From the NCBI GenBank assembly GCA_963666835.2, contig CAXXGO010000001.1, positions 1,600,001 to 1,664,000 of the forward strand: DNA of 64,000 nt, in the 5' to 3' direction. The number at the start of each line of letters is the position of its first letter. Positions within the stretch are counted from its first letter, which is position 1. Positions 1 to 64,000 of the stretch are shown piece after piece. The translations under genes and the position numbers were made by a program. The notes under the pieces are model-generated. The model did not search any database and had not been told where the DNA came from. It saw only the letters and a program-made list of their open reading frames with translations. The DNA is from Phycisphaerae bacterium. GTDB taxonomy: Bacteria; Planctomycetota; Phycisphaerae; UBA1845.

Positions 1-47
1 TCTGCGGCACTCAAGACGCGCGGCCCTTGTCCGGCGCGGCGCACCAC
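1..47 (-). CDS. 5' end of an unknown gene running off the window
   Basis: GGAGGAG Shine-Dalgarno followed by GTG at 47 and an open frame to the window edge, just downstream of the protease gene. Confidence 0.3.
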   Translation of the reverse strand, partial: MVRRAGQGPRVLSAA

Positions 48-86
48 TACGCTTATCTCCTCCCAGTGAATCGCGCCGGCGGTGGT

Positions 87-938
87 TTAATCGGCGGCTT
101 GTCGGACCAGGCGGTCGATCGCTCGGCGGGTTGCGGCATCAAAGGGCTGGGCGTATCCGCGGGCGCGATCGGAACCGTCCGGGCCGGAGGCGGCGACGTT
201 GACACCGACCAGGCGGCCGTGTGCGTCGATCAGCGGTCCGCCGCTGAACCCCGTTTCGAGTTTCGTCGTGCTCTCCAGGAGGTTGTCGTACAGCCGCCGG
301 CCGGTGGGATCGAGTTGGTCCTGCAGCGATACCGACTCGTCTACAACAGTGCCGGTGCGATGGCAGCGCGGGCGATCATACCGCCGGGCGGCCAGGGCGA
401 TTACTATCGCACCCTCCGTAATCGGCTTGTCGGTTATTTGCAGTGCCCCGAGACTTCTTGCGTCGATTCTCAGAACGGCGAGGTCTCGCCTGTTGTCAAC
501 CAAGACTCGCTGAGCCGGATACGCCGATCCGTCGGGTAGAGTCACCGTGACCGTTTCCGCTCCGCGAACCACATGTTCGGCGGTTAGGATAATGCCTTCC
601 GCAGCGATGATGATGCCGGTACCTCCGGATCGGTGCGCTGTGGCGCGGAGGTTTGCGTCAGAGCTCCGAACGCCTTGGTCGCGCTCGAGAGTCGCTTGGA
701 TCCGGACCACGGATGCCATTGCTGCGCGGGCGGTTGCGTCGAGTTCGTCACGCAGTTCGTTCGTAAGCAGCGCCGAGTGAAGCGATGACACGGGCAGAAC
801 CGTGGCCGGCGGGTAAACGGTCCCGCCGGCGGTAACTGCCTGTGACCGGCAGGTCTGAATATCGGTCGTTACCGAAGATGCGCAACCTGAGGCCAGAACC
901 ATAGCGCATACAAGTAGATTCCTCAGGCTTCGCGCCAT
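87..938 (-). CDS. Trypsin-like (S1C/HtrA-type) serine protease, probable lipoprotein, no PDZ domain
   Basis: Motifs GTG..ILTAEHVV, DLAVLRI, GFSGGPLID; lipobox-like LASGC; ATG at 938 preceded by GGAGGG. Confidence 0.85.
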   Translation of the reverse strand: MARSLRNLLVCAMVLASGCASSVTTDIQTCRSQAVTAGGTVYPPATVLPVSSLHSALLTNELRDELDATARAAMASVVRIQATLERDQGVRSSDANLRATAHRSGGTGIIIAAEGIILTAEHVVRGAETVTVTLPDGSAYPAQRVLVDNRRDLAVLRIDARSLGALQITDKPITEGAIVIALAARRYDRPRCHRTGTVVDESVSLQDQLDPTGRRLYDNLLESTTKLETGFSGGPLIDAHGRLVGVNVAASGPDGSDRARGYAQPFDAATRRAIDRLVRQAAD

Positions 939-1314
939 CCATCCCCTCCGGCCGTTCAATTGCCGCGCGCCAATGCGCTCGGTCAGAGAAAGCATAGAAT
1001 ACGAAAGCGGCGGGTGACAAAACGGTGGCAGGTTCACCGCCGCTGTAATGCCGGTGCGGTCTGTATATGGGACCGCCCGAAAAGACCCCGCATTGGCGGC
1101 GGTTATTCGGGCAAGGCGGCGAGGGCGGGGCGGACCGATCTCATGCTCATCGGCATCGCGCCGTCACCGCATAGCCGGGAGTAAGTCCGCCATCGGCGGA
1201 CGCCGCCTGCGGACCCGCTTCGTAGGGCACGGTCGAGGAACGAGACCTGCCATCGATTTCTGAAAGAGGCTGGGCAGCGGAAACCGACGCATGGTTTATC
1301 GACGCCGTCACTTT

Positions 1315-1412
1315 CGCCCTGTCAGGGTGATTGGGATTGTTGGGTTCCCACCGGGGGCGGCGGCCGCTGCGCGGCCTTGCCCCCGGCTATCGTCTTGCAG
1401 GCTTTCAGCCTG
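1315..1412. repeat. REP-like composite palindromic element (three hairpins)
   Basis: CGCCCT-gtc-AGGGTG (1315-1329); CCGGGGGC..GGCCGC-tgc-GCGGCC..GCCCCCGG (1351-1386); CAGGCT-ttc-AGCCTG (1398-1412). Confidence 0.55.
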
Positions 1413-1662
1413 AACACCGAGCCGCTCGCAGCTTGCCACGTTGGGGAATGCGTCGCCGCGGAGTCGGACGGATACGCTTCGCTCGCCCGGCAAAGATGTG
1501 TAGAAGAGGCTCCACACCCCTGGCTCCACACTTTTGCTCCGGCCGGGGCAAGTCGTGCGATGGGCTAGTTCATCGCCGTTTCGGCTCGCCGCGATACGGT
1601 TCAGATCGAAGAGCCAAGTAGGCCGGGCTTTGCCCGACACACGCCTTCGGGTCGACGGTGCG

Positions 1663-3222
1663 TTACTCCAGCACTTGCCGAACGCAGTCGATTACGGTGC
1701 CGTCGACCCATTTGATTGCGGCCACGATCTTCTCGCCGAGCACCGGGGGGGCGGGCGGTCCGCCGCACAAGGCGTCGACCTCGGTCTTGATCTCCTCGAT
1801 GGATCGGATCGGCAGGCCCGAGCCCTTTACGGACTCGATCAGATCGGTCCGGCGGGGATTGATGGCGATACCGCGTTCTGTGACGATCACGTCGATCAAC
1901 TCGCCCGGTCCACACACGGTCGTCACGCGATCCACGATGACGGGGATCCGGTCGCGCATGGAAGGAATCGGCAGGATTACGCACTTGCCGGCCAGGCAGT
2001 TCTGCCAGCCACCGATGCCGTGCAGCAATCTGCCGTCCGAGTGGGTCACGACGTTGGCATTGAAGTGAACGTCGACTTCGGTGGCTCCCAACACGACGGC
2101 GTCGAGCATTGAGGCGAAGCAGCCCTTGCCGTGGAAGTTGTAGCTGGTGAACGGGCTGGTGTCCTGATGGCAGGGGTTCTCCCGCATGGAGCGTACACCG
2201 TCGAGATCGAAGGTCTGCCCGTCAAGGATGTAGTCGGCCAGACCCTCCTCGAGCATCTCGACCAGGTACTTGTTACTCCCCCCGCGAATGAAACGTGCCT
2301 TGATACCGGCTTCCTTCATCATCTCCTTGAGGTAGATGGCAAAGCCGAGCGACGTTCCCCCGGCACCGGCCTGGAACGAGAATCCATCCTTCATGATTCC
2401 GGAATCGCGTACGAACTGGGCGGTTAGCTCCGAGATCAGAAGGCGATCGGGACTCTTGGTGATCATCGTGGTCCCCGAAACGATTTTCTCCGGGTCCCCC
2501 ACGGAATCCATGACGACAACCTGATCCACGTTGTTGCCCTGGATCTGCCAGGGGATACACGGGAACGGAACAGGGTTGTCGGTGACGACGATTACATGGT
2601 CGGCGTAGATGGAGTCGGCCAGGGCGAACCCGAGCAGACCACACGCGGAAGGACCCGTCACGCCGTTGGCGTTGCCGAAGGCGTCGGCCGTGGGGGCGGC
2701 GATGACGGCGATGTCGATGTGGACTTCGCCGTCCTGAATGGCCTGCCAGCGCCCGCCGTGCGAGCGGAGCACGCCCATCCCGCGCATTCTTCCCGTTGCG
2801 CAGTAGTTGCCGAGCGGGCCGTTCATACTCCCCTCGATATGGTGGATAAGTCCACTTTCGAGGTGGTCGATGATCTCCGCTTGGCAAGGAAACGATGCGC
2901 TGGGGAACCAGCGCAGGTCCTTAACTCCCATCTGCGCGGCCGCCCGGAACACTTCGTTGGCGACTTTGTCGCCGTCGCGGAAATGGTGATGCGACGAGAT
3001 GGTCATTCCGTCGCGCAAACCCGCATTCTTCAGGGCCGTAGCTATGGAATCGACGATCTTGTTGCCATCTGCCGGATAGTCGGCGCAAGTACGAATGGAC
3101 GGGGCGGTTTTGTTCCCGGAAGGGCGGTACTTGCCGACGCCCATGAACGGGGTGGCCGGTCGCCCGTTGATTTCAGTAGGCACCATACGCCCGACGGCGT
3201 TTTCGATGAGTTTGTTAGTCAT
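1663..3222 (-). CDS. citF: Citrate lyase alpha subunit-like (acyl/CoA transferase)
   Basis: GLRDGMTISSHHHFRDGD, RSHGGR, IDIAVIAAPTADAFGNANG, FSFQAGAGG, DVIVTERGIAINPRR; start taken at MTNKL. Confidence 0.92.
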   Translation of the reverse strand: MTNKLIENAVGRMVPTEINGRPATPFMGVGKYRPSGNKTAPSIRTCADYPADGNKIVDSIATALKNAGLRDGMTISSHHHFRDGDKVANEVFRAAAQMGVKDLRWFPSASFPCQAEIIDHLESGLIHHIEGSMNGPLGNYCATGRMRGMGVLRSHGGRWQAIQDGEVHIDIAVIAAPTADAFGNANGVTGPSACGLLGFALADSIYADHVIVVTDNPVPFPCIPWQIQGNNVDQVVVMDSVGDPEKIVSGTTMITKSPDRLLISELTAQFVRDSGIMKDGFSFQAGAGGTSLGFAIYLKEMMKEAGIKARFIRGGSNKYLVEMLEEGLADYILDGQTFDLDGVRSMRENPCHQDTSPFTSYNFHGKGCFASMLDAVVLGATEVDVHFNANVVTHSDGRLLHGIGGWQNCLAGKCVILPIPSMRDRIPVIVDRVTTVCGPGELIDVIVTERGIAINPRRTDLIESVKGSGLPIRSIEEIKTEVDALCGGPPAPPVLGEKIVAAIKWVDGTVIDCVRQVLE

Positions 3223-3300
3223 TGCGTGTTTCCGTGGATAACGAAGCTTCAATCTTCAGCAACCGGCACTTCTCGTATGTGCCGTCGGCCCTTTCTTCGG

Positions 3301-4518
3301 CTAGTTGACTAACTTCATTGCCTTAGCTAGCTCTACCGTGTGTTGGGCGCGCTTTACCACCGGCGGATCGATCATCTTGCTGCCCAGCGATACTGCGGCC
3401 AGGCCCTTCTGCTGGGCTTCCTCGAAGGCGGCCACGATTCGTTGAGCCTTCTCCAACTCCGCCGCTGCCGGCGCGAAGGCCTCGTGGATGACCGCAATCT
3501 GCCGCGGGTGGATGCATCCCTTACCGTCAAAGCCGAGGGACTTGGCCTCCAATACGCTGGCTCGCAGGCCCTCCATATCCGCCACATCGGAATAAACCGT
3601 ATCGATCGGCTGCACGCGCGCCGCCCGCGCCGCGTTGACCACCTGGCAGCGAGCCCAGAAGCTCTCGCGGCCTTCGTCCGTTCGCTGCGTGCCGATGTCG
3701 GCTGTGTAATCTTCCAGGCCTATAGTCAAAGCGCAGACGTTGTCCGACGCAGTGGCGATCTCGTAAGCCCTGATGCACCCGAGAGCGCTTTCCACAATCG
3801 GCATCAAGAGCACCGTGCGGTCGATACCTTTGGCTTTCAGAATGCCCGCGATCTTCTCGTCGACTTGCCGCACCTGGTCGGGGTCTTCGACCTTCGGAAT
3901 CAGGATTACGTGAACATTATGCGGGGCGATGAAGTCGAGATCCTCGAGGCCGCGCCTGCCCTGGTTGATCCGAACCATCCGTTCGGCTCCATGGAAGTTC
4001 AGAGTTCGCAAGGCGTTACGAACCAACAGGCGGGCGGCGTCTTTCTCCGAAGGAGCCACACTGTCCTCCAGGTCGAGGATGACCCCGTCGGGACGGTGAA
4101 GCCCGGCGTTGATCATGAACTTCGATTCGTTGCCCGGCAGATAGAGCCGCGAGCGCCGAAAGCGGTTACGTTCCGTACCATACTCGGTACCGGGGGCGAA
4201 GTCGGGTATGTAGCCGTCCCCGACGTCAACTCCGGCGCGGCGAACGGCCGCTTCGACTCGCGCGGTGATAACAAACGGAAGAGCCCCGGTATCCTCGATC
4301 TCTACCTTGGCATTCTTTACGTTCAAGGCGTCCAGAACATCGCGAACCAACTTGCGAGTGACTTCGCCGTACATAGACTCGACCTTGGTTTTGAGATGCA
4401 GATCGATGCCCCCGGCTTCGGTCAGAGCGATCCGGACCCAGCAATCGGACCGGATATCCGGGCCGTAGCGACCCGCCTCGGCGGCTCCTGACGCGTTACA
4501 GTCTTTGGATGTCGTCAT
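3301..4518 (-). CDS. citE: Fusion of CitD-like (ACP, gamma) domain and CitE-like acyl-CoA lyase (beta)
   Basis: N-terminal ~95 aa resembles CitD (SDCWVRI..IDLHLKTKVESMYG..IEDTGALPFVITARVEAA); then RRSRLYLPGN, ILDLEDSVAP, LIPKVE, GFDGKGCIHPRQI, KMIDPPV. Confidence 0.88.
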   Translation of the reverse strand: MTTSKDCNASGAAEAGRYGPDIRSDCWVRIALTEAGGIDLHLKTKVESMYGEVTRKLVRDVLDALNVKNAKVEIEDTGALPFVITARVEAAVRRAGVDVGDGYIPDFAPGTEYGTERNRFRRSRLYLPGNESKFMINAGLHRPDGVILDLEDSVAPSEKDAARLLVRNALRTLNFHGAERMVRINQGRRGLEDLDFIAPHNVHVILIPKVEDPDQVRQVDEKIAGILKAKGIDRTVLLMPIVESALGCIRAYEIATASDNVCALTIGLEDYTADIGTQRTDEGRESFWARCQVVNAARAARVQPIDTVYSDVADMEGLRASVLEAKSLGFDGKGCIHPRQIAVIHEAFAPAAAELEKAQRIVAAFEEAQQKGLAAVSLGSKMIDPPVVKRAQHTVELAKAMKLVN

Positions 4519-4636
4519 TGTCGAAATTCCCGGTGTTCAATAGACAGTCATTAAGCTTGTTTCCCGGCGGGAGCGGCGATCGCCCGGCTACCGGATGATG
4601 ATGCCGCGATAGCCCGCGCGAATGCCGCCCGTCCGG

Positions 4637-5215
4637 CTACTCTATCAGCGTACCGTTCTCCATCATGACCAGCGGGTTGAAGGTCCCGAAATCCGCTTGG
4701 TGGATCAGCACCGTCTCGACCACCTGGGGACGACCGTCGCCCTCCTTCGCATGGCATGCGATGGTGTTGAGGGCTTTGTCCGGTAGACCGACCTCGTACG
4801 CTAAAGCCGTTCCGGAGATGGGGTGCCGCGCACACTTGCCGGAGAGGCTCTTGCGAAAACCCCCGTTCCCGTCCGGTTCGAACTCGAGCAACTTGCCGAC
4901 GTCGTGGAGCAGACCGCCGGCGAGAAGTCGGTCGAAGTCGATCTTATAAGGCATCTCGCGGTAGGCGCTTTCCTGTGCCTTGGCGAGTCCGAGCGCCCCC
5001 TCAGTGACCGCGATGGTGTGTTCGATGAAGTTCACTCCGCGCGTGTTGGTCAGAAGGGTAAACGGCATGGCCTTAAGATCATCGACGCTCTTCCAGCCGC
5101 CGCGCTCGCAGGCCAATACCCAGGCCTGCACCGTTTTGGCACTAAGGTCGGCGTCCTTGATTCGCTGGAGAATGCCTCCGAAGAGACCCTCAATGTCTTT
5201 GGCAGTAATCATCAT
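4637..5215 (-). CDS. HD-domain (HDIG-type) metal-dependent phosphohydrolase
   Basis: IEHT...LLHDVGK...HPISG...ACH...QADF pattern. Confidence 0.85.
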   Translation of the reverse strand: MMITAKDIEGLFGGILQRIKDADLSAKTVQAWVLACERGGWKSVDDLKAMPFTLLTNTRGVNFIEHTIAVTEGALGLAKAQESAYREMPYKIDFDRLLAGGLLHDVGKLLEFEPDGNGGFRKSLSGKCARHPISGTALAYEVGLPDKALNTIACHAKEGDGRPQVVETVLIHQADFGTFNPLVMMENGTLIE

Positions 5216-5273
5216 CTTACTCCGGGAGTTCTTTGCTCGTTGGGCGCCGTCGACCGGCGTCGCGCTGTCGGGC

Positions 5274-7259
5274 CTACCCGTTACCTCGATTCATCTCCGC
5301 CAGTTGGTCTCGAATGACTGCTTCGAACCCGCCCTTAACGACCAGTTCCTGAGCGATTTCGCCCAGCGGAGCGAAAGTGTACGTCTTGCCGTCGTATTCA
5401 ATTGCCGCGTTTACGAAATCCACCTTGGCGACTCGGCCGGTCCGAATGGTCGCGCTCTTATCGTCTGCGAATGCCTGCACGAGATCTTCTACCAGCTCCG
5501 GGCACTCTATCACGATATAACCGTTGTTGAAGGCGTTTCGCTTGTACGTCTGAGAATACGAACCGGCGATGACCATCTGCAGTCCGCGGTACTTCAGGGC
5601 GGTCGCGGCCTGTTCGCGCGACGACCCCGAGCCGAAGTTGTAGCCTCCGACCAACAGATCCCCCTCCTTGGCCAGCTCCTGGAACTTCGGGTCATAGTTC
5701 AACATGGCCTTGGAGCCCATTTCCGCCGGGGCAAGGTTGTCCTGATAGGTGAACTCCTTGCCGTAGATGCCGTCGGTGTTCATGTTGTCCTTCGGGACGA
5801 ACAGCAGCTCACCTTCGAGCGTCTTGGGGAACCCATCCAGAATCGTGGTTGCCTTGGATTCGGCTGGTGGTCTGGTCGCCGTACGTACCGTGCTCCCGCG
5901 CTTAAGGGCACTGCGCGATTCGTCCGCACTCATCCCACCCGGGGTCGGATCGGCAATCCTACCGGCGACCGCAGACGCCGCGACAACCGTCGGGCTGGCC
6001 AAGTACACTTGAGAATCCGGGGCGCCCATTCGCCCCTTGAAGTTCCGGTTGGTCGCGGAGATGCCGACCTGCCCACTGTCGAGCACCCCATCTCCCAGCC
6101 CGATGCACGGTCCGCACCCGGGTGGTAAGGCGATGGCCCCGGCGTCCAACAGAGTACCCCATGCTCCGGCTTGCCGGGCCTGCTCTTCAACCTCGCTGGA
6201 GGCGGCGGCAATGTAGAGCTTGACTCCGTCGGCAACACGTTTTCCGGCGATGACCTTGGCGGCGTCTACGAAGTCCTCCAGCCGCCCGTTCACACAACTG
6301 AGCAGGTACGCCTTATCGATCCTGACGTTGCGTTGCTCCATCTCCGGCAGCGGTACGATGGTCTTCACTTCGTTCGGCCCGGCCACGTGAGGAGTGACGG
6401 CCGCGAGGTCGAAGTCCAACTCCTTGGCATAGAAGGAATCGGCATCTGCCTGTGGTGCATCGGCGCTGATTCGTTCAACGATCTCGGCGGTCAGGCGGGG
6501 TTGGGCATCGCCGCGCTTCGCCATTACCTCTGCACGCTGGAGCAGGTAGCGGCGGGTGACGTCATCGAAGGGGAATACTCCCGCGAGGGCGCCCCATTCG
6601 GTACTCATGTTGGCTATGGCGATACGACCTTCCATGCTCAACTTGGCGATGCCGGGTCCGGCGAACTCCAGACAGCAGTTGAGCACTTCGTCGTTGTTGA
6701 AAGTGCCGATCAGCGCGATTACCACATCCTTGCCGCTGACGCCGGCACGAGGTTCACCCGTCAGGTTCACCCGAACGACGTCCGGTACTTGCCACCACGT
6801 CCGGCCTGTGGCCCAGATTGCGGCCGCATCGGTCCGGACCACGGGAGTCCCCAGCGCGGCCATCGCCCCGTATATATTGGAGTGAGAATCCGAGCCCACG
6901 ACGAACGTGCCGGGCAGGGCGAAGCCTTCTTCGATCATGATCTGATGTCCGATCCCACGACCGACCGGATAGAAGGCTACGCCGTTCTTCTTGGCGAACG
7001 CTTCGATCTTGGCATACTTCGCCAGATTCGCCTCGCTTTTGTTCTGGATGTCGTGGTCCAGGGCATACATCGGTTGTTCGGGATGGCACACGCGCTGCGC
7101 GCCCATACTCTCGAATTTGGGAATAACCGCGCCGGTATTGTCATGTGTCATGACGTGGGCGGGGCGGATGGACAGAAAGTCACCGCTACGAACGGTGTGT
7201 CCTTCCGGAAGCCCGACGGCGAAACGCTGGGCGATCTTCTCAACCAGATTGGATCCCAT
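5274..7259 (-). CDS. lysF: Homoaconitase, fungal Lys4/LysF type, single chain
   Basis: N-terminus NLVEKIAQRFAVGLPEG..SGDFLSIRP.HVMTHDN, DHDIQNKSEANLAKY, GRGIGHQIMIEEG, TPVVRTDAAAIWATGRTWWQVP matches fungal Lys4 as I recall it; Fe-S Cys in LSCVN and CGPCIG; swivel domain NFGSGSSREQA. Confidence 0.85.
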   Translation of the reverse strand: MGSNLVEKIAQRFAVGLPEGHTVRSGDFLSIRPAHVMTHDNTGAVIPKFESMGAQRVCHPEQPMYALDHDIQNKSEANLAKYAKIEAFAKKNGVAFYPVGRGIGHQIMIEEGFALPGTFVVGSDSHSNIYGAMAALGTPVVRTDAAAIWATGRTWWQVPDVVRVNLTGEPRAGVSGKDVVIALIGTFNNDEVLNCCLEFAGPGIAKLSMEGRIAIANMSTEWGALAGVFPFDDVTRRYLLQRAEVMAKRGDAQPRLTAEIVERISADAPQADADSFYAKELDFDLAAVTPHVAGPNEVKTIVPLPEMEQRNVRIDKAYLLSCVNGRLEDFVDAAKVIAGKRVADGVKLYIAAASSEVEEQARQAGAWGTLLDAGAIALPPGCGPCIGLGDGVLDSGQVGISATNRNFKGRMGAPDSQVYLASPTVVAASAVAGRIADPTPGGMSADESRSALKRGSTVRTATRPPAESKATTILDGFPKTLEGELLFVPKDNMNTDGIYGKEFTYQDNLAPAEMGSKAMLNYDPKFQELAKEGDLLVGGYNFGSGSSREQAATALKYRGLQMVIAGSYSQTYKRNAFNNGYIVIECPELVEDLVQAFADDKSATIRTGRVAKVDFVNAAIEYDGKTYTFAPLGEIAQELVVKGGFEAVIRDQLAEMNRGNG

Positions 7260-7262
7260 CTG

Positions 7263-9080
7263 TCAGTCCTTTCCACCGGCTAAAAGCCCGCCGCGCCGAT
7301 AGATGGCCAACTGGGCTTCCGGAAATGCAAGACCTTGAATTCTCTCAGTGCCGGTCGTTCGCGTTACGGTTCCGGACTCGAAATCCACTTCGAGATCCTC
7401 GCCGTTTTCGATACTAGTGCTCAAGGCGTCGGCGCAAAGGACGGCGAGTCCGGCGTTGATGGCGTTACGTTCGTAAATAGCGCCGAACGACTCCGCCACG
7501 ATCACCGAGACGCCGAGGGCTTTGAAGCAGTCGACGGCCTGCTGTCGCGAACTTCCGCACCCGAAGTTCTTTCCTGTCACGATAATGTCACCCGGCTTGA
7601 CCTTCCTAGAGAAATCCTCCCACCCGTCGAGGTTGCCGAAGGCATACTGCTTCATCTCCTCCGGGTCGGTCACGGTCAGGTGCCGGTTGTGGTAGATCAT
7701 ATCTGTATCGATATTGTCCTGCCGGATCACCCACGTCCGACCTTGGACCTTCGTTGGGTGGGCGGAGTCCCCGGCCGCCGAGCGTTTGCCCGGCGCGGCG
7801 CCGGCTGCCGCAGGCTTCTCGAACTGCACGGGTTGGTCGGGGATTTTGTCGGCCGTGGTGATTACCCCGGCTACCGCCGAGGCTGCCGCCGTCTGCGGCG
7901 AGGCAAGGTACACGAGCCCCTTGCCCTGCTTGCCCGGGAAGTTCCGATTGCCCGTGCTGACGGTGGTCTCTCCGGGGCCGTTCTGACCGATTTGCCCCGC
8001 GGCGCATCCCGCGCATCCCGCGTTGCCCAACAAGGCCCCGGCATCTTTGAATACCTTAATCAGCCCTTCATCGAGCAGCCGCCGCCAGACGACATCCGTG
8101 GCCGGGACGATCTTCAGCACTACCCCCGGAGCCACTGTTCGGCCCGTGAGAACGTCCGCCGCCGCGGCGAGGTCCTCGTACCGCCCATTGGTGCATGACC
8201 CGATGAACACCGAGCCCACCTTGGTGCCGGCAGCTTCCGTAACCGGGACGACGTCGTCCGGACGTCCGGGCCGGGCGATCATCGGTCCGACGCCGCCGAT
8301 ATCGACGACAACCTCGTCCGAATACACGGCGTCCGGATCCGCGAAGACCGGAGTGACGTCACGTCCCGCTGCCTTGCGGCAGTAATCGAGGACTTTTTGA
8401 TTGGGGGGGAACAGCATGATGATCCCGCCCATTTCCGTACACATTGACGCCAGCGTGGCGCGCCCGGCCAGATCGAGCTGGTCGACATAGGGGCCATAGA
8501 ACTCCGCGGCCAGTCCGAGCAGTCCGTTAGCGCCGAAATGGCCAACGAGTGCCAGAGTGACATCCTTCGGCGCGGCGCCTTCGGCCGGCATGCCCTTCAG
8601 GGTGACCTTGATGGTCTTGGGGACCTTGAACCAGACCGTCCCATGGGCAAACGCGTGGGCGATGTCCTGATCGCCCATCCCCTGACCAAATGCGCCGATC
8701 GCGCCCAGGATGTTGGCGTGGGAGTCCGTTGAAACGAGGGTGCCGCCCGGGCCCACCAACCCAAGATCGATGGCTAAGTGCGTTCCGATCCCCGCGTCGA
8801 TGTCGTGTACGGTGATTCCGTGCTCCCGGGCGAAGACGCGGCAGAGCTGCTGGTTCTTGGCATAGTTCTGATCCGAACCGCCCGGGTTGCAGTCGAAGGT
8901 GAAGAAGGTTTGCGCCGGTTCGGCCACCGGGAGCTCGTTGTCCCGGATGTTCTTGACTACGTTGGCGCCTCCGAAATCGCGGGCGATCCTAGCGTCGATA
9001 GCCAGATCGACCACTTCTCCGGCTTTCGCCGGTTTTGCGGAGTGTTCGGTGATGATCTTCTCGATTAACGTCTGTCCCAT
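7263..9080 (-). CDS. Aconitase-family dehydratase, LeuC/HacA-like and LeuD/HacB-like subunits fused
   Basis: DSH, FIGSCTNGRYEDL, CAGCAAG, STGNRNFPGKQG, YLASP; C-terminal NIDTDMI, NFGCGSSRQQA. Confidence 0.88.
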   Translation of the reverse strand: MGQTLIEKIITEHSAKPAKAGEVVDLAIDARIARDFGGANVVKNIRDNELPVAEPAQTFFTFDCNPGGSDQNYAKNQQLCRVFAREHGITVHDIDAGIGTHLAIDLGLVGPGGTLVSTDSHANILGAIGAFGQGMGDQDIAHAFAHGTVWFKVPKTIKVTLKGMPAEGAAPKDVTLALVGHFGANGLLGLAAEFYGPYVDQLDLAGRATLASMCTEMGGIIMLFPPNQKVLDYCRKAAGRDVTPVFADPDAVYSDEVVVDIGGVGPMIARPGRPDDVVPVTEAAGTKVGSVFIGSCTNGRYEDLAAAADVLTGRTVAPGVVLKIVPATDVVWRRLLDEGLIKVFKDAGALLGNAGCAGCAAGQIGQNGPGETTVSTGNRNFPGKQGKGLVYLASPQTAAASAVAGVITTADKIPDQPVQFEKPAAAGAAPGKRSAAGDSAHPTKVQGRTWVIRQDNIDTDMIYHNRHLTVTDPEEMKQYAFGNLDGWEDFSRKVKPGDIIVTGKNFGCGSSRQQAVDCFKALGVSVIVAESFGAIYERNAINAGLAVLCADALSTSIENGEDLEVDFESGTVTRTTGTERIQGLAFPEAQLAIYRRGGLLAGGKD

Positions 9081-9177
9081 GATGTTGCCTCGCTTGGCTG
9101 GACGGCCTTTCGATCCGTCAAGTCGTGGACGGGTGGTGTATTACCCGACGCCGACCACGGTTTGTTCCTTCTTTCGC

Positions 9178-10359
9178 TCAGAGCTTCGCGATGATTGCGT
9201 CGATCATCTGCGTCGTTGTCGCGGCCCCCTGGTCGAGCACTTCCTGGCAGCCGGTAAGCCGCATCATGTCGTAAGTGCGGGTCTTGCCTTCCGCGATGAC
9301 CGCCGCCGTTGCTTTGCGGATTCGGTCGGCCGTCTCCGTTTCGTTGATGTGGTCCAGCATCATGCAGGCCGATAGGACCATGGCGATCGGGTTGACGATC
9401 GGAGGGTCGAGGTTCTCATATTTCGGGGCGGAGCCGTGGGTCGGCTCGAACACGGCAACTTCCTTGCCGATGTTGGCGCTGCAGGCGAAACCGAGTCCGC
9501 CGACCAGTCCGGCGAACCCGTCGGAGACGATGTCTCCGAACATGTTGCCACTGACCAGGACTCCATAGTCCTCCGGGTTCTTGGTCAGCCACATCATCTG
9601 GGCGTCGATGTTCGTTTCCCAAAGGGCGATTCCCGGATAGTCCTGTGCGGCGAGTTTGGCCTCAGCGCGCATCATGCCGGAAGTCTCGCGGATGACGTTG
9701 GGCTTCTCGCAGACGGTTACGGACTTGTAGCCGAACTTCTTGGCGTAGGCGAAGGCCTCGCGCACGATTCGACGGCAGGCCTTGCGGGTGAAGATCCGCG
9801 TCGATATCGCGAGATCCTCACTGGGGCAGTCCTTGAACCTGGCCATCCTCGGGTGCGTCTCCAGGGCGCTGCGGACGTTTGCAGGCGGGTTGGTCCATTC
9901 GACCCCGCCGTAGAGTCCCTCAGTGTTCTGCCGGAAGATCACGGCGTCGACCTTGGGCTCCACAAACCCGTCACCGTCGCGCCGAATGAAGTTCAGCGGG
10001 TTTCCGGGGAATGACTGGCACGGGCGGATGCTTATATCCAGGTCGAAGTGCTGCCGCAGGCCGACGATCGGACTGCTGTAAACAAAACCCTTGTCCCTCA
10101 GTTTCGGCGAAAGCTCTGCGGCGGCTTGGTCCTTCGGCTTGGACGTGATCGCCCCGAACAGGCCAATCTTGTGCTCTTCCAGGAGCTTGATCGTCCGCTC
10201 GGGCAGGGCGTTTCCTTCGTTGATCCAGAACTCCCATCCGATGTCCGCGTGAACGTAATCCGCTTCGAAGCCGGCGGTCTCCAAGACCTGAATGGTCCCC
10301 GGCAGAACCACCTTCCCGATGCCGTCGCCCGGCATGCTCACAATCGTCCTTTTTGCCAC
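9178..10359 (-). CDS. Isocitrate/isopropylmalate dehydrogenase family, probably homoisocitrate dehydrogenase
   Basis: PGDGIG, RQNTEGLYGGVEW, EKPNV, NMFGDIVSD, FEPTHGSAP, NPIAMVLS; adjacent to homoaconitase; GTG start with GGGGAG SD. Confidence 0.85.
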   Translation of the reverse strand: MAKRTIVSMPGDGIGKVVLPGTIQVLETAGFEADYVHADIGWEFWINEGNALPERTIKLLEEHKIGLFGAITSKPKDQAAAELSPKLRDKGFVYSSPIVGLRQHFDLDISIRPCQSFPGNPLNFIRRDGDGFVEPKVDAVIFRQNTEGLYGGVEWTNPPANVRSALETHPRMARFKDCPSEDLAISTRIFTRKACRRIVREAFAYAKKFGYKSVTVCEKPNVIRETSGMMRAEAKLAAQDYPGIALWETNIDAQMMWLTKNPEDYGVLVSGNMFGDIVSDGFAGLVGGLGFACSANIGKEVAVFEPTHGSAPKYENLDPPIVNPIAMVLSACMMLDHINETETADRIRKATAAVIAEGKTRTYDMMRLTGCQEVLDQGAATTTQMIDAIIAKL

Positions 10360-10366
10360 GGTCTAT

Positions 10367-10555
10367 CTCCCCAAAGAATGGTCGGAGTTACGGTCTCCGC
10401 AAGTTCTCTATGTCCTTTGCCGCTCGCCTTCCAAGCGTGCTCCACATACGGCGCGGGCACTCTAGGCGACGACCGACTGCTAAGCAAGCCTTGTGCCAAC
10501 AAGGTGCGCAACACGGGTGTACCGGAAACGGCTGAAGGCGAGCGTAACTCCCAAC
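10367..10555 (-). promoter_or_regulatory. Structured 5' leader with long-range stems and an SD-sequestering alternative hairpin
   Basis: Perfect inverted repeats 10384-10392/10543-10551 (9 bp) and 10421-10431/10534-10544 (11 bp); TATAAT on minus strand at 10556-10561. Confidence 0.45.
10483..10498 (-). promoter_or_regulatory. Sigma54 -24/-12 promoter candidate for the dehydrogenase-homoaconitase-cit operon
   Basis: Minus strand TGGCACAAGGCTTGCT fits TGGCAC-N5-TTGC exactly, ~125 nt upstream of the start codon. Confidence 0.55.
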
Positions 10556-10564
10556 ATTATACCT

Positions 10565-11044
10565 TCAACCGGCAGCGCCGCGGTGGGACTTGGGTCCGCC
10601 CAACGGCTGAAATAATAGAGTACATTGGCCGTTAGCTCCGGCGGCAGTCTTGCGCATTTGTCGGGTCAGCCAGTGTTCGATGACCCGCCCGACATAGGCA
10701 ACCTCCGACGCATCCAACGGGCGGCCTCGTTCGATGTGATGCCACTTGGCCAGACACGATCGACAGCACGTGGCCGTGGCGTGCTGGGCGACAAACACGG
10801 GGTGTCCGCACATAGGGGTTTGCCGGCCGTCGTTTTTCGGCGCGGCTGGCGCCAGGCGGACCTCAATGAACTTGCGACCGTGCGCCAGGACCGTTTCCAA
10901 GCCCTTGGTTTGCAGGTAAGCGGACTCGGCTCTCCCGAGGCGGAAACGTCGCCGGAAGGCCGAGCGTGCCAACCTCGCCAGCACGATCTCGATCTGCGAA
11001 TCGTCGTTCTGTTCGGCCGTCTCGTTTTGATTGGTTTCCGTCAC
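10565..11044 (-). CDS. DUF4186 family protein
   Basis: RLARSAFRRRFRL, RLAPAAPKNDGRQTP..GHPVFVAQHATATCCRSCLAKWH. Confidence 0.85.
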   Translation of the reverse strand: MTETNQNETAEQNDDSQIEIVLARLARSAFRRRFRLGRAESAYLQTKGLETVLAHGRKFIEVRLAPAAPKNDGRQTPMCGHPVFVAQHATATCCRSCLAKWHHIERGRPLDASEVAYVGRVIEHWLTRQMRKTAAGANGQCTLLFQPLGGPKSHRGAAG

Positions 11045-11121
11045 CGCCGATCATCCGTTGGAAGGGCGGTACTTCGCCCATGATGAGGCGCGCCACGACT
11101 ATCGGACCTGCCGGGCAGGCG

Positions 11122-12096
11122 TCAGAAAATCCGGCAGTCTTTGGGGAAGGCCTCATCCAAGGCCGCCGCCATATCGTCCGTTATTTCAACGCTCAACGCG
11201 TCGAGGTTCTCGCGGAGTTGATCGATGCGGGTCACTCCGAGGATGACGCTCGATACGCCGGGCTGGGCCGCCGCCCAGGCAAGGGCCAATTGAGCCCGGC
11301 TGCAGCCGGCTCGGTCCGCTTGCGTCTTGAACTTGCGGACTCGTTCTATTCTCTCGTCGGCAATGGCTTCTTCGCGGAGCCACTCCAGCCGCTGCAGACG
11401 TGACCCTTGCGGCAGACCATCGTCGTACTTGCCGGTCAACATACCGAACGCCAGCGGGCTCCACAGAACCAGCCCCATGCCGTATTCTACTGCCACCGGG
11501 CGCACGTCTTGTTCGAATTTCGCTCTAGCCAGCAAGCTGTATTGGGGCTGCTCTACCTGTGGACGATACAGGTTCGCCGCGTTGCACAGATCGTTGACCT
11601 CCCGTAGTTGGCTACCGGTCCACTCGCTTGTGCCCCAATATAGAATCTTGCCCTGGTGGATCAGGTCGTCCATTGCCCGGGCCGTTTCCTCGATCGGTGT
11701 CTCTTTGTCGAAGCGGTGGCAGAAGTATATGTCCAGATAGTCCGTGCCGATGCGGCGAAGGCTCTTGTCCACCGATTCCATGATGTGCTTGCGGGACAGG
11801 CCCCGGTTGTTGATGTGCCCGCTCATCGGGTAGAAGACCTTCGACGATATCACCAGCTCGTGACGGGGGAAGTCGCCGAGCACCTTACCCATGGCCCGCT
11901 CGGTCTCGCCGGTCGCGTAAATGTCGGCGGTGTCGAAGAAGTTGATCCCGGATTCGAAACCGGCCTGGAGGATATCCCGGACCGCCGCCTCGTCCTTCAC
12001 GCTATCCCCAAAGGTCGTCCAGCCTCCCAGGCCGAACGTGCTGACTTTCGTTCCACAGCGCCCCAGCGGGCGATAGGTCGTTTTCGACTCCGGCAT
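11122..12096 (-). CDS. Aldo/keto reductase (Kv-beta-like)
   Basis: YRPLGRCGTKVS, GINFFDTADIY, GLSRKHIMES, DYLDIYFCHRFD, LYWGTSEW; start MPESK with GGAGG SD. Confidence 0.92.
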   Translation of the reverse strand: MPESKTTYRPLGRCGTKVSTFGLGGWTTFGDSVKDEAAVRDILQAGFESGINFFDTADIYATGETERAMGKVLGDFPRHELVISSKVFYPMSGHINNRGLSRKHIMESVDKSLRRIGTDYLDIYFCHRFDKETPIEETARAMDDLIHQGKILYWGTSEWTGSQLREVNDLCNAANLYRPQVEQPQYSLLARAKFEQDVRPVAVEYGMGLVLWSPLAFGMLTGKYDDGLPQGSRLQRLEWLREEAIADERIERVRKFKTQADRAGCSRAQLALAWAAAQPGVSSVILGVTRIDQLRENLDALSVEITDDMAAALDEAFPKDCRIF

Positions 12097-12145
12097 GTGG
12101 TACCCTCCTCGGTCTGATCTCCCCCGTGAGGGACGCTGGCGTCCT

Positions 12146-12610
12146 TCACTCGGTTTCCAGGAAGACGTAGTCCGTGGGCGACATTCCCAGCCCGCGGTAC
12201 GTATTAATGGCCCGCCGGTTGTCCCGGCGAACGTAAAGCCGCAGCCCTCGTATCTCGTGCCGGCTCTGAGCCAGTTTGTGGATGTGCTCGTAGAGCGCGC
12301 GAAACACGCCCTGGCCGCGATGCTCGGGGGCCACGTAAACACTCTGAATCCACCAGAAGAAGCCGTTTCGCCAGTCACTCCACTCGGTGGTTACCATTGT
12401 CTGGCCCACCACCGTGCCGTCGACCTCGGCCAGGTAGTACGTGCCCAGCCGGGGATTGCCCAGAGCTCTTCGGACACCGTCCCCGACGGCGGCGGGGTCC
12501 AGAGTGATTCCCTCGGTTTCTGCGGCCATCGCCTGGTTGAAAGCGGCGATCGTGCGGGCGTCGGTCAGGGTTGCGTGTCGAACCACCGGGGACGTTTCGC
12601 TTGTGTCCAT
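12146..12610 (-). CDS. GNAT family N-acetyltransferase
   Basis: EWSDWRNGFFWWIQSVYVAPEHRGQGVFRALY, N.RAINTY..LGM. Confidence 0.9.
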   Translation of the reverse strand: MDTSETSPVVRHATLTDARTIAAFNQAMAAETEGITLDPAAVGDGVRRALGNPRLGTYYLAEVDGTVVGQTMVTTEWSDWRNGFFWWIQSVYVAPEHRGQGVFRALYEHIHKLAQSRHEIRGLRLYVRRDNRRAINTYRGLGMSPTDYVFLETE

Positions 12611-12837
12611 GGGACCTCCCTTGCGACGTTCCGCTCCGGCGATAGTGGTAGCCGTTGGGGCGGCGAGCCAGGTTAGGACCGGCGTCGGCGAGCAACTGCG
12701 TCCGCTCCAACCGGTCAGTTATACATCGTATCGATTCCGCCGCTGGGGACAAACGGTCGGACCCCGGTTGGTGGCCACCCTTGAGGCGTGTCGAACGCTT
12801 CCCGGTCACCACGCCTCCCGCCGGGAACGTCCGATCC

Positions 12838-12994
12838 TGTCAATATGGCACGCCGCGACGCGAGCGGCGGGTCGGTCTGCCATGCTGGCAGTCGCGCAGG
12901 GGCGGAAAGTGCCGCGGTCAGGGGGTGCAAGTCGTTATATTTCAAGGAGTTATCGTGAATACGCCGTCTTGCGAGGACTGGCCCGAGAGTTGCT
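12838..12994 (+). promoter_or_regulatory. Sigma54-type promoter region of the chaperone operon: two palindromic upstream sites, IHF-like site, -24/-12
   Basis: TGTCAatATGGCA 12838-12850 and TGCCAtgcTGGCA 12878-12890; TTTCAAGGAGTTA ~12940-12952; TGGCCCGAGAGTTGCT 12979-12994. Confidence 0.65.
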
Positions 12995-13093
12995 TTTGAT
13001 ATACCGGCGTTCGGTGCGCGATGATACGCGCGCCGGGTTTAACGATGAAAACCCGTCGGGTTTTGAGTGTTTTCGAAAGAGGAGACAGGCGAT

Positions 13094-14728
13094 ATGGCGG
13101 TCAAGCAGTTGGCCTACGAACAGGAGGCGCGGCAGGCCCTGTGGAGCGGGGTCGAGAAGTTGGCCAGTGCGGTCAAATCGACGCTCGGTCCTCGCGGCCG
13201 GAATGCTGTCATCGACAAGGGGTGGGGCGGTCCGACCGTTACGAAGGACGGCGTTACGGTGGCCGAGGAAGTCGATCTCGAAGACAAGTACGAGAATATG
13301 GGGGCTCAGCTTGTCAAAGAGGCCGCGAGCAAGACGAGTGAAGTGGCCGGTGACGGCACCACCACGGCGACCGTCCTGGCGGAAGCGATTTTTCGGCAGG
13401 GGCTCAAGAACGTAGCGGCGGGGGCCAGCGGAAACGCGATCAACCGGGGGATTGTGAAGGCCGTCGATGCCGTTATTGAGGCGGTCAAGGGGATGTCCCG
13501 TCCGGTACGGGTCAACAAACGCGAGGACATCGTCAATGTCGCGAAGATCTCGGCCAACAATGACGAGACGATCGGGAAGCTGTTGGCGGATTGCTTCGAC
13601 AAGGTGGGCAAAGACGGCGTAATCACTGTCGAGGAAGGCAAGACGGCCGATACGGTCATCGAGGTCGTGGAAGGGATGCAGTTCGACCGGGGGTTCCTTT
13701 CGCCGCACTTTGTGACGGATCAGGATGCCGTCGAGTGCGCATTGGACAGGCCGCTGATTCTCATTCATGAGGAGAAGATCAGCAGTGTCCCCAAGTTGGT
13801 TCCACTGCTGGAGAAGGTGGCCAAGGCGAAGAAACCGCTGTTGATCATCGCCGAGGACGTTGAAGGCGAGGTTCTGGCGACGTTAGTCGTGAACAAACTC
13901 CGGGGCATCCTGGATGTCTGTGCGGTCAAGGCGCCGGGTTACGGCGATCGCCGCAAGGCTATGCTGGAGGATATTGCGGCGCTGACTGGGGCGACGGCGA
14001 TAATGAAGGACCTCGGCTTGGATCTCGAGAAGGTCTCAATCAAGGATCTCGGGCAGGCCAAGAAGGTACGCATCGACTCGAATAACACGACCATCGTCGA
14101 GGGGGCCGGCTCGACAGCCGCTATCAAAGAGCGGATCACGCAAATCGGAGCGGAGATCGAATCTACAACTTCTGACTACGATCGGGAGAAGCTCGAGGAG
14201 CGTCGGGCCAAGCTGGTCGGCGGTGTCGCCCAGATCAACGTTGGGGCGGCTACCGAAACCGAACTTAAGGAAAAGAAGGCTCGGATCGAGGACGCTTTGC
14301 ACGCTACCCGGGCGGCTATTGAAGAGGGTATCGTCGTCGGTGGCGGAGTTGCCCTGCTGCGGGCGACCGAAGCTCTTGATGGGCTGAAGTTGAAGGGTGA
14401 CGAGCGTACCGGAGCGGATATCGTTCGCGCGGCGCTGGAGGCCCCCTTACGGCAGATCGCGGCGAACGCCGGGCTCAACCCCGGAGTGGTTCTGCACAAA
14501 GTCCGGGCGGGCACCGGGACGTTCGGCTTCAACGCTGAGACCGGCGAGTATACTGACCTGATGAAGGATGGCGTGATCGACCCCACCAAGGTCGTGCGTG
14601 CCGCTCTGGAGAACGGTAGTAGCGTTGCCCGCATTCTGCTCAGTGCGGATGTGTGCATTTCCGAGAAGCCGTCGGATGACGCTGACGCCGAAGCCGGGCC
14701 CGGTATGGGCGACGAAATGGACTACTAG
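13094..14728 (+). CDS. groEL: Chaperonin GroEL, paralog 1
   Basis: [52 protein letters not shown]. Confidence 0.97.
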
Positions 14729-14840
14729 AAGACGGCGTTTCGCTACGCCGGGAGGAGTTGGGCAGAGACTCAACCGAACCAGGAAAGAACGAGGCGGCCG
14801 AGTCGACCTCGATCCAATAATTGACGGAGACAACCCAATC

Positions 14841-15161
14841 ATGGCAACCACAACCTCATGTAAGACGAAGATTAAGTTCCGCCCGATGGATGATCGCGTG
14901 CTGGTGCAGCCCGGCGAAGCCGAGGAGACCACCGTCGGTGGTATCATCCTGCCCGATACCGCCCGGGAAAAGCCGCAGCGCGGAGTGATTGTGGCGATGG
15001 GGCCGGGCAAGCTGCTCGACAGCGGAAAACGCGGCGAGATGTGTGTCAAGCTTGGTGACGAAGTGTTCTACGGGAAGTACTCGGGAACGGACGTCGAATT
15101 CGGCGGCGAGAAGCTCGTTGTGATCCGTGAGAACGATATTCTGGCGATTGTGGACAAGTAA
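14841..15161 (+). CDS. groES: Co-chaperonin GroES
   Basis: FRPMDDRVLV, GGIILPDTAREKPQRG, GKYSGT, IRENDILA. Confidence 0.96.
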   Translation: MATTTSCKTKIKFRPMDDRVLVQPGEAEETTVGGIILPDTAREKPQRGVIVAMGPGKLLDSGKRGEMCVKLGDEVFYGKYSGTDVEFGGEKLVVIRENDILAIVDK

Positions 15162-15216
15162 CCAGACAATCCGGCCACGGCGATTGTCGTGCCGAGCATG
15201 AAGATAGGAGTTGGCT

Positions 15217-16827
<1,611 letters not shown>

Positions 16828-16849
16828 GTTTCCTTGGGTAGATTCATTC

Positions 16850-16882
16850 CGGGGGCGGGCGTTGTCGTCCGCCCCCGTTTCT
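16850..16882 (+). terminator. Intra-operon hairpin / weak intrinsic terminator after groEL2
   Basis: CGGGGGCGGGCG-ttgt-CGTCCGCCCCCG followed by TTTCT. Confidence 0.6.
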
Positions 16883-16905
16883 CCAACATGGATCTGTAAA
16901 GAGAG

Positions 16906-18033
16906 ATGGCGGTGGCCGGCGGAAAACGCGATTTCTACGACGTGCTCGGGGTCGCCCGCGACGACGCTCCGGAAGCGATCAAGAAGGCCTATCGCCGCCT
17001 TGCGCATAAGTACCACCCCGATCGGAACACGCAGGATCCGGACGCTGAGAAGAAGTTCAAGGAGGCGGCCGAGGCCTATGAGGTTCTCTCCGATCCGCAG
17101 AAGCGGCAGCGGTACGACCAGTTCGGTCACGCCGGGCTCAGCGGCGCTGGGCTCCACGACTACAGCCACATGGGCGTCGATGACATCTTCTCGATGTTCA
17201 CCGACATCTTCGGGGGTGGCGGCCGCCGCCGACGGCGGGGGGCGGATCTGCAGACGCAGGTTGAACTTACTCTGGCGGAAGTGTCCGCCGGGGCCGAGAA
17301 GACAATCGAGTTCTCCCGCCGAGATTTCTGTGACGTTTGCGGAGGGAGTGGGGCTGCTCCCGGATCCGAAAGGAAGACCTGTCCGACCTGCGGCGGGTAC
17401 GGACAAGTGGAGCAGTCCGGAGGTCTGGGCGGATTGTTCGGAAGGGTAATCACCAATTGTCCGCATTGTGGAGGACGCGGCTCGACCATCGTCACCCCGT
17501 GCAAGACGTGCCGGGGTAATGGCACGGTGGTGAAGGACCGGGTTGTGAACGTGCATATTCCTCCGGGGATTCACGACGGGCAGGCCGTGCGGGTCCGCGG
17601 CGAGGGCGAGCCGGGCGAGGCCGGGACCGAGCGAGGAGATCTCCATTGCTACGTTCGGGTGACTCCTCATCCTTTCCTCGAGCGGAACAATAACGACGTT
17701 CTTTGCCCGATGCCGGTTAGCTTCACTCAGGCCGCTCTCGGAGCCAAGGTGGAAGTCCCCACTCTGGCGGGCAAGGCGGATCTGACGATTCCCGCCGGCA
17801 CGCAACACGGGCAGATGTTCCGGCTGCGCGGGCTCGGACTGCCGGACATGCGCACGCGGCGGACGGGGGACGAGATCGTCCAAGTGTTGGTAGAGGTTCC
17901 GCGGAAGTTGAACCGCAAGCAGGAGGGCATTCTCCGGGAGTTTGCCGAGACGGAAGACAAATCCGTCCTGCCGGAGTCGAGGGGTTTCTTCGATAAACTT
18001 GTGGACTATCTTGGTAGTCTGGGAGAAAAATAG
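16906..18033 (+). CDS. dnaJ: Chaperone DnaJ
   Basis: J domain with HPD; four CxxCxGxG repeats; C-terminal domain. Confidence 0.97.
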   Translation: MAVAGGKRDFYDVLGVARDDAPEAIKKAYRRLAHKYHPDRNTQDPDAEKKFKEAAEAYEVLSDPQKRQRYDQFGHAGLSGAGLHDYSHMGVDDIFSMFTDIFGGGGRRRRRGADLQTQVELTLAEVSAGAEKTIEFSRRDFCDVCGGSGAAPGSERKTCPTCGGYGQVEQSGGLGGLFGRVITNCPHCGGRGSTIVTPCKTCRGNGTVVKDRVVNVHIPPGIHDGQAVRVRGEGEPGEAGTERGDLHCYVRVTPHPFLERNNNDVLCPMPVSFTQAALGAKVEVPTLAGKADLTIPAGTQHGQMFRLRGLGLPDMRTRRTGDEIVQVLVEVPRKLNRKQEGILREFAETEDKSVLPESRGFFDKLVDYLGSLGEK

Positions 18034-18060
18034 GAGTCGGACGGAACCGGCGACGGGATC

Positions 18061-18696
18061 ATGAAAAAGAGGAAAGACAAGAAGACGGCAGCGGGCGATA
18101 AGCCCGAAATCGCTGAGGTCGCAGAGGAAGCCGACCCGACGGGGGCGGATGCGGAGTCTGTGGTCGTGGCGGAAGACACCGTTGAGTCGCTCCGCGAGAA
18201 GGTTGCGGCATTGGAGGATAATCTGCTTCGGGCCCGCGCCGAGGGGCAGAATCTGCAGAAACGCGCTGCCCGCGAGTACGCGGAAGCGATCCGTTTCGCC
18301 AACGCGGAGCTATTACAGTCGATTCTCGGGGTTCTGGATGACTTCGATCGGTCCTTAGCCGCGGCGGACAAGGGCGAGAGCGGTGAGGCCGTGATCGACG
18401 GGGTCCGATTGGTCCACGAGAACCTCATGAAGGCATTGCGGAGTCACGGACTCGAGGAGATCGAAGCCCTGCAGTGTCCGTTTGATCCGCATGTGCATGA
18501 GGCGATGATGCAACAACCCAGTGAGGATCACGCTCCGGGGACGGTTCTCGTCGAGATCGCCAAGGGGTATCGGCTGCGCGAGCGGGTGCTGCGCCCGGCC
18601 CGAGTGGTGGTGTCGAAAGCGGTGGCGGAAGAAGAGCCTTCGACTGCAGGTGAGGCCGCCGAGGATAAGGACGCGTCGGAAGGGGGAGCCCGGTAA
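18061..18696 (+). CDS. grpE: Nucleotide exchange factor GrpE
   Basis: LRARAE.QNLQKR, LDDFDRSL, FDPHVHEAM, KGYRLRERVLRPARVVVS. Confidence 0.95.
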   Translation: MKKRKDKKTAAGDKPEIAEVAEEADPTGADAESVVVAEDTVESLREKVAALEDNLLRARAEGQNLQKRAAREYAEAIRFANAELLQSILGVLDDFDRSLAAADKGESGEAVIDGVRLVHENLMKALRSHGLEEIEALQCPFDPHVHEAMMQQPSEDHAPGTVLVEIAKGYRLRERVLRPARVVVSKAVAEEEPSTAGEAAEDKDASEGGAR

Positions 18697-18718
18697 GGGC
18701 AATGCAGGAGTAACCGGT

Positions 18719-19069
18719 ATGCCAACCTATGAATACGAATGCACTAAATGCGGGGCGGTGACGGACGTTTTTCAGCCCATCACCGAACCGGCGCGGCGCC
18801 GGCTGAAGAAGAGCGATAAGCCGACGTGCGCGTGCGGAGCGGAAGTTATTCGCCGGATCGGCATCGGCGGCGGAATCCTCTTTCGCGGCAGCGGCTTCTA
18901 CGAAACGGATTACCGCAGCGAAAGCTACAAGAAGGCGGCCAAGGCGGAGAAGGACGCCGTCAGCGGCAAGACCAAACCTGACGACGGCAAGGCGGAGAAG
19001 AAGACTAAGAGTGGCAGCGAGAAGTCGTCGGGGGCGGAGAAGGTTGCCAAACCGTCAACTGCTGCCTGA
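18719..19069 (+). CDS. FmdB-family zinc-ribbon protein with Lys/Ser-rich tail
   Basis: MPTYEYECTKCG...CACG...GILFRGSGFYETDYRS. Confidence 0.88.
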   Translation: MPTYEYECTKCGAVTDVFQPITEPARRRLKKSDKPTCACGAEVIRRIGIGGGILFRGSGFYETDYRSESYKKAAKAEKDAVSGKTKPDDGKAEKKTKSGSEKSSGAEKVAKPSTAA

Positions 19070-19114
19070 CGGTCCGGTGGCACGCAATGAGCCCGACGTC
19101 TGGTAGAATCTGCA

Positions 19115-19306
19115 ATGCCAGTTTTTGAGTGCCCAACCTGTGGGAAGAACCTGGCGGTAGACCACCTGGAAGACGCCCCGTTCCGCCCTTTCTGCTGTGA
19201 GCGGTGCAAGCTCGTAGACCTCGGGCGGTGGTTGGATGGCACCTATCGCGTCAGCGAGCCGGACACGCCGGATGAACCGGAGGACGCCTCCGCGGGCGAC
19301 GATTGA
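19115..19306 (+). CDS. yacG: DNA gyrase inhibitor YacG
   Basis: CPTC...RPFCCERCKLVDLGRWLDGTY. Confidence 0.9.
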   Translation: MPVFECPTCGKNLAVDHLEDAPFRPFCCERCKLVDLGRWLDGTYRVSEPDTPDEPEDASAGDD

Positions 19307-19484
19307 CTACCGGTCGGTTCACGCGGACATTCCTCTTCAGAAGCCTTGGAAGTGCCCCGTCCGCACGCCGCACCCCGGGATCCGCCAATATTGATTGGGA
19401 TGCGCGGCTTCGCAGAGAAAACGGGCACCTCAGGGAGGTATTCCCCGAGATGCCCGTGTCTTACTCCGCTTATGCGGCCAAAAC

Positions 19485-20978
19485 CTAGCGCGTGAGCGTG
19501 TCGGGATCACGCAACGGCAATCTGGTTACCTTCCCGAAAAAATCCAGGTGAAGATCAGGGTTCTTGTCGTGCCCGCCGGCGATGACCGTGTCGGTTTCGC
19601 CGACCACGAGAATCACGAGTTCGTCGGGATGCAAGTACTTCTTCGCGACTCGGAGAACGTCGTCGACCGTGACCTTCTTGAGGTTGTCGGTATACGTCTG
19701 CCAGTATGCGGGATCCCGTCCGGTGTACTCGTCGTTTGCGTACGTGTTTAGTACCGCCATTATCGTGGGGAACTGCTGAGGGAAGTACTCGGTCAGCAAC
19801 GAAATCGTCACGTCGAGGTCGTCCTGGTCCACCTTCTCGGTGCGGATCCGGTCGATCTCCGCCAGAGCCAGACCTGTGGCATAGGCGCACGCGTTACTCT
19901 TGGTCTGGAAGTAGCATTGGAAGTCGCCGGGGTAGTACGCTCCCTGGCCGAACTGGCTGCCTACGGTGTAAGCCAACCCCTCGTCGGAGCGGATCTTCCC
20001 GGTCAGACGCGACTGAAAACCCGAGCCACCGAGGATCGCGTTCATGATCCTCAGCGGGAACTCGTCCGGGCTGCCACGCATTATCGACTTATGGCCGATG
20101 GATACGCGGCCCTGGTTGACACCTTCCTTGTCGACCACATACACGCCGGGGACCGGTTGGTGTTGGGGAGCGGGGAAGGTGGTCGGGCCGGGTTCGCCGA
20201 TCGGCCAGTCGGCGAAGGCCTTGCTGATCTTGTTTAGCATCTCGGTGCGGTCGAAGTCTCCGGACACCGTGACAATCATGTTTCCCGGATGATAGTACTT
20301 CCGGTGGAACGCCAGCAGATCCTCTCGGTTGATGGCGTCGATCGACTCCGAGCTGGGATAGCGGGTGCTGAAGTGGGCGTCTCCGTTCATCAGGAAATCC
20401 CACTCGATGCTCTCGATGCTGTCTGTGGAATCGTTGCGGCGCTTAATTTGCTGGACGATGCGTTCCTTGGCCAGTTGCAGTCGGCGCTCGTCAAACCGCG
20501 GATGCCGCAGCATGTCGATCAGCAGCGCCAAGCCGTCGTCCAGGTCCTTGGATAGCACGGAGAGGTTCGCATTCCCTCTGGTGTCGGAAACGTAGGACAT
20601 CAGTCCGGCGGCGAGGAAATCGACGCGTTCATCCAGTTCCTCCGGAGAGAGGTTCTCCGTTCCGCCGTCGCGGATTTGTTCCCCCATCAGCGAGGCCAAG
20701 CCCGCCTTGCCGGGCGGGTCGAAAGCCCCGCCGGTTCGGATTGTTACGCTCATGTCGAAGGTGGGAAACATTCGGTCTTCGGCAATGTACACGACCATGC
20801 CGTTGGGCAGGACCTCCCGGAACTGATCGGCGGGCGGCAGCCGGTAGTCAAGCGGGGCGTAGACCAGATCGTCAGGATGCGCCGGGATCGGCTTGGCGAC
20901 CGGAGAGTCTGCCAAAACGGTGGCACAGATACAAAAGCTCAGCCCGAGGGCGAGCGCGGTTTTTTGGTATGTTGGCAT
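19485..20978 (-). CDS. M16 (pitrilysin) family peptidase, non-catalytic subunit, exported
   Basis: Signal peptide; LPNGMVVY, FHRKYYHPGNM, ILGGSGFQSRL..IRSDEGLAY; no HxxEH. Confidence 0.88.
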   Translation of the reverse strand: MPTYQKTALALGLSFCICATVLADSPVAKPIPAHPDDLVYAPLDYRLPPADQFREVLPNGMVVYIAEDRMFPTFDMSVTIRTGGAFDPPGKAGLASLMGEQIRDGGTENLSPEELDERVDFLAAGLMSYVSDTRGNANLSVLSKDLDDGLALLIDMLRHPRFDERRLQLAKERIVQQIKRRNDSTDSIESIEWDFLMNGDAHFSTRYPSSESIDAINREDLLAFHRKYYHPGNMIVTVSGDFDRTEMLNKISKAFADWPIGEPGPTTFPAPQHQPVPGVYVVDKEGVNQGRVSIGHKSIMRGSPDEFPLRIMNAILGGSGFQSRLTGKIRSDEGLAYTVGSQFGQGAYYPGDFQCYFQTKSNACAYATGLALAEIDRIRTEKVDQDDLDVTISLLTEYFPQQFPTIMAVLNTYANDEYTGRDPAYWQTYTDNLKKVTVDDVLRVAKKYLHPDELVILVVGETDTVIAGGHDKNPDLHLDFFGKVTRLPLRDPDTLTR

Positions 20979-20979
20979 G

Positions 20980-22776
20980 CTACTCGGACTCCTTATCGGC
21001 GGCTTCCAGCTCAGCCACGCGGGCTTTGATGGTCTTAATCATGTACTCGAGCATCGGCGTGCGTTCCTCCGGGACGTTCCCCGAGCTAAGCGCCTGCTCC
21101 ATCATCGACAGTTGTTGTCGCAGTTGGTCCAGACTGTCAGCGTCTTTGAGTTGCTGAATCATGGCTTTGATCTGAGGCACGGCCTCGGGCGGCACGTCGG
21201 CCAGCAAAGCCGCCAGTTCCGGATCGACCTCCGGCGAGGTTCCACCCTTCGTGCGGTATACGGCCACGGTTCGAGTCTTCGGATCGAGATACTTGCGGAC
21301 GACGCGACGGACGTCTTCCGCCGTTACCGCCAGCATCCGGTCCGACGATTCGTTGATGTAGTTCCAATCATACCAGGTTTCGTAGAGGGCCAACTGGAAC
21401 ATCAATCCGACGTTGTTGCGGACCCGACGGATCGAGGATGCCAATACCTGGTTCTTGACTTTCTGCAGCTCATAATCGGTGATCTCACCGTCGCGGAGCT
21501 TGTCGATTTCTTCCAAGAGCAGGCCTTCCACCTCCTCAGGGGTTCGGCCTTCCTTGACCGTAGCGTCGACTTCGAAGTACCCGGCATACTTGCGGGAGTT
21601 ATTCCCGCCGCCGGGCCGGCCGATTGCCACATCTTCGGCAGTGACCAGACGTTTGAACAACCGCCCGCTCTTGCCGGAGAGTAGTTCCCCGGCCACCTCG
21701 AGCGCGGCCTCGTCAGCGTGTCCGATAGCAACGCCGTGATACCGTATTCGAACCTCGGAGTTGGCCTCAACTTCGGCATTGAAGCGACGTTCGGCGATCG
21801 GGGCAGGTTCTTCGGTGACGAGCATCGGGGGTTCGACTTTGCCTCGCGGAATCCGCCCGAAATACCGCTCGGCCAGCTCGATCGCGTGGTCGGAATCGAA
21901 ATCCCCAATGAGCACCATCGTGGCATTGTTGGGGGCGTAATAGACCTTCATGAAGTTGCGAACGTCGTCGCGGGTGATGGACTCCACTTCCGAGGCCCAG
22001 CCGAGCACCGGGCGTCCGTACGGATGACTCTGCCAGAACAGAGCCTCGAAAGCCTCGTCGAACTTACCGGTGGGGGTGCTTTCGGTCGAGAGGCGGCGCT
22101 CTTCGCGGACGTTCTCACGCTCCACGTAGAACTCCCGCATAACGGCGTTGGCCAACCGATCGGAGTCCAGCCAGAAGAACAGCTCCAGCTTGTTGGATGG
22201 AAGCTGCACGAAGTAGATCGTCATGTCTTCGGCGGTCCCCGCGTTCAACATCGCTCCGCCGTTGGCTGAGTAGATCTTGTCGAGCTCGTTGTCCACCATT
22301 AACTCACGCTCGGATGCGAGGAGTCTGTCGTACTCCTTCTTCATGGCCGTGTATTCGGGCGTCCATTGTCCGGGGTCGAGGACGTCCTCGATCTGCCCGC
22401 GCCGTTTGAGTAGGCGCATCCGGCTCATCTCGGTGTTCATTTTCTCGCGGAGCCGGTCCTGCTTGTCGATCAGCGCCTTCTCGGTTGCGTAGTCCGTCGT
22501 ACCGATCGTGGTGGTACCCTTGAACATCATGTGCTCGAACATGTGCGCGATGCCGCTGGTGCCGGCCGGGTCGTTGCACGAGCCCACTTTGAAGATGAGG
22601 CAGGCGGCCACGGTCGGTTGCTCGTGACGCTCGACGAGCAGAAGCTTGAGCCCGTTGTCCAGCGTGTGGACCCGCGGTTGGACGCCTTTCTTCGGCGCGG
22701 CCTCGATCCGCCCAATCGGGGCCAGCCCGCATATAGCTGCGAGCAACAGGATCCGCAGGCGTAGTCTTGTGGTCAT
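20980..22776 (-). CDS. M16 family zinc peptidase, catalytic subunit, exported
   Basis: Signal peptide; GIAHMFEHMMFKGT (HxxEH), HPYGRPVLGW, YYAPNNA. Confidence 0.92.
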   Translation of the reverse strand: MTTRLRLRILLLAAICGLAPIGRIEAAPKKGVQPRVHTLDNGLKLLLVERHEQPTVAACLIFKVGSCNDPAGTSGIAHMFEHMMFKGTTTIGTTDYATEKALIDKQDRLREKMNTEMSRMRLLKRRGQIEDVLDPGQWTPEYTAMKKEYDRLLASERELMVDNELDKIYSANGGAMLNAGTAEDMTIYFVQLPSNKLELFFWLDSDRLANAVMREFYVERENVREERRLSTESTPTGKFDEAFEALFWQSHPYGRPVLGWASEVESITRDDVRNFMKVYYAPNNATMVLIGDFDSDHAIELAERYFGRIPRGKVEPPMLVTEEPAPIAERRFNAEVEANSEVRIRYHGVAIGHADEAALEVAGELLSGKSGRLFKRLVTAEDVAIGRPGGGNNSRKYAGYFEVDATVKEGRTPEEVEGLLLEEIDKLRDGEITDYELQKVKNQVLASSIRRVRNNVGLMFQLALYETWYDWNYINESSDRMLAVTAEDVRRVVRKYLDPKTRTVAVYRTKGGTSPEVDPELAALLADVPPEAVPQIKAMIQQLKDADSLDQLRQQLSMMEQALSSGNVPEERTPMLEYMIKTIKARVAELEAADKESE

Positions 22777-23190
22777 ACGATTCTCCTAGTTCTGATTACG
22801 GTCGGTCCGGGATCCGATGTCGTGTAACGGACGATGGCGTGAGCCCGGTCGGCTTCCGTACGAAGCCGATTCGATTACAGGGCAGAGCCCTGCTGTTTAC
22901 CCTGACGGCATTGTACGAGATTACCGCAGTTGGCGGACCACTCTGACAATGCTGTGCAGCAATTGACAACATCGTACGAATATGGGATCTGCGGGTTGGA
23001 GCGATATCAGACACGGGTGGGTCTTCGGCTGAGAACTGCCAAGCGGTTTGCGCGGTTGGCTCGGCTAGGACCCCGCCGAATGAACTGCAGGCCGATGCCC
23101 GTCGTCAGCCTTGAGTTGCTTAAGGACGGAGGATTGCCAACGGTAATACGTGTTCCAGGTTGTTCGATCGCAATACTAGCCTGAATTCGC

Positions 23191-23670
23191 TCAACAGTGC
23201 GAGCGTGCCAACGCTGGAGTTGGCCCAGACGAATCCGTATCCCACGTTGGACCGAGGTCATAATGAGGGCCGCGCTCTTGCTCACCTTCAACCAAGGGAC
23301 ATCCGATCGCCGCCACCAGCCGACCCAGGCATTTCAAATCCGCGAGGTCTGGTACCGCAGTGCCTTGATCCGCCAAACGTGCCGAGAGCTCTCGGAACTT
23401 CTGAGCTGCAACGGCGGGTCTGTCCGAAACCTCTGCAGCTTCGACTGGGCAAACCTGTTCCATGATCGCCTGCCGCGAACCGCCGGTGAGCAGCTCGTCA
23501 ACACGAGCATCAACGACCTCGTCCGCAAGTCGGTCGAGGAACGTCCGCAGGACCCGACGTGCATCCTCGCCGCTTTATCCGCTGTGGGAAAGGTGTCCTT
23601 TGGCGGTGAGGTAGAGGGTTCGCACCGCGGCGTTAAGCTCGCCGAACTGTCTCAGTCATTGCGCAGTCAT
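23191..23670 (-). pseudogene. Possible degraded gene with two in-frame stops
   Basis: From ATG 23670: MTAQ*LRQFGELNAAVRTLYLTAKGHLSHSG*SGEDARRVLRTFLDRLADEVVDARVDELL..., in frame with ORF 23191..23463; stops at 23656-23658 and 23575-23577. Confidence 0.35.
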
Positions 23671-23821
23671 CAGTCTCTTATCGGTTTTCCATTCGGGCCA
23701 ACCGAGATCAGCTATGTACACGGTGATCTTATAGGACGCAATGCCTCAAAGTCAAGTGGAGAACGTGTTCGAATGCTCCACGCTGCAATCCGTGCAACCT
23801 GACTGCAGGAACGTTGACGTC

Positions 23822-25336
23822 TCAGTCCGCACGCCAGACAGTTCCCTCCGGGCGGTCTTCCAGGGTGATCTTGGATTCGGCCAGCAGGTCGCGGATCATG
23901 TCGGACGTCTCGAAGTCCTTCTTGCCGCGAAGATGCTGACGCACCTTAATGAGCACCTGCATTGCCGCGTCCGTCAGGCCGTCGTCGCCGCCCCCGGATT
24001 TCTCCTGGCGGTCGATGAAGATCCCGATCAGACGCGCAACCGCGATCAGCCAGCCGGCCGCCCCCAGCACCGCCTCTTTGGCTTCGTCGGAACCGCCGGA
24101 TTCGAGCCCTTCCTTCTCGATGAACCGGTTAATCGTTCCGGCAAAGTCGAACAGCGAGGCAATCGCTCCTGCGGTGTTGAAGTCATCGTCCATAGCCTTC
24201 TTGAAGGCCTCGTAGTGTTCGTCACACGCCGATCCGAACTCCGCGTGGCGAACCTCGACCAGCGCGGAAGCACCCGGCTCGCCGATGCGGTTGGCCCTTT
24301 CGTACGGGCACCGGCCGCACACGCGCTCGACCCGCTCGAAGAGACGGTAGAACGTGACCAGCCCCTTGCGCTTGCTCTCGATTTCCTCCTCGGAGTATTC
24401 AATGGGCCGGCGGTACTGCGTGCTCAGTACGAAGAACCGGATCAACTCTCCAGGGTATTCCTCCAGGAGGTTGACGAGGGTCATCTTGAGGAGGGCGGCC
24501 TGCATCTCCGGCGAGGCATCGGACTTCGAGATCTTCTTGGTGTTGACCTTGGTCAGTCCATGGTGCATCCAGGTGTTGGCAAAGGGCTTGCCCGCGGCGC
24601 ACTCGGACTGGGCGATCTCGTTCTCATGATGCGGGAAGATCAGGTCCATCCCGCCGCCGTGAATATCGAAGGTCTCGCCGAGATAGCGGCAGGCCATCGC
24701 CGAGCATTCGATGTGCCACCCCGGGCGGCCATCGCCCCACGGTGATTCGAACTTCACCTCCTTCGGCTCCTCCGGTTTGGCGGCCTTCCAGAGCGCAAAG
24801 TCACCGGCACTACGCTTCTCACCGCTTTTGAGTTCGCGTTGGCCGGTCTGGTCCTCCAGGCGGCGGTTCGACAGCTTCCCGTATTCACGATCCTTTGTCA
24901 CGTCGAAGTATACATCGCCTCCGGATTCGTAGGCGAAGCCCTTACTAACGAGCTTCTTGATGAAGTCGATGATGTCGGAAATATGCTCCGACGCCTTGGG
25001 CATTATGTCTACCGTGTCAACGTGCAGTTTGGCCATCGCCGCGAGATAGTCTGCGGTGATGCGCTCGGCCAGAGCTTCGGTGGTCATGTTCTGACGGGTG
25101 GCTTCCTCTATCAGTTTGTCGTCAACGTCCGTTATGTTGACTACCCACGTCACATCGTACCCGCTGAACACCAGGTAGCGTTTCACGGCGTCGAAGATGA
25201 TCGGTCCGACGGCATGCCCGATGTGGCTGGGTTTGTAGACGGTGGGGCCGCAGACATAGATGCCCACCTTGCCGGGGTTCACCGGCTCGAAAGGCCTCTT
25301 ATCCCGCGTAAGAGTGTTGTATACGACCAAGGCCAT
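23822..25336 (-). CDS. cysS: Cysteine--tRNA ligase
   Basis: YVCGPTVY, HIGH, NITDVDDK, DFALWK, GRPGWHIECSAM, DIHGGGMDLIFPHHENEIAQS, KISKS. Confidence 0.97.
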   Translation of the reverse strand: MALVVYNTLTRDKRPFEPVNPGKVGIYVCGPTVYKPSHIGHAVGPIIFDAVKRYLVFSGYDVTWVVNITDVDDKLIEEATRQNMTTEALAERITADYLAAMAKLHVDTVDIMPKASEHISDIIDFIKKLVSKGFAYESGGDVYFDVTKDREYGKLSNRRLEDQTGQRELKSGEKRSAGDFALWKAAKPEEPKEVKFESPWGDGRPGWHIECSAMACRYLGETFDIHGGGMDLIFPHHENEIAQSECAAGKPFANTWMHHGLTKVNTKKISKSDASPEMQAALLKMTLVNLLEEYPGELIRFFVLSTQYRRPIEYSEEEIESKRKGLVTFYRLFERVERVCGRCPYERANRIGEPGASALVEVRHAEFGSACDEHYEAFKKAMDDDFNTAGAIASLFDFAGTINRFIEKEGLESGGSDEAKEAVLGAAGWLIAVARLIGIFIDRQEKSGGGDDGLTDAAMQVLIKVRQHLRGKKDFETSDMIRDLLAESKITLEDRPEGTVWRAD

Positions 25337-25433
25337 CGGATTCGATCCTCATTAATGGTAACACGTGATCTTTCGGGCTCGAGCTTATCCCTGCGGCCTC
25401 CGCTTCCGGACGGCCGAGGAGCCTCTCGCAGAC

Positions 25434-25928
25434 CTACACTTCGCCCGCATTTGCCAGCGAGGCTACCGCTGTGCAGGCGATTGCGTCGGCATAGCCCAAC
25501 GGGCCCATGCCTTCGTTCGTCTTTGCCTTTACGCTGACACGTTCGGGATCCAGCCCGGTTAGCACGGCGATGGACTCGCCGATCCGGCGCTTGTACGGGG
25601 ACATCTTCGGAGCCTCCGCATGGATGATTATGTCTAGATTACTCGGCCTGAATCCCCGGCCCCGCACCCGCTCCATAGCGTCGGCCAGGAGCACGCGGCT
25701 GTCGGCATCCTTGTACTTCGGATCGGTGTCCGGGAATAGATCGCCGATGTCCGGTAGCCCTGCCGCGCCAAGAAGGGCGTCGGTGACGGCGTGAAGAACC
25801 ACGTCGGCGTCACTATGGCCGACCAAGCCCTTCTCGTGTTGGAGTTCGACTCCGCCCACAACCAGCCGGCGCCCCTCGGCAAGCCGGTGGATGTCGTAAC
25901 CGATGCCGACACGGAATGAATCTGCCAC
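25434..25928 (-). CDS. ispF: 2-C-methyl-D-erythritol 2,4-cyclodiphosphate synthase
   Basis: RVGIGYDIHRL, GHSDADVVLHAVTDALLGA, DIGDLFPDTD, VKAKTNEG. Confidence 0.96.
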   Translation of the reverse strand: MADSFRVGIGYDIHRLAEGRRLVVGGVELQHEKGLVGHSDADVVLHAVTDALLGAAGLPDIGDLFPDTDPKYKDADSRVLLADAMERVRGRGFRPSNLDIIIHAEAPKMSPYKRRIGESIAVLTGLDPERVSVKAKTNEGMGPLGYADAIACTAVASLANAGEV

Positions 25929-26191
25929 TTCAATGATCCTCCAGGTGTCCGTTGTCGGGTCCCACAGGGAACCCGGCTTCTGTATGGAGCCAGCCTATTC
26001 AGATTATCGGCGTTTTTCAAGCCCTCGATTGGACGCGGATGGATCCGGACGCGACGCGGTCGACTGCGAGCCGGTCGAGCCGCTTGCCTGGAACCTTAGT
26101 GTTGGCGTAGAGTTACCGTGCCCCGGTGTGGGCTGGCCGCCCCGGTTGAGGGCGAATCTACCTTGACAAGCTCGTTTTCGGAGAAGTTCGT

Positions 26192-28444
26192 ATGCACCGT
26201 GAAATCTCCCGTAGCCTATGGAGGCTGGCTCTGGTGGCAGCCATGCCCTTGTTAGTTGTTGCTTTGGTTGGATGCGCGACCACGACTCCGCCGGACGACA
26301 ACACGAACGACAACGGTAATACGAACGCCAACACGAACACGAACGACAACACCAATGTCAACGGCGACCCCAACGGAAACAGCGGAACCGACGACGCAGA
26401 CGGTGACGGCGTTGTTGATGGGTCTGATAATTGCCCTGACGTAATCAACGCGGATCAGGTGGATGGCGACGAGGACGGGGTGGGTGATGCGTGCGACAAC
26501 TGCGCGGATCTGGCTAACGCCGACCAAACCGACACCGACGGGGACGGTGTCGGCGACGTTTGCGACGTAGACGACGAAGACGAGGACGGCGTTCCTGACA
26601 TTACAGACAACTGTCCAGCCGATGCCAATGCCGGACAAGAGGACGGAGACGAAGACTCGGTTGGTGACGTTTGTGACAACTGCCCGGAGTTGGCCAATAC
26701 CGACCAGGCCGATACTGACGGAGACGGTACAGGCGATGTTTGCGAGGACTCCGACGGTGATGGAATCGTGGATGGCTCAGACAACTGTCCGGCCGTTGCC
26801 AACGAAGGACAAGCCGATGGCGACGAGGACGGCGTTGGCGACGACTGTGACAACTGCGTGGAGGTTGCCAATCCCAGCCAGGGTGATGCCGATGACGATG
26901 GCATCGGCGATGCGTGCGACGAAGGCGACACGGACGGCGATGGTATCGCGGACAATGCGGATAACTGCCCGGCCGTGTCGAATGATACCCAGGCGAACGG
27001 CGACGGTGACAGTCTGGGAGATGCGTGCGACAACTGCCCCGCCGCTTCCAATGAGGATCAAGCAGATGAGGATGGTGATGGGGTCGGAGATTCGTGCGAT
27101 GATTGTGCGGGCACGCCGGCCGGGGCGGTTGCGGGGTCGAACGGCTGCGCCGATAGCGACGGAGACGGAGTGAGCGACAACGTGGATCAGTGCCCGGATA
27201 CGCCGAGCGGGGACGTGGTGGATGCCACGGGCTGCACGACGACCGATCCCGTCGTTGGCTCGTGCGGAGATGGGATCCTCGATCCGGATAATTCAGAGCA
27301 GTGTGATCCGCCCGATGGTGGTACCTGCGGGGCTGACTGCAGACTGACCGAGCCCGGTAGTGACTCGTGTGCCGATCCGACGGTTGTCGGGCTGGGCAGC
27401 CGGGAGTTTACCAACGTCGGGGCCGACACCGACGGTCCTGAGGCGTGTACGTTGTTCGGTAATCCCCAGATCGACTCAGATCTCTGGTTCTGCTACACCT
27501 CGTCCGCCAGCGAGACGGTTGTCATCAGCCTCTGCGGAAGCAAGTTTGATACGAAGATGGCCGTCTATAACGGCTGCGACTGTCCGGACGCCACGGATGA
27601 TTGGGCTCGGTGCAGCGACGACAGCTGCGGCGCGGGGCAGGAGACGAGGGTCTCTCTGACCATGGTCGAGGACGAGTCGTATTTGATTCGCGTTGGGGGG
27701 TTCCGCAGTCTGCGTTGTGATGGGGGCACTTCGGACGGTGCGGAGTGCGCCGAAGACGCCGATTGTGTCGGTGGCTCGTGCGAACTGAGCGACGTGGTTG
27801 GGTCAACTGAGCAGGGCGAGGGCATTCTTACAATCTATCGCGATGACGATGCCGACCACGGTCTGAATGCGTGCGGGGCCGGATCCGGGGATTGTTTCAC
27901 TGCTAACGGGTCGCCGGGGTGCGAGTTAGAGCAGGTCTGCATCACGACCTGCACGGCAGATCCGTTCTGTTGCGATTCCCGATGGGATGAGTATTGCAGC
28001 GAAAAGGCTGACGGGATTGCGAACGGCTTCGATACTTGTGCATTAGGGGTCGGCGATTGCTTCAATCCTGATGACCCGGTCACTTGTACTACGGACGAAG
28101 ACTGTCCCACGGGAAGCACGTGTACGGATGATGATGAATGCACGCCGCGGAGTGGATGCGAGGATCAGGACTGTTGTCAGGCTGTGTGCGAACTCGACCC
28201 GTTCTGCTGTCTGACGGAATGGGATTCCAAGTGTGCCGAGTCGGTGTCCGATACCTGTCAGATCTACGAAGTGTGCGGTGATCGGGGAAATTGTTCCGCG
28301 GTCCATGAGACGCCGGGATGCTCCGACGTGGACTGCTGCAACGCGGTCTGTGCGGAAGATGTCACGTGCTGCATGGAAGCTTCCGAAGGTGAGGATGCTT
28401 GGGATCAGGTCTGCGTTGATAAGGCCGCCGAAGTGTGCGACTAG
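26192..28444 (+). CDS. Cys/Asp-rich surface lipoprotein with thrombospondin type-3 repeats
   Basis: Lipobox LVGC; Asn/Thr linker; many DxDxDGVGDxCDNCP repeats; three C-terminal CC...WDxxC modules. Confidence 0.85.
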   Translation: MHREISRSLWRLALVAAMPLLVVALVGCATTTPPDDNTNDNGNTNANTNTNDNTNVNGDPNGNSGTDDADGDGVVDGSDNCPDVINADQVDGDEDGVGDACDNCADLANADQTDTDGDGVGDVCDVDDEDEDGVPDITDNCPADANAGQEDGDEDSVGDVCDNCPELANTDQADTDGDGTGDVCEDSDGDGIVDGSDNCPAVANEGQADGDEDGVGDDCDNCVEVANPSQGDADDDGIGDACDEGDTDGDGIADNADNCPAVSNDTQANGDGDSLGDACDNCPAASNEDQADEDGDGVGDSCDDCAGTPAGAVAGSNGCADSDGDGVSDNVDQCPDTPSGDVVDATGCTTTDPVVGSCGDGILDPDNSEQCDPPDGGTCGADCRLTEPGSDSCADPTVVGLGSREFTNVGADTDGPEACTLFGNPQIDSDLWFCYTSSASETVVISLCGSKFDTKMAVYNGCDCPDATDDWARCSDDSCGAGQETRVSLTMVEDESYLIRVGGFRSLRCDGGTSDGAECAEDADCVGGSCELSDVVGSTEQGEGILTIYRDDDADHGLNACGAGSGDCFTANGSPGCELEQVCITTCTADPFCCDSRWDEYCSEKADGIANGFDTCALGVGDCFNPDDPVTCTTDEDCPTGSTCTDDDECTPRSGCEDQDCCQAVCELDPFCCLTEWDSKCAESVSDTCQIYEVCGDRGNCSAVHETPGCSDVDCCNAVCAEDVTCCMEASEGEDAWDQVCVDKAAEVCD

Positions 28445-28612
28445 TGCTACGTCCACTGCTTCTGAGCAGTGCAGCGGTGGGATACCGTAGCTATACGGCC
28501 GGGGGTGTCGGTCCGCCGGCTTCTCGCTCGGAAAGCGTGAATCCGGGCTCTGGCGATAGCGTAGGCGCAGTTCTCGCTCGGGCGGCGAGTCGGTGATATC
28601 AGTGGAGGGGCT

Positions 28613-29095
28613 ATGACCGATCGACGACGAAGAGTGCTCTTTCTGTGTACCGGCAACTCATGCCGCTCCCAGATGGCCGAGGCTATATTGCGCGCGGTTG
28701 GCGGCGATCGCTTCGAAGCCTTGAGCGCAGGATCGCACCCGGCCGGGTTCGTCCACGCGTTGGCGATTGACGCTCTGCGGCGGATGGGGATCTCGATCGG
28801 AAAGCCCGAATCCAAAAGCTGGGACCGGTTTGCGGATTCGCCGGTCGACGTCGTCATTACGCTTTGTGATTCGGCGGCAGCCGAAACGTGTCCGGTCTGG
28901 CCGGGGGATCCGATTCGAGCACATTGGTCGTTGCCCGACCCGGCACAGCATGTCGGACCGGAAGACGAATGCCGCGAGTATGCTCTGCGGGTGGCCAAGC
29001 GGTTGCGCATCAAAGTGCGGGAGCTTGTCAGACTGGATTGGTCGGCGGATCGCACCGAGCTGGAGCGGCAGTTGAGGCGGCTCGGGGAGATCTGA
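28613..29095 (+). CDS. arsC: Arsenate reductase ArsC (thioredoxin-type, LMW-PTP fold)
   Basis: [38 protein letters not shown]. Confidence 0.85.
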
Positions 29096-29125
29096 GAGAC
29101 CGTCCGGCGATCGGGAGTCAAGTCC

Positions 29126-29599
29126 ATGTCCAGCGCCCGGGATGATGAGCGGTACATGACCATCGCGATCGACGAGGCGTCTAGGGCTCAAAGCGACGGT
29201 GACGTTCCGGTCGGGGCGGTAGTTGTGCGCAACGGCCGGGTGATCGGGCGCGGCTGCAATCAACGAGAGAGGCTCAATGATCCGACCGCGCATGCGGAGA
29301 TGATCGCCCTGACGGCGGCGTCCGCAGCGGTAGGAAGCTGGCGTCTGGAGGATTGCACGCTCTATGTTACGTTGGAGCCGTGTGCGATGTGTGCGGGGGC
29401 GCTGGTGCTTGCCCGGATTGAACGGCTGGTATTCGGGGCGGTCGACCCCAAGGCCGGGGCGTGCGTCTCGCTTTTCTCGATTCCCACGGATGATCGGCTC
29501 AACCACCAGGTAGACGTAAGCCACGGGGTTCTTGGCGACGAGTGCGCCATGCTCCTGCGCGACTTCTTTGCAGCGCAGCGGGCGCTGGGTAAGAAATAA
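29126..29599 (+). CDS. tadA: tRNA adenosine(34) deaminase
   Basis: [43 protein letters not shown]. Confidence 0.95.
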
Positions 29600-29661
29600 G
29601 CGGCGTTGGCGGTTGCGGGCGTTGTTGATTCGGCACGGCGGGCGGGATCCCGCCGCCCTCC

Positions 29662-29706
29662 GGGTGCCGGACGACGCTTCACGCAGGTCGGCGTCGTTCG
29701 GCACCC
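29662..29706. terminator. 16-bp hairpin between convergent tadA and flagellin
   Basis: GGGTGCCGGACGACGC / GCGTCGTTCGGCACCC inverted repeat. Confidence 0.5.
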
Positions 29707-29735
29707 CAAGGCGCCGGGTGTTGGTGTACTACCTA

Positions 29736-31187
29736 CTATCCGCCGAGCAACTGCAGCACGTTCTGAGACTGGGCGTTGGCGATGGCGAGAATGCTGTTGC
29801 CCGCCTGCACCAGAATCTGCGCTCGGGTAAGCTCCGAAGTCTCTTGCGCGAAGTCGGTGTCGCGGATGACCGACTGCGAGGAAGTTAAGTTCTCCGAAGT
29901 AATCTGCAGTTGGTTGATATTCGGCTGCAGAGTATCTCGCTCGAACGCGCCAAGTCGTCCGCGTAGGACCGAGACCTGCGTAGTGACTTCATCAACCACG
30001 TCGGAGGCCTCTTTGAAGTTCTCGCTGTGCAGCGAATACCGCTGCCCGCTCTTCAGCTCGGACAAGTAACCGACTAGAGCGTTGCCGAGCTTGTTGGCCT
30101 GCATGCTCTTTACGCCGATGTTGTCCTGCAGGTTGGTGTTGACCTGCGGTCCGAGCTGGAACAGAGCTCCGCCGTCCGTGATCGCAAAGTCTGACGTGCC
30201 CAGACCGGTGGATCCACCCCCAAACGTGGGGCTCAAGGTGAGCTGCGCCTTGAGATTGGTGGTCCTCACCGAGAGCTTAAGTCCATCCGCTCTGCCCGAC
30301 ACTCCGTTGATAGTGGCGACGGCGTCGATTCCGGTAGTGCGGATCACCTGAGAGTCATTCCGATCAACGACGGTGAAGTTCGATTGACCCGCCATCTCGG
30401 TAACGGCGACGAAGGCTCTGCTGCCGTATTCCTGGCTTGCGATGCTCACCCCGCCGACCCCGCTTGTGCCGATCAGAGAGGCGACAACGCCCGTATCATC
30501 GCTCTGGGCATTGATCGCGGTGACGATGTCGTTGCTGGTAGCGCTGGCCGGGAAGCTCAACGTGATGATGCCGTCGGGTCCGGCAATGTCCACCGTAGCG
30601 CCGTTGGCTCCAACGGTCGATTGAGTATACCGAAGTTGAGCGACCGCCGCTGACGTCGACACGTTGACTTCGACCGGTACGTAGGCCCGGGTCCCGAACT
30701 TCGCTCCAAGGATGGATACGTCGGCGAGCTCGCTGGTGTTGACCCCGCTGACTACGTAGTCGAGTTCACCATTGAGCAGTTTCCGTCCGGCGAAGTTGGT
30801 TGTATTGGCGATACGGGTGATTGAATCGATCGATGCGTCTATCTGAAGCTGGTTGGCATCGACCTCCTCGTCTGAGAACGCTCCCCGGTTGGCTGCCTCG
30901 ATGACGAGGGCCTGAATGTCGGTGAGCAAAGAGGCGACCTCGTTAAGCGCTCCTTCGGTGGTTGCGATGACGTTGATGGCTCGGGCGGAGTTCTTCACCG
31001 CCTGATTGACCGCCGCGATCTCGGAACGCAAACGTTCCGATACAATGAGACCGGCCGGATCATCCGCTCCGCGGTTGATTCGCAATCCGCTGGCGAGCCT
31101 TTCAAGCGACAGGCTCAGCGAACGTTGCGACACAGCTAACTGCCTCTGTGCAACAACGGAAGGGATATTACTATTGATCCGTGACAT
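29736..31187 (-). CDS. fliC: Flagellin
   Basis: MSRINSN, LERLASGLRINRGADDPAGL, TNFAGRKLLNG, IRDTDFAQETSELTRAQIL..VLQLLG; AAGGAGG SD. Confidence 0.96.
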   Translation of the reverse strand: MSRINSNIPSVVAQRQLAVSQRSLSLSLERLASGLRINRGADDPAGLIVSERLRSEIAAVNQAVKNSARAINVIATTEGALNEVASLLTDIQALVIEAANRGAFSDEEVDANQLQIDASIDSITRIANTTNFAGRKLLNGELDYVVSGVNTSELADVSILGAKFGTRAYVPVEVNVSTSAAVAQLRYTQSTVGANGATVDIAGPDGIITLSFPASATSNDIVTAINAQSDDTGVVASLIGTSGVGGVSIASQEYGSRAFVAVTEMAGQSNFTVVDRNDSQVIRTTGIDAVATINGVSGRADGLKLSVRTTNLKAQLTLSPTFGGGSTGLGTSDFAITDGGALFQLGPQVNTNLQDNIGVKSMQANKLGNALVGYLSELKSGQRYSLHSENFKEASDVVDEVTTQVSVLRGRLGAFERDTLQPNINQLQITSENLTSSQSVIRDTDFAQETSELTRAQILVQAGNSILAIANAQSQNVLQLLGG

Positions 31188-31257
31188 GAGCAATCCTCCT
31201 TGATTAGCCCGGGTGTCTTCTTGAACACCCTAAGAGGGTCTCCATTCCTGGAGGTTC

Positions 31258-31587
31258 CTATCCTTGTGTCCGGCGAGGCTCGCTCGGCCGGTTCGACTTT
31301 TCCGAGGTTCCATTCTGGTTTTCTGTACGTTGCCCGCCGCCGACCTGTCCCTCTCGGGGCGGGCCCTGATCCGGCTCGACCGGTATGGACAGGTCTTGCG
31401 GATTCAGCTTGGCGGCTTGCTGGTTCTCACGCTTTATGGCTTCGTAGACTTCCTTGCGATGAACCTGAATGCTCCGCGGGGCGGTGATTCCCAAGCGCAC
31501 CTTGTCCCCGCGAATATCAACGACCGTGATTTCGACTTCATCACCGATCATGATGGTCTCATCGCGTTGTCTCGATAGCACCAACAT
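31258..31587 (-). CDS. csrA: Carbon storage regulator CsrA with C-terminal extension
   Basis: [48 protein letters not shown]. Confidence 0.95.
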
Positions 31588-31807
31588 ACTTGGCTCCTTC
31601 CTTGCAATGCCGATGCGTCGATTGTACACCTCGCGCCGGTAGCGTCGTCGGTGCGAAACCGTCCCCGGGAGGGCTGAGCCCACCAAGGAGCGCTTCGCAA
31701 CTCCGGCTGCCCGACACGCCGACTGTGGATCCGGTCAGCGACGCGGAACCGGCTTCGTTCAATTCGAAGCCGCTATCCCGTCCGTCCGACGCGGTTCGCA
31801 CATTCCG

Positions 31808-32257
31808 CTAGGCCGTCTTGCCGAGGGCGGCGGGTTTGGACAACCGCATCAGGGGATGCCGGGTGGAATACCGTTTGTCACTCAGCACAAGCTGGCGTCC
31901 GTGACGATTCGCCACGTTAATGACCAACGGTCCCTGGCAGTTGCCGGTGAGGAGGTCGTTCACCTTGTTGACGATGATGAACACCTGCGCGCTCTCGACG
32001 TTCTCCACTCCGATCTCCTGAAGTTCCTCGCGTTTCACCGGAACCTGGTAGTCCGCGACGAAGAGCCGCGGATCGCAGACCACGAAGGCCAGATCCGGCG
32101 TACACACGGCCTGAAGCCAGTAGAAACCGCTGCCCTCGCCGGTCTGCACCAGGGCGAACCTCTTCTGCCGGGGGAACCCCAGTATCCCTTCGTCGAAGGT
32201 GATTAGGCGCTCCTCATCCACTTCCAGTTGTCCGAAACGCGACGTTTCTATAATCAT
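31808..32257 (-). CDS. fliW: Flagellar assembly factor FliW
   Basis: MIIETSRFG..ITFDEGILGF, YWLQ, LAFVVCDP, TGNCQGPLVIN..GRQLVL. Confidence 0.92.
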   Translation of the reverse strand: MIIETSRFGQLEVDEERLITFDEGILGFPRQKRFALVQTGEGSGFYWLQAVCTPDLAFVVCDPRLFVADYQVPVKREELQEIGVENVESAQVFIIVNKVNDLLTGNCQGPLVINVANRHGRQLVLSDKRYSTRHPLMRLSKPAALGKTA

Positions 32258-32476
32258 CGCGAGTCTCCCTTGGCCTACTCCTAAGGGTCGGCCTTGCTGA
32301 ACGCCGCGATCGACCCGACGATCGCCGTCCGTAAGCGCTCTGTTGCCCGTGACGGGTCTTTCCGTCACGTCCCGATGTCTCCCATCGGGCGACCTCCAAC
32401 CCACCGGTGCCCCGGCCGAGAGGCACCGTGCGAGTGTCCTGCGACTCCCTTCCCCTTCTCCAACGCTTCCTACTCC

Positions 32477-34417
32477 CTAAGTCAGAAAATCGAGCAGTGA
32501 CAGATTCAGCATGGCGGAACTGGTCTGCATAGTTGCCTGAAACTGAGTCGTGGTCGCCTGCAGTTCTGTCACGGCGGCGGCATAATCCAAATCCTGTATT
32601 TGCGAGAGGAAGATCTCAGTCGAATCCGCGGTGTCCATCGACTGCGCCAGCAAGTCCCGGGCACCCTGCGAGTGTGCCCCGATTATTCCCTGGACTCGCG
32701 TAACCTCATTGACCAGCGGCTCAAGCCGCTGAGCGGCGCGGGTGATTTCGCGGGTGTCGTCGTCCCGCAAGGCGCTTTCCAGGTCCAACAGCGCGGTCAG
32801 AACTCCTTCGGTCCGAATCGGATTGACATCCGCGCCGGTCAACTCGGTTTGCGTTCCGGACGCGGGCTCCTCCAGGCCGAGATCCTGAGCCACCGTGGAT
32901 AAACCCAAAGACGCAACGCTGAGATCCCCGCCTCCGCCGGTGGTGTCGACCAGGCGGATGCCGTTGTCATAAACGCCCAGCGAAGCGCTTACCGACACGC
33001 CGGCGTCAGTAGCGGCAGTGTTGATCAGGTCGATCACATCGCCGATCGTCAAGGCCGTGTCGAGATTGACTTCGAAGGCCGAGCCGTCCTTGGCCGTGAT
33101 TCGAAGGTCGTTACCACCCTCGTCGCGGACGATTCCGGATCCATCATTGAGATCCGTCAAGAGAACGCTGGAGTTGAACGTGCGGATCCCCAGATCGGTG
33201 GCCGTCGTTCCGGTGCCCTCGCTGATGCTCAGTGACGTGCCCGATACCTGGTTGAAGATATCGATGCCGGTTCCGTCGTGGTTGATCGTTGCCAAGACGG
33301 ATAAGCCGCACCCGTTTATTCGATTAATGATGTCCTGGACGGTTTCTGCTCCACGGACGTCAACGGTTACGGTCTCCCCGCCGTTGGTTATGGTCAGACC
33401 GCCGACCAAGTCTATTCCCGTGCCGTCCGACAACAGGTCCACCGGAGTAAGACTCGTCACGCGCGCGCCGAGGTCGGCTCCATCAATCTGCGCCGTTGTC
33501 GGAGTTGTCGTCAAAATCCCCAGGCTTGCGGCGAGAGTGCCGGTGCCGGTATCGCTGATTACAACCTCGCCGCCGCCCGGAGTGATCGTAATCCCGGTGC
33601 TTCCCACGGCGGCCGTCAAAGTGGATCCGGCATCGGCCGCGGCCGCGTTGATCAGGTCGACGACGTCGCCGATCGTATCAGGATCCGTCAGATCTACGGT
33701 GAAGGCTCCGACTCCGCCCGCCTCATTGAAAACGAGCACTCCGCCGGGGATTCCCTGTCCGGAAGCGCCCCGCAGATCTTCGATACGGTTATCCGCGGTC
33801 AGCGTGGGGCTGAGATCCACGGTCGAGGCGAGTTTGGCGGACAGCGCCCCGAACAGGACGTTACCCGGCACATTGACGACGATATCGAGGTCATCGCTGG
33901 CGCGGGTGACGAACTCTCCCGTATCTCCGGTGTAGGCGATTCCGCCCAGGGTGTTGATAAACGGTTGCTCCGTCGTGTCGCGTCCGGCGAAGAGATACCG
34001 GCCATCGAATTGTCGATTGCCGACGACTTGGAGCTGCTGACGGATAGCCGCAATCAACTCGGCGTCGGCCTGACGCTCGGCCGTACTGGTGAGGTTGCCG
34101 ACGTCCTGGATGGCGATGTCGTTGGCTTCGATCAGCAGGGAAGTGATTTCGGTGATGGCGTCATCGGCGGCGGCAAGCGTGTTGTCACCGTGCTGCAAGT
34201 TGGCGACGTATTGTTGCTGTCTCTGCAAGGCCTGAGTCAGATCGGCGGCTCGGGCGGCCGAGGTGGGATCGTCGCTCGGGTTCACGAAGGTCCGCCCCGA
34301 GGCGATCTGGGCTTGCGTGTTGAGCAGTTCGATCTGGCTGGTCCGCAACGAATCGGTAAGCAGGCCGAACCGGAGGTTCTGACTGATGCGTGAGAGATTG
34401 ATGGGACTTATTGCCAT
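32477..34417 (-). CDS. flgL: Flagellar hook-associated protein 3, long form
   Basis: QIASGRTFVNPSDDP, GRYLFAG, DLDYAAAVTEL..LSLLDFL; follows flgK. Confidence 0.9.
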   Translation of the reverse strand: MAISPINLSRISQNLRFGLLTDSLRTSQIELLNTQAQIASGRTFVNPSDDPTSAARAADLTQALQRQQQYVANLQHGDNTLAAADDAITEITSLLIEANDIAIQDVGNLTSTAERQADAELIAAIRQQLQVVGNRQFDGRYLFAGRDTTEQPFINTLGGIAYTGDTGEFVTRASDDLDIVVNVPGNVLFGALSAKLASTVDLSPTLTADNRIEDLRGASGQGIPGGVLVFNEAGGVGAFTVDLTDPDTIGDVVDLINAAAADAGSTLTAAVGSTGITITPGGGEVVISDTGTGTLAASLGILTTTPTTAQIDGADLGARVTSLTPVDLLSDGTGIDLVGGLTITNGGETVTVDVRGAETVQDIINRINGCGLSVLATINHDGTGIDIFNQVSGTSLSISEGTGTTATDLGIRTFNSSVLLTDLNDGSGIVRDEGGNDLRITAKDGSAFEVNLDTALTIGDVIDLINTAATDAGVSVSASLGVYDNGIRLVDTTGGGGDLSVASLGLSTVAQDLGLEEPASGTQTELTGADVNPIRTEGVLTALLDLESALRDDDTREITRAAQRLEPLVNEVTRVQGIIGAHSQGARDLLAQSMDTADSTEIFLSQIQDLDYAAAVTELQATTTQFQATMQTSSAMLNLSLLDFLT

Positions 34418-34491
34418 CCGTCTGTCGCCTTACTCAAAGTTGCCAGAACGGCTCGACCTTCCGTCGGGCCGACCGCGGGCACCGAGCCCGC

Positions 34492-36222
34492 CTAGCTTGC
34501 CAATAACATCAACTCGTCCAGAAGCTCATCCACAACTTGTATGAAGCGGGCGGCTCCCTGGTACGCCCGTTCGTATTTCAGAAGCGAGATCGCTTCCTCA
34601 TCCAAATTCACGCCGCTGATGCTCTCCTTCTGCGTTTGCAGCGACGAAAGTACGGAGGAGGCGGACTCGCTGTTCTGATTGGCGGCGGCCGTCGAGACCG
34701 CTACCGAGTTTGTAAGCGAGTTATAGAACTCGGTGATCGTAACGTCGCCGAGCATCGTGCTGGCGGCCGTATCCAGCGAGGCTATGCGCCCGGCATTGCT
34801 GCCGTTGCCCGCGATGTTTACGGATGCCGCCGCCAGAAGCGACGGCTGTTCTATCAGGGCTTCGTTGACCGCGATGTCGCGGGCGTCGTGGCCCGTAAAC
34901 AGCGTGTTGACGCCCAGAGCGGCGAGCACCCCCGAAGTGTCCTCCCGAGCCTGCGCACCGTCGTACCCGAACACGAAGGTCCTGCCCGTGTCCGCCGTGA
35001 AAGCGATTCGATTGTCGCTGGTTATCGAAGCGGTGACGCCGTCGACCTGAGCGTTGAAGTCGGTGACCAGGGTCTCGAGCGTAGTGTCGGTGCTCTCCCC
35101 GGTGATATTCACGTCAATCTGGTAAGAGACCGGGGTGCCGCTCAGGTCGTCCAGGACGGTTACGAAGAAGCTCCCGTCTTCGGGTGGATTCGCGAGCCCG
35201 GTGGCGCTGTCGGCCAGGCCGGTCGTCCTGCTCAGAACGTCCACCGTTCCCGTCGTAGCAGTAAACCCGGTCAGCCCCTGCCCGTCGGCGTGGATGCGGT
35301 TCACTTCCGTAATGACCGCTACGGCCAGCCGGTCGAGGGTGCCGACCTGCCCCAGAGCGTGCTCGTCCCTTGCCGCGATCAATCCGGCCAGGCGACCGGA
35401 TCCGAGGCCGATCTGCTGGTTGGTATCGGCGAAACGCACCGATGTAAGGGGGATTTCGTCTTCGATCTGTTCTACGGCGATAAGTCCGCGATTGTAACTG
35501 CCCTGCACGAGCGCTTCGCTGCCGACGTAGACGTTAATACTCCCGTTGGGCTGTTCGCGGACGGTTACGTCGAATAGCACACTGAGGTCGCGCAGGAGTC
35601 CGTCGCGCTGATCTCGCAGGCTGGACGCCTGGGCATTCGTGCCGGCTTCTGCGGTGGTGATTTCGGCGTTTAACTCGGCGATCTGGCGAGCGAGGTCGTC
35701 GGCGTTGACGACCAGGCTGGCGATCTGCCCGTCCAGGTCTTCGGCGATTCCCGTGAGGTTGCTACGAAGGGTGGATATTGACGTGGCCAGTTGCGCGCCG
35801 CTGGTCAGGGCGAGGTCCCGGGTGGAGACGTCGTCCGGACGATTCTGCAACTCGTCGAAGTTGTTCAGGAAGTCGACCAGGGTCGTTCCAATGTCGCTTC
35901 CGTCGACGTTGCTGAACAGGGATTCGATTTGGGACAGCGCCTCCAATTGGGCGTCCGCGTAAGCGTCGGTCCCCGCGGCGAGTCGCAGGCGTCCTTCCAG
36001 AGCTTCATCGATGTTTCTTTGGATACCGGTGAGGGCGACTCCGGCTCCGGGCTGCAGGTTACCGCCGATCACGCCGCCCTGGAGCGGACTCATATCCGCG
36101 GACAACCGGGTGTAGTCTTCGCTGCCGGCGCTGCTGACGTTGTTGCCCACGACCTGCAGCGCGGTCTGATAGCCCATCAGAGCAGTCTGGCCGGTGTGTA
36201 GTGCGGAGTTTAACAGTCCCAT
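34492..36222 (-). CDS. flgK: Flagellar hook-associated protein 1
   Basis: ALQVVGNNVSSA, LRDQRDGLL, SISGVNLDEEAISLLKYERAYQGAAR. Confidence 0.93.
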   Translation of the reverse strand: MGLLNSALHTGQTALMGYQTALQVVGNNVSSAGSEDYTRLSADMSPLQGGVIGGNLQPGAGVALTGIQRNIDEALEGRLRLAAGTDAYADAQLEALSQIESLFSNVDGSDIGTTLVDFLNNFDELQNRPDDVSTRDLALTSGAQLATSISTLRSNLTGIAEDLDGQIASLVVNADDLARQIAELNAEITTAEAGTNAQASSLRDQRDGLLRDLSVLFDVTVREQPNGSINVYVGSEALVQGSYNRGLIAVEQIEDEIPLTSVRFADTNQQIGLGSGRLAGLIAARDEHALGQVGTLDRLAVAVITEVNRIHADGQGLTGFTATTGTVDVLSRTTGLADSATGLANPPEDGSFFVTVLDDLSGTPVSYQIDVNITGESTDTTLETLVTDFNAQVDGVTASITSDNRIAFTADTGRTFVFGYDGAQAREDTSGVLAALGVNTLFTGHDARDIAVNEALIEQPSLLAAASVNIAGNGSNAGRIASLDTAASTMLGDVTITEFYNSLTNSVAVSTAAANQNSESASSVLSSLQTQKESISGVNLDEEAISLLKYERAYQGAARFIQVVDELLDELMLLAS

Positions 36223-36228
36223 GGTTTA

Positions 36229-36750
36229 TTATCCGACTGTATCGACAATTGCGGTTCTCGATGACGCAACGACGGCGCCTTGTCCGGAATAGCCTTGGGT
36301 TTCGCTGCGCGGTTTCACGGCCGCAAACACCCAGTTCAGGTGATTGACGACGGTGTGGGCGATGACTCCGGCCGTCCGATTCGCTTCGCCGACTTGGGTG
36401 ATTTTCTCTCGGAGACTGTCGCGGGCGGCGAGCAGAGCTTCTTTCTGCGGTTCGGGCGTGTGCTTCGCCAGTTGTGATATCGAAACGGACCGCGCCTCCT
36501 TCGGCGAAAGGTTCAGTTGCTCACCGATCGTGTCCATGAGTCGACGGCGCAAACCTTCACGTTCGTTGATTCGCCCGACCACCTGTTCTTCCTGCATGCC
36601 CAGCGTGCGCATCCGGCCGACGTCGGACTTCTTCATGGCGTCGATCTTCTCCCGAGCGAGGCTGAGAAGCTCGTCGTGGAGCGTGCCCAGCCTGCCCAAC
36701 AGGCAGAGCAGATCGCTGATCCGGCTTGCTGAGATTGCTTCCGCCATCAT
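36229..36750 (-). CDS. flgN: Flagellar export chaperone FlgN
   Basis: Helical ~170-aa protein between flgJ and flgK; C-terminal YSGQG. Confidence 0.75.
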   Translation of the reverse strand: MMAEAISASRISDLLCLLGRLGTLHDELLSLAREKIDAMKKSDVGRMRTLGMQEEQVVGRINEREGLRRRLMDTIGEQLNLSPKEARSVSISQLAKHTPEPQKEALLAARDSLREKITQVGEANRTAGVIAHTVVNHLNWVFAAVKPRSETQGYSGQGAVVASSRTAIVDTVG

Positions 36751-37076
36751 GCGCTCCCTTCCTGCGCTAATGCTGAGGCTCGGCTCATGCCGATCTGTTG
36801 ACGCTCCAGCCGATCGTAAAGCACATTGGCCAGCCCGCTGTTTCCGGCAGTTCCCATCCGTTCCGCCAGGATGGCGTCCAGTTGGTTGGCGAAGACCTCT
36901 TCGCCCCGGCCGCCGTGTCCGTACTCGCCTTTGATGACACTCTGCCGCATGGTCTTGAGCAGAGTGCCGTAGAACACGGAGCCGACGATCTGCCCGGAGG
37001 TCTTACGCAGGGCGGCGAGATCGCGATCCACGTTGCTTGCGGTGTTTAGCGAGGTACTAGCGGTGTCTACGGTCAT
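36747..37076 (-). CDS. flgJ: FlgJ-like rod-binding protein without muramidase domain
   Basis: FYGTLLKTMRQS..HGGRGEEVF..LD..LA; lies after flgI. Confidence 0.75.
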   Translation of the reverse strand: MTVDTASTSLNTASNVDRDLAALRKTSGQIVGSVFYGTLLKTMRQSVIKGEYGHGGRGEEVFANQLDAILAERMGTAGNSGLANVLYDRLERQQIGMSRASALAQEGSA

Positions 37077-37078
37077 GC

Positions 37079-38218
37079 TTATCCCTCGTACAGAATCCGC
37101 GCGTGCAACTTGCCGGCCCGGTGGATTTCTTCCAGGATCGCTATGCGATCGGCGAACGGTACTTTCAGATGATTGAGGGCCTCGAGAAGATCCTGCACAT
37201 TCGGCAGACGTTTCTCGACGGAATCCAATGGCACGAAATCCAGTTGTTCGAAGGCCGGCTGCGGCGGCGCAGAGCCGTCGGGGAGCGGGTTGGCGACCGT
37301 GACCGTCATCCCCAACTGGGAGACGACTACCGGAGACAGACGCGTGTCACCTGTCACCACGATTGTGCCGCTCGTCCGGTTGATAGTCACCCGGGCTTCA
37401 TTCGACTCCATCAGCAGCGGTGTACGCTCCACATCGCGAATCCAGGATGCCGGATCGCCGCGCTGGTGTTTGGGTACGAGCACCGCGATGTTCTTGCTGT
37501 CCAGAGCCAAAGCCACCCGCTCGACGTTTGCGGAGATGCTCAGTTCCTTGTCGACTGCCTGGGCAATCGCCGCCGCCATAGACCACCCGGCGTGGGTGTC
37601 GTCCAGAACAAGAGTTATGTATGTCTCGCCCGCCTGCACCCAGGGGTTGCGGAACCCGGCACTTCTCAGGTCCGTTCCGGTGGCCAGGACGTTTATTACT
37701 ACGTCGGTTTCCATCCGCGCTCCGTCGCGGATGACCCCGGCGGTCGGGATGTCTTCCGTGACTGCGATCATCCCATGGGCGAAGGCGAAAAGGCCGTCCA
37801 CGTTGCGGTCGTTGTAGATCAAGGGCGTGGACATTAGCCGCCCGCCCATAAGGCTCTTGGCTGCGTGGGCCGTTACGGTGACGTCGAGCAACTCGCCCTC
37901 GCGCGCTCCGTGGTCGGGAATGATGGCCTCGATGGTGACGATCGCGACGTTCTTGGCGGATTGGACGTCATCGATGGAGTCGACCCTAACGCCGAACCGC
38001 GCCATCATTGCCGCTAGACCCTTCATGGTCGGCAGGTACTTACCGCCGTCGCCGGTTCCATTGAGTCCGGTTACCAGCCCGTAGCCCACCAGGATGTTCT
38101 GTCCCTGGCCTTGCAGGTGCGTGATGTCTCCCACACGTGCCGTGGGGATCTGCGCGAACGTCTCGGCAGCGAAGGCGACGATGCCGACAGCCAACAGGAA
38201 TGTGAGGTTCCTTCTCAT
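37079..38218 (-). CDS. flgI: Flagellar P-ring protein
   Basis: NILVGYGLVTGLNGTGD, KNVAIV, AKSLMGGRL, ARVTINRTSGTIV, AGKLHA. Confidence 0.92.
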   Translation of the reverse strand: MRRNLTFLLAVGIVAFAAETFAQIPTARVGDITHLQGQGQNILVGYGLVTGLNGTGDGGKYLPTMKGLAAMMARFGVRVDSIDDVQSAKNVAIVTIEAIIPDHGAREGELLDVTVTAHAAKSLMGGRLMSTPLIYNDRNVDGLFAFAHGMIAVTEDIPTAGVIRDGARMETDVVINVLATGTDLRSAGFRNPWVQAGETYITLVLDDTHAGWSMAAAIAQAVDKELSISANVERVALALDSKNIAVLVPKHQRGDPASWIRDVERTPLLMESNEARVTINRTSGTIVVTGDTRLSPVVVSQLGMTVTVANPLPDGSAPPQPAFEQLDFVPLDSVEKRLPNVQDLLEALNHLKVPFADRIAILEEIHRAGKLHARILYEG

Positions 38219-38222
38219 AGCT

Positions 38223-38936
38223 TCAGAATGGCCTCAGGGCGTCCAGAAGTTGGGGGATCCAGCCTCGCCGGGACGCGGCCCGCAAAGCGCCTTCGTTCTT
38301 GACCACCACGTTTTTCTCCGCGATCAGGGTGCTCAGGATGGTGTTGTCGGCCGTGACGTCTTCCTTGCGGCAGACGCCGGTCAAGGTGATTACGCTGATT
38401 TCGTCATCGTGTTCGACTCGCCCGCGGGCTTCGAGCACCAACTGCCCGTTGGGTTTAACGTCGATGATCCGGGCAGTCAGGCGGGTCGTCAGTTTGTCTT
38501 CCCGGTTGGTATCGCCTTCGTTCTTGGTTTTGTGGTCATACTTGTAGCTGACATTGGGTTTGCCTCGATGGAACGTGGCGGCCCCCAGCCCTCCGGTTGT
38601 CGGTTTGAAGAAGGCGTCGAGTTCACTGTTGATGTCGAATTGCTTCTTCGTTTCCAGATCGGCGTCCGCTTCGAACTTGCGTTGCTCGCGCACGATGATC
38701 GTAATCAAATCGTTGGGCCTGAACGTCTTGGGCAGCCGCGGACGTTCGCCGATCCAGGCGTATTCTTCATAGACCGGGTTACGCTCTACGTGGGGAGCCT
38801 CTCGCGGGGCTTTGGGGATGACCTTGCCGGCCTCGGCTTTTCGCTTTTGAGCGCCTAAGGAGGACGTCTGGGCAACCGTTGGGGCCGTCAGGCTGCCCCA
38901 AAGCACTGCAGTAGTAATGACGATGGTACGTGTCAC
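38223..38936 (-). CDS. flgH: Flagellar L-ring protein
   Basis: DLITIIVRE, TARIIDVKPNGQLVLE, LTGVCRKEDVTADNTILS, GWIPQLL. Confidence 0.9.
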   Translation of the reverse strand: MTRTIVITTAVLWGSLTAPTVAQTSSLGAQKRKAEAGKVIPKAPREAPHVERNPVYEEYAWIGERPRLPKTFRPNDLITIIVREQRKFEADADLETKKQFDINSELDAFFKPTTGGLGAATFHRGKPNVSYKYDHKTKNEGDTNREDKLTTRLTARIIDVKPNGQLVLEARGRVEHDDEISVITLTGVCRKEDVTADNTILSTLIAEKNVVVKNEGALRAASRRGWIPQLLDALRPF

Positions 38937-40111
38937 GACGATGGCCCCCTTATCGCAAGCTGTTCGGCGTTGCGGAAAGCGGCGGCCGCGGCTATCTCCA
39001 CCTGCCCGGGACCAACCACAGTTGCGTCATACTCGACACGCCGATCGTTGGCGGCGCGAACTTTGATCACATCTCCGAGCAGGCCGGTCTCCGCCGCTTT
39101 GCCTGTCGTGGTTATGCGGATTCCCCCGACCACCGAGGCTAAGCTGACCAGTTCGCCGCGCTGGACGAGCGGGACGGCCTCCAACATCTCCGGTTCGATC
39201 AGTGTGCCGACAGGGAGGTAGCGCTTGGCGCGTTGTCCGACAACCATAGCGAGGTTGTCGTGCCCCAGCTTGTCCAGACGCGTTACGGTCATGGGCACCA
39301 GATGCACGTCCGAGGTTCGGACGGTTGCGCCCTGGTTGACCGACCGGCGCGCCGCTACCACCTTACGCATCATGGATACCTGGACGACCATCGGCACGGT
39401 TTGCACCACCCGGTCGTCGGTGAGGATGTCCACCTCTATCGAAGTGAGCCCCAGCGGCGACCCGCGACGGTGTTGAATCCTGAACCTGTATTCCGGACCG
39501 GACAGACCCAGGACGTGTTCCGACACGCGGTCGAAAATAACCTGGCTCTTTCCGTGGTATCGTTCGAACTCGGTGTCGAAGTAGTCGATGATCGCTTGCC
39601 GCAGAGTGGCGGCATGGTTGGTCTCGGCCTCAGGCCGGACTCCGGTTGGTAGTAGGGCGGTGTTTTGCGCGGAGGTCGGCGGGGCGGTGTTCAACGCCGG
39701 AAGATTCGATCGGCGGTTCGAACCCCGTGGAGGGACCGACGGTCGCGATACTGTACATTGCGTTGCCCCGTGCAATGCCAGGGTCGCCATGTTGGCCCCG
39801 CTTGCCGCAATGGCCGCTCGGATCATGTCGATGTGGATGAGTCGCCGTCCGCCTGTCGGCGGGGCGTCGGCGATCGAGAGATCGGTCAACGCCTGCTCGA
39901 TCTCGAGATCAAAGCCTGTCAACTCGCACAGATCGCTCAACTTGACCGTGTCATCAACTACTGAGGCCGAGGGCCAAAGCCGGACCGTGCCGGCAAGCGC
40001 CGGCCCACTGACTGCTCCGACAAGCAGCGCGATCAGTACGAGCCGCCGCCGGTTGAGGCTCCGGCCGGCGTTGTTCGGACTATCGCAATCCTTGCGGGTC
40101 ATCACATGCAT
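38933..40111 (-). CDS. flgA: Flagellar P-ring formation chaperone FlgA
   Basis: C-terminal SAF region VVAARRSV..LVQRGELV..GKAAETG..GDVIKVR; lies between flgG and flgH; exact start uncertain. Confidence 0.85.
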   Translation of the reverse strand: MHVMTRKDCDSPNNAGRSLNRRRLVLIALLVGAVSGPALAGTVRLWPSASVVDDTVKLSDLCELTGFDLEIEQALTDLSIADAPPTGGRRLIHIDMIRAAIAASGANMATLALHGATQCTVSRPSVPPRGSNRRSNLPALNTAPPTSAQNTALLPTGVRPEAETNHAATLRQAIIDYFDTEFERYHGKSQVIFDRVSEHVLGLSGPEYRFRIQHRRGSPLGLTSIEVDILTDDRVVQTVPMVVQVSMMRKVVAARRSVNQGATVRTSDVHLVPMTVTRLDKLGHDNLAMVVGQRAKRYLPVGTLIEPEMLEAVPLVQRGELVSLASVVGGIRITTTGKAAETGLLGDVIKVRAANDRRVEYDATVVGPGQVEIAAAAAFRNAEQLAIRGPSS

Positions 40112-40186
40112 CCTGCATCTCTCAGCTTCGGCCGCGGTTTCGCCCGCAGCTCCTACGGTTGACTCACGTCACGCTGCTTTCCCCGT

Positions 40187-40996
40187 TTAGAACCTTCTCA
40201 GGTTCGATACCACACTCAGCGATTCGTCGGCGCTCTTGATCGACTGACTATTCAATTCAAAGGCCCGTTGCGTGGTGATCAGGTCGATCAGTTCGCGCAC
40301 GGGATCCACATTGCTCTTCTCCAGGTGTCCCTGATTGATGGCCCCGAGACCGTCCGATTGGGGCGTGCCCGTGACCGGTGCCCCGGACGCGTCAGTTTCA
40401 ATGTAGAGGTTCCGTCCGATCTGCTTGAGCCCTTCAGGATTGACGAACCGGGCCAACTCGATCTGCCCGACGGTCGTCAGCGTATTCGATCCCTGCTGCC
40501 GCACTTGCACCTCTCCGTTGGCGCCCACGCTGATGTCGAGGGCGTCGTCCGGGATGGTAATGGGCGGCTCAATGAGCGGGCCGCGGCTGTTGCCCAATAC
40601 GACGTTCCCCACGGCGTTCTGCGCGAAGTTTCCGGCTCGCGTATACGCCGTGATCTCCGAGCCGTCCTGGACGGTCTGAACCTGATAGAAACCCTCTCCG
40701 TCTATCTGCCAGTCAAGCGGCCGGTCGGTCGGATCCACCGAGCCGGGCGCGAAGTTCAATTGAGTGCCCGATACCTTCACGCCGGTACCTACGAGAATTC
40801 CGTGAGGAACCGGCTCATCTTGAGCATTGGGGACGCCCGGCTCCCGCTTGACCTGATAGAGCAGGTCCTCGAAGTTCACCCGGGACCGCTTGAAACCTTC
40901 GGTGTTGATGTTCGCCAGGTTGTTGGCCACGACGTTGAGCTTCTCATCCAGAGCTCTCATCCCCGAGGCAGCGGCGTGTAATGCGGTTATTGCCAT
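40187..40996 (-). CDS. flgG: Flagellar distal rod protein
   Basis: AASGM..VVANNLANINTEGFKRSRVNFEDLLYQ, YTRAGNF, LEKSNVDPVRELIDLITTQRAFELNS. Confidence 0.95.
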   Translation of the reverse strand: MAITALHAAASGMRALDEKLNVVANNLANINTEGFKRSRVNFEDLLYQVKREPGVPNAQDEPVPHGILVGTGVKVSGTQLNFAPGSVDPTDRPLDWQIDGEGFYQVQTVQDGSEITAYTRAGNFAQNAVGNVVLGNSRGPLIEPPITIPDDALDISVGANGEVQVRQQGSNTLTTVGQIELARFVNPEGLKQIGRNLYIETDASGAPVTGTPQSDGLGAINQGHLEKSNVDPVRELIDLITTQRAFELNSQSIKSADESLSVVSNLRRF

Positions 40997-41009
40997 GGGT
41001 TATCGTCTT

Positions 41010-41777
41010 CTATTGCACTCGGCCCACTCGGGCGACGGCCTGGCCCGTAACCTGATCCTGCAACTGAACCATTGTGGCGTTCATCTGGTATGCGCGGGAC
41101 GCTTCGATCATCGAAGCCAGCCCCTGCATCACGTCAAAATTCGCTCCCTCGCGGGAGTTGGGCACAAGCTGAGTCGCTATTGGCTCCATCGTGGCATCGC
41201 CGGCAGTGAAGAGATTCTCGCCGACTTTGCGGAGGGCTCGTAAGTCGTCAGCGCCGACGACACCGAGCTTGGCCACTTCCACTTCGCCTTCCATGACGCT
41301 GCCATCCGCTCCGATGGAAGCCGGACCGCCGGTATTGCTCAACACGATCGGGGCACCATCTTCCGAAAGCACTTTCCAGGTGCCGTTGCCGGCGGCTAGG
41401 GCCAGTTCTCCGGCGGCGTTTCGGGTGAACTCCCCATCCCGCGTGTAACGTGTCTCGGCGCCGTCACTAACCGTGAAGAACCCCTCCCCCTGAATGGCTA
41501 CGTCCAGCGGCTTATCGGTGCGTTCAATCGGTCCTTGCTCAAAGCTGTGATAGGAAGGGCGGACGTTGATCCCGCCGGCCATTCCATCCAGCACCGGATG
41601 CTTGAAGGTAAACCCGTCGACGGATTCCTCGCTCTCGACCGGACGCTGCATCACCATGGCCAGATCGTGCTTGAAGCCGGTGGTGTTGGCGTTGGCCAGG
41701 TTGTTGGTCAGAATGGTCTGCCGGTGATCGTTCACCTTCATCCCCGTCGCGCCTAGCCATAGTCCGTAGCTGCTCAT
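41010..41777 (-). CDS. flgF: Flagellar proximal rod protein
   Basis: NNLANANTTGFK, PLDVAIQGEGFF, YTRDGEF, MIEASRAYQMN; directly upstream of flgG. Confidence 0.88.
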   Translation of the reverse strand: MSSYGLWLGATGMKVNDHRQTILTNNLANANTTGFKHDLAMVMQRPVESEESVDGFTFKHPVLDGMAGGINVRPSYHSFEQGPIERTDKPLDVAIQGEGFFTVSDGAETRYTRDGEFTRNAAGELALAAGNGTWKVLSEDGAPIVLSNTGGPASIGADGSVMEGEVEVAKLGVVGADDLRALRKVGENLFTAGDATMEPIATQLVPNSREGANFDVMQGLASMIEASRAYQMNATMVQLQDQVTGQAVARVGRVQ

Positions 41778-41974
41778 CGTTCGCTCCGCAGCTCCGCCCC
41801 GTTGTGATTGCAGCCCGACGAAACCGCAGCCGCCTCCAGGGTCGCCAGTGCCTCACGGTGCCGAGCCACGATCTTGGACGCGCGCCGTCGAACCAGTCGG
41901 CCGAGACCGCTCAAGTCGAGCGACATAAGGTCGTCACTATCCGGGTTAGGCTTAGATGGCACGGTCCAGCGCAT
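41774..41974 (-). CDS. Small hypothetical protein heading the flagellar operon
   Basis: ATG preceded by AAGGAG; stop overlaps the flgF start (ATGA). Confidence 0.45.
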   Translation of the reverse strand: MRWTVPSKPNPDSDDLMSLDLSGLGRLVRRRASKIVARHREALATLEAAAVSSGCNHNGAELRSER

Positions 41975-42031
41975 TCCGCGTACTCCTTCCACCGTGACGG
42001 TGGTTCCACAGACATTCGTGCTGGCTTCTAT

Positions 42032-42125
42032 GTCACGGGGTGTGCCAATCGCGCCTGAGCAAGCCTCGAAACTCGCTGTCGGAGGCGGGAGGGTGCCTGT
42101 AAATCTTTTCTTGTTAAGGACTTAG
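42032..42125 (-). promoter_or_regulatory. Possible sigma54-like promoter plus IHF-like site for the flg operon
   Basis: Minus strand TGGCACACCCCGTGAC (42047-42032; imperfect -12) and AT-rich AAGTCCTT-N7-AAAGATTTA (~42123-42100). Confidence 0.35.
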
Positions 42126-42423
42126 GTGCGGCGGCGGAGACTGCATCCTGGATGGTCGGCGGGTTTTGCCCGCCACGCCGACGCGCAAGACCTGCCGGTC
42201 GATCGGCAACACTCGCCGCATTCTGCGCCTCGGCGGGCGGAACGCACGTGGTGTTTGTACGCCGAATGCCGCTTCAATGCGGGCGTTTTATATTCGCAAA
42301 CGGATCTGCCGGCCTGGAGGAGAAGTTGTCAGGCAGGGGAACTCCGGCCGGCCGCGCCCCTTCCTTAACTGGGGCCGCGGGGAGGCCGTGGCGGCTGCCC
42401 GTCCGGCCAAGTACGATGCTCGA

Positions 42424-43821
42424 ATGGAACTGATGTTGATGATCGGATGGGGTGGCTTCGCAGGTCTGGCCTTGGGGATGGTAGCGTTCATCGCCACTTC
42501 GATCCACGAGCGCAAGTGGCGGGCGGTGCGGGTCGCGGGGTTGTTGTTCTTTCCACTGGCTGCGGCTGGCGTTGGGTTGCTGATTGCGGACTACCCCGGC
42601 AGAACGATTGTGATGACTGCGGGGCTGGGGTTGGGGGCGGTGCTTACGCTCCTGCTGATCATGCCGATCGGGGTGGCGCCTCGGATGGCGGTTCGAGGTC
42701 CGCAGGATCGCGTCGATGAGCGTGAAGTCGTCTTCCACCGGTTCAACCGACTGAAACCCGGCACGCCGGAATTCGAGGAGCACTATGGAGACCGGCCTGA
42801 GGTTCGGCTCGACGACGAGAAAACGCGGGCTCTCCCGAGGTTGGGGCAGCCTGGTTCCAGAGCGTACCATCCGCTGACCGCTCCCTTTCAGGTTGCCATG
42901 TTCGACGTGATCGAGCGGATGGCAAGTGACCTCGAGTGGTCACCGGATCCGATAGAGCGCGAGCCGGTGCAAGCCGCTCCGGACGAGTTCACACGGAGGA
43001 TCAAGGGGTTCGCCCGGTACCTCGGAGCCGATCTAGTCGGTACGACGAAGCTCAATCCGGCCTATGTGTACAGCCACATCGGCCGGTCTCCCGGCGTGAT
43101 GGGCGAGCCCATTGTCCTGGATCACCCGCGGGCCATCGTCGTGGCTGCCGAGATGGATCACGACATGGTCCGGCATGCCCCCGAGAGTCCCACCACGACG
43201 GAGACGGCGTTTAAATACTTCGAGGTTGCCAAAGTGGCAATGTTGACGGCCCGCTACATCAACATGCTCGGGTACGAAGCCCGGGCTCATGTGGACGGTA
43301 ATTACCGGGTAATGTGCGGTCCGATCGCGGTCGATGCCGGCTTGGGTGAACTGGGGCGGCTGGGGTTGATCATCACGCCCGAGTACGGTCCGCGGGTACG
43401 CTTGGCAGTGGTTACTACAAACCTCCCGCTGGTTGCCGATGAGCCGATCCATTTCGGGGTGCAGCATTTCTGCGATTTCTGCAAGAAGTGCGCCGAGAAC
43501 TGTCCGTCGCAATCGATCGAGGCGGGACACAAGTCCGTATACCGCGGGGTCGAGAAGTGGCAGAGCGACCAGGACGGATGTTATCGCTTTTGGAGGATGC
43601 AGGGCTCCGATTGCGCCGTATGCGTCAAAGTGTGCCCGTACTCGCACCCCAATAGTCCCCTGCACCGGATGGTTCGGTGGGCCATAAGCCGCAACGCCCT
43701 GGCGCGGCGCGTGGCTTTACTGGGAGACGACATCTTCTACGGTCGCCGGCCGCGCAATCGGTTTCCACGCCCTTACTGGCACGCAGAAAGCGCGCCTGGC
43801 GAAGGCTCGCGCGACTGCTGA
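42424..43821 (+). CDS. Reductive dehalogenase-like cobalamin / 2x[4Fe-4S] protein with N-terminal transmembrane helices
   Basis: Three hydrophobic N-terminal segments; IKGFARYLGADLVG, AGLGELGRLGLIITPEYGPRVRL, FCDFCKKCAENCP, CYRFW...CAVCVKVCPYS. Confidence 0.8.
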   Translation: MELMLMIGWGGFAGLALGMVAFIATSIHERKWRAVRVAGLLFFPLAAAGVGLLIADYPGRTIVMTAGLGLGAVLTLLLIMPIGVAPRMAVRGPQDRVDEREVVFHRFNRLKPGTPEFEEHYGDRPEVRLDDEKTRALPRLGQPGSRAYHPLTAPFQVAMFDVIERMASDLEWSPDPIEREPVQAAPDEFTRRIKGFARYLGADLVGTTKLNPAYVYSHIGRSPGVMGEPIVLDHPRAIVVAAEMDHDMVRHAPESPTTTETAFKYFEVAKVAMLTARYINMLGYEARAHVDGNYRVMCGPIAVDAGLGELGRLGLIITPEYGPRVRLAVVTTNLPLVADEPIHFGVQHFCDFCKKCAENCPSQSIEAGHKSVYRGVEKWQSDQDGCYRFWRMQGSDCAVCVKVCPYSHPNSPLHRMVRWAISRNALARRVALLGDDIFYGRRPRNRFPRPYWHAESAPGEGSRDC

Positions 43822-43832
43822 GGCCGCCGGGC

Positions 43833-45320
43833 TCAGAGTCTCTCCACGATGCTACGAAAGTGCTCTCCGCGTTCGACGAAGTTGGCGTATCGATCGAAGC
43901 TGGGAGCCCCCGGCGAGAACAGAACGGCGTCACCGGGTCGCCCCAGGGCCTTTGCGGCTTGGACTGCCTCAGCCAGATCGGCGGCCTCGGTGACAGCGAC
44001 TGCTCCTTGTGAATTCGCGGTTTCTCGCAAGTTCTCAGCAAAACCGGGGCCGGATTCCCCCGTGCAGATCACCGCTTTGGCCGATTCGGCCACGTCAGCG
44101 GCCCAGCCTTTCGGTGGAGTGCCCTTATCCTGTCCCCCGACGATGGTGATCACCGGTCTGTCGAAACAGTTGAGCGCCGTGAGAGTAGCAGCCGGCGAGG
44201 TCGACTTGGAGTCGTTGTAATAATCCACGTCGTTAATCGAGCGGATTAGCTCCAAACGGTGCGGTAGGCCGGCGAATGAGCGCAGGTATATGCGCATGCG
44301 GCCCTCGTCGATCCCCAGATGCCGGCCGACTTCCAGAACGGCTGCGGCGTTCATTTGGTTGTGATCGCCCGGAACGACGAGGTCGATAGGAGGCTCCGGG
44401 GCGTGAATGCGAGTCAGGCGGTCCGGGCGGTCCTTCAACAGGCCGGCGAGCAGTGCCTCGGCAGCCGGGTGAAGCTGCCCGACGATCACGCGACTTTCCC
44501 CATCGGGGTCGCGCGCGACGTTCAACTTGGCCGCCGCATACTCAGCCAGTCCGTCATAGCGATCCAGATGGTGAGGGGCGAGGTTGAGCAGGACGGCGAG
44601 GTTGGGAGCCCAACGGATTCGCGGCAGATCCTCCAGTTGAGCATTCGAGAGTTCGAGAACGACCCAGTCCGTCTTGCGGATCCGGGGCAGGTCAGAGAGT
44701 AGTGACTTGCCGATATTGCCACCGAGATGTACCCCAGTATAACGGGCATGCCCACTCCGCAGATGGGCTTCGAGGGACACCGCCAGCATTGTACATGTGG
44801 TGCTCTTACCGTACGAACCGGTGATTCCGATGACCGGTGCGGGGCAGCGTTCACAGAACAGGTTGATTTCGGTGGTCCACGGGATCCCACGTCGCAGGAT
44901 CTCCTGAAACAGAGCCGATTCTCGCTTTCGAACGGCCGGGTTGACGATGACCAGGTCACTCTTGTCCAGGATGCGAGGGTCGTGGCCGCCCAACTGCAGT
45001 TGAATGTCGAGGTCCTCGACATCCTGGATCGATTTCTCGAGCTCATCCGGGTCGGCTTGGTCGGTGACGGTTACGGCCGCGCCCTGGGATGCCAGCCATC
45101 GCGTGACCCCGATCCCGCCCCCGAACCTACCGAGCCCGATAACCAGCACGCGAGCATCATTGAGGGTCTGCGAAGGACTCTCGGGCTGTCTGGGGCGGGT
45201 GTCGGGCACCGGATATCTCGCCTTCTCTTTGGATTCCTCTACTACCGTTGCGCGCTGGCCCTCAATGGGCGGATCTGCGGCGCGGTAACGCTCGGCATTG
45301 TAGACCGCCGGCCGGTTCAC
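43833..45320 (-). CDS. murD: UDP-N-acetylmuramoyl-L-alanine--D-glutamate ligase
   Basis: VIGLGRFGGG, IGITGSYGKSTT, LGGNIG, HLDRY, GLPHRLE, YNDSKST, FSPGAPSFDRY.NF.ERG; start uncertain. Confidence 0.93.
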   Translation of the reverse strand: MNRPAVYNAERYRAADPPIEGQRATVVEESKEKARYPVPDTRPRQPESPSQTLNDARVLVIGLGRFGGGIGVTRWLASQGAAVTVTDQADPDELEKSIQDVEDLDIQLQLGGHDPRILDKSDLVIVNPAVRKRESALFQEILRRGIPWTTEINLFCERCPAPVIGITGSYGKSTTCTMLAVSLEAHLRSGHARYTGVHLGGNIGKSLLSDLPRIRKTDWVVLELSNAQLEDLPRIRWAPNLAVLLNLAPHHLDRYDGLAEYAAAKLNVARDPDGESRVIVGQLHPAAEALLAGLLKDRPDRLTRIHAPEPPIDLVVPGDHNQMNAAAVLEVGRHLGIDEGRMRIYLRSFAGLPHRLELIRSINDVDYYNDSKSTSPAATLTALNCFDRPVITIVGGQDKGTPPKGWAADVAESAKAVICTGESGPGFAENLRETANSQGAVAVTEAADLAEAVQAAKALGRPGDAVLFSPGAPSFDRYANFVERGEHFRSIVERL

Positions 45321-45430
45321 ACCAGAAGGAGCCGGTCGACCCTGTGATATCCAGTCCGCAGCGATTACCGGGAATGGGGTGGAGGGGGTGCTGAGCTGCT
45401 GTTTCGGAGAGGATGGCTGCGCCGCGTTTA

Positions 45431-45460
45431 TTGACAGGTCTCTTAGGCTACCCGTATAAC
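45431..45460 (+). promoter_or_regulatory. Sigma70-type promoter candidate
   Basis: TTGACA-N18-TATAAC upstream of the FG-GAP lipoprotein gene. Confidence 0.5.
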
Positions 45461-45618
45461 TCCTCGACTGTGCGCTAGCGGGGGTGAGGGTGCCCAGAGG
45501 CGGCGTACCCCCGTGCGTCTAAGGTCTTAGCCGGCGGGTTGGGGGCGGTTCTTCGGAGCCGTGACCTTGGCTTGGCGACCATCCTTGACGCCTAACCAGG
45601 TTTTCTCGGAGTTTCGAG

Positions 45619-48600
45619 GTGATGACTTATATGTTGAGTGGTAGCGGCCGGTTCTCGCTTTTCCGGGTTGCGAGTTTCGGGCTCTGTGCGTTGTTGGCGG
45701 TGGTTCTGGTGGGTTGCCCGACGGCTGTGGATCCAAATGGCAACACCAACGGGAACACTAACACTGCAACGGGCTTGGATGGGGTCGAAGGCGAGATCAT
45801 CACGCTGCGGACGAATCGGTCTGTCTCGGCCCTCGAGCCGTTTATGTCGATCCTGTACAACCTGTCCGGGGTGCCGAGCGGCGCCGGAATCAGCGCTTTT
45901 CGGGTCCTGGTCGAGGATAGCTCTGCTGACGCAGAGGAGATCGGCGCGCGTATCGTGATCGCTACCGGCCTGTTGGAGGGGGAGTCTCAGGCCTTCAGCT
46001 TTGATCCCCAGACCTCAGGGGCGGGTTATCACCGTTTGGGCTTGTTGATTACGTCCGGTGAAGAGCAAGTGACGGTTCTCAGCGACGGTACCGTTCACGT
46101 GCAGAGCCCCCCGTCACCCTCGTTTGTTCTGCCCTCCGGGGCGATCACCGAGGTCACGGTGGACGAGCAGGTTTTGATCAAGTTTGATGCCGGAGACCTC
46201 GACGACAACGCTCAGTGGCGTCTTTTCTACTTCTCGGCGAGCGACTCACTGAGCGGTGCCATCAGCACGTACGGTACGCAGTTGGCGATCGGCTCGGGCA
46301 ATGTGGGCAGCTACACGTTGTCGACGGAGGGGTTCGCCCTTGGCGATTATCAATTAGGGTTGTCCGTAACCAACAATGGTGAAACGGTTGCCGACGCCGT
46401 CACGAACGGTAACGAAGAGTATATCGTCACGATTCCGAACGGCACCTCAACGCCGATCCTCCGGGTGGTTGAGGAAACTTCGGTAACTCGGCCGACCTTC
46501 GTGTTCATCGATCCGGGAACCAGCGGAGTAGAGCTGTTCGGCAGCGAGGCCTATACCATCCGGTTTGCCGCCACGGCCGATGACGAGGGTGGGGACGCCA
46601 CCATAGAGCTGTTCCTCGACAAGAACGAGGACGTAAGCGATGGCTTCACCCGCGTATTGGCTTCGGATCTATCTATCACGACGACGGCGGTGTCATTGCC
46701 GACGAATCTTGCGGAGGGCACGTACTACGTTGGGGCGACCGTTACGCAGGGGTCCGTTCTTCCCGTGACAACGTATGCGAACGGCTCCATAAAGATAGTC
46801 CGTAAGGTGAGTCTACTGGTTACGGCCCCGAACACCAGCCTGCCGGTCTATCCGGGTGCTCCCGTCGAGGTCAAATGGACGACGAATGTACCCGCCACGG
46901 TGGGTACGGTGGACGTCTTTGCTCGTGCGTTGGACGAGGACGACGAGCCGATGGGCTCGGAGATCGAGATTCTGGCGCCTTCGTCGACGTCGGTTACATC
47001 CGCGGATTTCAGTAGCGACATATCCGGCGTTTTTCGGATTACCGTTCGCCTGCAGTTGAACGACACCACCTACGACAGCGGAAGCTGCACGGACGGGGTC
47101 TGCCTGCAGAACGCCCCCAGGGCCGTGCGGATCTCTTCCACGCCGCCGGTGCTGTGGCTGGGATCGCTGGCCGAGAGCGAGCCCCCGTTCGAAGGGGCGA
47201 TTTTCGAGGGCGTCAACTACCAGGATAATGCGGGTACGGCGTTCTCGGCGGTGGGCGATTTGGACGGCGATGGGCTCGGAGAGTTTCTTGTCAACGCCCG
47301 ATACGGCAAGCCGTTCTTCCTCAATTCGACCGGAGTCGGTATGGGGGAGGCCTATCTCATCTACGGCGAAAGCGGCGGCAGCAAGCTCCTGGGTTCGTAT
47401 AACCTCAACTCGGTATCGACCGGAGGCATCAGAGGTGTAGCGTTCACGGGGATAAGGACCAAGCAGGGCTCAACCGCCACATCCGGGATGAGTTCGGTAT
47501 CACGGCTCCCGGACGTCGACGGGGATGATCGGGACGAATTGGTGTTCGGTTTCCCGTACATCGATTCGCGGGGGCACAACGTGTCCACTGTGCAGGATGG
47601 AGTAGTTGACCCGCGTTCACTTGCCACGCTCGAGCGCGAGGGGCAGTTCAAACGCGGCGGTATCGTGATCGTCAGCAGCCGCAACAGTATATTACAGGAT
47701 CCGCCTACTACCGGGGGCGGGGCGGTGATCAATCTGGACTTGGTTGGTCAGGACTTCGAAGTGACCTGCGTGCAGCCTGAGCCCGAGGAGAGGTTGCCGG
47801 ACGACACCGGAGAGTTTACGGTCGATGCCCACTCTGCTTTCACCGGTGATGATCCTTGTTCGGGGACGTGCGAGAACCGTTCGAGCGGTGGGAGGGCGGA
47901 TGCGACGGAGTACGTCGACTTCGGATTCGTGGCCGCATTGTCCCGGGATTTCTTCTCGACTTATGTCTACAGTTTCGACCTGTACGATGGGGTCAGGTTC
48001 TGCACGGCCATCGATCCGTTCGTCAACGACGATTGTACGGGCTTCCGTCCCCTCGAGTACTGCACGCCGTTTGTGGCGACCTGTGAGCCCTTCTCGCCGG
48101 GGCTACACGCGGATGCACTCGATCCCGACGAAGGGGATGCTGACGAGTACGGCAACCCGTTCTACACGCGACACTCGGGGTTCTACCCCTACTTCCTGGA
48201 AGACGAAGGTGATGGGCAAGATGTGGTGCTGAACGAACCGCTTGAGCCCCTCGGAGGCCCGGATTATCGGTGTTGGTTGTCGGGGACGGTTTTGGCACGT
48301 CGCTTACCCTGAGCAACCGGGCCGGTTCGGGGGCAGGCGACATCATTGTCTCGTCGCCTGAGCGGACGGCCCGCGGAATACTCTTCGGACCGACGGGTGG
48401 TGGATGCACCGACCCGACCATCTGCGGTGGGGAGATTGACGGGCTGGAAGAGTCCCCCGGGGTTCCCGAAGGTGAGCACGAATTCGGGCGTGGCCTATAT
48501 GTTCGCTCTTAGAAGCCTGTGGACTCAAGACGGATTAGGTCAATATCCGCCGAGGCCGCACCAGTATATCGTGGGCGAGGCCAGCCACTGCGGGCGGGGC

Positions 48601-49790
48601 CGACTTTCCTGATCGACAACGTTGACGCTACCCGGATCTCCGGGTTCTCCAACGATCAGATTACGAACATTGTCGGTATCGACGACTTCAACGCGGACGG
48701 CCTCAACGATTTTGCGGTTGGAGCCCCCGAGGCCGACTCTGGAAATGGCCGGGTCTACGTAGCGTTCCGCCGGAGTGTAGGGCTGGAGGGCGATTTTGTA
48801 TTGGAGAAACTTGCGTATGCTCCGGATGATCCGGAGCGTCTAACCGGGGCCATGATAATCACAAACACGGCCGACGAATTGGGATCCAGCTTGGCTTCGG
48901 GAGTGGATTTCAACGGCGATGGGCTGTCTGATCTGGTGATTGGAAGCCCGGGCGCTTCCGGTGGGATAGGCGAGGTCACTATCGTTTTCGGCGATGCGAA
49001 TCTGCGCACTCCTGAAGACGGCGTGACTGTTTCGACTCTGCTGGCCACGCGCGACGCTTCAGGGCAGCCGCGGGCTGTGCGGATAACCGGCAACAGCCTC
49101 GACAGTCGGGGCAGATTCGGTTTCAACGTGGCCAACGGTGGCGATGTCGACGGCGACGGCTACAACGACCTGCTCATAGCCGCGCCGGGTGCGACGCCGC
49201 GGTTCGATCCGGATCCGACTGATGATGACGATTCCCTGACGGAGCCCGGCATCGACGCGGATTACGATGGTTACGCGGACGATGTAAGCGGCCCGCTAGG
49301 CTTGCCGAATGGCAATGATCCGATCACAGAGCCCGAGAGCTATGACCGTCTCGACAACGCGGGACTGGTCTACGTCATCTACGGATCCAACCGCCTCGAC
49401 CAGATTCAGACCTGCGAGGGCACTACGGATCTTTGCACTACCGATGCCGATTGCGGCGATGACATTGCGTGCCTTAGCTCAGACTTCACCGTGAGTATTG
49501 ACCAGCTCGGCGGTGACAAGCTCATGGGCTTCATTGTCGCGGGACGCCGCGAGGGTGACCGCCTGGGTGGTGGCGACGCGGGGGACACCGACATCGGAGG
49601 CAGCTCGGAAAAGACCGGACGTGGTCGTTCCTTCGGCTTGGCTTCGGCAGGTGACGTCGACGGTGATGGGCGAGATGACATCGTGATCGGGTCGGTGCTG
49701 GCCGATCCGCGGCCCGATCCCAACACCGGTTCTGCGGTGGAGAACGGCGGAGAGGCCTACTTGATTTATGGGTCAGTGACCAACCCGTAG
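45619..49790 (+). pseudogene. Large FG-GAP / integrin-alpha-like repeat lipoprotein (~1390 aa) split by clustered frameshifts (pseudogene or sequence error)
   Basis: Lipobox LVGC; FG-GAP motifs (GDLDGDG..EAYLIYG, DFNADG..GRVYV, GDVDGDG) in ORFs 45619..48312 and 48519..49790; protein-like text continues across frames at ~48256, ~48278, ~48460, ~48595. Confidence 0.75.
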
Positions 49791-49999
49791 GACCGAAAAA
49801 CCGAAGATTCTTAACGGGAGTCATCTCCGGCTTGGCCGCCCCGGGCGGCGGCGAGTCGGGGGTGGCTCCTGTTCGTTTGGGCGCCCTGGCGTCAAGCCTG
49901 CCCGAACCCGGTTTCCGGATCAAAACGCACTGCGCAACTCTCGTTATTCCCGATAATTACGGTGTCTGCGGCCGGTCAGCGGGTCTGAGGACGTTCAGG

Positions 50000-50029
50000 T
50001 TGACAGACAGTTGTCTGGAACGATACGAT
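50000..50029 (+). promoter_or_regulatory. Sigma70-type promoter candidate giving a ~280-nt leader
   Basis: TTGACA-N18-TACGAT. Confidence 0.45.
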
Positions 50030-50317
50030 TGCCATCGGGATGTGGTCTCGATGTCCGTTTGCGTCCGCGCGGCGGAACAGCGGAAAAGGGCGATAGACGC
50101 CTTCCTGGGGGGTTCCTGGCAGGTGCGGTGACGCGCCGCCCGGCGGCTGGGGCTGCGGTGTGGGACCCTCGCAGTTTCCGTCTGCGGCGGAATGAGGCGG
50201 CACTGTCTCGCCGGTGGGATCATGGTAGAAGCGGCGGGATCTTCTTTAGTAGGGACTGGTGATCGAATCGATCTCGAAAAGTAGAGGTCGACGAGCGTCC
50301 AACGGGAGTGGCATTCG

Positions 50318-53300
50318 ATGAAATCGCGCAACGAAGGTACGCAGTGGGCACGTTTCCCGGCGGTGGTCTCCGTCATGGCGATCCTCGCGGTTCTGTTGTC
50401 AGGGAGTGTGTCCCAGGCGGTAGAGCGCAAGTTCGTGGTCACGCTGGCCTATTCGCCCAAGGCGTTCATGAACGACGGCACCGGTGGTCAACCCGAGGGA
50501 GGGCTGTACAACGCGGAGGAGATCTACAAGGACTACTTCGACCGCGTCAACCCCGGTATCGATTCGTTCGTCGAGTATTGGGAGGAGATCAGCTACGGGG
50601 ATGTGGTCATTACCGGTGACGTGGAGGGGTGGGTGGCTCTGCCCTGGGCGTTTGAGCCGGAAGCTCCGTATGGCGGTGAACGATCGTCCCCGGAGGACTT
50701 CATCAACCTCTACGACAACTTGTCAACCGTGTGCTCGCCGGGCACGCCGTTGATGCACATCGAGAACATGGTTCCCCTGCATTACAGCTACGGTGCGGGC
50801 GAGCCGTTTTGCGATTGTGTCAATGCGGAGGGCGAGGACGGTGTGTACGGTCCGGGAGACTGCGGGGCGCTGATCACCGTCAACTACAATGGCGAACTCG
50901 ACGGTTGGGTACCTTCGGAGCCGTTGGCCGACTTCGACGCCGTTGGGGTGAATGTGTGGACTCCCGGTGAGCGTTTCGTGGACGTCGACGAGGATGGCCG
51001 TTGGGACGGTCTCGACGAGAAGAACGACATGATGTGCCACAGCTCGTTGGGCTGTCAGAATGTCTGCAGTGGAATGATATGCAGCGACCACTCCGGCTAC
51101 TGCACCACCGACGCGGATTGTCTCGGGGACGCCTACTGCAAGCGCGGATCGCTGATCGGAGCTCCGGCCTGCGGCAGTTTTTGTTCAGGAACGGCGGTCC
51201 CATGCACCGGCGAGATAGCCGGGGAGTGCGCTGAATTCGGGACGGCATCGCAGTGCGTCGTGGTCGGCTGCGGTCTCATGGAGACTTGTGGGGACGACCG
51301 GGTCTGTTCTGACGGATCGGGGTCGTGTGATCCGGACGCCGACTGTCCACCGGGAGAGTTCTGTGACGCCGTTACTTTGCGATGCAGTGAGGCGGATACC
51401 GCATGCGATCCGAATGTCGATTGCCCGAGCGGGGCGAGTTGCGTTGGCGCGGGGCCTCGCGGATGCGACTATCCGGGCTGCGGCGACCTCGCCGCAGCCG
51501 CCGTGGACTGGAATGAAGACGGCGTATATCGGAATCCCGACGATTGTGTGATAGTCCCTCAGATCTCGTGCGTTGTTGATGACGATTGTGGGACGCATGG
51601 ACGCTGCAATACCGATCTGAACACCTGTGCGCCGGTCGTCTACTGTACACGGGATTCGGATTGTCCCGGTACGGGGAACCAGTGTCTGACCGAGGGTTAC
51701 GACCCGCCGGTGTGCGATCTCGGGCGGATCGGCTACCCAGTGCTTGAGGGTATGAACGCCGTGAGTCTGCCGGATTGCTGTGATGCGAACGCTGAGTCTA
51801 TGGAGGATTTCGCTCAGTGTAATACAGATGGCCACCCGATCATCTGTGACATTCACCCTACTTATCCGCAATGCGATCCGAGGCCGGAGGGCATTGTCTG
51901 CGGTGAGCCGAGGTACGCCTGTGAATTCCATGACGTTGACGCCGACGACGTGATGGACGTAACCGAGCCGTTTGAGGATTTCATCATCCGTTGGGAGCCT
52001 TCCGGGGGATGGTCCGGAGGTGTGTGGGTCCCGGTGGATCGCGAGTACATCAAGAATAACTATCCCGGTAATGTCCCGGCTCTGCTGGCGCGCGTAGGGA
52101 ACGGCTACTTCAATCCCGGGGACGTTTTCTACGATACTGCGGGGGATGTCAGCACGAAGATGATGCAGGAGACCGGGGGCGCCCGTTATCTGATGACGCG
52201 GGTTCCGAAGCCTGGCAGCGGGAGGTATGCCACCGTTGGTGAGCAGGCTTGGTTCGATAACTGGTGGACTGCGCGCTACGGGACGTCGGCTCCGCCATGG
52301 CCGGGCGGCACCGGACAATATCCGTCGCCCAATGCGCCGGTGATGGCTCCGTTTGATCCGGCTAATCCGTTGCCCCCATCACTGCAGGGGGACGACTTGC
52401 CGACGAGTCGGTGGTTTAGGGCGAACAAGGGAGGGTTTTCCGGAGATGGTGACGGCGGCACACCGGCTCCGCCGTTCCAGCACTACAACGCGGGCGGAGA
52501 TAATTGGGGTAACAGTATTCTCCCGGATGCCGCTTATGGATACTACGACGGCTGGGTCGAGCATGACGATCTTCCGTCCTCTAAATACCATCTTCAGGGT
52601 GACAAGCGTTTCGGCGAGATAACGTCGCCGCTCCGCGACACGTTCGAGTACCTGGGCCACGAGTACCCCGCGATTTCCGGGCATGATTTCGGCCCCCACG
52701 ACCCGAACCGTCTGGGTTCGAACGGCGACGGTTTCGGGGTAGCAGCCGGCCCCGAGGCGGTCAAGATCTTCGGCGACAAGGGATACGACGCCGGTAATCT
52801 GGCCATTGTAGAGTGGTTGACTTGGAGACGCGATGGGCAGAGCCGCACGTTGGGCACGCAGTGGTCTATCGATAATCACATCGGGGACGGCGTCAGCGGC
52901 TATCATCCGTACGCCAGCCCGAACTCGCAGCATCAGCCGTCCGGACGATGCAGCTCCTCGACCAAGGTGGCATGTTTGGTCGACGGAGCCTGCCCTGTTG
53001 GAGAGACCTGCGTGCGGCCGACGACGCCGATGGGTTTCGCGGACTACAACCTCGACGGGATGATCGATCAGGGTGAGGTTCGGCCGGCCGGCTCAGCGAA
53101 CTACTCGGTGGATAGTGTGCTTGGTACACCCAACGACGGAACTAATTCTGATTACCCATTCAACCGTCGGAGAATGATGGAAGACGTGGTGGAGGCTCTG
53201 GATCCCTCGGTTGACTGGGATGACTACGTAGACCTGAACATGTGGTCGACGGTCTCCGGTATCATTCTCGTGCCGCCGGATTCATACAACGATGCCAACC

Positions 53301-56300
53301 GGTTCCCCACGGCGCCGTCGTTCTATCCGATTCACACGGAGGATTCCCTCGCCGCCGCCTTCCACGACTTGGTGATCTGCCAGGACTGCAGGAGTTTTCC
53401 GTCGGCTATCGCATACGCCGCGCATGAGTACATGCACACGTGGGAGCAGTATCCGGACCTGTATGACTACGACCTTTTCACCGGCATGATCGTGAACTGT
53501 CCGATCGGTTTATGGGATATCATGGCGGGAACTCGCGGCGACGGAGCGATGGTCCATCCGACGCCGGTGCTTAAGGATTCGTCAGGGTGGATCAACCCGA
53601 TCGATCTACGGACCGTCCTCACGCCGGGGGTGGAGACGTCACTGACATTGCCACCGGCGGAGTTTGACCGTGATGGGTATTTCTTCCTGGAGAACGCCGA
53701 GCGTCCCGGGGAAGCCTACTGGTTCTGGTCCGCCGGAGAGGGCTTCGACGAGAACCACCCCGGTAACGGTGGGATGTTGATCATGGCGACCAACGACGTG
53801 TACAACCCGGCCAATCCGGATGCCGTTGCTGAGCAGCAGCGCGAAGCTCCATACGGTTACCGAATCGTCCAGGCTGACGGAGAGGGCGATCTGGAGGCTT
53901 GTAGCTCGACCGGTAACCGGGGGGACGGCGGGGACATTTGGCCGGGCACCAGCGGGAATACCGAGTTCAACTTCGATACGGTGCCGGCGGCGGTATGGGA
54001 TGCGCAGAACCGGTGGACCGGACTCAACATCAGTAATATCGAGCCGGACGGAGAAGGATCGGTGCGGCTGACCTTGTCCTGGACTCCGACCAATCTCCCG
54101 GGCGTCGAGTTCGTTGATCCGCCGGGCGGCGCCTCGGTGGGGTCCATTTACCAGGTGCGCTATGAGGCCACTGATGTGTTCGGTGGCACGACGATCCACC
54201 TGTACTATACGACGGACGAGAACGACATCACGGTAAAGAACCCGCCGGCGACGGACTCGAACTACATCGGCACGCGGGTCAAGGGGACGCCGGGTACGAT
54301 TCAGACGAGCATGGATTGGGACATCAGTCAGGTGCCGGACGGGCAGTATCATGTGTTCGCCAAGCTGGTTCCCGGTCAGGGGGTCGGCGGAACGGAGATC
54401 AAGCACACGGAGCCGTATCCTGGCCGCAACAACGCCGGGACCGGGGCGCTGACCATTAGGAAGGTCGACGTTTCATCAGCCATCGACGCCGCTGCGAGGG
54501 CGGAAACGTGGATCATTGAGTGCGTTGATCCGGCTGGCGAAGACTGGCAGGTGTACAGCTCTCTGACCCAGCCGGAGCCCGAGAATGATGAGGCGTACCC
54601 GTACGAACTGGCTGAGACGTGTCCCAAGAGCGATCCGGATGACCCAGATTGTGTGCAGTACGAGTACACCTCCGCCAACGGGGCGGTGACTTTTCTGATC
54701 ACTCTGGGCGATGAGCCCTTCTGTTTAGGGGACCGGTTCGTCTTCAACACGACGGGCGTATCTGAAGTGAGCAAATCGGTTACGGTTGAGGATCACCGGA
54801 TCTATGCAAACCCGGTGGCGGTCATCGATGCTTCGCCGCTGTCCGGACTTCCGCCCCTGAAGGTGGACTTCGACGGCCGCGATTCGTACGACCCGGACGG
54901 GCTCCCGCTGACTTACCGTTGGAATTTCGGTGATGGTGCTACGTCGACCGGATCTCCGGTCAGCCACACCTTCGATGATGCCGGCGTGTTCACCGTGGTC
55001 CTGAGGGTGGCGAACAGTCTCGGCCGGTTCGGCGAGACTGCGGTTGACATCAATGTGATCAACAATCGGCCAAGCGCCGTGATCGTTGCGAAGCCGGTCA
55101 GCGGCCCCGAGAACTTAACAGTGTACTTCGACGGGTCCGGATCGAACGATCTGGAGACCCCGGCGGACCAGTTGATCTACCAGTGGGATTTCGGGGACGG
55201 CAAAGCCGCAAACACGCAGGGCAACCCGGGGGTCTTCATAACTACCGAGCATTTCTATTCCAAGGACGAAGATGGCGTGAAGTGCACGCAGACGAATCCC
55301 TGCAAGTTCAATGCGGCGCTGACCGTCACGGATACTGGTGGGAAGAGCCACACCGCGACCACGGAGATCTGGGTGGGTAATACCAACCCGGTGCCGAGTG
55401 TGTCGGTGTCCCGGACGGAGGGCTCGGATCCGCTCGACATCGTGTTCAACGCGATTAACTCATACGATGCGGACGGTGACGACCTCAAGATCACGTGGTT
55501 CTGGGGCGATGGATCCCAGGATGGTCCGTATCCCGTCACCGGTGCACCCGGCGTGACGAGTGGCGACGTAGTCCATACGTATCGGCTGCCGACCGGGGAG
55601 ACCTCGTACTCCTTCACGCCGACGGCGTTACTTACCGACGGGTTTGCCTCGGTGACTTGGACCGGTTCGAAGATCACGGTTACGGAGCCGAAGGCGGGGT
55701 CGTCCGACCCCCGCGCGATCTTCACGATCACACCCGAGCCGCCGTTAGAGGTTGGGGCCGAGTTTACCGCCGATGCGTCACTGTCGTTCGATCGACCGAC
55801 GGGCGATCCTAATAGCAAGATCGCGTCGTACTCGTGGGACTTCGGAGACGGTACGGCGGTTGTCAGCGGGAAGACCGTTAAGCACACGTATGTAGAACCT
55901 GGCACCTATGTGATCGTGTTGGAAGTCAAGGACGCGGCGAGTCCGGTGAACAAGGGCCGGACGTCTCAGACGGTGCTGGTCGTGGGCGAGCTGCCCGATG
56001 ACTCGGATGATGCCGATGGGAACGAGCCGCCCGACGTGGTTCTGCTGGCGAATCCGAAGGAGGGTTATGAGGGCTTTACCGAGTTCTCGTTTGACGGGTC
56101 CGGATCGAGCGATCCCGATGACGATGACCTGACCTTCGAGTGGATGTTCGGTGACGGAGAGTCTGCGGACGGGGCTAAGGCAACGCACGTCTATGCGGAA
56201 GCGGGCAACTATACGGTCCGGCTGACCGTTACGGATGAGCACAACGCATCGGCTTACGATACGCAGACTATTGTCGTTAAATCCAATGTCGGCAACCGGG

Positions 56301-56743
56301 CTCCGCAAGCGATCATCGGAACGGGTGTGCGATCCATTCAGGCCGGGGAGAAGATCGAGTTCAACGGACAGAACTCGTACGATCCGGATAATGATGTCCT
56401 GGATTTCGTCTGGAAGTTCAGCCAGGACGATGTGGTGATTGATACTCTGACCGGAGGTGTGGTGGCCAGGACCTTCCAGAGTGAGGGAGCCTATCAGGTG
56501 GTCTTGACCGTGTCTGATGGCCGGGGCGGCACCGACACCACGCAGGCGGTCAATATTCAGGTCTCGGCTAAGGTCGAAGCACCGGATTCCGGCGATGATC
56601 CCGGAACAGGACAGACAACCCCGGATCCCAGCTACACTCAGCGTCCCACGAGCGTTTGCGGCTTGGGCATGGTGCTGAGCTTGTTCGGCTCTTTGGCCGG
56701 GCTGTCGGTGATGCGGGTGACACGCCGGCGGACCGGGTTCTAG
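50318..56743 (+). CDS. Giant secreted M6 (immune inhibitor A)-like zinc metalloprotease with Cys-rich inserts, six PKD domains and a C-terminal membrane anchor
   Basis: Signal peptide; SFVEYWEEISYG..GWV; AHEYMHTW..PDLYDY..IGLWDIMAG; repeats with WxFGDG; terminal CGLG + hydrophobic stretch + RRR. Confidence 0.82.
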   Translation: MKSRNEGTQWARFPAVVSVMAILAVLLSGSVSQAVERKFVVTLAYSPKAFMNDGTGGQPEGGLYNAEEIYKDYFDRVNPGIDSFVEYWEEISYGDVVITGDVEGWVALPWAFEPEAPYGGERSSPEDFINLYDNLSTVCSPGTPLMHIENMVPLHYSYGAGEPFCDCVNAEGEDGVYGPGDCGALITVNYNGELDGWVPSEPLADFDAVGVNVWTPGERFVDVDEDGRWDGLDEKNDMMCHSSLGCQNVCSGMICSDHSGYCTTDADCLGDAYCKRGSLIGAPACGSFCSGTAVPCTGEIAGECAEFGTASQCVVVGCGLMETCGDDRVCSDGSGSCDPDADCPPGEFCDAVTLRCSEADTACDPNVDCPSGASCVGAGPRGCDYPGCGDLAAAAVDWNEDGVYRNPDDCVIVPQISCVVDDDCGTHGRCNTDLNTCAPVVYCTRDSDCPGTGNQCLTEGYDPPVCDLGRIGYPVLEGMNAVSLPDCCDANAESMEDFAQCNTDGHPIICDIHPTYPQCDPRPEGIVCGEPRYACEFHDVDADDVMDVTEPFEDFIIRWEPSGGWSGGVWVPVDREYIKNNYPGNVPALLARVGNGYFNPGDVFYDTAGDVSTKMMQETGGARYLMTRVPKPGSGRYATVGEQAWFDNWWTARYGTSAPPWPGGTGQYPSPNAPVMAPFDPANPLPPSLQGDDLPTSRWFRANKGGFSGDGDGGTPAPPFQHYNAGGDNWGNSILPDAAYGYYDGWVEHDDLPSSKYHLQGDKRFGEITSPLRDTFEYLGHEYPAISGHDFGPHDPNRLGSNGDGFGVAAGPEAVKIFGDKGYDAGNLAIVEWLTWRRDGQSRTLGTQWSIDNHIGDGVSGYHPYASPNSQHQPSGRCSSSTKVACLVDGACPVGETCVRPTTPMGFADYNLDGMIDQGEVRPAGSANYSVDSVLGTPNDGTNSDYPFNRRRMMEDVVEALDPSVDWDDYVDLNMWSTVSGIILVPPDSYNDANRFPTAPSFYPIHTEDSLAAAFHDLVICQDCRSFPSAIAYAAHEYMHTWEQYPDLYDYDLFTGMIVNCPIGLWDIMAGTRGDGAMVHPTPVLKDSSGWINPIDLRTVLTPGVETSLTLPPAEFDRDGYFFLENAERPGEAYWFWSAGEGFDENHPGNGGMLIMATNDVYNPANPDAVAEQQREAPYGYRIVQADGEGDLEACSSTGNRGDGGDIWPGTSGNTEFNFDTVPAAVWDAQNRWTGLNISNIEPDGEGSVRLTLSWTPTNLPGVEFVDPPGGASVGSIYQVRYEATDVFGGTTIHLYYTTDENDITVKNPPATDSNYIGTRVKGTPGTIQTSMDWDISQVPDGQYHVFAKLVPGQGVGGTEIKHTEPYPGRNNAGTGALTIRKVDVSSAIDAAARAETWIIECVDPAGEDWQVYSSLTQPEPENDEAYPYELAETCPKSDPDDPDCVQYEYTSANGAVTFLITLGDEPFCLGDRFVFNTTGVSEVSKSVTVEDHRIYANPVAVIDASPLSGLPPLKVDFDGRDSYDPDGLPLTYRWNFGDGATSTGSPVSHTFDDAGVFTVVLRVANSLGRFGETAVDINVINNRPSAVIVAKPVSGPENLTVYFDGSGSNDLETPADQLIYQWDFGDGKAANTQGNPGVFITTEHFYSKDEDGVKCTQTNPCKFNAALTVTDTGGKSHTATTEIWVGNTNPVPSVSVSRTEGSDPLDIVFNAINSYDADGDDLKITWFWGDGSQDGPYPVTGAPGVTSGDVVHTYRLPTGETSYSFTPTALLTDGFASVTWTGSKITVTEPKAGSSDPRAIFTITPEPPLEVGAEFTADASLSFDRPTGDPNSKIASYSWDFGDGTAVVSGKTVKHTYVEPGTYVIVLEVKDAASPVNKGRTSQTVLVVGELPDDSDDADGNEPPDVVLLANPKEGYEGFTEFSFDGSGSSDPDDDDLTFEWMFGDGESADGAKATHVYAEAGNYTVRLTVTDEHNASAYDTQTIVVKSNVGNRAPQAIIGTGVRSIQAGEKIEFNGQNSYDPDNDVLDFVWKFSQDDVVIDTLTGGVVARTFQSEGAYQVVLTVSDGRGGTDTTQAVNIQVSAKVEAPDSGDDPGTGQTTPDPSYTQRPTSVCGLGMVLSLFGSLAGLSVMRVTRRRTGF

Positions 56744-56773
56744 CGGCCCCAGCGTAGTCTGCTCAAACGCGCT

Positions 56774-56824
56774 GCGAGCCCCGAGCGGTTCTTTGATGAA
56801 TCGCTTGGGGCTCGCTTCTTTCTT
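56774..56824 (+). terminator. Intrinsic terminator
   Basis: GCGAGCCCCGAGCGGTTC-tttgat-GAATCGCTTGGGGCTCGC followed by TTCTTTCTT. Confidence 0.75.
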
Positions 56825-56852
56825 GCGCTGCCGCGGTTATAATCCGCGGGTC

Positions 56853-57191
56853 ATGGCATCCAGGAAGCAGACCAACCCGGCCACGTCGCGTGTGGCGATT
56901 CGTGCCGCCCGGCGGGCGAGCTTCGCCCTGGCGGCCTCGTTGGGAGTGATCCTGTGCGGGCAGCCGGAGTGGCGTGGGCGGCGAGGTGGGGCGGCCTCCT
57001 ACGCCCGGCAGGTTTCGGCGGCCGTTCCCACCGGAGCGGGGGACGCTGCAACTCCTCGGGTGGTTGCATCACCTCCGTTGGCGGCGGCGCGATGCCGTGC
57101 CCGCAGTCAACCCATTATCGCATCAGTGGCGAATCTAGAGCGCCTGCACACCGTGGGTGTCTCCCGGATCGGCGGGCTCTACGGCCCGTAA
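56853..57191 (+). CDS. Small upstream ORF (112 aa) before secA; candidate secretion-monitor / arrest peptide
   Basis: TATAAT at 56838-56843 just before ATG; basic then hydrophobic N-terminus (RAARRASFALAASLGVILC); ends RIGGLYGP-stop, 80 nt before secA. Confidence 0.45.
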   Translation: MASRKQTNPATSRVAIRAARRASFALAASLGVILCGQPEWRGRRGGAASYARQVSAAVPTGAGDAATPRVVASPPLAAARCRARSQPIIASVANLERLHTVGVSRIGGLYGP

Positions 57192-57271
57192 GCCGGCCTT
57201 ACTCCGCTGCGCCGATTCGGTCCGTACGGTTCCGACTACCATCTGATTATCTGGCAACTTAGGGGTCTGCC

Positions 57272-60200
57272 ATGTCCATTACCGTGGTGAGTAAATCGAT
57301 TATTGACGGGGTCAAGGCGATTCCGCGGAAGCTCTTCGGCTCGCGGAACGACCGTCTGCTGAAGGTGCTCAACCGGCACGTTCCGCCGGTGAACTCGTGT
57401 GAAGACGCTCTGCGCGGGGAATACGACAAGCGTTTCGCCCGTCAGGTGGCGGATCAGCGGGTAGAGCAAGCTCCGGAAGAGCAGCGTGCCGTGTTGCGTC
57501 GGCAGATTCGGCTGGACCTCTGCGACGATCTGCGGGAGGCCACGGCGTCCCTTCAGCAGGGCATTCGCCGGCACACCGAGCCTTTGCGGTTCTGGTGGGA
57601 AGGGCTGGAGCCTGCTCAGCGGGTGGACGAATACTATCGCGCGGAGTTCCGCAAGCGTGACGCCCGGGCTATTGAGGAGATGGACGGCGAAGGGCTTATT
57701 GCCGAGGCTTTTGCCATTCTGCGCGAGGCCTCTCGACGGGCGCAGGAGCATCGTCATTTTGACTGCCAGCTAATCGGCGGACGGGTTCTGTTCGAGGGCA
57801 AGATCGCGGAGATGCGCACCGGGGAAGGCAAGACCATTGTGTGCCACTTAGCCGCGTTTGTGAAATACCTTTCGGGGTTGAAGGTTCACATCATCACGGT
57901 CAACGACTACCTGGTAAAACGTGACGCAGAGTTCGCTGCCCCGATCTTCGAGCTATTGGGGGTATCGGTCGGGTACATTCAATCGATGGTCGATCCCAGC
58001 GGGCAGGAGGGCCTGCGCCGCCGGGCGTATGCATGCGACATTACGTACGGAACGAACAGTGAGTTCGGATTCGACTACCTCCGCGACAACATGAAGACTA
58101 ACGTGGCGGATCAGGTGCAGGGCCCACTGGATTACGTAATCGTAGACGAGGTGGACTCGATTCTGATTGATGAGGCCCGTACGCCGCTGATTATCTCGGG
58201 TCCCGCTCACGATGACGTTACGCGTTATCCGCGGGCGGACAAGGTGGCCGAGGAATTGGTGCGGCGGCAGGCGGTTTGGGATCGCCGCGTCGCGTCGACG
58301 GTGCGCCGGTTCGACGGCGAGACGCACAACATTGCCAAGCTCGAAGATGCCATGGCCATCCTCGGCTACAAGGAGAAACGGACGGGATCCGACCAGGATG
58401 GCAGCGTCGAGCCGGACGATGGGGACGATGATTCGGCTGCCGGGCTGCCGACTTTGGGCCCGGACTTCCTGACGGACGATCAGGTCGAGGCGATTCAGGC
58501 CTATGAAAACAACATCCTTCAGATCCTGCCCAGCGAGCAGTACCGCCGATTGTTCATCGTGCAGTCCGAGCGCAAACAGGTCGGCTTGACCCACGAGGGC
58601 GTCAGTCTTGCCCAAGATTCGCTGGATATCGGCAGCCTCTACAGCGGGGCGAACATGGAGTGGCCGCATCTTATTGAGAACGCCCTGCGCGCTCACAAGG
58701 TCTATCTGCGTGATGTGGATTATGTGGTCCAGGAGGGGCAGGTTATTATCGTCGATCCGCATACCGGGCGGCTGATGTATGGGCGGCAGTGGTCCGACGG
58801 GCTGCATCAGGCGGTCGAAGCCAAAGAGCGCGTGAGGGTAAAGGAGGAGACTCAGACGCTGGCGACCATCACCATTCAGAACTTCATCAAGCTGTACCGG
58901 GTCAAAGCGGGAATGACCGGAACGGCGATGACCGAGGGAACCGAGTTCGACAAGATCTACCAGCTCGAGGTAGTAGAGATACCGACGAACCGTCCGGTGA
59001 ACCGCGTTGACCACAACGACAAGATGTATAGCAGCACGGAGCAAAAGTACGAGGCCATTGTCGAGGAGATCCACCAGGTCCACCGCCGAGGCCGTCCCGC
59101 TGATCCGTTTGTGATCGCTGACCTTCTAACGGCACTGCGGCCCGTGCTCGCCGCCCAGGGAGAAAACACGAGCCGGATCGACGAGGCCATTCGGCAGTTC
59201 AACGCTGCCGAGTTCGGCGACAAGCGCGTGATCAACTTCATGTTGGAAGTCTACGACGAGTCCATGGGCGATCTGGCGCATGGGCGGCCCGTGCTTGTGG
59301 GCACGACCAGCGTCGAAAACTCCGAGAGGTTGTCGCGGTTGCTCGAGCGGCGTTACGGCATCGACCACGAAGTGCTCAACGCCAAGAACCACTCGCGCGA
59401 GGCGGAGATTGTGATGAAGGCCGGCCACTGTTCAACGCCGGTTCAGGGCGCGGACAAGACGCCTTTGGGTAATGTGACGATTGCCACGAACATGGCCGGT
59501 CGCGGTACGGACATCAAGCTCGGCGAGGGGGTCGTCTATCCGAAATGCCGGGTCCCCGAGAGCGAGGCCTCCGAGTCGGGACAGAGTGCCTTGTATCCCC
59601 CCGGGACGACTAAGTGCTGTATCAACTGTGAAGAGTACGATCCGGCAACGAACTGCGCGCACTGTTTCAAGCCCAAGATTGATGCCCGTTTCCCTGCGTT
59701 GGGGCGTAAGGTGTGTGCCATCAACGTGCCGTGCGGATTGCACATTGTCGGGACGGAACGGCACGAGGCCCGGCGGATCGACAACCAGCTCCGTGGTCGC
59801 TCGGGACGCCAGGGCGATCCGGGGTCGTCGCGGTTCTCGTTATCGCTCCAGGACGATCTGCTCAAGCTGTTCATGCCGGATTGGATGCTCAAGATGATGG
59901 ACCGCCTCGGGTTCGCCGAGGGTGGCAGTCTGGAAGATAAGCGGCTCACCAAGGGGATCGAACGCGCCCAACGCAAAGTCGAGGAAAGAAACTTCTCGAC
60001 CCGCAAGCATCTGCTCGAGTGGGACGAGCCGATGGACTACCAACGTAAGGAGTTCTACGCCGCTCGTCAGCGCATTTTGGAAGAGCGGGGCCTGACGGAT
60101 CTGATCATTCGCGCGATTGATAATGCCATCACCACGACTCTGGAGGAGTATCTCAGCGGGAGCTTCGATCGGACGTGCATCGTGGAATGGTGCCGCAGCC

Positions 60201-61501
60201 AGTTGGATCTGAACATCGACGAAGACGGATTGGATCTTAGCGATATCGAAGCGGCTCAGCGGAGTATCCGGGAGAAGGCCAAGGACAGCGGGGACGAAGC
60301 GATTCGCACGTCGTTGGGTGAGTATGTCGACCCCGAGGAACCGTCCAAGAACTGGGACGTCGGTGGGTTGCTGCAATGGGCGCAGCGGCAATACAAGGTT
60401 TCGCTGACCCAGAACCAGATGCGCCGAATGGAGCCGAGTGACATCGAGGATGCGTTACTTGAGGCCGCCCACGCACACTTCGATACGGTGGATCTTGCCG
60501 GGATAGCACCCTATCTCGACCCGCACTATCCGCACCGGGCCTTGGCGGAATGGGCGCGGGCTAAGTTCGACATCCAGATCGAAGCCGAAGAAGTCATTGA
60601 TACTCCTCGCGATGAGGTCTCCGCGCTGTTACAGGATCGCGTGCGCGAGGCCTATCATCGAAGGGAAGTCAACTACCCGGTGGAGTCGTGCCTCGAACGC
60701 GCGTTCGGCGACGAGGGGACTGACAACGCGGCCGCCGCCGGCATTGTGGTTCAATGGGCTAACAGCAAGTTCGGCGTCGGATGGACGCTCGAGCAAGTGC
60801 AGGGGATGTCGATCGAGTCGATCCGGAAGGAACTCGTTGAGCTGAACACGACCTTCTTCGACGAGCGGATCGCGGCGGAGGTCGAAGCGAACATCGCCGG
60901 CAAAGACCGGGAGGAGGCCGTAGCGTGGGCGAAGGACCGGTTCGGACGCGCTTGGAACCAACGTTCATTCGACCTGTTTGACGGAGAGCTGAAAGACGCC
61001 CTGGTGGCCCAGGGTCGCGAGATGCTTCGCTGGGAGCTGTCGCGCTTGGAACAGTATGTTCTGCTGCGCATTCACGACCAGGCCTGGAAAGACCACCTGC
61101 TGGAAATGGACCACCTAAAAAGCGCGATCATGCAGCGCCCGCTTGGTGGGGACCAGACCCATCCGCAGAGCCAGTTTGCCATCGAAGGTCGCGATCTGTT
61201 CAACCAGATGTGGACGCGCATCGCCGGTCGGGTAACGGACATTATCTTCAAGGTCCGCACATCCGGGTCCGGGGAAGCGGCGGCTTCGCGACGTTCGCCC
61301 GCGGCGATGTCGGTGCGGCATGCCGACGCGACCGGGGCGGGATTCTCGGGGGCGACGCGCGATCAAGAAGCGGCGATGCGCGCGCAAGGAACCGACGGCA
61401 AGGCCGAGACGATTCGCCGGGAACAACCCCGGGTCGGCCGAAACGAACCATGCCCGTGCGGGAGCGGTAAGAAATACAAGCAATGCCACGGCCGGAAGTA
61501 G
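57272..61501 (+). CDS. secA: Preprotein translocase ATPase SecA, expanded (1409 aa)
   Basis: [76 protein letters not shown] motif [18 protein letters not shown]. Confidence 0.97.
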
Positions 61502-61607
61502 CGAAGGATCGGCGGTTCTCGCTGAAGTGCCGTGGAGTTGACATGCGTGGGTACGCGTGGCGATTGACCGTAAGCGCGGCAATCCTCCGCGATCGGCAAG
61601 GCACCCT

Positions 61608-64000
61608 ATGACGGCAGAGTCCGGTCAGTTCTTTATCGATGTCGGGGGTACTTTCACCGACGTTGTTGCCCGAGATCCTGCCGGCCGGTTGTCTACCTAT
61701 AAACTTCTCAGCTCCGGCGTCGTGCGCGGAGTGGTGGGCGGTACGTCGACTGACAATCTGATTCACGATGCCGCGCGCCGCGTGGATCCTCCGTGCTTCT
61801 GGGTGGGTTATCGTCTTTCGCTGCCGACGGACGTCGAGACCTTCACGACGCAGGTCGTGAGTTTCGACGCCAAGCGCGGTCTGCTCGACCTGGATCCGCC
61901 GTTGCCGGCTGCGCCGCGCCCGGGCGACGTTTACGAGCTGTACAGCGACGAGGAAGCCCCGATAGTGGCCATTCGTTACTTGATGGGATTGGGGCTCAGC
62001 GACTCGATCGGCCCGGTCGACGTCCGCCTGGGCACTACCCGAGCAACCAACGCACTGCTCGAGCGCAAAGGGGCGGCAGTGGCGCTCGTTTCCACGAGCG
62101 GGTTCGAGGACATTCTCCGGATTGGCAACCAAGATCGCCCGGACCTGTTCGCTCTGGATATCCGCAAACGTGACGAGCTGGTGACAGCGGTGATCGGGAT
62201 CGACGAGCGCCTGAGTGCGGCGGGGGATGTCGAGCAGTCTCCGAATGGCGATGAGGTCCGGGGCAGCCTTAGGGCCGCGCGGCAATCCGGAATCGATGCC
62301 CTGGCCATCTGTCTGCTGCATGCCCACGTGAATCCGATTCACGAAGACCTGGTGGCGGCGGTTGCGCAAGACGTGGGATTCTCGCAGATCTCGGTCTCTT
62401 CGCGGTTGGCGCGCCTGGAGAGGATCGTTCCACGGGCTGATACCACGGTCGTGGATGCGTACCTCAGCCCGGTGATTCGGCAGTACCTGGCCGCCCTGCG
62501 TGACTCGATACCGGATGCTCGATTGCATCTGATGACCAGCAGCGGCGGCTTAATCGAGGCCGCGGGAGCTTCCGGCAAGGACACAATTCTCAGCGGACCC
62601 GCGGGCGGGGTCGTGGGTTGCGCCCACGTCACCCGGGCGGCCGGGTTCTCCAGGACCATCGGCTTCGATATGGGCGGAACGAGCACGGATGTTTGCCGCA
62701 TAGAACCTCCGCCGGGCGGGTTCGAGTATCAGCATGAGACGGTCAAGGCGGGGGTGCGGATCATGGCCCCGACGCTGGCGGTTGAGACCGTAGCCGCCGG
62801 CGGGGGGAGTATCTGCTCCTTTGACGGTCAAAAGCTTACGGTCGGCCCGCAAAGTGCCGGAGCCGATCCCGGGCCGGCCTGCTATGGACGCGGCGGACCG
62901 CTGACACTCACGGATATGAACGTGTTCCTGGGCCGGATAGTGCCCGATCTGTTTCCGTTTCATCTCGATAAGCAGATTATAGCGAGGCTGCTGGAAGAGC
63001 TGTGCATTCAGGTTAATCGCGGTCGAGCGTCTGCCTTATGCTCAACGGATCTGGCGGAGGGCTTCGTGCGTATCGCGAACACGAACATGGCCGCGGCCAT
63101 CAAGCAGATCTCGATTGCCAAGGGTTACGACGCCCGCGAATACGTGCTGGGGTGCTTCGGCGGGGCGGGTGGACAGCATGCGTGCGGTATTGCCCGAATA
63201 TTGGGTATGCGACGTATCGTCTCGAGCCCCCATGCCGGGGTTCTTAGCGCCCTGGGGATCGGAGTAGCGCCGGTGAAACGGATCGGGCAGCGGAGTGTCG
63301 ACCGGTGTTTGGATGAACATGCCGGGGCGGCCCTGCAGCCAGTGATCGAGGAGCTGACTGATAAGCTGCGTTCGACCTTGTTGGCCGAGGGGAACCGGGA
63401 GCAGGACTTGGCCGAGCCGGTATGCACATGGGATTCGTGCTACGCTGGTCAGGCGACTTTGATTACGGTGCCTGCCGGTGACGCCAACCAGGCACGTATC
63501 GAATTCGAGAACCGGCATCGACAGTTGTATGGCTACACGCACGAGGGACGCCGAATCGAGATACGTATAGTTCGCGTTGAACTTGTCGCGCATAGCGACC
63601 AAGGAAGCGGCCGATGGATCCCGCCGATTTCCACCCGGCCGAGCGCGCGGCGCGTATCAGAGATGGTGCTGGGAGGGCAGCGCCGAACCGTGGACGTACA
63701 CTTACGCGGTGAGTTGTCCGTCGGACGCAGAATTTCCGGCCCTGCGATCATAGTAGAAGACACCAGTACGATTGTCGTTGACCCGGGATGGAACGCCGAG
63801 GTTGGTGACCGCGGCGACATCATCCTGACGGATACGCGGACTACGCCGGTCCGCGAGCATGTGGAGCTTGCCGCGGACCCCATCCAGCTCGAACTGTTCA
63901 GCAACCAGTTCACCGCGGTGGCGGAGCAGATGGGAGCTACCCTGCGCCGCACGGCGCTATCGACCAACGTCAAGGAGCGGCTGGATTTCTCGTGTGCGGT
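61608..64000 (+). CDS. 5-oxoprolinase / hydantoinase A-B fusion (partial, runs off the window; absent from the ORF track)
   Basis: MTAESGQFFIDVGGTFTD, LGTTRATNALLERKG, ILSGPAGGVVG, FDMGGTSTD, GPACYGRGGPLT, FGGAGGQHAC, then in-frame B domain DPIQLELF..AEQMG..STNVKERLDFSCA. Confidence 0.92.
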   Translation, partial: MTAESGQFFIDVGGTFTDVVARDPAGRLSTYKLLSSGVVRGVVGGTSTDNLIHDAARRVDPPCFWVGYRLSLPTDVETFTTQVVSFDAKRGLLDLDPPLPAAPRPGDVYELYSDEEAPIVAIRYLMGLGLSDSIGPVDVRLGTTRATNALLERKGAAVALVSTSGFEDILRIGNQDRPDLFALDIRKRDELVTAVIGIDERLSAAGDVEQSPNGDEVRGSLRAARQSGIDALAICLLHAHVNPIHEDLVAAVAQDVGFSQISVSSRLARLERIVPRADTTVVDAYLSPVIRQYLAALRDSIPDARLHLMTSSGGLIEAAGASGKDTILSGPAGGVVGCAHVTRAAGFSRTIGFDMGGTSTDVCRIEPPPGGFEYQHETVKAGVRIMAPTLAVETVAAGGGSICSFDGQKLTVGPQSAGADPGPACYGRGGPLTLTDMNVFLGRIVPDLFPFHLDKQIIARLLEELCIQVNRGRASALCSTDLAEGFVRIANTNMAAAIKQISIAKGYDAREYVLGCFGGAGGQHACGIARILGMRRIVSSPHAGVLSALGIGVAPVKRIGQRSVDRCLDEHAGAALQPVIEELTDKLRSTLLAEGNREQDLAEPVCTWDSCYAGQATLITVPAGDANQARIEFENRHRQLYGYTHEGRRIEIRIVRVELVAHSDQGSGRWIPPISTRPSARRVSEMVLGGQRRTVDVHLRGELSVGRRISGPAIIVEDTSTIVVDPGWNAEVGDRGDIILTDTRTTPVREHVELAADPIQLELFSNQFTAVAEQMGATLRRTALSTNVKERLDFSCA

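Follow-up and report, generated by a model that had tools for sequence, protein, structure and literature searches.

A six-gene operon of a Phycisphaerae bacterium appears to encode an undescribed link of 2-oxoadipate with 2-oxoglutarate and acetate

What a bacterium would do with a fungal-type homoaconitase encoded in one operon with citrate-lyase-type genes is the question raised by a 64,000-nucleotide stretch of a Phycisphaerae genome (hereafter the window). An earlier sequence-only reading had described six tightly packed, co-oriented genes here, and we found all six, contiguous and intact, at the same positions (Table 1), with intergenic gaps of 97, 3, 58, 118 and 48 nt from the dehydrogenase gene to citF. 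One public contig, which may derive from the source sample, spans 2758-9598 with zero differences, and a contig from a second study spans 3908-9598 with 15 differences. Given these contigs, the gene order of the operon is not a mis-assembly and an assembly chimera is ruled out, against which locus L109 also speaks. A promoter and terminator scan of the window found no sigma-70-like promoter site and terminator-like matches only at chance level, and the window had no Rfam match, so that no lysine riboswitch indicates how the operon is regulated.

Table 1. Genes of the operon, in order of transcription, with positions in the window
Product	Coordinates	Strand	Length	Families and features
Dehydrogenase	10359-9178	-	393 aa	PF00180; beta-decarboxylating, homoisocitrate-dehydrogenase-like, NADP-type nucleotide motif
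acn2	9080-7263	-	605 aa	PF00330+PF00694; fused large and small (LeuC/D-type) aconitase-family hydro-lyase, remodelled active site
Lys4-like fungal-type homoaconitase	7259-5274	-	661 aa	TIGR00139, 744 bits (cut-off 529.9)
Small HD-fold protein	5215-4637	-	192 aa	PF01966
CitD-CitE fusion	4518-3301	-	405 aa	PF06857+PF03328; acyl-CoA C-C lyase-like
CitF-like CoA/ACP transferase	3252-1663	-	529 aa from TTG	PF04223; TIGR01584, 502.3 (cut-off 501.45)

The sequence-only reading had also noted that the window lacks homocitrate synthase, LysW and citC/G/X, and this absence extends to the whole genome (92% complete), in which we found no match to an HMGL-like homocitrate synthase and no LysW. A RimK match in this genome lies outside any lys cluster and was discarded as a lys gene, as were LysW-like matches in eight fetched Acidobacteria stretches, which have no lys genes alongside. 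Judged from their sequences, the six genes appear to encode a path, not described so far, that connects 2-oxoadipate with 2-oxoglutarate and acetate; a search of mostly open literature found no description of the module.

The module is widespread and takes two forms, one with a PrpD-family gene and a Lys4-type homoaconitase, the other with acn2, a fused, histidine-less aconitase, and a HacAB-like enzyme (the type-B partner). Its cleavage end consists of CitD-E and CitF or of an ATP-citrate-lyase-like pair, whose citryl-CoA lyase domain scores above its cut-off and which never co-occurs with citDE/F in 80 GTDB loci (12 vs 32). The linkage is conserved elsewhere, as the sequence-only reading would have it: the dehydrogenase, HD, citDE, citF and PrpD-family genes stand together in 28 of the 80 Lys4-like GTDB loci. 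This linkage is not due to chance.

The window itself is a rare hybrid of acn2 and Lys4, with one other case among 160 loci. At the slot that acn2 occupies here, the clusters of all seven CitF+ relatives (7/7) include a second PrpD-family gene, prpD occurs in 0/80 acn2 loci, and the window's CitF is nested among those of CitF+ relatives with the PrpD-family gene (11-row clade, support 99). Because the hybrid's lineage relatives have PrpD at that place, acn2 probably performs the PrpD step, and this replacement suggests that the histidine-less aconitase and the PrpD-like enzyme do the same step. In a quick tree of a random subset (87 rows: 84 of 219 locus proteins, two window proteins and E. 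coli LeuC), acn2 forms its own clade (support 100) and its type-B partner groups with Lys4 at a support of 93, below the starred level, which again leaves the PrpD step to acn2. The PrpD of the operons is itself a distant member of its family (TIGR02330, 73 vs 458), with IDS epimerase and cis-aconitate decarboxylase as its best PDB matches.

The acn2 protein retains the Fe-S cysteines Cys296, Cys356 and Cys359, DSH at 119-121, NRN at 378-380 and SSR at 510-512; the three cysteines and S510-S511-R512, which includes the equivalent of the Ser642 base, are invariant in the family, and the roles of these cysteines and of the catalytic serine in aconitase are described in PMC8184944. It differs at the active site in having Cys64 in place of the catalytic His (reference: D100-H101 of pig aconitase), as well as Arg34, Ser212 and Gln513; which residue matches His147 is ambiguous, owing to a one-residue shift in the alignment. 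At the His101-equivalent position, 77 of 85 locus proteins have Cys and 8 have Thr, as do 117 and 3, respectively, of 120 database homologues (the sets overlap and include the window's own protein), while His is found there in 92/92 Lys4-like and 33/33 partner enzymes. The "second dehydratase" of the sequence-only reading therefore stands as a member of the hydro-lyase family but not as an ordinary aconitase, given the Cys at this position and the PrpD-family gene that it replaces.

The Lys4-like enzyme passes its equivalog model and has a canonical active site, with DH, GHQ, DSH, three Cys and SSR all present. According to PMC3556520, the Lys4 enzymes of fungi do no more than interconvert homoaconitate and homoisocitrate and depend on a second enzyme. 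The dehydrogenase scores under every NCBIfam cut-off (best: AksF2, 270 vs 540), the four best PDB matches of its residues 1-160 are all homoisocitrate dehydrogenases, and its substrate-loop motif at 94-103 matches that of S. pombe 3TY3. Together, the Lys4 equivalog and this motif support the homo-series substrates proposed from the sequence alone. In 85 of 86 dehydrogenase homologues, HGSAP is followed by Lys-Tyr in place of the NAD-type Asp-Ile motif of Thermus HICDH, the pair by which NADP use is recognised in E. coli IDH (PMC5397045). NADP use leaves the direction of the reaction unfixed.

CitF passes the citrate lyase model narrowly, has PDB matches to 2HJ0 and 1XR4, and possibly starts at ATG 3222 (519 aa) rather than at TTG 3252, as the S. 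mutans chain aligns from 3222. CitE is a family match below its equivalog cut-off (TIGR01588, 281.1 vs 443.4). In 52 CitD sequences, the column of E. coli Ser14, which we take to be the attachment site of the prosthetic group, holds Arg (47), Lys (2), Ala, Pro or Gly and never Ser, although a Ser one position beyond it in 50/52 leaves a small doubt about loss of the carrier. The sequence-only reading had overlooked that the attachment serine is missing from the ACP domain. CitC, CitG and CitX were each found in 0/5 genomes (92-98% complete) in searches whose E. coli control was positive. As both the carrier serine and these genes, which serve activation and the supply of the prosthetic group, are missing, CitD-E and CitF likely use free CoA, with the ACP domain vestigial.

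The small HD protein is a constant companion of the module (54/80 and 48/80 loci). It has no PDB sequence match; its predicted structure (pLDDT 96.5) best resembles the fold of YhaM (E 2.4e-4, 16% identity), the one match at E<=0.001. Residues H66, D105, H131, H155, H172 and D175 are invariant, and the H...HD...D metal motif is complete in the window, the His of HD being Ala, Ile, Cys or Leu in 80/110 homologues. Atlas clusters of this protein bear only automatic YhaM/HD names.

From these families, residues, linkage and gene replacements, we infer the substrates, stereochemistry, direction and CoA use of a candidate route. The dehydrogenase would carboxylate 2-oxoadipate with CO2 and NADPH to homoisocitrate, which the Lys4-type enzyme would dehydrate to cis-homoaconitate; acn2, or the PrpD-like protein in relatives, would rehydrate this to (S)-homocitrate, the mirror image of the biosynthetic (R)-isomer. 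CitF would then load CoA onto homocitrate from acetyl-CoA or another acyl-CoA, and CitE would split (3S)-homocitryl-CoA into 2-oxoglutarate and acetyl-CoA, with free CoA as the carrier in place of the vestigial ACP. CitE is specific for (3S) substrates, a preference that this paralogue may not share. According to PMC5690661 and PMC3556520, PrpD, unlike the aconitases, eliminates water on the side of the acyl-CoA-derived arm. The stereochemistry appears to point to (S)-homocitrate and not to the (R)-isomer, and the lyase and transferase fit the homocitrate-to-2-oxoglutarate step at which they had been placed. We tentatively favour the operon as a counterpart, for substrates one carbon longer, of the part of the reductive TCA cycle that cleaves citrate, running mainly towards cleavage and fed by lysine. 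The full form of this proposal is doubtful: a widespread CO2-fixing lysine degradation through (S)-homocitrate, with lysine carbon carboxylated and then cleaved to 2-oxoglutarate and acetate by way of either a PrpD-like enzyme or a histidine-less aconitase and of an ACP-free citrate-lyase-type pair, and stereochemically apart from (R)-homocitrate biosynthesis. Within it, acn2 would be a new catalytic type acting on the mirror-image substrate.

Lysine could supply 2-oxoadipate through the saccharopine route, whose amino acceptor would be regenerated by the 2-oxoglutarate formed. Two neighbouring genes of this genome (C6:65843-68559), which resemble the pair of locus L127 at 42% and 51% and matched no NCBIfam model, we take from sequence likeness to be LKR and saccharopine dehydrogenase (SDH). 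The genome also encodes a piperideine-6-carboxylate (P6C) dehydrogenase, which is present in 8/8 CitF+ genomes, 18/33 other relatives and 0/8 operon-carrying Acidobacteria tested. LKR/SDH homologues adjoin the operon in L127 and L164, LKR does so in L162, and lysine 6-transaminase and P6C dehydrogenase do so in L051; among 160 loci, such neighbours are few, namely two SDH, three LKR, two P6C dehydrogenases and one lysine transaminase. No lysine 6-transaminase scored over the cut-off in five genomes. A simpler exit for 2-oxoadipate exists, since the genome holds a glutaryl-CoA-dehydrogenase-like gene and 2-oxoacid oxidoreductases and many carriers have 2-oxoglutarate dehydrogenase E1 (43 of 76 operon-carrier genomes searched). 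Co-occurrence of P6C dehydrogenase and of E1 failed to separate the readings of direction.

The genome has neither lysA nor citrate synthase nor an intact AcnA, which keeps a biosynthetic and a plain-citrate reading alive. In the first, which we consider unlikely, the same homo-series chemistry would run oxidatively or both ways, with acetyl-CoA and 2-oxoglutarate condensing on CitE, CitF saving the thioester, and 2-oxoadipate going to lysine synthesis or being burned by way of glutaryl-CoA. As with citrate, the reaction as a whole should lie close to equilibrium; the lysA family was not found here and is missing in 9/15 Lys4-like carriers versus 1/26 other relatives (kin that are not independent); and glutaryl-CoA-dehydrogenase-like genes adjoin the module in four loci (at least 54% identity). 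Moreover, seven operon carriers have LysW-LysX-Y-Z-J operons, beside which no homoaconitase or dehydrogenase was seen in the fetched stretches, and the module may supply these steps. However, with no LysW and no Lys2-type reductase over the cut-off (0/5 genomes), 2-aminoadipate has no known way to lysine, the P6C dehydrogenase is a catabolic enzyme, DapB occurs in 8/8 CitF+ genomes, and the failure to find leuA, ilvI and leuCD in the genome fits amino-acid scavenging. The survey of co-occurrence with homocitrate synthase, LysW and DAP lysine genes that the sequence-only reading had proposed bore out the linkage, but five LysW genomes with citDE/F operons also hold a synthase-like gene in or beside the lysine operon. 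That reading's notion of the lyase and transferase as a substitute for homocitrate synthase is accordingly less supported.

A citrate branch, in which an ACP-free citrate lyase, a pair of half-aconitases and an isocitrate dehydrogenase of NADP type would join acetate and oxaloacetate with 2-oxoglutarate, seems improbable. The operon holds the genome's only intact aconitase-family and citrate-lyase genes, acnA being a 5' remnant and citrate synthase and prpC not found; CitF clears a citrate lyase model, and shorter HD-CitF-Ccl-acn2 operons without the dehydrogenase exist (L165). But the genome is only 92% complete, and citrate has its own enzymes in relatives, because an ordinary NADP-IDH is encoded separately here, four CitF+ relatives have citrate synthase and six of seven have AcnA-sized matches, side by side with the module. 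Citrate is also prochiral, so a normal aconitase would presumably do and a PrpD-like or remodelled enzyme would be superfluous, and the Lys4 equivalog and homoisocitrate-type motif speak for the longer substrate.

To a similarly low probability we assign another substituted citrate, such as a longer homologue, a methyl-branched one or another adduct of a 2-oxoacid and an acyl-CoA. Neither the dehydrogenase nor CitE reaches any equivalog cut-off, the distance of acn2 and of the PrpD paralogue to enzymes of known function is large, the role of the HD protein is unexplained and the neighbours vary, with benzoyl-CoA-pathway and 2-oxoacid oxidoreductase genes at L114. Against this, the score for the Lys4 model lies far above its cut-off and the module adjoins lysine genes of both routes repeatedly and independently. 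The genome also gave no tblastn match to PrpB or PrpC, and a plain methylcitrate cycle is dismissed on these absences and because 2-methylisocitrate is a tertiary alcohol that this dehydrogenase family does not oxidise.

If the favoured lysine-fed, cleaving route is true, it would be a central-metabolic route with a heterotrophic CO2-fixing step in Acidobacteriota, Gemmatimonadota, Verrucomicrobiota, Ignavibacteria, Marinimicrobia and Planctomycetota, abundant soil, sediment and marine lineages, and would account for a "fungal" homoaconitase in bacteria without the matching lysine pathway. The hybrid renders it testable, as it matches enzymes of two unrelated families to a single step and predicts the half-reaction and enantiomer handled by the histidine-less aconitase. 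The module is also a warning for genome annotation, where its genes are mistaken for citrate lyase, leuCD or prpD.

Compared with known systems, the operon shares with the fungal upper alpha-aminoadipate pathway, as described in PMC3556520, a Lys4-type enzyme, two hydro-lyases per isomerisation and a homoisocitrate-dehydrogenase-like enzyme; in contrast to it, a lyase and CoA-transferase take the place of homocitrate synthase, the second hydro-lyase is PrpD-like or histidine-less, the dehydrogenase is of NADP type, and direction and enantiomer are probably opposite. Citrate lyase CitDEF (EC 4.1.3.6) likewise has adjacent CitF, CitE and CitD-like domains, whereas here CitD is fused to CitE, Ser14 is replaced, CitC/G/X are missing, and the lyase is exchangeable with an ATP-citrate-lyase-like pair and set in a dehydratase-dehydrogenase module. 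In the 2-methylcitrate cycle (PMC5690661), PrpD is likewise swapped for an Fe-S aconitase-family enzyme (AcnD+PrpF) at the step that adjoins the acyl-CoA adduct, and in both systems the other half falls to a second aconitase; the operon differs in lacking PrpC, PrpB and PrpF, in the rebuilt active site of the replacing enzyme and in ending in a dehydrogenase. The closest solved relatives of acn2, Methanocaldococcus IPMI/HacAB (PDB 4KP1, 4KP2, 3VBA; E 6e-72), share its three Fe-S cysteines and catalytic serine, but acn2 is a fused protein with Cys in place of the catalytic His and four other fixed changes. The part of the reductive TCA cycle in which citrate is cleaved (IDH, aconitase, and ATP-citrate lyase or Ccs/Ccl) has the same order of reaction types, and an ACL/Ccl-like version of the module exists, whereas the substrates proposed here would be one carbon longer and the hosts are heterotrophs with TCA enzymes of their own.

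Inspection of the open reading frames upheld the six minus-strand genes that the sequence-only reading had placed between positions 1663 and 10359 of the window, all correctly positioned and intact. By family scan these encode an IDH/IPMDH-family dehydrogenase, a fused LeuC/D-type enzyme (hereafter acn2), a Lys4-type homoaconitase, an HD protein, a CitD-CitE fusion (CitDE) and the transferase CitF, and the homoaconitase exceeded the Lys4 equivalog cut-off. Among the matches listed, the nearest named relatives of the homoaconitase are Phycisphaerae/Planctomycetota records. The GC content of the operon is that of the genome, and public contigs from two studies run from the fused-enzyme gene through the homoaconitase and HD genes into citDE.

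The gene linkage, whose conservation the same reading had left to a synteny survey, recurs elsewhere: despite many short contigs, all six type-A genes were present in 28 of 80 GTDB loci with a Lys4-like gene (the best 80 of 594 confirmed). Within these best 80, the HD and dehydrogenase genes were each found in 54, a PrpD-family gene in 46, citDE with citF in 32, and a citrate-synthase-family/ATP-citrate-lyase-like end in 12; citDE+citF and ATP-citrate-lyase-like ends never occurred together, and acn2 was found in none. The ATP-type end consists of a succinyl-CoA-ligase-like beta subunit and an alpha subunit fused with a citryl-CoA lyase (Ccl) domain. Among metagenome loci with acn2 (the best 80 of 568), none carried prpD. 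The HD gene was present in 48 of them, a HacAB-like partner in 31 and the dehydrogenase in 28; citDE or citF occurred in 17 and the ATP/Ccl end in 14, with both ends at one locus. A Lys4-type enzyme was present only in L109, a locus with 88-94% identity to the window. On this gene content, type A combines PrpD with Lys4, type B combines acn2 with the HacAB-like enzyme, and the window is a hybrid. Three loci (L165, L153, L163) had short HD - (CitF or ACL-like) - Ccl-like - acn2 operons, missing the dehydrogenase and second hydro-lyase.

We compared the window's own genome with 40 relatives (41 genomes). CitF occurs in eight, each with a close Lys4-like gene, and all seven CitF-bearing relatives have a second PrpD-family gene inside the cluster; the PrpD-family content of the window's genome is a family-wide paralogue elsewhere only. 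FastTree nested the window CitF among PrpD-type relatives (support 99) and likewise placed the dehydrogenase nearest to them, with weaker support. A quick tree set acn2 apart as a separate clade (support 100) and joined the type-B partners to the Lys4 clade (support 93). Given the relatives' cluster PrpD, the CitF nesting and these groupings, acn2 would most simply have replaced PrpD in the window lineage, and we infer that the type-B partner may be the counterpart of Lys4.

Its alignment marks acn2 as something other than an ordinary aconitase. In mitochondrial aconitase, His101 gives a proton to the departing hydroxyl and Ser642 acts as base (PMC8184944). Acn2 retains all three cysteines of the cluster as well as the DSH motif and the serine that serves as base; the general-acid Asp-His is Asp-Cys or Asp-Thr in all homologues examined (85 locus proteins, being those with a residue at this position, and 120 database proteins, in overlapping sets). 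Changes are fixed at Arg34, Thr100-His101, Ser212 and Gln513, positions that have the canonical residues in Lys4-like and partner enzymes.

The substrate of citrate-lyase-type enzymes is (3S)-citryl-CoA, and homocitrate synthase forms the (R)-isomer of homocitrate. By CIP rules, citrate-lyase-type geometry with 2-oxoglutarate would give (S)-homocitrate, a plausible prediction for the module. According to PMC5690661 and PMC3556520, the arm on which such adducts are dehydrated is oxoacid-derived in aconitases and acyl-CoA-derived in PrpD, and the latter source assigns fungal Lys4 to the homoaconitate-homoisocitrate half only. Linking a CitE-type lyase to cis-homoaconitate would require a bridging enzyme of PrpD-like regiochemistry, a slot that PrpD or acn2 could occupy.

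Since none of 52 sequences has a serine in the E. coli CitD Ser14 column, and since CitG, CitC and CitX, already missed in the window, were found in none of five CitF-bearing genomes, the lyase probably works without ACP. CitF and CitE in isolation take CoA esters as substrates. The dehydrogenase passed no equivalog cut-off in the family scan; the best matches of its N-terminal half are homoisocitrate dehydrogenases, and it has a substrate-loop motif in common with the S. pombe enzyme. Lys-Tyr, an NADP-type signature (PMC5397045), is present in 85 of 86 homologues and, in contrast to the window enzyme, lacking in Thermus homoisocitrate dehydrogenase.

We consider a homo-series substrate likely and, given such a substrate, lean towards cleavage as the direction. 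The window's genome encodes lysine-ketoglutarate reductase, saccharopine dehydrogenase and piperideine-6-carboxylate (P6C) dehydrogenase. The reported lack of homocitrate synthase and LysW held across this whole 92%-complete genome, in which Lys2-type reductase, leuA, ilvI and sucA were not found either. A 1419-aa protein with an N-terminal reductase-like domain is not Lys2. Lysine-catabolic genes adjoin the module at L051, L040, L127, L162 and L164, and the ATP-citrate-lyase-like end of one module version also counts for cleavage. Weighing against this direction, lysine-catabolic neighbours occur at only a small fraction of the 160 loci, and P6C dehydrogenase occurs in 18 of 33 relatives without the operon, 19 of 33 GTDB carriers and none of eight Acidobacteria tested. 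The lysA family is missing from 9 of 15 Lys4-like carriers, the window's genome among them, versus 1 of 26 others; DapB is kept in all eight CitF-bearing genomes.

In the window's genome the operon might additionally or instead handle citrate, because citrate synthase was not found and acnA survives only as a remnant, though NADP-IDH is retained; 8% of this genome is possibly missing. Citrate is prochiral, and therefore no enzyme of PrpD-like regiochemistry would be required for it. Less well supported is the earlier suggestion that the lyase substitutes for homocitrate synthase. LysW operons occur in seven citDE/F carriers, and in five of these a synthase-like gene, scoring below model cut-offs, lies within the operon or at it, so that the lyase is superfluous there as a synthase; this too speaks for cleavage. 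In LysW carriers the mirror-image homocitrates would separate the two fluxes.

Some LysW lysine operons, in Ignavibacteria and genome G013, contain a gene of ~211 aa whose Met-Cys-Arg start we take to be Ntn-hydrolase-like. One copy scanned had no NCBIfam match at 1e-20, and lysK was not seen in the four stretches tabulated; L224 carries a true LysK. The product is a candidate alternative LysW-lysine hydrolase.

Every module version has the HD protein as companion. Its confident predicted model has a YhaM-like HD fold with six invariant metal-site residues, yet 80 of 110 homologues have another residue in place of the "HD" His. A repair role, such as homocitrate lactone opening, is a guess that we think improbable.

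Features of the window, its genome (contig C6) and surveyed loci (L numbers)
Sequence	Positions	Feature
L222	2376-3011	~211-aa gene
L225	2201-2845	~211-aa gene
L227	2470-3105	~211-aa gene
L235	2968-3609	~211-aa gene
L229-L234, L236, L237		Acidobacteria; stand-alone LysW-like zinc-ribbon genes (E about 1e-10), no lys genes nearby
Window	1220-1450	Element downstream of citF that is repeated in numerous variant copies and has imperfect inverted repeats; its summed depth in public contigs is very high
Window	13067-16827	Presumably a groEL-groES-groEL-like arrangement, two chaperonin copies
L202	7904	Apparent third chaperonin copy
Window	50318-56743	2141-aa ORF, signal-peptide-like start
C6 (L209)	65843-68559	Adjacent LKR-like and saccharopine-dehydrogenase-like pair; same pair in several relatives
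C6	3998-8257	1419-aa protein, N-terminal reductase-like domain; counterparts of similar size in 5/5 genomes searched
C6	350389-351440	Broken acnA 5' remnant of roughly 300 codons; matches the AcnA of a relative at 70%
L114	3069-17864	Module copy adjoining anaerobic benzoyl-CoA pathway and 2-oxoacid oxidoreductase genes
L015	4041-6121	Module copy adjoining 2-hydroxyacyl-CoA dehydratase and activator
L016	3-5479	Module copy adjoining oxidoreductase and thiolase

Our literature search found no published description of the pathway; in the accessible text of PMC11237513 the search terms occur separately, not as one module. We conclude that the module is real, conserved and previously undescribed. 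It belongs neither to the ACP-dependent citrate lyase system nor, in the window's genome, to a complete aminoadipate lysine pathway, and by analogy would act like the citrate-cleavage segment, one carbon longer.
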